Shown: positions 1 through 20,273 of the stretch, piece by piece | Numbering within the stretch: position 1 is the first letter of the stretch | Layout of the letters: each line of letters opens with the position of its first letter | DNA from: a virus | DNA length: 20,273 bases | Reading direction: 5' to 3' (one strand) | IMG/VR virus record: IMGVR_UViG_3300033074_002003 | Notes under the pieces: generated by a model | Told to the model about the DNA's origin: nothing | The model's input: only the letters and a program-made list of their open reading frames with translations | Database searches by the model: none | Translations under genes and position numbers: made by a program

Positions 1-41
1 TGTCTACTCGCCCAACGCCGGTTCGAATCCGGTCGTCATCG
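1..41 (+). tRNA. 3' portion of a tRNA gene truncated by the window start (T-arm and acceptor 3' strand only)
   Basis: GCCGG-TTCGAAT-CCGGT T-arm at 17-33, then a 7-nt acceptor 3' strand and discriminator. The 5' half lies outside the window. Confidence 0.5.
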
Positions 42-164
42 CAATCGAGCACCGAGAGGTGTGAGATCAGTTCCCCGCAAGGGAAACATTCGGGCCTGGT
101 GTATTGAGCAACACGCGTCCACTTTGGAGGACGAGAGCCACGAGCATAGCGTGGGGCCTGAGCC

Positions 165-236
165 GGGGAGGTAGTGTACGGGCGCACAGCGATCTATTGG
201 TGATCGACTGAGCTGGTTCAATTCCAGCCCTCCCCC
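165..236 (+). tRNA. tRNA-Gln(TTG)-like, 72 nt
   Basis: Acceptor GGGGAGG/CCTCCCC. T-arm GCTGG-TTCAATT-CCAGC. Anticodon stem CGATC/GATCG with loop TATTGGT, giving anticodon TTG. A33 is non-canonical and the D-loop is small. Confidence 0.5.
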
Positions 237-246
237 TGAATTATTT

Positions 247-318
247 GCACTGTTAGTGAAATGGGCATCACGTTTCTCTCTGAAAGAAAAATTGAAGGTT
301 CGAATCCTTCACAGTGTA
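247..318 (+). tRNA. tRNA-Gln(CTG), 72 nt, AT-rich
   Basis: Acceptor GCACTGT/ACAGTGT with one G-U pair. D-stem GTGA/TCAC. Anticodon stem TTTCT/AGAAA with loop CTCTGAA, giving CTG. T-arm GAAGG-TTCGAAT-CCTTC. The N-terminal extension of the track ORF 256..1080 overlaps this tRNA. Confidence 0.65.
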
Positions 319-360
319 CAATGTCTCGTTTCGAACCAATTATTCATCGTGACAACAATT

Positions 361-1080
361 TTGAAATGTGAATTGTGTGACGGTGATCACGAAGGGTTTT
401 ACGGGAGTGGAAGATTTTGCAGCAAAAAGTGTGCAAGGGCATTTTCAACACATAAATCGCGCAATGAAATCAACGAAAAAGTAAGTCAAACCCTTGTAGG
501 TAGAAGTCGTCGACTTCTACGTGCTGATGATAAACGCTTGCTGTTGAAAGTTGTCATTGATGAAAATCAGCTGCGCGAAGAAATCAAATTTGCTGTAAGC
601 TTTCGAAATCTAGCGCTAAGAATGAATTTGTCACTTAATCAAGTTCATAAAGTGAAAAAAACAGTTCAACGCTTGGGGCTTGATTATTCGCATTTTCGTT
701 TGGGACGAGCGCCTGAAAAAGTTCTTTGTCGCAGCAACAAACGAGGTGATTTGCGCGGAGCTCTCCTGAAATCAGAAAGAGAGTACAAGTGTGAAGAATG
801 TGGTCTCACGTCAAAATGGCAAGAAAAGAAGCTCACACTCCATGTCGATCACATTGACGGTGACAACGAGAATCACGAAGCGTCTAACTTAAGATTTCTT
901 TGTCCGAATTGTCATTCACAAACAGATACATTTTCGTGGAAGAACGTGCGACGCAAAAAGCTTCTTAAAAATGCGGGTTCGAGTCCCGCTCTCCCATCTG
1001 CCTGCTCGGCGCAGAGAGCTGTAGACACCTTGACAACAATGTGGTGTGACGTTCGAGAGAGATCGAAGACGGGGCTGTAA
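361..1080 (+). CDS. HNH homing endonuclease, probable TTG start; a paralog of the CDS at 9020..9622
   Basis: HNH motif HVDHIDGDNENHEASNLRFLCPNCH. The N-terminal KCELCDGDHEGFYGSGRFCSKKCARAFS matches MKCERCQVEHSGTYGSGRFCTVKCARSFS of the second copy, so the start is set at TTG 361, in frame with the listed ORF 256..1080. The gene is AT-rich in a GC-rich context. The C-terminal ~40 codons are GC-rich, read through a tRNA 3'-half remnant, and overlap tRNA-Ala, so the true C-terminus is uncertain. Confidence 0.6.
   Translation: MKCELCDGDHEGFYGSGRFCSKKCARAFSTHKSRNEINEKVSQTLVGRSRRLLRADDKRLLLKVVIDENQLREEIKFAVSFRNLALRMNLSLNQVHKVKKTVQRLGLDYSHFRLGRAPEKVLCRSNKRGDLRGALLKSEREYKCEECGLTSKWQEKKLTLHVDHIDGDNENHEASNLRFLCPNCHSQTDTFSWKNVRRKKLLKNAGSSPALPSACSAQRAVDTLTTMWCDVRERSKTGL
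937..997 (+). pseudogene. tRNA 3'-half remnant embedded in the 3' end of the HNH ORF (T-arm GCGGG-TTCGAGT-CCCGC plus acceptor strand)
   Basis: Perfect T-arm at 973-989 followed by TCTCCCA. The only upstream acceptor partner, TGGAAGA, is about 60 nt away, which is too short for a full tRNA, and no D or anticodon arm can be formed. Confidence 0.4.
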
Positions 1081-1143
1081 CTCAATTGGGAGAGTGCTAG
1101 CTTTGCAAGCTAGAAGTTGCCGGATCATCCCCGGTCAGCTCCA
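1071..1143 (+). tRNA. tRNA-Ala(TGC), 73 nt
   Basis: Acceptor GGGGCTG/CAGCTCC with the G3:U70 Ala identity pair. D-stem ACTC/GAGT. Anticodon stem CTAGC/GCTAG with loop TTTGCAA. T-stem GCCGG/CCGGT, but the T-loop ATCATCC is non-canonical. Confidence 0.55.
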
Positions 1144-1162
1144 CAAGGTCGTGATCGAGTTT

Positions 1163-1235
1163 CGGGATATAGTGCAACCTGGTAGCACACGAGTTTTGGG
1201 TACTTGAAATTTCGGTTCAAATCCGAATATCCCGA
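1163..1235 (+). tRNA. tRNA-Pro(TGG), 73 nt
   Basis: Acceptor CGGGATA/TATCCCG. D-stem GTGC/GCAC. Anticodon stem CGAGT/ACTTG with loop TTTGGGT. T-arm TTCGG-TTCAAAT-CCGAA. Confidence 0.7.
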
Positions 1236-1408
1236 CTAGTGAGAGAGAAGTGGCTGTCGATAAGCTTGGGCAGCACGGGACGAGCGACCGAGCCCTGATC
1301 AAGGCAGTGGGACTACTCTTCGCCGACGGGCGGGTCTAAGCCACCGAGCGCGGATCTATCGCGGTGTGCACTTGCGCACGCTCTCTCCAGTTTTAAGGAA
1401 ATGGGAAG

Positions 1409-1615
1409 ATGCCGACAAGTCCTGAAGACATTGGCGGGTTCGGTGGAGCGAAGGAGTCAAGGAAGAGGGTCGCAGACATCGACTTCATACAGAGGTGTCG
1501 AAGCTCCTCAGAAGAGGAACTTCTGAAGATGTTCTTCGCTCACTGTCGCAAGGGAGCTCCAGAGTGGAAAAGGGTCGCGATCAAGCGGGCGCTGGCCCGG
1601 ATCGCGAGGGAATAA
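1409..1615 (+). CDS. hypothetical protein (68 aa)
   Basis: ATG preceded by AAGGAAATGGGAAG. GC-rich codon third positions. No recognisable motif. Confidence 0.4.
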   Translation: MPTSPEDIGGFGGAKESRKRVADIDFIQRCRSSSEEELLKMFFAHCRKGAPEWKRVAIKRALARIARE

Positions 1616-1616
1616 T

Positions 1617-1689
1617 CAGCGTGTAAGTCAGAAGCTAGACAGCATCCCTCGGAAGGATGAAGACGGGGGTGCAAGTCCCTCCACGCTGA
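1617..1689 (+). tRNA. tRNA-Pro(CGG)-like, 73 nt
   Basis: Acceptor CAGCGTG/CACGCTG is perfect. Anticodon stem CATCC/GGATG with loop CTCGGAA, giving CGG. T-stem GGGGG/CCCTC with an unusual T-loop TGCAAGT. The D-stem is only 3 bp. Confidence 0.5.
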
Positions 1690-1753
1690 CTGAGAGTGGA
1701 TGTGTGAACATCCCGAGTGCTGTGCCGTACAATCACTCATAAGGAGAAATGTG

Positions 1754-2353
1754 ATGCAACTGAAGAGCTATTTCAGCCGTGTTCGTAGGCGCAGCGGTTG
1801 GCCCGATGGGTGTTCTTATCCCACAGCGAGGGCTGTTGTTGTCGCGAAGGACGTTCTCGCTGCGATCTCTGCCGGGAGGTTCAGGGTCGAGCAGGGTGCT
1901 TACGTAGACACAGACGTACCGGGTACTTCGGGTGACGGTGAGCCCCTGCGAGAGAACCTACGCCGCGCGGCTCTTCGCGCCCAGGACTACAGTCCGAAGG
2001 ATGAGTGCCGTGTCTGTGCGCTCGGCGCCTGCTTCATCGCAATGATCGATCGCGGCACGATTGTCAGAGACGATACGTGGTTCGACAATCGCTATGATCT
2101 CTACGAAGAGCTTCAGGACATCTTCACTCCAGAGGAGTTTGACCTCATCGAGGAGGCATTTGAGCTCGGCGGCGTGCACACCGACATCCACGACACGCTT
2201 CCCGCCCACCGCGCGAGGAACTTCGGTCGCCGTCGCAAGGACCCGGTGCAGAGGCTTGAGGCGATCATGCAGAACATCGTCGACAATCGCGGGGAGTTCA
2301 TTCCACCGACGAAGTACACGGACCCGCTCTCGAAGAGCTACCGTGGCGAATAG
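1754..2353 (+). CDS. hypothetical protein (200 aa)
   Basis: AAGGAG sits 7 nt upstream of ATG 1754. The listed ORF 1700..2353 would start inside tRNA-Pro, so the internal ATG is preferred. Followed by a strong hairpin terminator. Confidence 0.55.
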   Translation: MQLKSYFSRVRRRSGWPDGCSYPTARAVVVAKDVLAAISAGRFRVEQGAYVDTDVPGTSGDGEPLRENLRRAALRAQDYSPKDECRVCALGACFIAMIDRGTIVRDDTWFDNRYDLYEELQDIFTPEEFDLIEEAFELGGVHTDIHDTLPAHRARNFGRRRKDPVQRLEAIMQNIVDNRGEFIPPTKYTDPLSKSYRGE

Positions 2354-2361
2354 GTAAGATG

Positions 2362-2389
2362 TGTCGCGCTCTAGCGAGCGCGACAGTTT
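2362..2389 (+). terminator. rho-independent terminator-like hairpin (10-bp perfect GC-rich stem TGTCGCGCTC/GAGCGCGACA, loop TAGC, then GTTT)
   Basis: Seen directly in the sequence, 9 nt after the TAG stop of the 1754..2353 CDS. The T-tract is short, at 3 T. Confidence 0.45.
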
Positions 2390-2464
2390 GGGGATGTGGT
2401 CAAACGGCGAAGGCGTCTCCCTCAGAAGGAGAAGATTTTGTGGGTTCGAATCCCACCTTCCCCA
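2390..2464 (+). tRNA. atypical tRNA-like gene, anticodon CAG (Leu-type anticodon but short variable region), 75 nt
   Basis: T-arm GTGGG-TTCGAAT-CCCAC is perfect. Acceptor GGGGATG/CTTCCCC has one T:T mismatch. Discriminator A. Anticodon stem TCTCC/GGAGA with loop CTCAGAA. 3-bp D-stem with a 10-nt loop. The variable region is 7 nt. Confidence 0.4.
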
Positions 2465-2527
2465 CAGCGCACTGGGACCCGTAAAAAGCGAAAACAAGCG
2501 CAAAGAACGGGTTCCGGTGTGTCACAT

Positions 2528-2605
2528 GCGTCGGTGGACAAATTTCGGTAAAGTCGCTGCGTCGAGATCGCAGAGATTGTGTGGGTTCGAATCCCACCCG
2601 ACGCA
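2528..2605 (+). tRNA. atypical tRNA-like gene, anticodon GAG (Leu-type), 78 nt; a paralog of 2390..2464
   Basis: Same T-arm GTGGG-TTCGAAT-CCCAC and the same 7-nt variable AGATTGT. Acceptor GCGTCGG/CCGACGC is perfect. Discriminator A. Anticodon stem CTGCG/CGCAG with loop TCGAGAT, where C33 is non-canonical. 3-bp D-stem with a 13-nt loop. Confidence 0.4.
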
Positions 2606-2628
2606 CTAGTTACGAATGAGAGGGAACG

Positions 2629-2910
2629 ATGGCACCACAGGTACCCAACAAACAGGACGGAGAGGTCATCGCGTTCCTAGACGCCGCCCGGGCGAAGAAA
2701 GCCGCCCGCAAGTTCGAGGCGCTCGTGATGCCTTTTGTGAGGGGGTGGGACGAGCACTCTGAGCACCTCGAGCCCGGGTACCTCGCGGAGTTCATGAAGC
2801 CGGAGGACATGAGGGTGTTCGTACTTCTTCTCCGCGAATACAAGAGTGCCGCACAGCGACTCAGTGGGTTCCTCAAGGCACAGCGAACAAAGATTTCTGG
2901 GGGTCACTGA
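2629..2910 (+). CDS. hypothetical protein (93 aa)
   Basis: GAGAGGGAACG precedes the ATG. High GC3. Confidence 0.45.
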   Translation: MAPQVPNKQDGEVIAFLDAARAKKAARKFEALVMPFVRGWDEHSEHLEPGYLAEFMKPEDMRVFVLLLREYKSAAQRLSGFLKAQRTKISGGH

Positions 2911-2952
2911 GGGCACCCGGGATACAGACGCGGAGCGACTGAGTTCCGGGTC

Positions 2953-3141
2953 TTGACACACACACACGAGGTTACAATGGCTGAAAGTGGATACGAGCTG
3001 CGAGCGCGCATGCTCCAACTCTCTAAGGATATGCACTCGGAGCGCATGCACGCGCAAAATCCGAAAGTTCCGTACACGCTTGATGAAGTGCTGAAGGAAG
3101 CAGAGAGGCTCTACGCCTTTGTGCAGACAAAGACTCGGTGA
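2953..3141 (+). CDS. hypothetical protein (62 aa)
   Basis: GAGG 6 nt upstream of the ATG. Small basic protein. Confidence 0.4.
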   Translation: MTHTHEVTMAESGYELRARMLQLSKDMHSERMHAQNPKVPYTLDEVLKEAERLYAFVQTKTR

Positions 3142-3224
3142 CGAGATGACGTGAGCGTGAGTAGCTCGTTGCAGTTGACGGGCTAGCTCACGTCCGTATG
3201 AAGCAGGATAGAGAGGGTCGAGAC

Positions 3225-3536
3225 ATGGCACAGGTTCTTCACGTCACTGACGATGACATCGCGGACATTCGCCGGACGAGCAGGTCGCTGATCAAGTTCG
3301 GCGCGACGTGGTGCGGGCCCTGCAAGCTGATGGATCCGAAGTTCGAGGAGGTCGCGCTCGAGTGCACCTCACCCGCGAAGTTCTTCTCTGTCGACGTGGA
3401 CGAGTGCCCACAGCTCTCGAAGGTTTTCGGTATCAGGGGCGTCCCGACGATTGTGGTCGTCGAGGGAAATGACGAGGTCGCCCGCCTCGTGGGAAATGTC
3501 TCGAAGGAGAAGATCGTGGCGCTGTGCCGCGAGTGA
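3225..3536 (+). CDS. trx: thioredoxin
   Basis: Canonical WCGPC active site (FGATWCGPCKLMDP) and a thioredoxin-like length. Start set at the second ATG, 3225, after GAGAGGGTCGAGAC. The listed ORF starts at 3198. Confidence 0.7.
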   Translation: MAQVLHVTDDDIADIRRTSRSLIKFGATWCGPCKLMDPKFEEVALECTSPAKFFSVDVDECPQLSKVFGIRGVPTIVVVEGNDEVARLVGNVSKEKIVALCRE

Positions 3537-3538
3537 TT

Positions 3539-3610
3539 GCTGCGATGGTGTAGCTGGAAACACAGGGCTCTCGTAATGCCCAATCCCCGTTTCGAATACG
3601 GGTCGCAGCT
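3539..3610 (+). tRNA. tRNA-Thr(CGT), 72 nt
   Basis: Acceptor GCTGCGA/TCGCAGC. D-stem GTGT/ACAC with loop AGCTGGAA. Anticodon loop CTCGTAA. T-arm CCCGT-TTCGAAT-ACGGG. Confidence 0.65.
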
Positions 3611-3615
3611 CGAAT

Positions 3616-3688
3616 GCTATGTTAGCTCAGCTGGTAGAGCAGCTGTTTTGTAAACAGCAGGTCACCCGTTCGATCCGGGTACATAGCT
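3616..3688 (+). tRNA. tRNA-Thr(TGT), 73 nt
   Basis: Acceptor GCTATGT/ACATAGC. D-arm TAGCTCAGCTGGTAGAGC. Anticodon stem GCTGT/ACAGC with loop TTTGTAA. T-arm ACCCG-TTCGATC-CGGGT. Confidence 0.75.
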
Positions 3689-3689
3689 C

Positions 3690-3759
3690 CGGTGCGTGGT
3701 TTGGTCGACCTAGGTGGCCTTATGAGCACTGAAGGCAGGTTCGATTCCTGCCGTACCGA
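3690..3759 (+). tRNA. degenerate tRNA-like element (good acceptor and T-arm, no canonical D or anticodon arms), 70 nt
   Basis: Acceptor CGGTGCG/CGTACCG and T-arm GCAGG-TTCGATT-CCTGC are good. The central 38 nt (TGGTTTGGTCGACCTAGGTGGCCTTATGAGCACTGAAG) holds two nested palindromes, GGTCGACC and CCTAGG, but no 5-bp stem with a 7-nt loop. Confidence 0.3.
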
Positions 3760-3823
3760 CTGACACGACTTTCTTAACAGAGCTTGTTGACAGACGAATG
3801 CAAAATCTGTCAGTGGGGATAAA

Positions 3824-3894
3824 GCGCGCGTGGTGTAATGGTAGCACTTAAGAACGCCATTCTTAGGGTGAGGGTTCGAATCCCTCCGCGCGCT
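3824..3894 (+). tRNA. tRNA-Gly(GCC)-like, 71 nt
   Basis: Acceptor GCGCGCG/CGCGCGC. D-arm GTGTAATGGTAGCAC. Anticodon stem TAAGA/TCTTA with loop ACGCCAT, which has a non-canonical A32 and C33. T-arm GAGGG-TTCGAAT-CCCTC. Confidence 0.55.
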
Positions 3895-4009
3895 CAGGGG
3901 GCAAGTGTGAGAGCCCCTGCGAGCGATTAGATGCCGAAGCGATGTACTGGAAACGAGCGGGAGCGTCGTGACGGCGTAACCCCTCGCTGGTCGTCGCAAT
4001 CTCACAGAC

Positions 4010-4082
4010 GCGCGAGTAGCTCAACTGGTAGAGCGTCGGTTTTCCAAACCGAATGTTGCCCGTTCAAACCGGGTCTCGCGCA
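4010..4082 (+). tRNA. tRNA-Gly(TCC), 73 nt
   Basis: Acceptor GCGCGAG/CTCGCGC. D-arm TAGCTCAACTGGTAGAGC. Anticodon stem TCGGT/ACCGA with loop TTTCCAA. T-arm GCCCG-TTCAAAC-CGGGT. Confidence 0.75.
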
Positions 4083-4083
4083 C

Positions 4084-4165
4084 GCAAGTGTGGTGGAATG
4101 GCAGACACTGCGATCTCAAACATCGCTGTCCAGAGGACGTGAGGGTTCGAATCCCTCCTCTTGCA
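4084..4165 (+). tRNA. tRNA-Leu(CAA), type II, 82 nt
   Basis: Acceptor GCAAGTG/CTCTTGC has one mismatch. 3-bp D-stem. Anticodon stem GCGAT/ATCGC with loop CTCAAAC. Variable arm GTCC-AGA-GGAC. T-arm GAGGG-TTCGAAT-CCCTC. Discriminator A. Confidence 0.7.
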
Positions 4166-4169
4166 CTCT

Positions 4170-4219
4170 TGGGCGCCCAGGTGGGAACCACCACGGTCAC
4201 GAATTCGGGCGCCCGATTT
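4170..4219 (+). terminator. spacer hairpin: two copies of the palindromic octamer GGGCGCCC (4170-4177 and 4207-4214) can pair across a 29-nt loop, followed by GATTTT
   Basis: Seen directly. Sits between tRNA-Leu and tRNA-Asn. Could be a terminator or an RNA processing structure. Confidence 0.3.
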
Positions 4220-4292
4220 TGGGAGGTATCATAACTGGCAATGATGCGAACTGTTAATTCGTAGTATGCAGGTTCGAATCCTGCCCTCCCAG
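4220..4292 (+). tRNA. tRNA-Asn(GTT), 73 nt
   Basis: Acceptor TGGGAGG/CCTCCCA. D-stem TCAT/ATGA with loop AACTGGCA. Anticodon stem GCGAA/TTCGT with loop CTGTTAA. T-arm GCAGG-TTCGAAT-CCTGC. Confidence 0.75.
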
Positions 4293-4394
4293 CCCACTGT
4301 CCCGTGAAACGGACACCATCTTGCTCGTAGTTCGGTCAAACGGAAAGGGTTCACGTCTTGTTACGTAATGTTTCGTGTTGTGTAATATGTCTAC

Positions 4395-5048
4395 ATGGAC
4401 AACACGAAACGCTACATCTACTTCATTGTCAATCGCATAAACTCTAAACGATACGTTGGACAAACACGTGATTATGTAAAAAGATCTAAGCAACATTTTT
4501 CTGAGGGCAAGAAGGGTAGAAAACGACATCCACTCTACGATTCCATGTTTTCACACGGGATCGAAAATTTCGAATTTGTTGTGATACAAGAGTGTTGCGA
4601 AAATGACGTTGATGAGTGTGAGATAGCGTGGATTAAAGCATTGTGCACTCGTGATAGAAGATTTGGATACAATCTTACGCCGGGTGGTAGTGCAATGTCG
4701 AGTTGTGTCTATGAGAAAATTTCAAAATCAATGTCTGGTAGACATTTCACACCCGAACACAAGGCAAAAATAGCTCAAGCGTTGAGAGGACAAAAGAGAC
4801 CTCCTTTGAAAGTTGAGCACGTTGAAAAGATAAGAAAATTCAACTTAGAGTCGCCGCCCTTTGCGGGTAAAACTCATACTGTTGAAACGCGTGAGAAAAT
4901 ACGTTGCGCAAATTCCAAATTGACGCGTGAAATCGTGAAAGTGATTCGCGAAGAATTCAATAATGGAACATCTCGTAAAGAGCTTGCACAAAAATATCAG
5001 GTTTCGTATAGTGCAATCAAGAATATCGTTGCAGGTAGACGCTGGTGA
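4395..5048 (+). CDS. GIY-YIG homing endonuclease (I-TevI-like, with NUMOD-type repeats)
   Basis: N-terminal RYIYFIVNRINSKRYVGQT with the GIY-YIG signature, Arg (CTRDRRFGYN) and Glu. C-terminal repeated SGRHFTPEHKAKIAQA and GKTHTVETREKIR NUMOD3-like motifs and an HTH-like tail. AT-rich island directly after the tRNA array. Confidence 0.75.
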   Translation: MDNTKRYIYFIVNRINSKRYVGQTRDYVKRSKQHFSEGKKGRKRHPLYDSMFSHGIENFEFVVIQECCENDVDECEIAWIKALCTRDRRFGYNLTPGGSAMSSCVYEKISKSMSGRHFTPEHKAKIAQALRGQKRPPLKVEHVEKIRKFNLESPPFAGKTHTVETREKIRCANSKLTREIVKVIREEFNNGTSRKELAQKYQVSYSAIKNIVAGRRW

Positions 5049-5085
5049 ACAAGCGTCACCTCCGATGTAGCTATTCTAGGGTGCC

Positions 5086-5421
5086 ATGAGTTACTATTCG
5101 ACCGTCGAGCTCATTCGCATAATCGGAAGTGATCCGTTTGTGGCATGGGCGCGCAAGTGCGAAGAGTGTGGGGGTCGCCTCGTGCTGCGCAGGGACGTCG
5201 AGGTTCGCTACATGGAGCGCACGAAAGACTGCAAGGGCAAGTGGGTCTGGATCTCACACAGGGGCAACAAGCGCGGGAGGAAGCGAGTCCTCGAGAAGTG
5301 CTACCTGAAGCAGTGCGCGGCCTGCGGCGAGAGGACAGAGGACGCCTGGTGTATGATCAGGAACGCAGAAGCGAGCGATCACTACCGCACAGAACGGGAG
5401 GGTGCCGGCTATGAGTTTTAG
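5086..5421 (+). CDS. small zinc-ribbon protein, paralog 1 of 4 (two CxxC pairs)
   Basis: KCEECGGRLVLRR plus CAACGERTEDAWC. The ATGAGTT start is shared with the three downstream paralogs. GC-rich. Confidence 0.5.
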   Translation: MSYYSTVELIRIIGSDPFVAWARKCEECGGRLVLRRDVEVRYMERTKDCKGKWVWISHRGNKRGRKRVLEKCYLKQCAACGERTEDAWCMIRNAEASDHYRTEREGAGYEF

Positions 5422-5638
5422 CGCAGCAGTCGCCGCGATGCGCGCTCGCGGGACACGCGTATTCTCGAGGAGGAAGTGCCCGAACTGTGGCTACACACTC
5501 AGGCTGCACCGCGAGTCTTTTTACGACGAAGACATTGGCTACTACGAGCGCAAGTGGAGCAAGCTCTGTGGCTGGTGCGCCAGTATGTACTGCGATGCGT
5601 CAACTGACGTCAGAAATTCATATGAGAAGAGAGTATGA
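5411..5638 (+). CDS. small zinc-ribbon protein, paralog 2 of 4
   Basis: MSFSAAVAAMRARGTRVFSRRKCPNCGYTLRL plus CGWCASMYC. Start set at the second ATG, 5411, after the strong SD GGGAGGGTG. The track ORF starts at 5402. Overlaps the paralog 1 stop. Confidence 0.5.
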   Translation: MSFSAAVAAMRARGTRVFSRRKCPNCGYTLRLHRESFYDEDIGYYERKWSKLCGWCASMYCDASTDVRNSYEKRV

Positions 5639-5898
5639 GTTTCAGGCGTATTGTTCAGATTTTGAGGGACTGGAAGACAACAATATACTCTCGACGTCGC
5701 TGTACTTGTGGCGGTCTGCTTATCTTGCGTCGCAACATCAGAGCGTTCAGAAATCGTAGCAAGGGTGTGAAACAAATCGACCGCACTTTTTACAAGCGGT
5801 GTACCCGATGCAAGCAGGCGTTCGCAGATCCACAAACAGTCGTCATGAACGCCGAAGACACCAGACGTCGTTACAAGACGGGTGAGAAAGTAGGATGA
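5635..5898 (+). CDS. small zinc-ribbon protein, paralog 3 of 4
   Basis: MSFRRIVQIL..SRRRCTCGGLLILRR plus CTRCKQ. ATGA overlap with the upstream stop. Lower GC than paralogs 1 and 2. Confidence 0.5.
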   Translation: MSFRRIVQILRDWKTTIYSRRRCTCGGLLILRRNIRAFRNRSKGVKQIDRTFYKRCTRCKQAFADPQTVVMNAEDTRRRYKTGEKVG

Positions 5899-6137
5899 GT
5901 TTCCAGAGTGTCGTGAAGCTAATGAAAACGTACGGCGAACGCACTTTCTCGAGGAGGAAGTGTCAAGACTGCGGCCACCGCCTCGTCCTCCGAAAGGGCA
6001 GAGCGGTGATAAGAGTACGGCACTCAAACGGCACGTGTCGCGTGAACCGCAGCTTCTACATCAAAATTTGCGAGGGGTGTAAGATCGATGAAACTGACAT
6101 TCAGGTTCGCCTATTGAACAACCCAAATCAGAAATAA
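5895..6137 (+). CDS. small zinc-ribbon protein, paralog 4 of 4
   Basis: MSFQSVVKLMKTYGERTFSRRKCQDCGHRLVLRKGR plus CEGCK. ATGA overlap with the upstream stop. Confidence 0.5.
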   Translation: MSFQSVVKLMKTYGERTFSRRKCQDCGHRLVLRKGRAVIRVRHSNGTCRVNRSFYIKICEGCKIDETDIQVRLLNNPNQK

Positions 6138-6138
6138 C

Positions 6139-6211
6139 GCTGTCATAGCTCAGCTAGAAGAGCGCCACTTTGGTACAGTGGAGGCCGCCGGTGCGATTCC
6201 GGCTGACAGCT
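6139..6211 (+). tRNA. tRNA-Thr(GGT), 73 nt
   Basis: Acceptor GCTGTCA/TGACAGC. D-arm TAGCTCAGCTAGAAGAGC. Anticodon stem CCACT/AGTGG with loop TTGGTAC. T-stem GCCGG/CCGGC with loop TGCGATT. Confidence 0.65.
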
Positions 6212-6216
6212 CCAAT

Positions 6217-6296
6217 CCCGTCGTCGTCCAATGGAAGGGCACCGGTCTACGAAACCGGGCAGAGATGCAATGCAGGTTCGAGTCCTGCCGGCGGGG
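6217..6296 (+). tRNA. tRNA-Arg(ACG) with an unusually long (13-nt) variable region, 80 nt
   Basis: Acceptor CCCGTCG/CGGCGGG with one G-U pair. D-stem GTCC/GGGC. Anticodon stem CCGGT/ACCGG with loop CTACGAA. Extra GCA-GAGA-TGC mini-arm before the T-arm GCAGG-TTCGAGT-CCTGC. Confidence 0.5.
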
Positions 6297-6462
6297 CAAT
6301 AGGCGACAGTCGTCGTCCACACCGAAGACTATGACTCGGACGTGTGAGCCGCTCGGAAGCCCGTGCAGAGGGAAGAGAGCGGAAAGTGCCGAGGGCTGTC
6401 GCACTAGCTCGGAGCACCGAAGACAAGTGCTGTAAGTGGGTTGCTCCGCGATGCGGCACTCT

Positions 6463-6548
6463 GGAAGGTAAACCGGCTACGGAGCTGGGCCCGCCTCGAA
6501 AGCGGTGCGGGGCGGCAACGCCCTGGGGTTCGAGCCCTCTACCTTCCG
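6463..6548 (+). tRNA. tRNA-Ser(CGA), type II, 86 nt
   Basis: Acceptor GGAAGGT/ACCTTCC is perfect. Anticodon loop CTCGAAA. Variable arm GGGCG-GCAA-CGCCC. T-loop TTCGAGC. Overlaps the spurious N-terminal extension of track ORF 6505..6903. Confidence 0.6.
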
Positions 6549-6570
6549 CGGAGACGTCATACTTAACGGG

Positions 6571-6903
6571 ATGGCGAACGTGAACGACATCGTGAGGGCC
6601 CTCGTCAGAGAGGTGATTGAGACGTACGATCCGACGGGCGGCGGGTTCAATCCCTACGCTTCTGAGATGGAACTAGACGTCGCGATGATCGACGGAAACA
6701 CGGTGCGAGCGGTCATCGAGTACGGGTACGACGGCGACGAGGTCTCGATCGACAGGGTTCGCAACGCAGAGACCGGCGAGGTCATCCCTCCAGAGGCGCT
6801 CGCCGCAGAGGAAGACGAGCTGCAGATGATCGTGTGGGAGAAGAGAAAAGAAGACGACGAGGTAGAAGCGGCGGCTGACAGGGCCGATTCGCTCGACTGG
6901 TGA
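6571..6903 (+). CDS. acidic hypothetical protein (110 aa)
   Basis: Start moved to ATG 6571, downstream of tRNA-Ser. High GC3. Asp/Glu-rich C-terminus. Confidence 0.45.
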   Translation: MANVNDIVRALVREVIETYDPTGGGFNPYASEMELDVAMIDGNTVRAVIEYGYDGDEVSIDRVRNAETGEVIPPEALAAEEDELQMIVWEKRKEDDEVEAAADRADSLDW

Positions 6904-6913
6904 ACGAGAGATT

Positions 6914-7002
6914 GGAGGGCGTAGACCTGCGTGGTGCGGGCATTCGTTTGGAAAACGAATAGGTGCCGTGAGGTGCCTGCGGTTCGATTCCGCCGCCCTC
7001 CG
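6914..7002 (+). tRNA. tRNA-Ser(GGA), type II, 89 nt
   Basis: Acceptor GGAGGGC/GCCCTCC is perfect. Anticodon stem TTCGT/ACGAA with loop TTGGAAA. Long variable arm. T-loop TTCGATT. Discriminator G. Confidence 0.6.
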
Positions 7003-7042
7003 CTGCTGTGAACAACACAGTGACCCAGAGTAAAATTCTAGG

Positions 7043-7297
7043 GTGAAGCGGTCTGATTGGGTGCCCACCGTGGGCGACATCGTGACAAACAAGTCGTCTG
7101 TCGCGATGTTTCGGGTGATCGAAGTCACTGAGGAGTACGTGCGAGCTCGAAAGGTCTTCTCCCTCTCAAAGAAGAGGGGTGGGGTCTATCGAATTAGCAA
7201 GTTGGGCCTCAGGAAGTTTGTTGTGACCGACCTCCACGAGATGAGCAACTCTCTCGTCGCGCTCGTAGCGGGCGAGAGAAATAGGGGAGCTCGGTGA
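7043..7297 (+). CDS. hypothetical protein (84 aa as listed; start uncertain, GTG or an internal ATG)
   Basis: Open frame with GC-rich third positions. No clear RBS. The start overlaps a motif, ATTCTAGGGTG, that is also found before the CDS at 5086. Confidence 0.3.
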   Translation: MKRSDWVPTVGDIVTNKSSVAMFRVIEVTEEYVRARKVFSLSKKRGGVYRISKLGLRKFVVTDLHEMSNSLVALVAGERNRGAR

Positions 7298-7304
7298 CAG
7301 TTAT

Positions 7305-7380
7305 GGTGGTGTTAGCCTAGTGGTTAGGGCACTCGAATGTGACTCGAGAAATTCGCACGGTTCGATTCCGGCACATCACC
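7305..7380 (+). tRNA. tRNA-His(GTG) with G-1, 76 nt
   Basis: Acceptor GTGGTGT/ACATCAC, preceded by G-1, which can pair with discriminator C. This is the His hallmark. D-stem GCCT/GGGC. Anticodon stem CTCGA/TCGAG with loop ATGTGAC. The T-loop TTCGATT is present but the T-stem is weak, at 3 bp. Confidence 0.6.
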
Positions 7381-7393
7381 CTATGTAGCTTAC

Positions 7394-8272
7394 ATGCTTA
7401 GAACGTGTGATTATTGTGACTTGACTGATGACTTTAATAGCGTTCAATCTTGGGCAGCACACCGTTCGAATTGTATAAAAAATCCCAATCGAACAGCGAA
7501 GCTGGCGAGAATGAGTGAATCGGCAGCCAAAGTTTCACGTAAAATCCTTGCTTTGACGTGTAGTTGTGGTTCGCTATTTTCCATAGAAGTCACAGACGCT
7601 GAAATTACGCGTGGTGCACATAGACACTTCTGTTCGCGGCAATGTGCAAATCGTCGTCAGCATTCGTCTGAAACCAAACAGAAAATTTCGCAAAGTGTTT
7701 CCAGATTTTTTCCCGAATCTATTTCTGTCGAAGTTGAATGTGCCGAGTGCAAGCGTAAATTCGTTGGTAAAACAGGAAGAACGTGTTGTTCACAACAGTG
7801 CGCTCGCGTAATCAATAATCGAAAAAGAATGATTGCAGCACAGTTGCCAGAAACTAGAGCAAAGATCGCAGCGAAGACTTTAGAGGCTTATGCTAACGGT
7901 CGCGAACAGTGTGGTGGGCGAACGAAATGGTTTGATGTTTACACGCTTCGATACGGCAAAATTCGTGTGCAAGGGACGTATGAAGTTCGAGCGTGTCAAA
8001 TTCTTGACAAGATGCTTGCTTCTGGAGAATTGATCGCGTGGGAATATACACGAGCTAGATTTCCTTATGTAGACACGTCTGGCAAACAACGTATGTACAG
8101 ACCGGATTTCAAGCTTGTTTATCCTACACACGAAGAATTTGTTGAAACGAAGGGATTTTCAACACCAAATGACGAACGCAAATGGGAAGCTCTTCGTTTG
8201 TTGGGTCATCATTTGTCAGTGTGGCGTGAAGCTGATCTCAAACAACGTGAATCTAAAGAGCATATGTCCTGA
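7394..8272 (+). CDS. putative free-standing nuclease with a PD-(D/E)xK / Vsr-like (DUF559-like) C-terminal domain and two N-terminal Cys-rich C..CAR modules
   Basis: The C-terminal YEVRACQILD..WEYTRARFPY..YRPDFKLVYPTHEEFVETKG matches the PD..(D/E)xK arrangement. HFCSRQCANRRQ and TCCSQQCARVINNRK resemble the GRFCSKKCARAFS module of the two HNH genes. AT-rich island between tRNA-His and downstream genes. Confidence 0.5.
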   Translation: MLRTCDYCDLTDDFNSVQSWAAHRSNCIKNPNRTAKLARMSESAAKVSRKILALTCSCGSLFSIEVTDAEITRGAHRHFCSRQCANRRQHSSETKQKISQSVSRFFPESISVEVECAECKRKFVGKTGRTCCSQQCARVINNRKRMIAAQLPETRAKIAAKTLEAYANGREQCGGRTKWFDVYTLRYGKIRVQGTYEVRACQILDKMLASGELIAWEYTRARFPYVDTSGKQRMYRPDFKLVYPTHEEFVETKGFSTPNDERKWEALRLLGHHLSVWREADLKQRESKEHMS

Positions 8273-8284
8273 GAGGACACGACA

Positions 8285-8524
8285 ATGAACTGTTCGGTGG
8301 CGCTACGCAACACAATGGCAAACATCGCGCTCGATGCGTTCCCGTTCGCCACGGGCGCGTGGACAGACGGCGATCGCGTGGTCGTGTACGTTAGCGACGA
8401 CCACGACCTCACCGACCAGAGGTCAGGCGACGCGACGTTCAGGTTTCCGGAGTTCGACGGCGAGTCAGTGAGAGAAATTTCGAGGCCCGTCACCATCGAA
8501 TTCGTGAGACACTCGTTCACGTAG
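8285..8524 (+). CDS. hypothetical protein (79 aa)
   Basis: GAGAGGACACGACA precedes the ATG. High GC3. Confidence 0.45.
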   Translation: MNCSVALRNTMANIALDAFPFATGAWTDGDRVVVYVSDDHDLTDQRSGDATFRFPEFDGESVREISRPVTIEFVRHSFT

Positions 8525-8584
8525 CTTAATTGGTAAAGCACCGCATTTTGGCGGAGGCTGTGAGTTCGAATCTCATCGTGAACA
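8515..8584 (+). pseudogene. degenerate tRNA-like gene (70 nt) with a 4-bp anticodon stem and a 6-nt loop
   Basis: Acceptor GTTCACG/CGTGAAC is perfect. D-stem GCTT/AAGC. T-arm GTGAG-TTCGAAT-CTCAT. The anticodon arm is CCGC-ATTTTG-GCGG, which is 3 nt too short. Overlaps the stop of the 8285..8524 CDS. Confidence 0.35.
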
Positions 8585-8586
8585 CA

Positions 8587-8889
8587 ATGTGGGCAACATC
8601 ATACATAGAAGCGCTGCGCGCGGGTGAGACGGTGTCTTTTAGGCCCCGTGGGAACTCGATGCGTCCAAAGATCGAGTCCGGACAGCTTGTCACTGTCTCG
8701 CCCGTCGGCGAGCGCGAGCTGCAAACGGGAGACATCGTCTTGTGCAAGGTTTCTGGTCACCAGTACCTGCACATCATCACCGCCATCGATCAGGACGGCA
8801 GGTGCCAGATCAGCAACAACAGGGGTCACATCAACGGGTGGGCACAGCGACAGAATGTGTTCGGCGTTGTCGTGAAGGTAGAGGACTGA
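8587..8889 (+). CDS. S24-family (LexA/UmuD/signal-peptidase-like) peptidase domain protein
   Basis: GNSMRPKIESGQLVTVSP...GDIVLCKVSG resembles the S24 Ser-Lys dyad motifs (GxSMxP ... GDxVxxK). Start moved to ATG 8587, after the tRNA-like element. The track ORF starts at 8530. Confidence 0.45.
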   Translation: MWATSYIEALRAGETVSFRPRGNSMRPKIESGQLVTVSPVGERELQTGDIVLCKVSGHQYLHIITAIDQDGRCQISNNRGHINGWAQRQNVFGVVVKVED

Positions 8890-8895
8890 GAGAGC

Positions 8896-8982
8896 GGGAG
8901 ATTAGTTCAGAGGAAGAACGCGTCCCCTACAAGGACGATGCCCTTAGGGTTTACACAGGTTCGAATCCTGTATCTCCTACCA
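8896..8982 (+). tRNA. orphan type-II tRNA with anticodon loop CCTACAA (TAC by standard numbering, C33) and an encoded 3' CCA; isotype uncertain
   Basis: Acceptor GGGAGAT/ATCTCCT. D-stem GTTC/GAAC. Anticodon stem CGTCC/GGACG is perfect. 17-nt variable arm GCCC-TTA-GGGT. T-arm ACAGG-TTCGAAT-CCTGT. Discriminator A, then CCA. Confidence 0.45.
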
Positions 8983-9019
8983 CACCTAGTGTTCACATAG
9001 TTCGATATAACTATCGTTC

Positions 9020-9622
9020 ATGAAATGTGAACGCTGTCAAGTTGAACACAGTGGGACGTATGGTTCGGGAAGATTTTGCACAGTCAAGTGTGCGAGATCT
9101 TTTTCAACAGCGTCTACTTCTGAAAAACGTTCAGAGATCAACAAACGAGTATCAGCGACACTAACGCAACCGCCAAAAGTAGCGACCTGTTGCATGTGTA
9201 ACACGCGGTATGAAACGCGACATCAGCGTTCTACATGTTGTAGTAAAGAGTGTCGAAAAGCTCGTAAAGCTCAAGTACAACACAACGTAACTAGAGAACA
9301 AAGAATCGAATTGGGCATCAAGAGTTCCTTTGGCAAATATGTTCGAAATCCGACAAGTTTGTATGATTTGAGCAACCGAACAATCAGTAAGATTCTTACA
9401 AGACTCGGAATCGGGTGTTCTTTGTGTGGTTGGTCTGCTGGAAAGTGTGACATTCATCACATTCGTGGTCGGAAAATTGAAGAAGCAGACAGACACGAAA
9501 ATTTGGCCTACGTGTGTCCAAATTGTCACAGGCTGATTCACAACAAGAAAATCAAGATTGACAGTCTTGTATCACTTCAAGATCAGATTGGTGATCGCTG
9601 GAAAGAGCTCTATTACGGTTAA
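9020..9622 (+). CDS. HNH homing endonuclease, a paralog of 361..1080
   Basis: N-terminal MKCERCQVEHSGTYGSGRFCTVKCARSFS. HNH motif CDIHHIRGRKIEEADRHENLAYVCPNCHRLIHN. AT-rich. Confidence 0.75.
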   Translation: MKCERCQVEHSGTYGSGRFCTVKCARSFSTASTSEKRSEINKRVSATLTQPPKVATCCMCNTRYETRHQRSTCCSKECRKARKAQVQHNVTREQRIELGIKSSFGKYVRNPTSLYDLSNRTISKILTRLGIGCSLCGWSAGKCDIHHIRGRKIEEADRHENLAYVCPNCHRLIHNKKIKIDSLVSLQDQIGDRWKELYYG

Positions 9623-9623
9623 G

Positions 9624-10013
9624 ATGAAAGTACTGATTTCTGGCGATCGAGAGTGGACGGACGTCGAGACTATTGTTGCTGCACTCGAGATGCTCCCGCC
9701 CGGGTCTGTCATCGTTCACGGCAACTGTCGGGGCGCTGACATCATTGCTCGCGAGTGTGCGATCGCAATGGGCATCGAGCACAGGTCCTACCCCGCGAAG
9801 TGGCACTTGTACGGAAATTCGGCGGGCGCGATTCGCAACAGAGAGATGGTTCGCGAGGAACACCTGTCAGAAGAGCCCATTGAGCTGGTGCTGGCGTTTC
9901 ACGACTCACTCACAGAAAAAAGCAAGGGAACGAGAGACATGGTAACCGTTGCTGAGGCTGTGGGAATTCCCTGGGTGCTTTGCCTGTCCGCCGCGAAGCG
10001 CGCGAATATGTAA
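9624..10013 (+). CDS. SLOG / DUF2493-like (YspA-like Rossmann) protein
   Basis: MKVLISGDREWTD...VIVHGNCRGADIIARECA...YPAKWHLYGNSAGAIRNREMV matches the phage DUF2493/SLOG signature (GxxxGAD ... GPIRN). Start set at ATG 9624, just after the HNH stop. The track ORF starts at 9558 inside the HNH gene. Confidence 0.5.
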   Translation: MKVLISGDREWTDVETIVAALEMLPPGSVIVHGNCRGADIIARECAIAMGIEHRSYPAKWHLYGNSAGAIRNREMVREEHLSEEPIELVLAFHDSLTEKSKGTRDMVTVAEAVGIPWVLCLSAAKRANM

Positions 10014-10020
10014 GAGAGCA

Positions 10021-10506
10021 ATGTCGTCGCTTCGCACCTTCGTGCAGATTCTCGTCGAGAGGGTGGGTGCTCCGCTACCAGACGAGGCGATTAGTGCGAT
10101 CGTGGGGGAGTACGCAGAGTCGCCGAAGCACCCTGAGATGCGACTCACGTGGAAGTGGGGCTCTGTTCACAGCGGCAGGCGCGTTCCCGGGTGGGGAGCG
10201 TACGTTCCCGACGATTTCGCGATTGTGATGAAGAGGTCGAGGGGAGCGAGCCCAGAAGATTTTGTCCTGACGCTCCTGCACGAGCTCGAACACTACAACC
10301 AGCACGTGAGAATGGCAGATGAGCTCCCGCAGGGCGCGACGAGGCAGGAGATCGTCGACGCATGGACAGAGTCGTACGGCGGGGCACTGAACACCTCGTC
10401 CTACGATGATAATATGTACGAGGTCTCAGCAGAGGCATTTGCACAGTCAGAGTTGGAGAACGCTCTGCAGATCGCTGGGATCACCCCGTCGTGGCCGAAT
10501 GGATAG
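10021..10506 (+). CDS. putative zinc metallopeptidase (HExxH)
   Basis: LTLLHELEHYNQH HExxH motif. Start set at ATG 10021, after AAGAGAGCA. Confidence 0.4.
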   Translation: MSSLRTFVQILVERVGAPLPDEAISAIVGEYAESPKHPEMRLTWKWGSVHSGRRVPGWGAYVPDDFAIVMKRSRGASPEDFVLTLLHELEHYNQHVRMADELPQGATRQEIVDAWTESYGGALNTSSYDDNMYEVSAEAFAQSELENALQIAGITPSWPNG

Positions 10507-10510
10507 GCAC

Positions 10511-10559
10511 CTCCCTCCGAAGGAGACTCACGCAGGTTCGAATCCTGCCGAAGGGGCCA
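10511..10559 (+). pseudogene. tRNA 3' fragment: short hairpin CTCC-GAA-GGAG, T-arm GCAGG-TTCGAAT-CCTGC, acceptor strand, discriminator and encoded CCA
   Basis: The T-arm is identical to that of tRNA-Asn at 4268-4284. No acceptor 5' partner lies within 90 nt upstream. Confidence 0.4.
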
Positions 10560-10570
10560 TAGTTACAAAT

Positions 10571-10657
10571 GGGAATCTAGCTCAAAGTCCGCGTCAGCGG
10601 GGGCAGAGCGGTCCGTTAGTAAGCGGACAGGTCCCGGTTCGAGCCCGGGGATTTCCT
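10571..10657 (+). tRNA. atypical 87-nt tRNA-like gene (perfect acceptor and T-arm, 8-nt anticodon-type loop TTAGTAAG, hairpin inserted in the D region)
   Basis: Acceptor GGGAATC/GATTTCC. T-arm CCCGG-TTCGAGC-CCGGG. Stem GTCCG/CGGAC closes an 8-nt loop. The D region GCTC...GAGC encloses an extra 5-bp hairpin, TCCGC-GTCA-GCGGG. Confidence 0.35.
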
Positions 10658-10661
10658 CAGA

Positions 10662-11195
10662 TCACTTGTCGGTGCGTGGGATGGGAGGTTTTGCCGCGAC
10701 GGACGAGACTCTCTTTGTCTGTGTGCTGTCGTTCTTCGTGAGCGCCTTGTGAATCGCCGTCGGGCGAGGTGGCGGAGCGGTATCGCCCGTGTGGACCTCG
10801 CGGAGGCTCGGTATCGAGATCTTCTTTACGTTTGACTCGAGTGCAGCCTCGATTTCAGAGATTCGCCTCTGCACCTCGACGTACTTCGCGAGGAGCGCGT
10901 CGTAGTCCTCGCGCTGCGACGCGATCGTCGACATGAATGTCGTGTAGCCCGCCTGCGCATCTTTGATGTCGTTCAGCATGAAAGCGGCGTCCCGGCGCAG
11001 CTCGTTCAACTGAGCCTCCAGTGCCTGGTTTTCTTTCGTGGCCGTAAATCCGGTGACGATCTCTTCCTTTACGCGCCACAGCAGGTAGATCACGATCAGT
11101 CCGATAGCGAGCGCTCCCACCTTGATGCAGAGGTCTAGGAGGACTGGGTCGACGAAACGACCGAAATCGAACTGCGAGGCCGAGGACAAAAACAT
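10662..11195 (-). CDS. membrane-anchored coiled-coil protein (N-terminal transmembrane helix, type-II topology), the only minus-strand gene
   Basis: Hydrophobic LLDLCIKVGALAIGLIVIYLLW. Heptad-like ALEAQLNELRRDAAFMLNDIKDAQAGY. Pro-rich tail. Start set at the internal Met (ATG at 11195-11193 on the minus strand) because the listed start, 11285, would overlap tRNA-Ser(GCT) on the + strand. Confidence 0.45.
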   Translation of the reverse strand: MFLSSASQFDFGRFVDPVLLDLCIKVGALAIGLIVIYLLWRVKEEIVTGFTATKENQALEAQLNELRRDAAFMLNDIKDAQAGYTTFMSTIASQREDYDALLAKYVEVQRRISEIEAALESNVKKISIPSLREVHTGDTAPPPRPTAIHKALTKNDSTQTKRVSSVAAKPPIPRTDK

Positions 11196-11221
11196 GACAA
11201 AGTGTAAGTATTGAACGACAC

Positions 11222-11309
11222 GAGAACGAATGGAAGCATACTCAAGAGGCTGACGAGATCCGACTGCTAATCGGATGTGTCCCATAAAGGCACCGCGGGT
11301 TCGAATCCC
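11222..11309 (+). tRNA. tRNA-Ser(GCT), type II, 88 nt
   Basis: Acceptor GGAAGCA/TGCTTCC is perfect. Anticodon stem TCCGA/TCGGA with loop CTGCTAA. Variable arm GTGTC-CCATAAA-GGCAC. T-arm GCGGG-TTCGAAT-CCCGC. Confidence 0.65.
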
Positions 11310-11364
11310 GCTGCTTCCGCAAATCTGAACACCACCCAGTAGAGCGGTATGATAGGACGGACAG

Positions 11365-11454
11365 TCACACTGTTGGAGGCGTGGTGGAGTGGTCGATCAC
11401 GTCCGTCTTGAAAACGGAAGATCGGTGATGAGCCGGTCCGGGGGTTCGAATCCC
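11365..11454 (+). tRNA. tRNA-Ser(TGA), type II, 90 nt
   Basis: Acceptor GGAGGCG/CGCCTCC is perfect. 3-bp D-stem with a long loop. Anticodon stem TCCGT/ACGGA with loop CTTGAAA. Variable arm CGGT-GATGA-GCCG. T-arm GGGGG-TTCGAAT-CCCTC. Confidence 0.7.
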
Positions 11455-11596
11455 TCCGCCTCCGCAAATTCTGTACAAACCGCTCTCAGTGAGCCATAAT
11501 GAGCATGACCTGAAAATTGTCGCCGAGAACCGAAGTTTTCGGTGTCACCCATCACACCGTGTGTTACAACAGTCACTCTTGGAGGAGTGATACGCA

Positions 11597-12283
11597 ATGG
11601 AAGACACTGCTGTCGCAGAAGACGCTGTTGACGATGACATCAGCGTCTCGATGCCCGATGATGTCGTTCCCACAGAACCCCGTCCCGCGTGGAAGCCCGA
11701 TATCAGCGCGCTGCCGAACGCCTACGAGTGGGTGGGTGGAGAGCCGCGCCTCCTTGTTGGCGTGAAAGACAAGATTGTCATCGACTACTCTGCGCTCGAG
11801 GCGGGACTGTTCCTCGACACGAGGTGTTGGGTGATCGACAAGGTGGGCGAGGACGGGTACCTCGGTCTCTACGATCCACACCAGCGACAGTACGGGTGCA
11901 CGAACTGGATCACCGGTCCGAAGCGGGGACTTCTCATCAAGATTCCCGGTTCTGCGAGCGACCTCGTCGGTGTGGGCGTGATGTCGCGCAAGGGAGCGAG
12001 GAGAGCGGTGGCGCGAGCCCTGAAAGAGCAGCGCGCGGCGGACGAGGCCGCTACGAAGAAGACTGCTGATGCACCCGGTGGAGAGAAGAAGCGCGGGAGG
12101 GGTAGGCCGAAGGGGACGATCAACAGCAAGACGCGAGATCGCCTCGTTGCTGCGGGTCACGATCCCGCGAAGCTCACGAAACAGCAGATCGACGAAATCA
12201 TGGCGGGAATTCGCAAAGCTGAGTACGAGAACGCGAAGGCAGAGAAACGTAGGCTGAAGGAACTGAAGAAGGACGGACGATGA
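11597..12283 (+). CDS. hypothetical DNA-binding protein with an AT-hook (GRGRPKG) and a Lys/Arg-rich C-terminus
   Basis: Strong SD GGAGGAG 8 nt upstream. KKRGRGRPKGT AT-hook motif. Acidic N-terminus. Confidence 0.55.
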   Translation: MEDTAVAEDAVDDDISVSMPDDVVPTEPRPAWKPDISALPNAYEWVGGEPRLLVGVKDKIVIDYSALEAGLFLDTRCWVIDKVGEDGYLGLYDPHQRQYGCTNWITGPKRGLLIKIPGSASDLVGVGVMSRKGARRAVARALKEQRAADEAATKKTADAPGGEKKRGRGRPKGTINSKTRDRLVAAGHDPAKLTKQQIDEIMAGIRKAEYENAKAEKRRLKELKKDGR

Positions 12284-12600
12284 AGAAGAGGCAGCAGCAG
12301 TCGGGTCGTGGTCAGAGCAACGTGATCGAGTTCGAGCGTGTGGATGTCAATGACATCTGTTACGCCTCCGACGACGAGCTCTACCAGCTCTCGCACGAAC
12401 TTACTTCTGCCCGCGAGCGCGGGCGTGACCTCGATACCCGCGATGTGGAGATCGAGATCTGCTACGTGCAGCGCGAGAAGAAGATTCGCGCGGCTCGCAG
12501 GGAGGCTCACGAGCTGTACGTGCAGAACCTGCAGAACGAGAACGCCGCGCTGGGAAATGCGATGGCCCTCTCGCTCTCGCCCACCGAGGTGGCGAACTGA
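12280..12600 (+). CDS. hypothetical protein (106 aa)
   Basis: ATGA overlap with the upstream stop. High GC3. Coiled-coil-like. Confidence 0.5.
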   Translation: MKKRQQQSGRGQSNVIEFERVDVNDICYASDDELYQLSHELTSARERGRDLDTRDVEIEICYVQREKKIRAARREAHELYVQNLQNENAALGNAMALSLSPTEVAN

Positions 12601-13466
12601 TGACACACGTCAGGTCTTCGAAAAAGGGAGGACGCGGAAGGGTCGGAAAGAGCTCACTTCAGTGGGAGCAGGCAAAGAGGAAGTCGATTTCTTCGCTGGA
12701 GTGTGACACAGTGTCCTGGATGATGTCCAAGGCGGGCAAGATCCCGCTCCTCACTCACGACGAGAGCACCGAGCTTTTCAAGAAGCTCGAGGCGGGCGAC
12801 ACGCGCGTCCGCGAGAAGATCGTGAGCTCCAACCTGAAGCTCGTGATCTCCATCGCGAAGAAGTACAAGAAGCACACCGGCGTCGACTTCGAGGACCTCC
12901 TGCAGGAGGGCAACATCGGCCTCATGAAGGCGGTCGAGAAGTTCGATCACCGCCGCGGCTTCAGGTTCTCCACCTACGCGACGTGGTGGATCCGGCAGGC
13001 AGTCGGTCAGTTCGTCGCGAAGACGAGCCGGACGATCAGGCTTCCCGCACACGCGATCGGCGTCTCGCGCAAGATCGAGGACGTGAAGCGCGAGTACAGG
13101 GAGAAGTTCGGTGAGGAGCCCACCGAGGCGGACCTCTCTGAGATGATGGACGTCTCCGAGAGCATCATCAAGGCCGCTTCTCGAGGTGCCAGGCGGACGA
13201 TCTCGCTGTCCTCGCCCATCGATCGAGACTCTGACGGCGGAGACACCCTCGCGGACACGATCCCCGACACCTCTGCGGGTAGTAACCCGTTCGAGGCCTT
13301 CCTCGAGAAGGAGTCGTACCAGATCGTGAAGGAGTCGTTCGCGAAGCTCACTCCGAAAGAGGAACAGATCATCAGGCTCAGGTTCGGAATCTCTGATTCT
13401 ACGCCCGAGATGGAGATCAGCGAAGCCGAGGAGGAGGAGATCGCGCGGGCAGGAGGAGCACAGTGA
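12600..13466 (+). CDS. sigma-70 family RNA polymerase sigma factor (regions 2, 3 and 4.1 present; region 4.2 HTH absent)
   Basis: NLKLVISIAKKYKKHTGVDFEDLLQEGNIGLMKAVEKFDHRRGFRFSTYATWWIRQAV...RTIRLP is a near-consensus sigma-70 region 2.1-2.4. LTPKEEQIIRLRFGI is region 4.1. The ORF ends 24 aa later without the recognition HTH. TGATG overlap with the upstream gene. Confidence 0.8.
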   Translation: MTHVRSSKKGGRGRVGKSSLQWEQAKRKSISSLECDTVSWMMSKAGKIPLLTHDESTELFKKLEAGDTRVREKIVSSNLKLVISIAKKYKKHTGVDFEDLLQEGNIGLMKAVEKFDHRRGFRFSTYATWWIRQAVGQFVAKTSRTIRLPAHAIGVSRKIEDVKREYREKFGEEPTEADLSEMMDVSESIIKAASRGARRTISLSSPIDRDSDGGDTLADTIPDTSAGSNPFEAFLEKESYQIVKESFAKLTPKEEQIIRLRFGISDSTPEMEISEAEEEEIARAGGAQ

Positions 13467-13639
13467 AAGCCACGTACTGGTTCGTCTTCGATCGAAGGAA
13501 GCAATTCACCGAGTACGAGGCGTCGTTCCTCGACCGAGCGGAGGCTGACACCTACGCGAGCGACAAGCTCGGCGAGTTCGCGCACGTCACTCAGGACCTG
13601 AAAAATACGCTAGTCGTGCTGAAAGCGGGAGGACGATAG
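13463..13639 (+). CDS. unlisted small ORF (58 aa), GTG start overlapping the sigma stop (GTGA), preceded by AGGAGGAG
   Basis: Hand translation: VKATYWFVFDRRKQFTEYEASFLDRAEADTYASDKLGEFAHVTQDLKNTLVVLKAGGR. GC-rich third positions. Strong SD. The stop TAG lies 1 nt before the next ATG. Confidence 0.35.
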   Translation: MKATYWFVFDRRKQFTEYEASFLDRAEADTYASDKLGEFAHVTQDLKNTLVVLKAGGR

Positions 13640-13640
13640 G

Positions 13641-13919
13641 ATGGCAATGCCCTTGGGGAAGAAAATCAGCGGTGGGTACGCCACCGTGAAGGACGGCGGC
13701 GACTACCGCAAGATCGCCGAGGAGCTCACGCGCCGCGGGTTCAAGATGAATCACAGCAGCGCACGGAACAAGTTCCTCGCCGCGATGAAGAGCATCGCCG
13801 AAGACATCCTCCGGGCGGGCGGCAAGTCTCCCACGGACGAGGAGGTGTCTGAGCTCGCGAAGTCTCCCATGTTCCAGTCAGCGATCCACGACATGTACGA
13901 ACGTCACCTCGCTGAGTAA
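13641..13919 (+). CDS. hypothetical small protein with an HTH-like segment (92 aa)
   Basis: SD GGGAGGA 6 nt upstream. YRKIAEELTRRGFKMNHSSARNKFLAAMKSI has a helix-turn-helix pattern. Confidence 0.45.
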   Translation: MAMPLGKKISGGYATVKDGGDYRKIAEELTRRGFKMNHSSARNKFLAAMKSIAEDILRAGGKSPTDEEVSELAKSPMFQSAIHDMYERHLAE

Positions 13920-13963
13920 GCTCTCTCCTGTGAGAATACTTATCCTCGTCTACACGCGGGACG

Positions 13964-14125
13964 ATGATGAATACCTCACAGGATAGTGCTGAGTCTGCCG
14001 AGCGCGAGGCTCTCGAAGAATTGCTGAAGAAGAAGCCTGGCAGACCGAAGAAGAAGCAACCGAGGCACGGGGCCACATCGTGGCGTCACTGGCTCGAGAG
14101 CGATGAAGGAGTAGATTCCCAATGA
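13964..14125 (+). CDS. unlisted small ORF (53 aa) with a GRPKKK AT-hook-like motif; ATGA overlap with the next gene
   Basis: Hand translation: MMNTSQDSAESAEREALEELLKKKPGRPKKKQPRHGATSWRHWLESDEGVDSQ. Ends TGA at 14123-14125, overlapping ATG 14122. Confidence 0.3.
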   Translation: MMNTSQDSAESAEREALEELLKKKPGRPKKKQPRHGATSWRHWLESDEGVDSQ

Positions 14126-14469
14126 AGCCGTACAGTCGCAAGCCCACAGTGTGGGATCTGATCCAACGTCGCGGGGTGTCGCTCGCGGAGTGGGATCGTC
14201 ACTTCGGTGTCGCCTCGTACGCTGCACACGCGGCGCAGTGCGCTGTCGTTGGCGTCGAGCCGGCGACCGAGAGCGAATGGCTCGCGTCGAGGCCCGCACC
14301 GCCCGTGCAGGAGGTGTCCCAGCCCGAGAAGAAGCCCGAACTGCTCGTCTTTGTGCCGCTCGAGGAGCCGCGCGAGGTTGTGGCAGAGCCCGCCTCGCGC
14401 AAGGGCAAGGGCCGCAAGAGAGAAACAGATGTGACGACCGAGGGTGATGACGTGGTGCCGGAACGGTAA
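14122..14469 (+). CDS. hypothetical protein (115 aa)
   Basis: High GC3. The 3' end overlaps the start of tRNA-Cys by about 20 nt. Confidence 0.45.
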   Translation: MKPYSRKPTVWDLIQRRGVSLAEWDRHFGVASYAAHAAQCAVVGVEPATESEWLASRPAPPVQEVSQPEKKPELLVFVPLEEPREVVAEPASRKGKGRKRETDVTTEGDDVVPER

Positions 14470-14520
14470 CGGCTGCGTCTGCAAAACGCATGTGTGTGGG
14501 TTCGAATCCCGCCCACGTCT
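14449..14520 (+). tRNA. tRNA-Cys(GCA), 72 nt
   Basis: Acceptor GACGTGG/CCACGTC is perfect. D-stem GCCG/CGGC. Anticodon stem TGCGT/ACGCA with loop CTGCAAA. T-arm GTGGG-TTCGAAT-CCCGC with one G-U pair. Confidence 0.65.
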
Positions 14521-14530
14521 CGACGAGTAG

Positions 14531-14581
14531 CACAGTGTACCCAGATATGGTACACTGTGTACATTTTACACCCAGAGTGTA
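14531..14581 (+). promoter_or_regulatory. perfect 11-bp-stem hairpin (CACAGTGTACC / GGTACACTGTG, 7-nt loop) followed by ACATTTT, plus a third AGTGTAC copy 41 nt downstream; candidate terminator and/or operator upstream of the kinase-ligase-deacetylase block
   Basis: Inverted and direct repeats of AGTGTAC/GTACACT at 14534, 14551 and 14575, seen directly. Lies between tRNA-Cys and the ATG at 14595. Confidence 0.4.
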
Positions 14582-14594
14582 CTATGGCCACTGC

Positions 14595-15134
14595 ATGAGA
14601 TGCAAGTCTGATTTTCTCGGTCGCCTCTGTGCATACGAACCCGACGCGCTCGTACGATTCGGCGTCGGGAGGCGCGTCGGTTCCGGTCGAAGCGGCACTG
14701 TGTATGAGTCCGCCCGTGGGTGTGTCATCAAGGTGGCGTCAGCGGGAATCGAATTTTGGGACGAGATCGACGGGATCCTCTCGTACCTCAAGGACGTCAA
14801 GAACCCATCGGTGATGGACGTGAAGGAGTACCACTTCATCGGATCTGACGCGTCTGACGTGCTCTACTGCCTCATCTCGGAGCGGCTTCACCCGATCGAC
14901 AATGACGACGAGGGCGAATTTGCCTGTGCTGTTGTCGACGACGTGTGGAACCCAGAGAACGTGCCAGACGAGACTCGGGCCGACCCGCGCTGGCACTCGC
15001 GCCCTTTCGAGGAGCTCAGGAAAAATCTCAGGGCGCTCCCATATGTCCACAAGGACATTCACTGGGGGAATATCATGAAGGACTGTTTCGGAAACTACAA
15101 GCTCATCGATGTGGAGGCTTTCAATGTCACGTGA
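14595..15134 (+). CDS. minimal Hanks-type (eukaryotic-like) protein kinase-like protein, about 180 aa, lacking the activation segment/C-lobe
   Basis: Gly-rich loop GVGRRVGSGRSGTVYE. VIKV, the beta3 Lys. HKDIHWGNIM (an HRDxxxxN-like catalytic loop). KLIDVE (DFG-like). Start set at ATG 14595. The track ORF starts at 14490 inside tRNA-Cys. Confidence 0.55.
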   Translation: MRCKSDFLGRLCAYEPDALVRFGVGRRVGSGRSGTVYESARGCVIKVASAGIEFWDEIDGILSYLKDVKNPSVMDVKEYHFIGSDASDVLYCLISERLHPIDNDDEGEFACAVVDDVWNPENVPDETRADPRWHSRPFEELRKNLRALPYVHKDIHWGNIMKDCFGNYKLIDVEAFNVT

Positions 15135-16452
15135 TGTCATCCGCGCATTTGCGACGCTTCTTGCGCTCGAGGGCGCACAGGGATCGAACGCGAAGAAGGC
15201 GCTGCTCGAGGCAGAGTTCGACAACGAGGCCCTTCGCGACCTCGTATTTGCCGCGTACGGCGGCGATGTGTACGGGTCGTATTCGACGCTGAAGTTCGAC
15301 GACGAAGAAGGGCCCGCACCGTCGCCAGAGCGCTTCGATGACTTCTTCGCGATGCTGAAGCGCCTCGCTCGCCGTGAGGTGACGGGCGACGCAGCCGTTG
15401 CAGAGATCGACGCGTTCATCGGCGGCTGCAACGTCACCGAGAAGAAGTGGTACAGGCGTGTGATCGACCACGACCTGAAGGTCGGTTGCAACAAGAGGAC
15501 GTTCTCGAAGGTCTGGGACTTCAAGTCGCTCGCGCTCGGCGGCGACGTGAAGGACATAGCGGACGTCACCTTCCCGGGCGTCATGCTGTGTGAACCGAAG
15601 GAGAAGTACGTCGCGAAGTTCACAGGCGATCTCCTCGTCGAACCGAAGCTCGATGGCCTGCGCCTCGTCTTCGTGTGGGAGGGCCGTGACAAGTGGTCTT
15701 TCTTCTCGCGATCGGGGAAGAATGACAGGTACAACGACAACCTGAAGCACATTGCGGCGAACCTCGTGGGCGCGATGCACGTCTGTGGCTGGCGCAAGGG
15801 AATCATCGACGGCGAGGTGATGGGTGAGACGTGGAACAGCACGCTCGCCGTGAAGCGCAAGGAGCTCACCGCACAGGACCTCGAGGAGATCGCCCGCTGC
15901 AAGTTCCACGCGTTCGATCACCTCACTGGCCCGGACGACGTGCGACCGCAGCACAAGAGACGGGCGACGCTCGCGGGGATCTGCGGGCACATCGAGTCTA
16001 ACTACGCGGGTTCGAAGGTGACGCTCGTGCCGCAGACGCGGGTGAAGTCGCTCGAAGAGGCCCGGGCGCTCTTCAACACGTTCCTCACACAGGGGTACGA
16101 GGGCGCGATCGTGAAGGACTCGGACGCTGTCTACAAGTTCGACAACAAGCGCTCGAAGCTCTGGATCAAGATCAAGCCCGTCGACACACAGGACGTTCGC
16201 GTCACCGGATTCTATCCCGGGAAGGAGCGCACGAAGTACGAGGGCACTCTCGGGGGCTTCAACGTGATCGACGCGGGCGGGCAGGAGTTCAATGTCGGCG
16301 GCGGGTTCACCGACGCACAGCGGAACGCCTTCTGGGAGGGCCGCGAGGGGTACGTGGGCAAGTACTGTGAGATCGAGTTCCAACCCGATCCCGCACAGGT
16401 CGCAAAGGGAAGGTTTCCGGTATTCATTCGCTGGCGGGAGGACTTGGAGTGA
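15124..16452 (+). CDS. lig: ATP-dependent DNA ligase
   Basis: Nucleotidyltransferase motifs: I EPKLDGLRL (KxDGxR), III IIDGEVM, IV EGAIVKD, V LWIKIKP. C-terminal OB-like GKYCEIEFQ...RFPVFIRWREDLE. GGAGG 6 nt upstream of ATG 15124. Overlaps the kinase stop. Confidence 0.8.
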   Translation: MSRDVIRAFATLLALEGAQGSNAKKALLEAEFDNEALRDLVFAAYGGDVYGSYSTLKFDDEEGPAPSPERFDDFFAMLKRLARREVTGDAAVAEIDAFIGGCNVTEKKWYRRVIDHDLKVGCNKRTFSKVWDFKSLALGGDVKDIADVTFPGVMLCEPKEKYVAKFTGDLLVEPKLDGLRLVFVWEGRDKWSFFSRSGKNDRYNDNLKHIAANLVGAMHVCGWRKGIIDGEVMGETWNSTLAVKRKELTAQDLEEIARCKFHAFDHLTGPDDVRPQHKRRATLAGICGHIESNYAGSKVTLVPQTRVKSLEEARALFNTFLTQGYEGAIVKDSDAVYKFDNKRSKLWIKIKPVDTQDVRVTGFYPGKERTKYEGTLGGFNVIDAGGQEFNVGGGFTDAQRNAFWEGREGYVGKYCEIEFQPDPAQVAKGRFPVFIRWREDLE

Positions 16453-17321
16453 TGAGAGAGCACAATTCGTACGCGCTGCCCGTTTTCTACTCAGACCTGA
16501 TGGTCGCCGATTCCCAGTCGATCTCGCCCTCGGCGGCGAAACCCAAGGCTGTGGTGAGATCGTGGATCGAACGCGCCCTGCACATCGAGCTCTACGAGCC
16601 CGAGCCCGTCACGCCAGCACAGTTCGCGCTCGCTCACGATCCCGAGTATGTTCGACAGATCCTTGCGTGCGAGCGTGACAACGGGTTTGGGAACAGGAGC
16701 GCCGCTGTCGCTGCGGCACTTCCTTACACTACGGGCGCGATGCTCTCCGGTGCTCGCCACGCTCTGAAGCACAGGTGCGCGGTCGCCGCACCATGTTCCG
16801 GATTTCACCATGCCGAGTATGACCAAGAACAGGGCTTCTGCACGTTCAACGGGCTCATGGTCACCGCGCTCGCGCTCGAGGCAGAAGGGCTCGCGAGGCG
16901 CGTTGGGATCCTCGATTGCGACATGCACTACGGCAACGGCACAAATGAGATCGCACACAGGCTGCGAAAGTTCGGTCTCATCTCCCATTTCACTGCTGGC
17001 GCGCACTTCGAGGAGGTCGAAGACGCCGATCGCTTCATGTCGAGCATCGCAGATATCGCCTGGCAGTTCAACGACTGCGACATTATTCTCTATCAGGCGG
17101 GTGCGGATCCACACGTCAACGATCCCTACGGTGGGTTTCTCACGACGGCGCAGATGAAGGAGCGCGACAGGATCGTGTTCAGCGCGTTCCGTGCGATGAA
17201 CAAGCCGGTCGTCTGGAACCTCGCTGGCGGCTATCAGGTCGAGCGCGACGGGAGCATTCCGAAAGTGCTCGAGATCCACGACAACACCGCTATCGAGTGC
17301 ATCAAGGCTTTCTCTTACTAG
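16449..17321 (+). CDS. histone-deacetylase-family (HDAC/AcuC/acetylpolyamine amidohydrolase-like) zinc-dependent deacetylase
   Basis: ILDCDMHYGNGT, YQAGADPHVNDPYGGFLTT, VVWNLAGGY and GFCTFNG match the conserved HDAC-fold metal and substrate motifs. ATGA overlap with the ligase stop. Confidence 0.75.
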   Translation: MMREHNSYALPVFYSDLMVADSQSISPSAAKPKAVVRSWIERALHIELYEPEPVTPAQFALAHDPEYVRQILACERDNGFGNRSAAVAAALPYTTGAMLSGARHALKHRCAVAAPCSGFHHAEYDQEQGFCTFNGLMVTALALEAEGLARRVGILDCDMHYGNGTNEIAHRLRKFGLISHFTAGAHFEEVEDADRFMSSIADIAWQFNDCDIILYQAGADPHVNDPYGGFLTTAQMKERDRIVFSAFRAMNKPVVWNLAGGYQVERDGSIPKVLEIHDNTAIECIKAFSY

Positions 17322-17375
17322 GTGCACGTGCCCCTCGTGTGCCCGTGTGATATGATGCGGTGAAAGGAGCACACA

Positions 17376-18092
17376 ATGAGCGAAGAGAAGAGAGTCGACC
17401 TCTACAAGGCCACCGAAGAGCAACTGCAATTCGCGGCGACGCGTCCCACTGTGTGGGAGGAGAGGTGGGCCAAAGGCGACGGCTGCGTGGGCATCCCGTT
17501 GCAGGAATGGTTCAACGCTCGCCTCGACGCCGCTCGCACGAGGGGTGGCAGGGAAGCTGAGGACCGCGTTTCCGCGTGTCCTGGTCAACAGATCATGCGC
17601 ATCAGAGACAACATTGCGGGTGTCTTCGGCGCCACGAGCGCGGAGGTCATCTCGACGCACCGGTCGAAGTCTGTGGAGCTTCCCGTCTACAGGCTCACGA
17701 ACGATCGCCTGAAGGTGCGAGCGTACCTCCGTGACAACTTCTACAACATCAAGCTGTCGATCGATTCGGAGCGCCCGGTGAACGCAGACTTCACCGGTCT
17801 CTTCGAGACAGCGCACACGCACGAGCACGACGATTACTCGGGCGACGACCTCGCGTCGTGCTACTTCGAGGGCTTCCCTGAGTCGCTGGTGTTCGACTAC
17901 TATGGTCACACCGACGGTCGGAGATGGAGCGCCCAACTGCGTGGGTACGAGTCGCTGTGGACGGCACTCTTCCTCATCAGAAGGTCGTTCGGTGACATTC
18001 ACAGGATCGAATCGAATGGTGACGTCGATCACACGCGGGAAATGGACCGCGACACGGCCCTGAGGCTCATCAGAGAACGGAAAACGAAGTGA
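17376..18092 (+). CDS. hypothetical protein (238 aa)
   Basis: AAGGAG 8 nt upstream of the ATG. High GC3. Confidence 0.55.
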   Translation: MSEEKRVDLYKATEEQLQFAATRPTVWEERWAKGDGCVGIPLQEWFNARLDAARTRGGREAEDRVSACPGQQIMRIRDNIAGVFGATSAEVISTHRSKSVELPVYRLTNDRLKVRAYLRDNFYNIKLSIDSERPVNADFTGLFETAHTHEHDDYSGDDLASCYFEGFPESLVFDYYGHTDGRRWSAQLRGYESLWTALFLIRRSFGDIHRIESNGDVDHTREMDRDTALRLIRERKTK

Positions 18093-18418
18093 TGGACGCG
18101 GAATTTGTCATTCCTTTCACGACAACGAAACCAGTCGTCGGCGGTACGTACCACGGGAAGCAGTGGCGATGGGCGTTGTTCATCGCCACCTCCGCGTCGC
18201 GCTTCCCACTCGACATCCTGCTGACGAGAGAGGCATCAGACGACGGCGTCAAGTTCTACCCCATCTCATCGTACTTCGACTTCAACCTGAGACTGAAGAA
18301 CATGAAGTTTGGGCGGGACCACCTCTGGTACGATGGCCCACACGACTCGCTTCACCTCGGGCCCATCAACTTCGCGTGGTCTTGGTGGTCGTGTGAGAAG
18401 TGCGAAGAGGGGATCTGA
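18089..18418 (+). CDS. hypothetical protein (109 aa)
   Basis: ATGA overlap with the upstream stop. Trp-rich C-terminus with CEKCEE. Confidence 0.5.
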   Translation: MMDAEFVIPFTTTKPVVGGTYHGKQWRWALFIATSASRFPLDILLTREASDDGVKFYPISSYFDFNLRLKNMKFGRDHLWYDGPHDSLHLGPINFAWSWWSCEKCEEGI

Positions 18419-18419
18419 G

Positions 18420-18737
18420 ATGGCGAAGAAGATCGGTGTCGAGGCGCTCGCGCGCATTCTGTTCAGTACTGTCGAAGCGTGCTACGAGAAATGCGATCAC
18501 ACGTATCGCGTTGACATGCCACTCGAACTCGTTGGTCGCCTGCGCGGGAACGTCGAAATCCCAGATCGCGAAAAAGAATCAGAGTTCTACCACCTGGGAG
18601 ATCCACGCTTGAGGAACATGTATCGCGACGTCGCGCGATCGATCATCAGCGGGATCTCGTACAACGAGATCGTAGACGCGCGAGCCAGGGCTAAAGCGAA
18701 GTCAGCGAAGAGGAAGAAGAGCAAGAAGAAGGGCTAG
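18420..18737 (+). CDS. hypothetical protein with a Lys-rich C-terminal tail (105 aa)
   Basis: Start moved to ATG 18420, after GAGGGGATCTGAG. The upstream in-frame extension would overlap the previous gene. Confidence 0.45.
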   Translation: MAKKIGVEALARILFSTVEACYEKCDHTYRVDMPLELVGRLRGNVEIPDREKESEFYHLGDPRLRNMYRDVARSIISGISYNEIVDARARAKAKSAKRKKSKKKG

Positions 18738-18742
18738 GCACA

Positions 18743-19120
18743 ATGGAGCATCTCCCGCTCGTGCTCGTATGGAACCACGCCGAGAAGAACCCAGAGACGT
18801 CTGCGTCGCCCGCGAAGATCGTCGGTGAGTTCGCGAGCCACATGGCGCTCGCTGTGCACGTCGAGCTCATGGACAGAGAGGTGTGGTCCGGCCGCTCGCT
18901 CTACGTCGTGCTGGGACCCAGCACGCACCCGCGTCCCAGTGATTCGATTTGCAATATCGGTCGCTCGCGTCCCTCTTCGGGCGACTGGTGGGCCTCGCGC
19001 CCAGGATCACACGGGTGGTGCAGGTCGCTGCTCTACCAGTGGGCAAACCTTGGTGGCGACTGGGAACAAGAGTCTAAGCAGTTTGCCGCCGAAGAGCTGG
19101 AGAGGCGAGGTTGGCGATGA
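18743..19120 (+). CDS. hypothetical protein (125 aa)
   Basis: Open frame with high GC3. Directly follows the previous stop. Confidence 0.45.
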   Translation: MEHLPLVLVWNHAEKNPETSASPAKIVGEFASHMALAVHVELMDREVWSGRSLYVVLGPSTHPRPSDSICNIGRSRPSSGDWWASRPGSHGWCRSLLYQWANLGGDWEQESKQFAAEELERRGWR

Positions 19121-19428
19121 GCGAGAAGTTCGTGATCAAGTACAGTGACGGGCTCTACGAGCACGAATCGGGATTTCCGGTCACACTCGAGGGCGCGACA
19201 CGGTACGAAACAGCCGAAGCAGCGTGCGCGCAAGCCGCGAATCTCTGTTGGGACCCAGTCGTCATTCCTGAGCCGCCACCGACTGCAAACTTGTCTGATA
19301 TGCGAAGGGCTCTCGCTGCGATCGCCAGAGACATCGCAGAAGAGCCGACGGTCACGACCGGTGAGGTGGACGCTGCGTATGCCCTCGCTCGCGAGTGTGC
19401 GAGAGAAGAAGGGTTTGAGATTCCGTGA
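19117..19428 (+). CDS. hypothetical protein (103 aa)
   Basis: ATGA overlap (ATG 19117) with the upstream stop. The track ORF starts at TTG 19111. Confidence 0.45.
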   Translation: MSEKFVIKYSDGLYEHESGFPVTLEGATRYETAEAACAQAANLCWDPVVIPEPPPTANLSDMRRALAAIARDIAEEPTVTTGEVDAAYALARECAREEGFEIP

Positions 19429-19459
19429 ACTCTGTCATCCTGTGTGATAGAGTGACGGC

Positions 19460-19660
19460 ATGTCTTCAACGCACCTCGATGACGGTCTGTTCTGCTACCC
19501 ACCGACGATCGTGAAGAACAAGACGCGATGCAAGCACGGTGAGGGCACGTGCGCCCTGTGTGGAACTTGTGATGCCACAGACGAAGTCCACACCACAACA
19601 GACGGTGTGGGACCCGTTGCTGCGCTCACGACTCACAAGAAGCGCAAGCGTCGGAAGTAA
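19460..19660 (+). CDS. small Cys-rich protein with a basic tail (66 aa)
   Basis: CKHGEGTCALCGTC cluster. KKRKRRK C-terminus. Confidence 0.4.
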   Translation: MSSTHLDDGLFCYPPTIVKNKTRCKHGEGTCALCGTCDATDEVHTTTDGVGPVAALTTHKKRKRRK

Positions 19661-19669
19661 GGAGCAACA

Positions 19670-20273
19670 GTGTCTCTAGGCGTCGTCTGTCACTGGCTCG
19701 TCGAGCGATCCCGCCCGCGGTCTGCCCCCATCATGGTCAACGCGCTCGACGAGAAGAAGCTGATGCTCGGCGTCTACCGTGCGGGCGGTTACACTCGGCA
19801 GCGAATTGTCGACACATACGTCCACAACGCCGAGTCGCTCCTTGCGCTCCTGCGAGACCACGTTGTCCCGGCGGGCGTCCGGTGCTACAGAATCTCGTCG
19901 TCGCTCTTCCCACTCAGTGACCTCGTGGGCGACGCCATCTTTGACAAGCACCCGCGCGTTTGCAGCGCCCTCCAGAAAATCGGTCACCTCGCGCGCGAGC
20001 ACGGCCTGCGACTCACGATGCACCCGGGACAGTTCTGTGTCCTGTCATCCTCGCGCGAAGATGTCGTCCGGAATGCCGTCGCAGAGATCGAGCGTCACTC
20101 GTGGGTCTTCGATGCGATGGGCATGCCCGAGTCTCCGTACGCGGCCATCAACGTCCACGGCGGCGCACGAGACAGCGCGGACGCGCTCTGTCGCGGCATC
20201 GAGTTGCTGTCCAGTGCAGCGCGGTCACGCCTCACACTCGAAAATTGCGAGAGCGCGTACGGGATCGACGAGC
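19670..20273 (+). CDS. uvdE: UV-damage endonuclease (UvdE)-like TIM-barrel protein, 3'-truncated by the window end; not in the supplied ORF track
   Basis: Hand translation of the open frame from GTG 19670, with AAGGAG 5 nt upstream, or from ATG 19733. It gives ...YRISSSLFPL...RLTMHPGQFCVLSSSREDV...INVHGGA...LTLENCE. These match the UvdE blocks RFSSRLIPL, LSLHPDHFVVLNSP, HTGGA and FENDD. No stop before the window end. Confidence 0.5.
   Translation, partial: MSLGVVCHWLVERSRPRSAPIMVNALDEKKLMLGVYRAGGYTRQRIVDTYVHNAESLLALLRDHVVPAGVRCYRISSSLFPLSDLVGDAIFDKHPRVCSALQKIGHLAREHGLRLTMHPGQFCVLSSSREDVVRNAVAEIERHSWVFDAMGMPESPYAAINVHGGARDSADALCRGIELLSSAARSRLTLENCESAYGIDE

Follow-up and report, generated by a model that had tools for sequence, protein, structure and literature searches.

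Gene layout of the locus

The window, which is the whole stretch of viral DNA analysed (20,273 nucleotides), contains three co-oriented + strand open reading frames, each of which overlaps the start of the next one with its stop codon. As an earlier note on this DNA had described, they encode a kinase-like protein, an ATP-dependent DNA ligase and a member of the HDAC family. Together with the elements needed for their interpretation they are arranged as follows:

12600..13466, + strand: phage sigma-70-family factor, used as synteny anchor (Pfam Sigma70_r2 6.2e-21, r3 5.5e-11)
14449..14521, + strand: tRNA-Cys (GCA) directly 5' of the kinase gene, the last of a 26-gene tRNA array (ARAGORN)
14531..14585, no strand assigned: inverted repeat and CAnnGTGTAC copies between the tRNA and the kinase start (repeat search)
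14595..15134, + strand: minimal protein-kinase-like gene, 179 aa, from ATG 14595 to TGA 15132-15134
15113..15117, + strand: GGAGG, the Shine-Dalgarno element of the ligase gene, within the kinase 3' end and 6 nt before ATG 15124 (read from the sequence)
15124..16452, + strand: ATP-dependent DNA ligase gene, 442 aa, stop TGA 16450-16452
16452..17321, + strand: gene of a predicted class IV (HDAC11-like, cluster 5) zinc-dependent deacylase, 289 aa (PF00850)
17376..18092, + strand: orf17376, a conserved gene downstream of the HDAC gene (53% identity to L013 15003-15680)

The longest kinase reading frame begins with ATG 14490. Since this extension runs into the tRNA-Cys gene (14449-14521) and carries no coding GC3 bias, and every relative (L011, L012, L013, L014 and L016) has a tRNA gene immediately before its kinase homolog, the start at ATG 14595 was preferred. 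The ligase may start at ATG 15124 or ATG 15109, overlapping the kinase gene by 11 or 26 nt, respectively, and the kinase stop thus indeed lies inside the ligase start region with its GGAGG, as it was previously noticed. For the HDAC gene the alternatives are ATG 16452 (1-nt overlap, TGATG) and GTG 16449 (4-nt overlap, GTGA). The ATGA formerly proposed to be shared by ligase and deacetylase has to be corrected: the ligase terminates with a TGA before the ATG and not with a TGA inside ATGA. All three reading frames are truly coding, because GC3 exceeds GC2 in the kinase (0.73/0.39), ligase (0.84/0.40) and HDAC (0.76/0.43) genes.

Overlaps of 1–4 nt were also registered at 12280/12283, 12600, 13463/13466 and 18089/18092 of the same gene train; stop/start overlaps are common along this train and those joining the three genes are not special. 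Upstream of the kinase gene, a perfect 11-nt inverted repeat CACAGTGTACC/GGTACACTGTG and three CAnnGTGTAC copies about 21 nt apart may serve as a terminator or in regulation. Of the relatives, the near-identical variants L003 and L018 share these repeats, and more distant ones lack them. Scanning of the + strand from 13400 to 18500 revealed no terminator-like sites, and promoter and terminator scans were uninformative. The product of orf17376 found no match in Pfam, PHROG or NCBIfam.

A putative minimal kinase

The G-loop GSGRSG (residues 29-34), VIK with K46, HKDIHWGN with D154 and N159, and IDVE with D172 were all found in the 179-aa protein. Among 50 relatives D154 and N159 are invariant, and K46 and D172 are retained by 90% or more of them; D172 keeps the Asp of the DFG motif, the F and G of which are replaced. 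From the N-lobe the chain continues through helices D and E and the catalytic loop to the DFG-equivalent Asp, D172, after which 7 residues follow; the final element of the structural model is a beta strand 176-178. The protein has neither activation segment nor APE motif, and subdomains VIII-XI with helices F to I are missing too. It has the bilobal kinase fold of the Hanks-type superfamily, and judging from its sequence it is a minimal Hanks-type kinase devoid of activation segment, just as the earlier note had assumed for a protein of about 180 aa.

Profile and homology searches gave little for the window protein as such. It had no match in Pfam even at E<=0.1, leaving the PF00069 gathering score unreached, and none among the PHROG kinase families. 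Sub-threshold or weak Pkinase matches were obtained for 19 of the 50 relatives, phrog_18305 “kinase” was matched by 15 of 50 family members, and the gp0.7 phrog, weakly, by only 7 of 50. No member of the family was detectable by tblastn in 50,697 GenBank phage records; DNA and protein searches against GenBank phages and IMG/VR scans with the kinase alone or with the close-relative alignment A2 gave nothing, the word-index protein search returned self-matches only, and the metagenome scan with A2 yielded a single near-identical 1.7-kb contig. AlphaFold prediction from the single sequence alone was rejected (pLDDT 35). A marginal PADLOC match to PD-T4-6 (E 0.0078) was disregarded. The family members, about 140-260 aa long, come so far only from uncultivated large phages.

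Instead of a protein kinase, the 179-aa protein might be a small-molecule kinase or a kinase-fold ATPase of APH, choline-kinase, Bud32 or RIO type. The substrate-binding C-lobe is absent, weak Pfam matches to APH (11/50), ABC1 (10/50) and choline kinase (6/50) occur among the relatives, and a RIO2 chain and an APH chain are among the matches. The catalytic loop of H-x-D-x-H-x-x-N type, having His at the position of the protein-kinase Lys, points in the same direction, as this is how APH, choline-kinase and RIO families are built. Even so, we consider such an assignment unlikely and continue to treat the protein as a putative minimal Hanks-type kinase.

DNA ligase and HDAC-family enzyme

In the product of the second gene, adenylation (PF01068, 2.4e-21, 76.8 bits at a cut-off of 26.2) and OB (PF14743, 5.4e-9, 36.4 at a cut-off of 28) domains were found together with motif I, EPKLDG, containing the KxDG lysine, which bears out the nucleotidyltransferase motifs and OB tail read previously. 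The N-terminal DNA-binding domain is matched weakly (PF04675, 1.4e-3), and phrog_114 over the full length (2.2e-84). The protein, predicted to be a complete ATP-dependent DNA ligase, is 56-61% identical to the ligases of L011-L013.

The third product matches PF00850 with 6e-34 and 118 bits (cut-off 27.9) and carries the motifs FHH, LDCDMHYGNG, GADPHVNDPYGG and AGGY. Two metal-site motifs named in the earlier note, DxDxHxGNG and GxDxxxxDxxG, were thus recovered, while the last one reads AGGY instead of GGGY. Across 25 homologs H119, H120, D155, D157, H159, D219 and Y261 do not vary; mapping onto HDAC8 residues gives the tandem His, the Asp-His-Asp zinc ligands and the catalytic Tyr. Its best matches among solved structures are 9RJE (Chlamydomonas HDAC11 clade A, 7.5e-21), 9GKV (Vibrio HdaH 5b, 1.2e-16) and 9GZ5. 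By its sequence features, the enzyme is classed as a class IV, HDAC11-like member of cluster 5 with an intact metal site.

An IMG/VR scan with the HDAC protein alone as a query gave nothing. Its relatives were found in 161 IMG/VR viral contigs, and beside them lie bona fide myovirus genes: gp19 tail tube, tail sheath, DnaB and 5'-3' exonuclease. The protein is also 60-62% identical to homologs in a Myxococcales MAG and in a bacterial-looking contig, and two homologs carry the NCBI names Polyangiales and Polyangiaceae. These findings first suggested that the gene had recently been acquired from Myxococcota, a direction of transfer that was dropped, as equally close relatives reside in bona fide phage contigs. 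Viral polyamine deacetylases of the HDAC fold have been reported for giant eukaryotic viruses only (PMC9992855), and the searchable literature yielded no functional study of a class IV HDAC-like deacylase in phages.

Linkage across related phages

Syntenic relatives were available with approximately 10 kb on each side of the locus. Four of them (L011, L012, L013 and L016) share the gene order of the window, namely orf11597, sigma factor (57-60% identical to the genes in the same position), small ORFs, tRNA, kinase and ligase. The kinase and ligase genes are separated there by 0.5-2.4 kb containing 1-5 variable genes, some on the opposite strand, and the content downstream of the ligase also varies:

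L016, between kinase and ligase: one gene with a weak Ribosomal_L12 match
L011, between kinase and ligase: a gene like that of L016 (weak Ribosomal_L12) and a reverse-strand Peptidase_M10-like gene
L012, between kinase and ligase: a second kinase paralog and an M10-like gene
L013, between kinase and ligase: five genes including EamA and ADP-ribosylglycohydrolase
L011, downstream of the ligase: GIY-YIG endonuclease
L012, downstream of the ligase: a 140-aa ORF
L013, downstream of the ligase: two small ORFs followed by the orf17376 homolog, with no HDAC gene

No HDAC gene was found in these four loci within about 10 kb on each side. Since the L013 homolog of orf17376 follows the ligase after two small ORFs and without HDAC, orf17376 marks the slot that is occupied by HDAC in the window. 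The HDAC gene adjoins the ligase only here and in the 96%-identical variant L005, which has ligase, HDAC and orf17376 in a row; in the near-identical L003 and L018 the kinase adjoins the ligase. The trio was not kept in any relative beyond ~94% identity. One relative sits on a 209-kb contig.

The surroundings of HDAC were inspected in 80 viral loci, covering about 8 kb on each side where the contig allows. Mini-kinase and any other kinase were found near it in none of the 80, and an ATP ligase in two. The HDAC loci of Phage E3 gp202 and LR756511 likewise have no mini-kinase or ligase neighbours. In the phage-like contig L027 (536 kb), an HDAC relative and an unrelated gene for a DnaJ-kinase fusion lie 2.7 kb apart.

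Distant kinase relatives (L006, L008, L009) have no adjoining ligase, the sole ligase of their neighbourhoods being NAD-dependent and located 8 kb away, and are surrounded by PARP, NADAR, SLOG and phosphoesterase genes. Given these PARP, NADAR and SLOG genes near distant kinase relatives and the ADP-ribosylglycohydrolase beside the ligase of L013, a connection with NAD/ADP-ribose biology was considered; it was set aside, as the window contains none of them. The co-occurrence survey suggested in the earlier note has thus shown no linkage of the trio in the four syntenic relatives and no mini-kinase near HDAC in 80 loci, and the separate and variable distribution of the genes, which the same note had named as evidence against its proposal, is what was observed.

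Probable chance neighbours rather than a cassette

Based on these data one can assume, with a probability of about 0.75, that the three genes evolve independently and happen to abut, so that the locus would hold a minimal kinase, an ordinary ligase and a mobile HDAC and not a dedicated three-enzyme machine. Their independent inheritance follows from the separation of kinase and ligase and the lack of HDAC in the syntenic relatives, as well as from the occurrence of HDAC without these neighbours in other viral loci. The trio would lie in a long, co-directional and tightly packed gene train of a large uncultivated tailed phage, and its overlaps would reflect generic phage gene packing and probable co-transcription. 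The kinase is predicted to be a stand-alone and catalytically competent protein, as the residues for ATP binding and phosphotransfer are kept (G-loop, K46, D154, N159 and D172); by analogy with T7K, OspG and NleH it may, in early infection, serve takeover or anti-defence by phosphorylating proteins of the host or of the phage itself. The ligase would be the ordinary nick-sealing enzyme used by the phage in replication and repair. The HDAC lineage appears to move among many phages and bacteria, with a variable slot behind the ligase as its place in this phage, and its product probably removes an acyl group from lysine or a small amine.

Two kinds of functional linkage have to be weighed against this. 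The kinase and ligase might form a functional pair, the kinase regulating, for example, the ligase or replication proteins, with HDAC as an unrelated later insertion. Indeed, in the window and the four syntenic relatives the distance between both genes is 0–2.4 kb, with order and strand unchanged, and on the T7 map the kinase gene 0.7 is likewise close to the ligase gene 1.3, in the early region. However, all five are collinear from orf11597 through to the ligase, so that shared ancestry explains the proximity, and the kinases of the more distant L006, L008 and L009 have no adjoining ligase; this pairing is therefore very unlikely. Least credible of all is the translationally coupled cassette of the earlier note, the enzymes of which would act together in host takeover, anti-defence or nucleic-acid repair: the overlaps with a Shine-Dalgarno element inside the upstream gene, the recurrence of the arrangement in L003, L018 and L005 and the vicinity of kinase and ligase in all relatives that could be checked speak for it, but the gene distribution just described (no trio beyond ~94% identity, variable genes between kinase and ligase and no HDAC in L011, L012, L013 and L016, a mini-kinase never and an ATP ligase only twice near HDAC in 80 other viral loci), along with the generic character of the overlapping junctions in the window, has largely refuted it.

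If the three genes are chance neighbours, their linkage is an accident of one lineage and has no importance as a cassette. Two side results are of more use. Large uncultivated phages have a family of stand-alone minimal kinases that is compact and well modelled, a timely result now that the T7 kinase, truncated in a similar manner, has been shown to act broadly as a weapon against host defences (PMC13645617). A class IV HDAC-like deacylase, moreover, is recognised as a gene that recurs in phages, with 161 or more IMG/VR contigs carrying it. A bolder view, which we regard as quite improbable, would see in the mini-kinases (~140-260 aa) the smallest self-sufficient protein kinases known, which would act promiscuously at an early stage, as T7K does, and disarm the defences of jumbo-phage hosts, and in the HDAC11-like deacylase an unrecognised phage strategy that erases lysine acylation or acyl-amine marks or signals of the host; in this phage both might have come together to act on the same host targets, one by phosphorylation and the other by deacylation.

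Comparison with known systems

Truncation of a kinase before the activation segment, which could seem unprecedented, has clear parallels. T7 gp0.7 (T7K, PK domain residues 1-242) is phage-encoded like the window kinase, and the two domains were aligned by hhalign over T7K residues 71-220 with a probability of 95.4% and E 1.9e-8 for the family profile; a bacterial Hanks kinase fragment (P0188) scores higher with the same method, 98.4%, and a specific kinship to T7K is therefore not established, while an unrelated phage DnaJ-kinase gave 7.7%. The alignment takes in the G-loop and VIK lysine, then the catalytic loop (D-x-H-x-G-N-I-M) and a DFG-like motif, which is DPVSF in T7K and DLESF in the family. 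In both cases the kinase domain ends some 7-27 residues past the DFG-like Asp, without activation segment or subdomains VIII-XI. Unlike T7K, the window kinase has neither a C-terminal DNA-binding shut-off domain nor a 70-residue N-terminal extension, and DPV of T7K is replaced by DVE (DLE in the family consensus). T7K phosphorylates Ser, Thr and Tyr promiscuously and disarms host defences, and its jumbophage homologues, whose function was left open, also lack the shut-off domain (PMC13645617). OspG and NleH of Shigella and EPEC, stand-alone kinase domains of ~160-200 aa without subdomains VIII-XI, are active protein kinases (PMC12756638) and resemble the window kinase in standing alone and being truncated before the same subdomains. 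Small phage proteins of this kind have also been annotated already as protein kinases: the best structural match in BFVD (TM 0.75, E 1.2e-10) is a 206-aa “Protein kinase domain-containing protein” of an uncultured Caudovirales phage, and further matches, 174-224 aa in length, belong to Ralstonia phage RSB1, Xylella phage Cota and Sphingobium phage Lacusarx, with a sequence identity of only ~15-23% to the window kinase.

The ligase shares its adenylation and OB domain set with phage ATP-dependent ligases of phrog_114 and is ~29% identical, over 99% of its length, to those of the SPO1 group (SPO1 gp32.95 type), being divergent but ordinary. Among the solved deacylases, 9RJE and 9RJD represent HDAC11 clades A and B, 9GZ5/9RJD the clade B enzyme of Leptospira and 9GKV the Vibrio cholerae HdaH 5b, which is a lysine de-decanoylase (PMC13325672; PMC11532494). 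Class IV and cluster 5 enzymes have an xGGFHH-type motif in place of RPPGHH, and xGGY; the phage-encoded protein has CSGFHH and AGGY and, with ~289 aa, is shorter than its solved counterparts. Its overall likeness is to clade A, which is devoid of peptide activity, yet it has the Phe gatekeeper that characterises the fatty-acyl-lysine deacylases of clade B, so that its sequence points to no single substrate class. Kinase, ligase and HDAC are, thus, each a further member of an already known protein type.

Layout of the gene train

The window (G+C 56%) appears to belong to a large tailed phage, and carries the following features.

90-14521, + strand: dense array of 26 tRNA genes, most amino acids covered
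256-1080 and 9020-9622: HNH homing-endonuclease genes among the tRNA genes
4395-5048: GIY-YIG/NUMOD3 homing-endonuclease gene among the tRNA genes
12600-13466: sigma-70-family gene, first of the co-directional train after the tRNA array
14595-15134: kinase-like gene, 179 aa
15124-16452: ATP-dependent DNA ligase gene, with GGAGG 6 nt 5' of its ATG, within the kinase gene
16452-17321: HDAC-family gene
17376-18092: conserved 238-aa gene, 53% identical to the gene at the equivalent position of L013, a relative's locus

Three tRNA calls are odd, having anticodons of 2 or 4 bases, and no family match was found in Pfam, PHROG or NCBIfam for the 238-aa gene. The kinase, ligase and HDAC genes, taken in an earlier note for a functional cassette, are present where that note placed them. 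All three have a strong coding signature (GC3 over GC2), and both overlaps between them are real, but the one between ligase and HDAC genes reads TGATG rather than ATGA. The ligase stop TGA (16450-16452) has one base in common with the HDAC ATG, and the alternative start GTG at 16449 has four in common with the ligase stop region. Since overlaps of 1-4 nt also occur at other junctions of the same train, those of the trio are not special. A scan of the + strand at 13400-18500 gave no terminator-like site.

The mechanical kinase ORF reaches back to 14490, and this extension is a translated tRNA-Cys gene (14449-14521) without coding bias. A tRNA gene lies immediately 5' of the gene for this minimal kinase (mini-kinase) in every relative examined (about 9910-9990 in locus L011, 7720-7795 in L012, 9885-9960 in L013, 1105-1180 in L014 and 2820-2895 in L016). 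Thus, the credible start is 14595, and the same proximity gives called kinase ORFs translated-tRNA N-termini (family proteins P0001, 214 aa, and P0124, 226 aa). Between tRNA-Cys and the kinase start (14531-14585) there is a perfect 11-nt inverted repeat, CACAGTGTACC/GGTACACTGTG, together with three copies of CAnnGTGTAC spaced by about 21 nt. This possible terminator or operator is shared by near-identical variants only.

Linkage of the three genes across relatives

Synteny was assessed in the four nearest kinase relatives whose context could be used (L011, L012, L013 and L016; kinase identity to the window 31–42% by tblastn), which are clearly syntenic phage contigs, that of L013 being 209 kb long. 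Common to all four, in the same order, are homologs of orf11597 and orf12280, the sigma factor, homologs of orf13463 and orf13641, a tRNA, the kinase and the ligase, the latter 49–61% identical to that of the window. The slot between kinase and ligase is variable and is empty in the window, where the HDAC gene comes after the ligase. It holds a single gene, weakly matching Ribosomal_L12, in L016, a gene of the same kind plus a reverse-strand Peptidase_M10-like gene in L011, a second kinase paralog plus an M10-like gene in L012, and five genes, an ADP-ribosylglycohydrolase among them, in L013. The L012 paralog (8388-9026, 212 aa, 31% identical to the window protein) follows immediately 3' of the first copy, and the ADP-ribosylglycohydrolase gene of L013 (12120-13016) extends into the 5' end of the ligase gene. 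Downstream of the ligase the relatives carry either a GIY-YIG endonuclease or small ORFs followed by a homolog of orf17376. No HDAC gene was found in the four within roughly 10 kb of the kinase in either direction, and the window arrangement is repeated only in fragments about 94–99% identical to it (L003, L005, L018).

More distant mini-kinase relatives (L006, L008 and L009, with flanks of about 10 kb) belong to huge-phage contigs of up to 442 kb, and neither ligase nor HDAC adjoins the mini-kinase there. Their conserved neighbourhood, comprising WGR-PARP, NADAR, SLOG/YpsA-DprA-like, calcineurin-like phosphoesterase and Dam methylase genes, with an NAD-dependent ligase in addition in L009, forms a cluster whose theme is NAD/ADP-ribose.

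The HDAC gene has its own distribution. At least 161 predicted viral IMG/VR contigs with HDAC relatives were registered by an alignment-based scan, and neighbourhoods were counted in 80 retrieved loci of these (L030-L109), where contigs with HDAC11-like genes reach 390 kb. Genes for the gp19 tail tube, tail sheath, DnaB and a 5'-3' exonuclease are among the neighbours. The commonest neighbour family occurs in no more than 21/80 loci; a gp19-like tail tube gene is within the flank in 21 of the 80, being immediately 5' of the HDAC gene in the representative locus L065. An ATP ligase is near HDAC in two of the loci inspected, and a mini-kinase or other kinase in none of the 80. Homologs at 56–62% identity are found, equally close, in bacterial-looking contigs, a Myxococcales MAG and a 536-kb phage-like contig (L027), so that neither direction of transfer is favoured. 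At 2.7 kb 5' of the HDAC homolog, the latter contig encodes a DnaJ-domain/protein-kinase fusion (2254-3285, phrog_2361) unrelated to the mini-kinase family. In the 595-kb huge-phage genome LR756511 (L001, 5947-6857) the HDAC homolog is split across two reading frames, owing to a frameshift or else to misassembly.

Thus, the proposed kinase-ligase-deacylase cassette failed the linkage test set in the earlier note and is not supported, as variable genes intervene and HDAC is absent near the kinase of the four syntenic relatives. The trio are neighbours through lineage-specific packing, and each gene belongs to an already known kind. Two points deserve to be taken further: the phage HDAC11-like gene is unexpectedly common, and large uncultivated phages have a family of minimal kinases.

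Ligase and HDAC-family enzyme

The identities assigned to the three genes in the earlier note are supported. The ligase matches PF01068 and PF14743 above threshold, PF04675 below it (19.3 bits against a cut-off of 24.6) and phrog_114 at 2.2e-84, and is about 29% identical to SPO1-group ligases. It is an ordinary ligase, whose function in replication and repair is well supported.

The HDAC gene product matches PF00850 at 6e-34. Across 25 homologs there is no variation in the tandem His, the Asp-His-Asp metal ligands or the catalytic Tyr, in accordance with the metal site described earlier, but the last motif is AGGY, not GGGY; together with CSGFHH it agrees with the class IV/cluster 5 signature (PMC11532494). 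The nearest solved structures are 9RJE (Chlamydomonas HDAC11, clade A), 9GKV (Vibrio cholerae HdaH, cluster 5b, a lysine de-decanoylase) and 9GZ5/9RJD (Leptospira HDAC11, clade B) (PMC13325672; PMC11532494). As a whole the protein most resembles clade A, for which no peptide activity was seen, whereas its Phe gatekeeper is characteristic of clade B, and therefore no single substrate class is indicated. Most likely this is a putative accessory class IV deacylase; no functional study of the phage HDAC11-like family was found in the literature searched.

The kinase-like protein

Direct sequence search of Pfam, PHROGs, NCBIfam and PDB gave no match for the 179-aa protein, a word-index protein search returned only self-matches, and no family member was detectable in 50,697 GenBank phage records. 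When 1.84 billion cluster representatives were scanned exhaustively with HMMER, 60 proteins reached E<=1e-3, and only three of these fell outside 140–260 aa. In an alignment of 50 of these D154 and N159 are invariant, and K46 and D172 are kept in at least 90%. Pkinase is the commonest Pfam match of the 50 members (19), with weaker matches to APH (11), ABC1 (10) and choline kinase (6). The family profile matched protein kinases of the PDB over the segment between G-loop and DFG position (E about 1e-6). The single-sequence AlphaFold prediction had a pLDDT of 35, while the alignment-based model is confident (pLDDT 95.3, pTM 0.89). It opens with two short N-terminal helices and continues through a five-stranded N-lobe with helix C, then helices D and E, and the catalytic loop to strands around D172, after which nothing follows. 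The description “stripped-down Hanks kinase” in the earlier note is borne out. The top BFVD entry comes from an uncultured phage and is a “protein kinase domain-containing protein” of 206 aa (TM 0.75), followed by several phage proteins of 174–224 aa, part of them already annotated as kinases. As to the choice between protein and small-molecule kinase, which the earlier note had left to modelling and profile comparison, the evidence leans towards a protein kinase, short of proof.

Precedents for a truncated kinase

Profile comparison with gp0.7, the protein kinase of phage T7 (T7K), gave 95% probability (E 1.9e-8), with the G-loop, the VIK lysine and the D-x-H-x-G-N-I-M catalytic loop aligned and DPVSF of T7 facing DLESF of the mini-kinase family. 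The kinase domain of T7K occupies residues 1–242, with the DPV motif at 213–215 (PMC13645617), a truncation like that of the mini-kinase. In the same comparison an unrelated phage DnaJ-kinase fusion scored 7.7% and a bacterial Hanks kinase fragment 98.4%; since the latter compares with 95% for gp0.7, specific kinship to T7K is not claimed. T7K was recently demonstrated to disarm host defences as a hyper-promiscuous Ser/Thr/Tyr kinase; what jumbophage homologues without the shut-off domain do was left open by that study (PMC13645617). By analogy, the kinase-like gene would most likely encode an early promiscuous protein kinase. OspG and NleH were not among the top structural matches of the window protein. 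They are active kinases devoid of subdomains VIII-XI (PMC12756638), and provide a second precedent for the absence of these subdomains from the mini-kinase.

Follow-up and report, generated by a model that had tools for sequence, protein, structure and literature searches.

A UvdE-family endonuclease gene at the end of an uncultured phage contig

Gene organization at the end of the window

The window is the whole 20,273-nt stretch of the IMG/VR virus record IMGVR_UViG_3300033074_002003, and all positions given here refer to it. At its downstream end lies a plus-strand reading frame that begins with GTG and has no stop through 201 codons, up to the last base at 20273 (Table 1). The first-pass annotation had proposed that this frame is an unlisted, window-truncated UvdE-like gene with a strong SD and that its product carries four UvdE signature blocks. 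The AAGGAG sequence, the 201 open codons and a match to Pfam UvdE bear out the first part of that proposal, and reading the sequence confirms the second, since all four blocks (YRISSSLFPL, LTMHPGQFCVLSS, NVHGGA, and LENCE) are seen in the product. The spacer between AAGGAG and GTG 19670 is CAACA (5 nt), and the SD is identical in all near-identical contigs and in an 89%-identical orthologue (locus L096). An in-frame TAA, which ends an upstream 66-aa ORF, makes GTG 19670 the earliest available start in this frame. In the mechanical ORF list, the sole entry here is an antisense ORF; the UvdE gene is absent from that list because ORFs running off the end of the source are left unlisted.

Most of the near-identical contigs have the upstream 66-aa ORF annotated as a gene, and Pfam and PHROG searches gave no family match for it. 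Its layout relative to the UvdE gene suggests co-transcription and possibly coupled translation of the two. A scan for promoters and terminators around the UvdE gene gave no signal above chance between genes.

Table 1. Positions of the features discussed in the text
Feature	Position	Strand	Basis or remark
Sigma-70-family factor gene	12600..13466	+	Pfam Sigma70_r2 and r3; PHROG 351, E = 9e-62
ATP-dependent DNA ligase gene	15109..16452	+	Pfam DNA_ligase_A_M and OB_2; PHROG 114, E = 1e-84
66-aa ORF, Cys-rich with basic tail	19460..19660	+	same frame as the UvdE gene; stop overlaps the UvdE SD
SD, AAGGAG	19659..19664	+	5 nt ahead of the start codon; overlaps the upstream TAA stop (19658-19660)
UvdE-family gene, codons 1-201 of 312, GTG start	19670..20273	+	Pfam PF03851, contigs L001-L010, dN/dS, AF2 model
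Codons 1-21, GTG to internal ATG 19733	19670..19732	+	first barrel strand, xLGVxCHWL
Antisense 115-aa ORF	19676..20023	-	mechanical ORF track; shadow ORF, not a gene
His118 codon	20021-20023	+	putative metal ligand
Gln121-Phe122 codons	20030-20035	+	putative probing finger
His163 codon	20156-20158	+	putative metal ligand
Glu191 codon	20240-20242	+	putative metal ligand

The complete gene in near-identical contigs

The 3' third of the UvdE gene lies outside the window and is known from near-identical contigs alone. These metagenome contigs, numerous and drawn from JGI, ENA, and Logan samples, were recovered by exact-sequence look-up of two complete neighbouring proteins. Ten independent contigs among them (L001-L010) span the whole gene and show zero mismatch to the window over the common 604 nt; a longer comparison with L001 gave 2 differences in 11,531 bases. 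In all ten the frame runs for 312 codons and then stops, an unbroken coding sequence in the ~300-aa range, of which the window itself holds 201 codons. The gene extends about 335 nt past the window end and measures 939 nt in total, including the stop. No stop or frameshift was encountered soon after the window end, the ten exactly matching contigs all continuing to codon 312. Because the near-identical contigs continue to a 312-aa protein with a stop, the gene is neither frameshifted nor a pseudogene.

Coding strand, selection, and the start codon

A different reading of the locus would leave the plus-strand frame unexpressed, either because the antisense ORF is the real gene or because the UvdE frame is a decaying pseudogene. 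The antisense ORF is what the mechanical ORF track offers here, and it is also open in the 89%-identical relative. Selection was examined by comparing the window gene with this orthologue (protein P0002 of locus L096). The plus-strand frame shows 56 synonymous to 33 non-synonymous codon differences, whereas the antisense ORF, read in its own frame, shows 6 to 31, and the corresponding dN/dS values are 0.17 and 0.95. Substitutions cluster at the third codon position of the plus-strand frame (68 of 106), and the GC3 of this frame is 0.77. The UvdE gene is under purifying selection, and the antisense ORF, given its own-frame dN/dS of 0.95 versus 0.17, is a shadow ORF of the GC-rich UvdE frame. 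Its candidacy as a true gene is ruled out by that value; a pseudogene is ruled out by the dN/dS of 0.17 together with the 312 codons, which are intact in every contig examined. The SD and the GTG are conserved as well. A silent or decaying plus-strand frame is effectively refuted and retains next to no probability.

Public gene callers disagree on the start of this gene, some giving 312 aa from the GTG and more giving 291 aa from the internal ATG. Across 120 homologues that span the whole query, conservation of the first ten residues (xLGVxCHWL) is about 90%, and L3, G4, C7, and W9 reach 90% or more. Codons 1-21 have a dN of 0.047 against a dS of 0.41 and are predicted as strands in the AF2 model (pLDDT 87-93). 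Since this segment is conserved, low in dN, and modelled as strands, and since both the SD and the GTG are kept in the orthologue of L096, GTG 19670 is the right start and the 291-aa calls are 21 codons too short.

Family assignment

The 201-aa fragment encoded in the window matches Pfam PF03851 (UvdE) with 116 bits (E 2.4e-33, cut-off 24), two NCBIfam UvsE models (E 5e-36 and 2e-24), phrog_8420, "endonuclease," among the PHROGs (E 7e-26), and the chains of solved UVDEs among PDB sequences (E 1.6e-13). By these profile scores, the UvdE matches of the fragment are far beyond chance. The full-length protein raises the Pfam score to 147.2 bits, over profile positions 33-273 of 275, against the same cut-off of 24; it matches the NCBIfam UvsE models at E = 1e-45 and 4e-35, and the solved TthUVDE and SacUVDE at E ~1e-21. 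For AP_endonuc_2, no match was reported in the Pfam or NCBIfam profile searches of the full-length protein. These scores place the product in the UvdE family (Pfam PF03851).

The two NCBIfam models, TIGR00629 and NF002640, describe the "UV DNA damage repair endonuclease UvsE." The full-length protein narrowly misses the equivalog cut-off of TIGR00629 (121.9 vs. 124.45) and is far from reaching that of NF002640 (155.8 vs. 456). Because these cut-offs are missed, the protein is placed as a member of a divergent UvdE subfamily, for which the same function cannot simply be assumed.

Fold and active site

An AF2 model was built from a 31-sequence alignment of 49% mean identity whose first row, P0001, is 99% identical to the window gene. 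The model has a pLDDT of 90.2 and a pTM of 0.89, and its strands and helices alternate. In a Foldseek search against the PDB, ranks 1-9 are all SacUVDE or TthUVDE (E 6e-20 to 4e-15), with target-normalised TM scores of 0.77-0.83; next comes endonuclease IV (E = 1e-7, TM 0.57-0.62). The modelled structure thus shows a predicted TIM-barrel protein of the UVDE/endonuclease IV type.

Eight residues of the clade protein (H118, H163, E191, D216, H219, H249, H268, and E293) are invariant in the 31-sequence alignment and align with the TthUVDE/SacUVDE motifs MHPGQY, H-GG, LENDE, D-LHH, -H-, -H-, and E-K-K. In the TthUVDE structures, the ligands of the three-metal center are H101, H143, E175, D200, H203, H231, H244, and E269. 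The offset of the Tth numbering was checked against Gln104/Tyr105 (PMC3553973) and the K229L mutant entry 3bzj. The equivalent of Tth His244 depends on how the gaps are placed: phmmer and MAFFT put Phe262 there, and an alignment bridged by more distant viral UvdEs puts His268 there, with the family motif R-x-H-(A/S)-D-Y on RRKH268SDY. On these alignments, equivalents of all eight metal ligands of the solved UVDEs are shown to be kept in the clade protein.

In the characterized enzymes, a Gln-Tyr "probing finger" follows the first metal-binding His, and its Tyr stacks on the flipped base (PMC3553973). Gln121 of the finger does not vary within the clade, and Phe122 stands in place of the Tyr; this Phe reaches a conservation of 90% or more in the clade and also occurs in the other viral UvdEs examined. 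The aromatic stacking role of the finger is probably kept with Phe122.

The position of Tth Lys229 is occupied by Leu247, which is invariant in the clade. Lys229 is the carboxylated lysine of TthUVDE, and the PDB holds entries named UVDE K229L and K229R. Because this position is Met in active SacUVDE and L, C, or I in other viral UvdEs, the lysine is not family-defining. Two further differences concern length. About 15 extra residues follow the first strand, with query residue 37 aligning with native Tth residue 22, and residues 10-24 are predicted as a β-hairpin in the AF2 model; alignment with the solved UVDEs also shows a deletion of 5 residues after His163. In SacUVDE, residues 10-18 are situated near the damage-binding pocket (PMC3553973). 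The extra N-terminal residues and the deletion after His163 mean that specificity could differ from that of the characterized enzymes. The clade also carries a GSFxDRRKHSD motif.

Phage context and distribution

The UvdE gene belongs to a dense block of co-directional genes for early phage functions or DNA metabolism, and many small co-directional ORFs occur in the window. A sigma-70-family factor, the ATP-dependent ligase, and a thioredoxin-domain protein match PHROG families. Four further genes of the window, each within a low-GC island, encode three HNH-type endonucleases and one GIY-YIG homing endonuclease. Relatives of the gene also point to viruses: a T4-type Gp23 capsid gene shares a contig with a UvdE that is 53% identical, and another relative is found in a 324-kb contig with phage lysozyme and 5'-3' exonuclease genes. 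As judged from this gene content, the window is phage DNA. A cellular origin of the window gene was considered and rejected on the grounds of the homing endonucleases, the PHROG matches, the viral relatives, and a scan of species genomes.

Pfam and PHROG searches detected no repair function in the genes immediately around UvdE, and PHROG scans of ten genes downstream of it and of a large minus-strand gene in L096 returned no functional assignment. Exact-sequence look-ups of three genes near the start of the window (1700-2353, 256-1080, and 3198-3536), aimed at phage hallmark genes located upstream of the window, matched no record, probably owing to different start calls.

Megablast of window positions 18000-20273 against 50,697 phage records gave no match, and by this result the phage has no close cultured relative. 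At the protein level, the UvdE of cultured phages (of Erwinia, Vibrio, Dickeya, Aeromonas, Bacillus, and Listeria) is just 30-36% identical to that of the window, and none of the 50,697 deposited phage records exceeds 36%. A total of 543 proteins match the window UvdE at E <= 1e-5, the best 120 of the 543 at E <= 4e-82. In IMG/VR, at least 600 stretches match the clade motifs, and 599 were confirmed as relatives. Among 185,579 species genomes, the clade-specific motifs occur in four contigs only, all of them MAG contigs, and in one of the four the neighbours of UvdE strongly match phage protein families. The large subfamily to which the window UvdE belongs is very common in uncultured viruses and appears, as far as these motif scans indicate, to be almost exclusively virus-borne.

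Viral UvdE as such is well documented, being annotated in many jumbo phages, catalogued as PHROG 8420, and reported as expressed in the sea. A UvdE (ORF111c) annotated in the T4-like Aeromonas phage Aeh1 was reported in 2006 (PMC1524935), and a recent preprint describes diel expression of UvdE in pelagiphages and giant viruses with an afternoon peak (bioRxiv 10.1101/2025.10.05.680483). A further paper, PMC4981710, was discarded as a source on viral UvdE, since all of its 46 matches to "uvde" are the dataset name "uvDeep" and not the gene.

UvdE and the DNA ligase

The first-pass annotation had also placed UvdE next to a DNA ligase and suggested that the two would be a DNA-repair pair. The ligase does lie in the same co-directional block; the adjacency does not hold, since 3.2 kb and seven ORFs, including a histone-deacetylase-family gene, separate the two genes. 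The window ligase and sigma factor were compared by tblastn with 84 loci carrying genes for UvdE relatives. In 13 of these, all of them close relatives (~42-53% UvdE identity), a related ligase occurs within 10 kb of UvdE; the order there is UvdE, sigma factor, ligase within ~4 kb, with 2.5-3.5 kb between UvdE and ligase and the sigma-factor gene in between. The window has a different order: sigma factor, ligase, and then UvdE much further on. For the other 71 loci, which are more distant, tblastn detected no related ligase nearby.

The idea that UvdE and the ATP-dependent ligase make up a dedicated repair module of two co-evolving genes could draw on the shared block, on the proximity of the two genes in the 13 loci of the closest UvdE relatives, and on the eventual need for a ligase to seal the UvdE nick. 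The intervening ORFs, the unlike gene order in the window phage and its relatives, and the 71 loci without a related ligase in reach all speak against such a module. Moreover, phage ATP-dependent ligases are general replication enzymes, present in more than 1,300 phage records and mostly in phages without UvdE, which is found in 74. We consider such a module very improbable. The linkage looks like inherited gene order within an early/DNA-metabolism block and not like a dedicated two-gene repair unit.

Proposed function and substrate

Taken together, window positions 19670-20273 very probably hold the 5' two-thirds of a phage gene that is functional and encodes a 312-aa UvdE/UvsE-family endonuclease, whose role at photoproducts is assigned by homology. 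Both the substrate and the metal dependence of the window protein are likewise what we infer from its homologues. [quoted passage not shown] Following the characterized enzymes (PMC3553973 and general knowledge), it would bind distorted DNA; the dipyrimidine lesion and the two opposite bases would be flipped into pockets with the assistance of the Gln/aromatic finger, and a Mn2+-dependent nick would be placed directly 5' of the lesion. Processing of the nick would then fall to a polymerase together with a 5'-3' exonuclease or flap nuclease, and the phage or host ligase would seal it. The phage would in this way gain a light-independent, single-enzyme entry to the UV repair of its own genome without host UvrABC.

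It is also conceivable that the protein is a UvdE-fold nuclease with a substrate other than photoproducts, such as abasic sites, mismatches, small loops, or modified bases, and that it would serve general phage DNA repair or processing, or an attack on host DNA. S. pombe Uve1 cuts at AP sites and mismatches too. [quoted passage not shown] However, the finger Gln, the neighbouring aromatic residue, and all metal ligands are retained, Phe is able to stack on a flipped base like Tyr, and Lys229 is not universal, active SacUVDE having Met. In addition, a marine time series shows viral UvdE transcripts at their highest when solar radiation is maximal (bioRxiv 10.1101/2025.10.05.680483). A non-photoproduct substrate therefore seems unlikely. 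In a broader form of this idea, the almost exclusively virus-borne subfamily would have evolved a specificity for lesions or DNA modifications unlike that of cellular UVDEs, and the conserved UvdE/sigma/ligase module in one lineage of large T4-like phages might be a damage-response unit under phage control; this, too, we regard as unlikely. A phage-encoded photoproduct endonuclease is the reading that we prefer.

Significance

The analysis corrects the annotation of this locus, where a real gene went unlisted only through being truncated by the window end, and where the antisense ORF given in its place is spurious. Many public calls of the UvdE gene start 21 codons late and lose the conserved first barrel strand. 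With this result, a further uncultured phage, present in many metagenomes, joins the numerous viruses that have their own light-independent UV-repair nuclease, and such a viral nuclease fits sunlight selection on free or replicating phage DNA. No new question is opened, since annotations of viral UvdE, a PHROG entry, and a report of its expression in the sea already exist; mild interest attaches only to the virus-specific subfamily, which has conserved substitutions and an N-terminal insertion of its own.

Comparison with known systems

The closest structural counterparts are the solved UVDE/UvsE/Uve1 enzymes (Tth 2j6v; Sac 3tc3 and 4gle), with which the predicted protein shares the TIM barrel (target-normalised TM ~0.8), a length of ~300 aa, and the series MHPGQ(Y/F), H-GG, LEN(D/C)E, D-xHH, two later His, and a C-terminal E-x-K-x-K. 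It differs from them in having just 24-27% identity, in the replacements Lys229 to Leu247 and Tyr105 to Phe122, in the ~15-residue insertion and 5-residue deletion, and in being phage-encoded and not cellular. Endonuclease IV (Nfo), the next-best structural relative after the UVDEs, likewise combines a TIM barrel with a three-metal center. Its structural match is much weaker, and the window protein, unlike endonuclease IV, bears the UVDE-specific GQ(Y/F) finger.

Among viruses, the UvdEs of cultured phages (Aeh1 ORF111c, pEa_SNUABM_5, Yoloswag, SP-15, LIS04, and Vibrio phages; PHROG 8420) belong to the same family and come from tailed phages, mostly large myoviruses; pEa_SNUABM_5 and Yoloswag are Erwinia jumbo phages, SP-15 is a Bacillus phage, and LIS04 is a Listeria phage. 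In contrast, the window gene falls in a separate, mostly uncultured clade with 45-53% identity among its members. T4 endonuclease V (DenV) offers a parallel in its presumed role, the phage-encoded start of UV-dimer repair without host UvrABC, although its fold and chemistry are unrelated to those of UvdE. DenV is a small pyrimidine-dimer glycosylase/AP lyase that acts on CPDs only, whereas UvdE, a TIM-barrel phosphodiesterase that depends on metal, introduces its nick 5' of CPDs and 6-4PPs alike.

Organization of the UvdE region and its relatives

The closest relatives of the UvdE-family UV-damage endonuclease gene (loci L014, L016-L018, L021-L027, L062 and L066) lie in a common module spanning ~4 kb, in the order UvdE, sigma-70-family factor and ATP-dependent ligase. 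The sigma factor and ligase of this module are ~39-44% and ~28-30% identical, respectively, to those of the window, where the three genes are rearranged relative to these loci. L014 also carries a gene for a T4-type Gp23 capsid protein. The phage of the window encodes its own sigma-70-family factor and a thioredoxin-domain protein (table).

Another UvdE, 48% identical to that of the window, is found on a 324-kb contig (ERZ4756920 NODE_27; L012), which is possibly a jumbo phage. Its UvdE is followed 1.3 kb downstream by a gene for a 5'-3' exonuclease, and phage lysozyme, two NUDIX genes, Thg1, an isocitrate-lyase/PEP-mutase-family gene, UDP-glucose pyrophosphorylase and an HhH-GPD glycosylase are encoded in the vicinity. 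Only four contigs assigned to cellular genomes carry the UvdE clade of the window. One of them, JBBAUR010000009.1 (L098), comes from a Bdellovibrionota MAG, and the neighbors of its UvdE strongly match phage families (phrog_19072, E 3e-88; phage GroEL phrog_5725, E 2e-149); the contig may be viral and wrongly binned, or may represent a prophage.

Features of the window and their coordinates
Feature	Position	Strand	Remarks
HNH homing-endonuclease-type gene	256-1080	+	In low-GC bin
Thioredoxin-domain protein	3198-3536	+	PHROG 22
GIY-YIG homing-endonuclease-type gene	4395-5048	+	In low-GC bin
Endonuclease, homing-endonuclease-type gene	7394-8272	+	In low-GC bin
HNH homing-endonuclease-type gene	9020-9622	+	In low-GC bin
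Sigma-70-family factor (regions 2 and 3)	12600-13466	+	PHROG 351
Histone-deacetylase-family protein, 290 aa	16449-17321	+	PF00850, E 6e-34
66-aa ORF	19460-19660	+	Immediately 5' of UvdE, same reading frame

Gene calls and possibly mobile genes

The 66-aa ORF, whose TAA overlaps the Shine-Dalgarno sequence of UvdE, encodes a Cys-rich product (CKHGEGTCALCGTC) with a basic C-terminal tail, KKRKRRK. A search for a family match to this product found none, and the ORF is kept in the near-identical metagenome contigs and in L096, the locus of an 89%-identical UvdE. Public calls for the same UvdE sequence (L001, L003-L007, L009 and L010 versus L002 and L008) are split between 291 aa, from an internal ATG, and 312 aa, from the GTG; the 291-aa call is the more frequent and loses a conserved N-terminal strand. 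Ligase calls are likewise split (447 versus 442 aa).

The 1-kb bins holding the four homing-endonuclease-type genes have a GC content of 0.45-0.48, versus 0.53-0.62 elsewhere in the window. Because some contigs that otherwise closely match the window lack the 200-aa HNH gene in their gene tables, these genes would seem to be recent mobile insertions.

A histone-deacetylase-family gene

Every near-identical contig, as well as L096, keeps the histone-deacetylase-family gene directly 3' of the ligase. Such genes are rare in phages: tblastn detected them in only 6 of 50,697 phage records, among them gp202 of Rhodococcus phage E3 and four records, 595-735 kb long, from uncultured phages.
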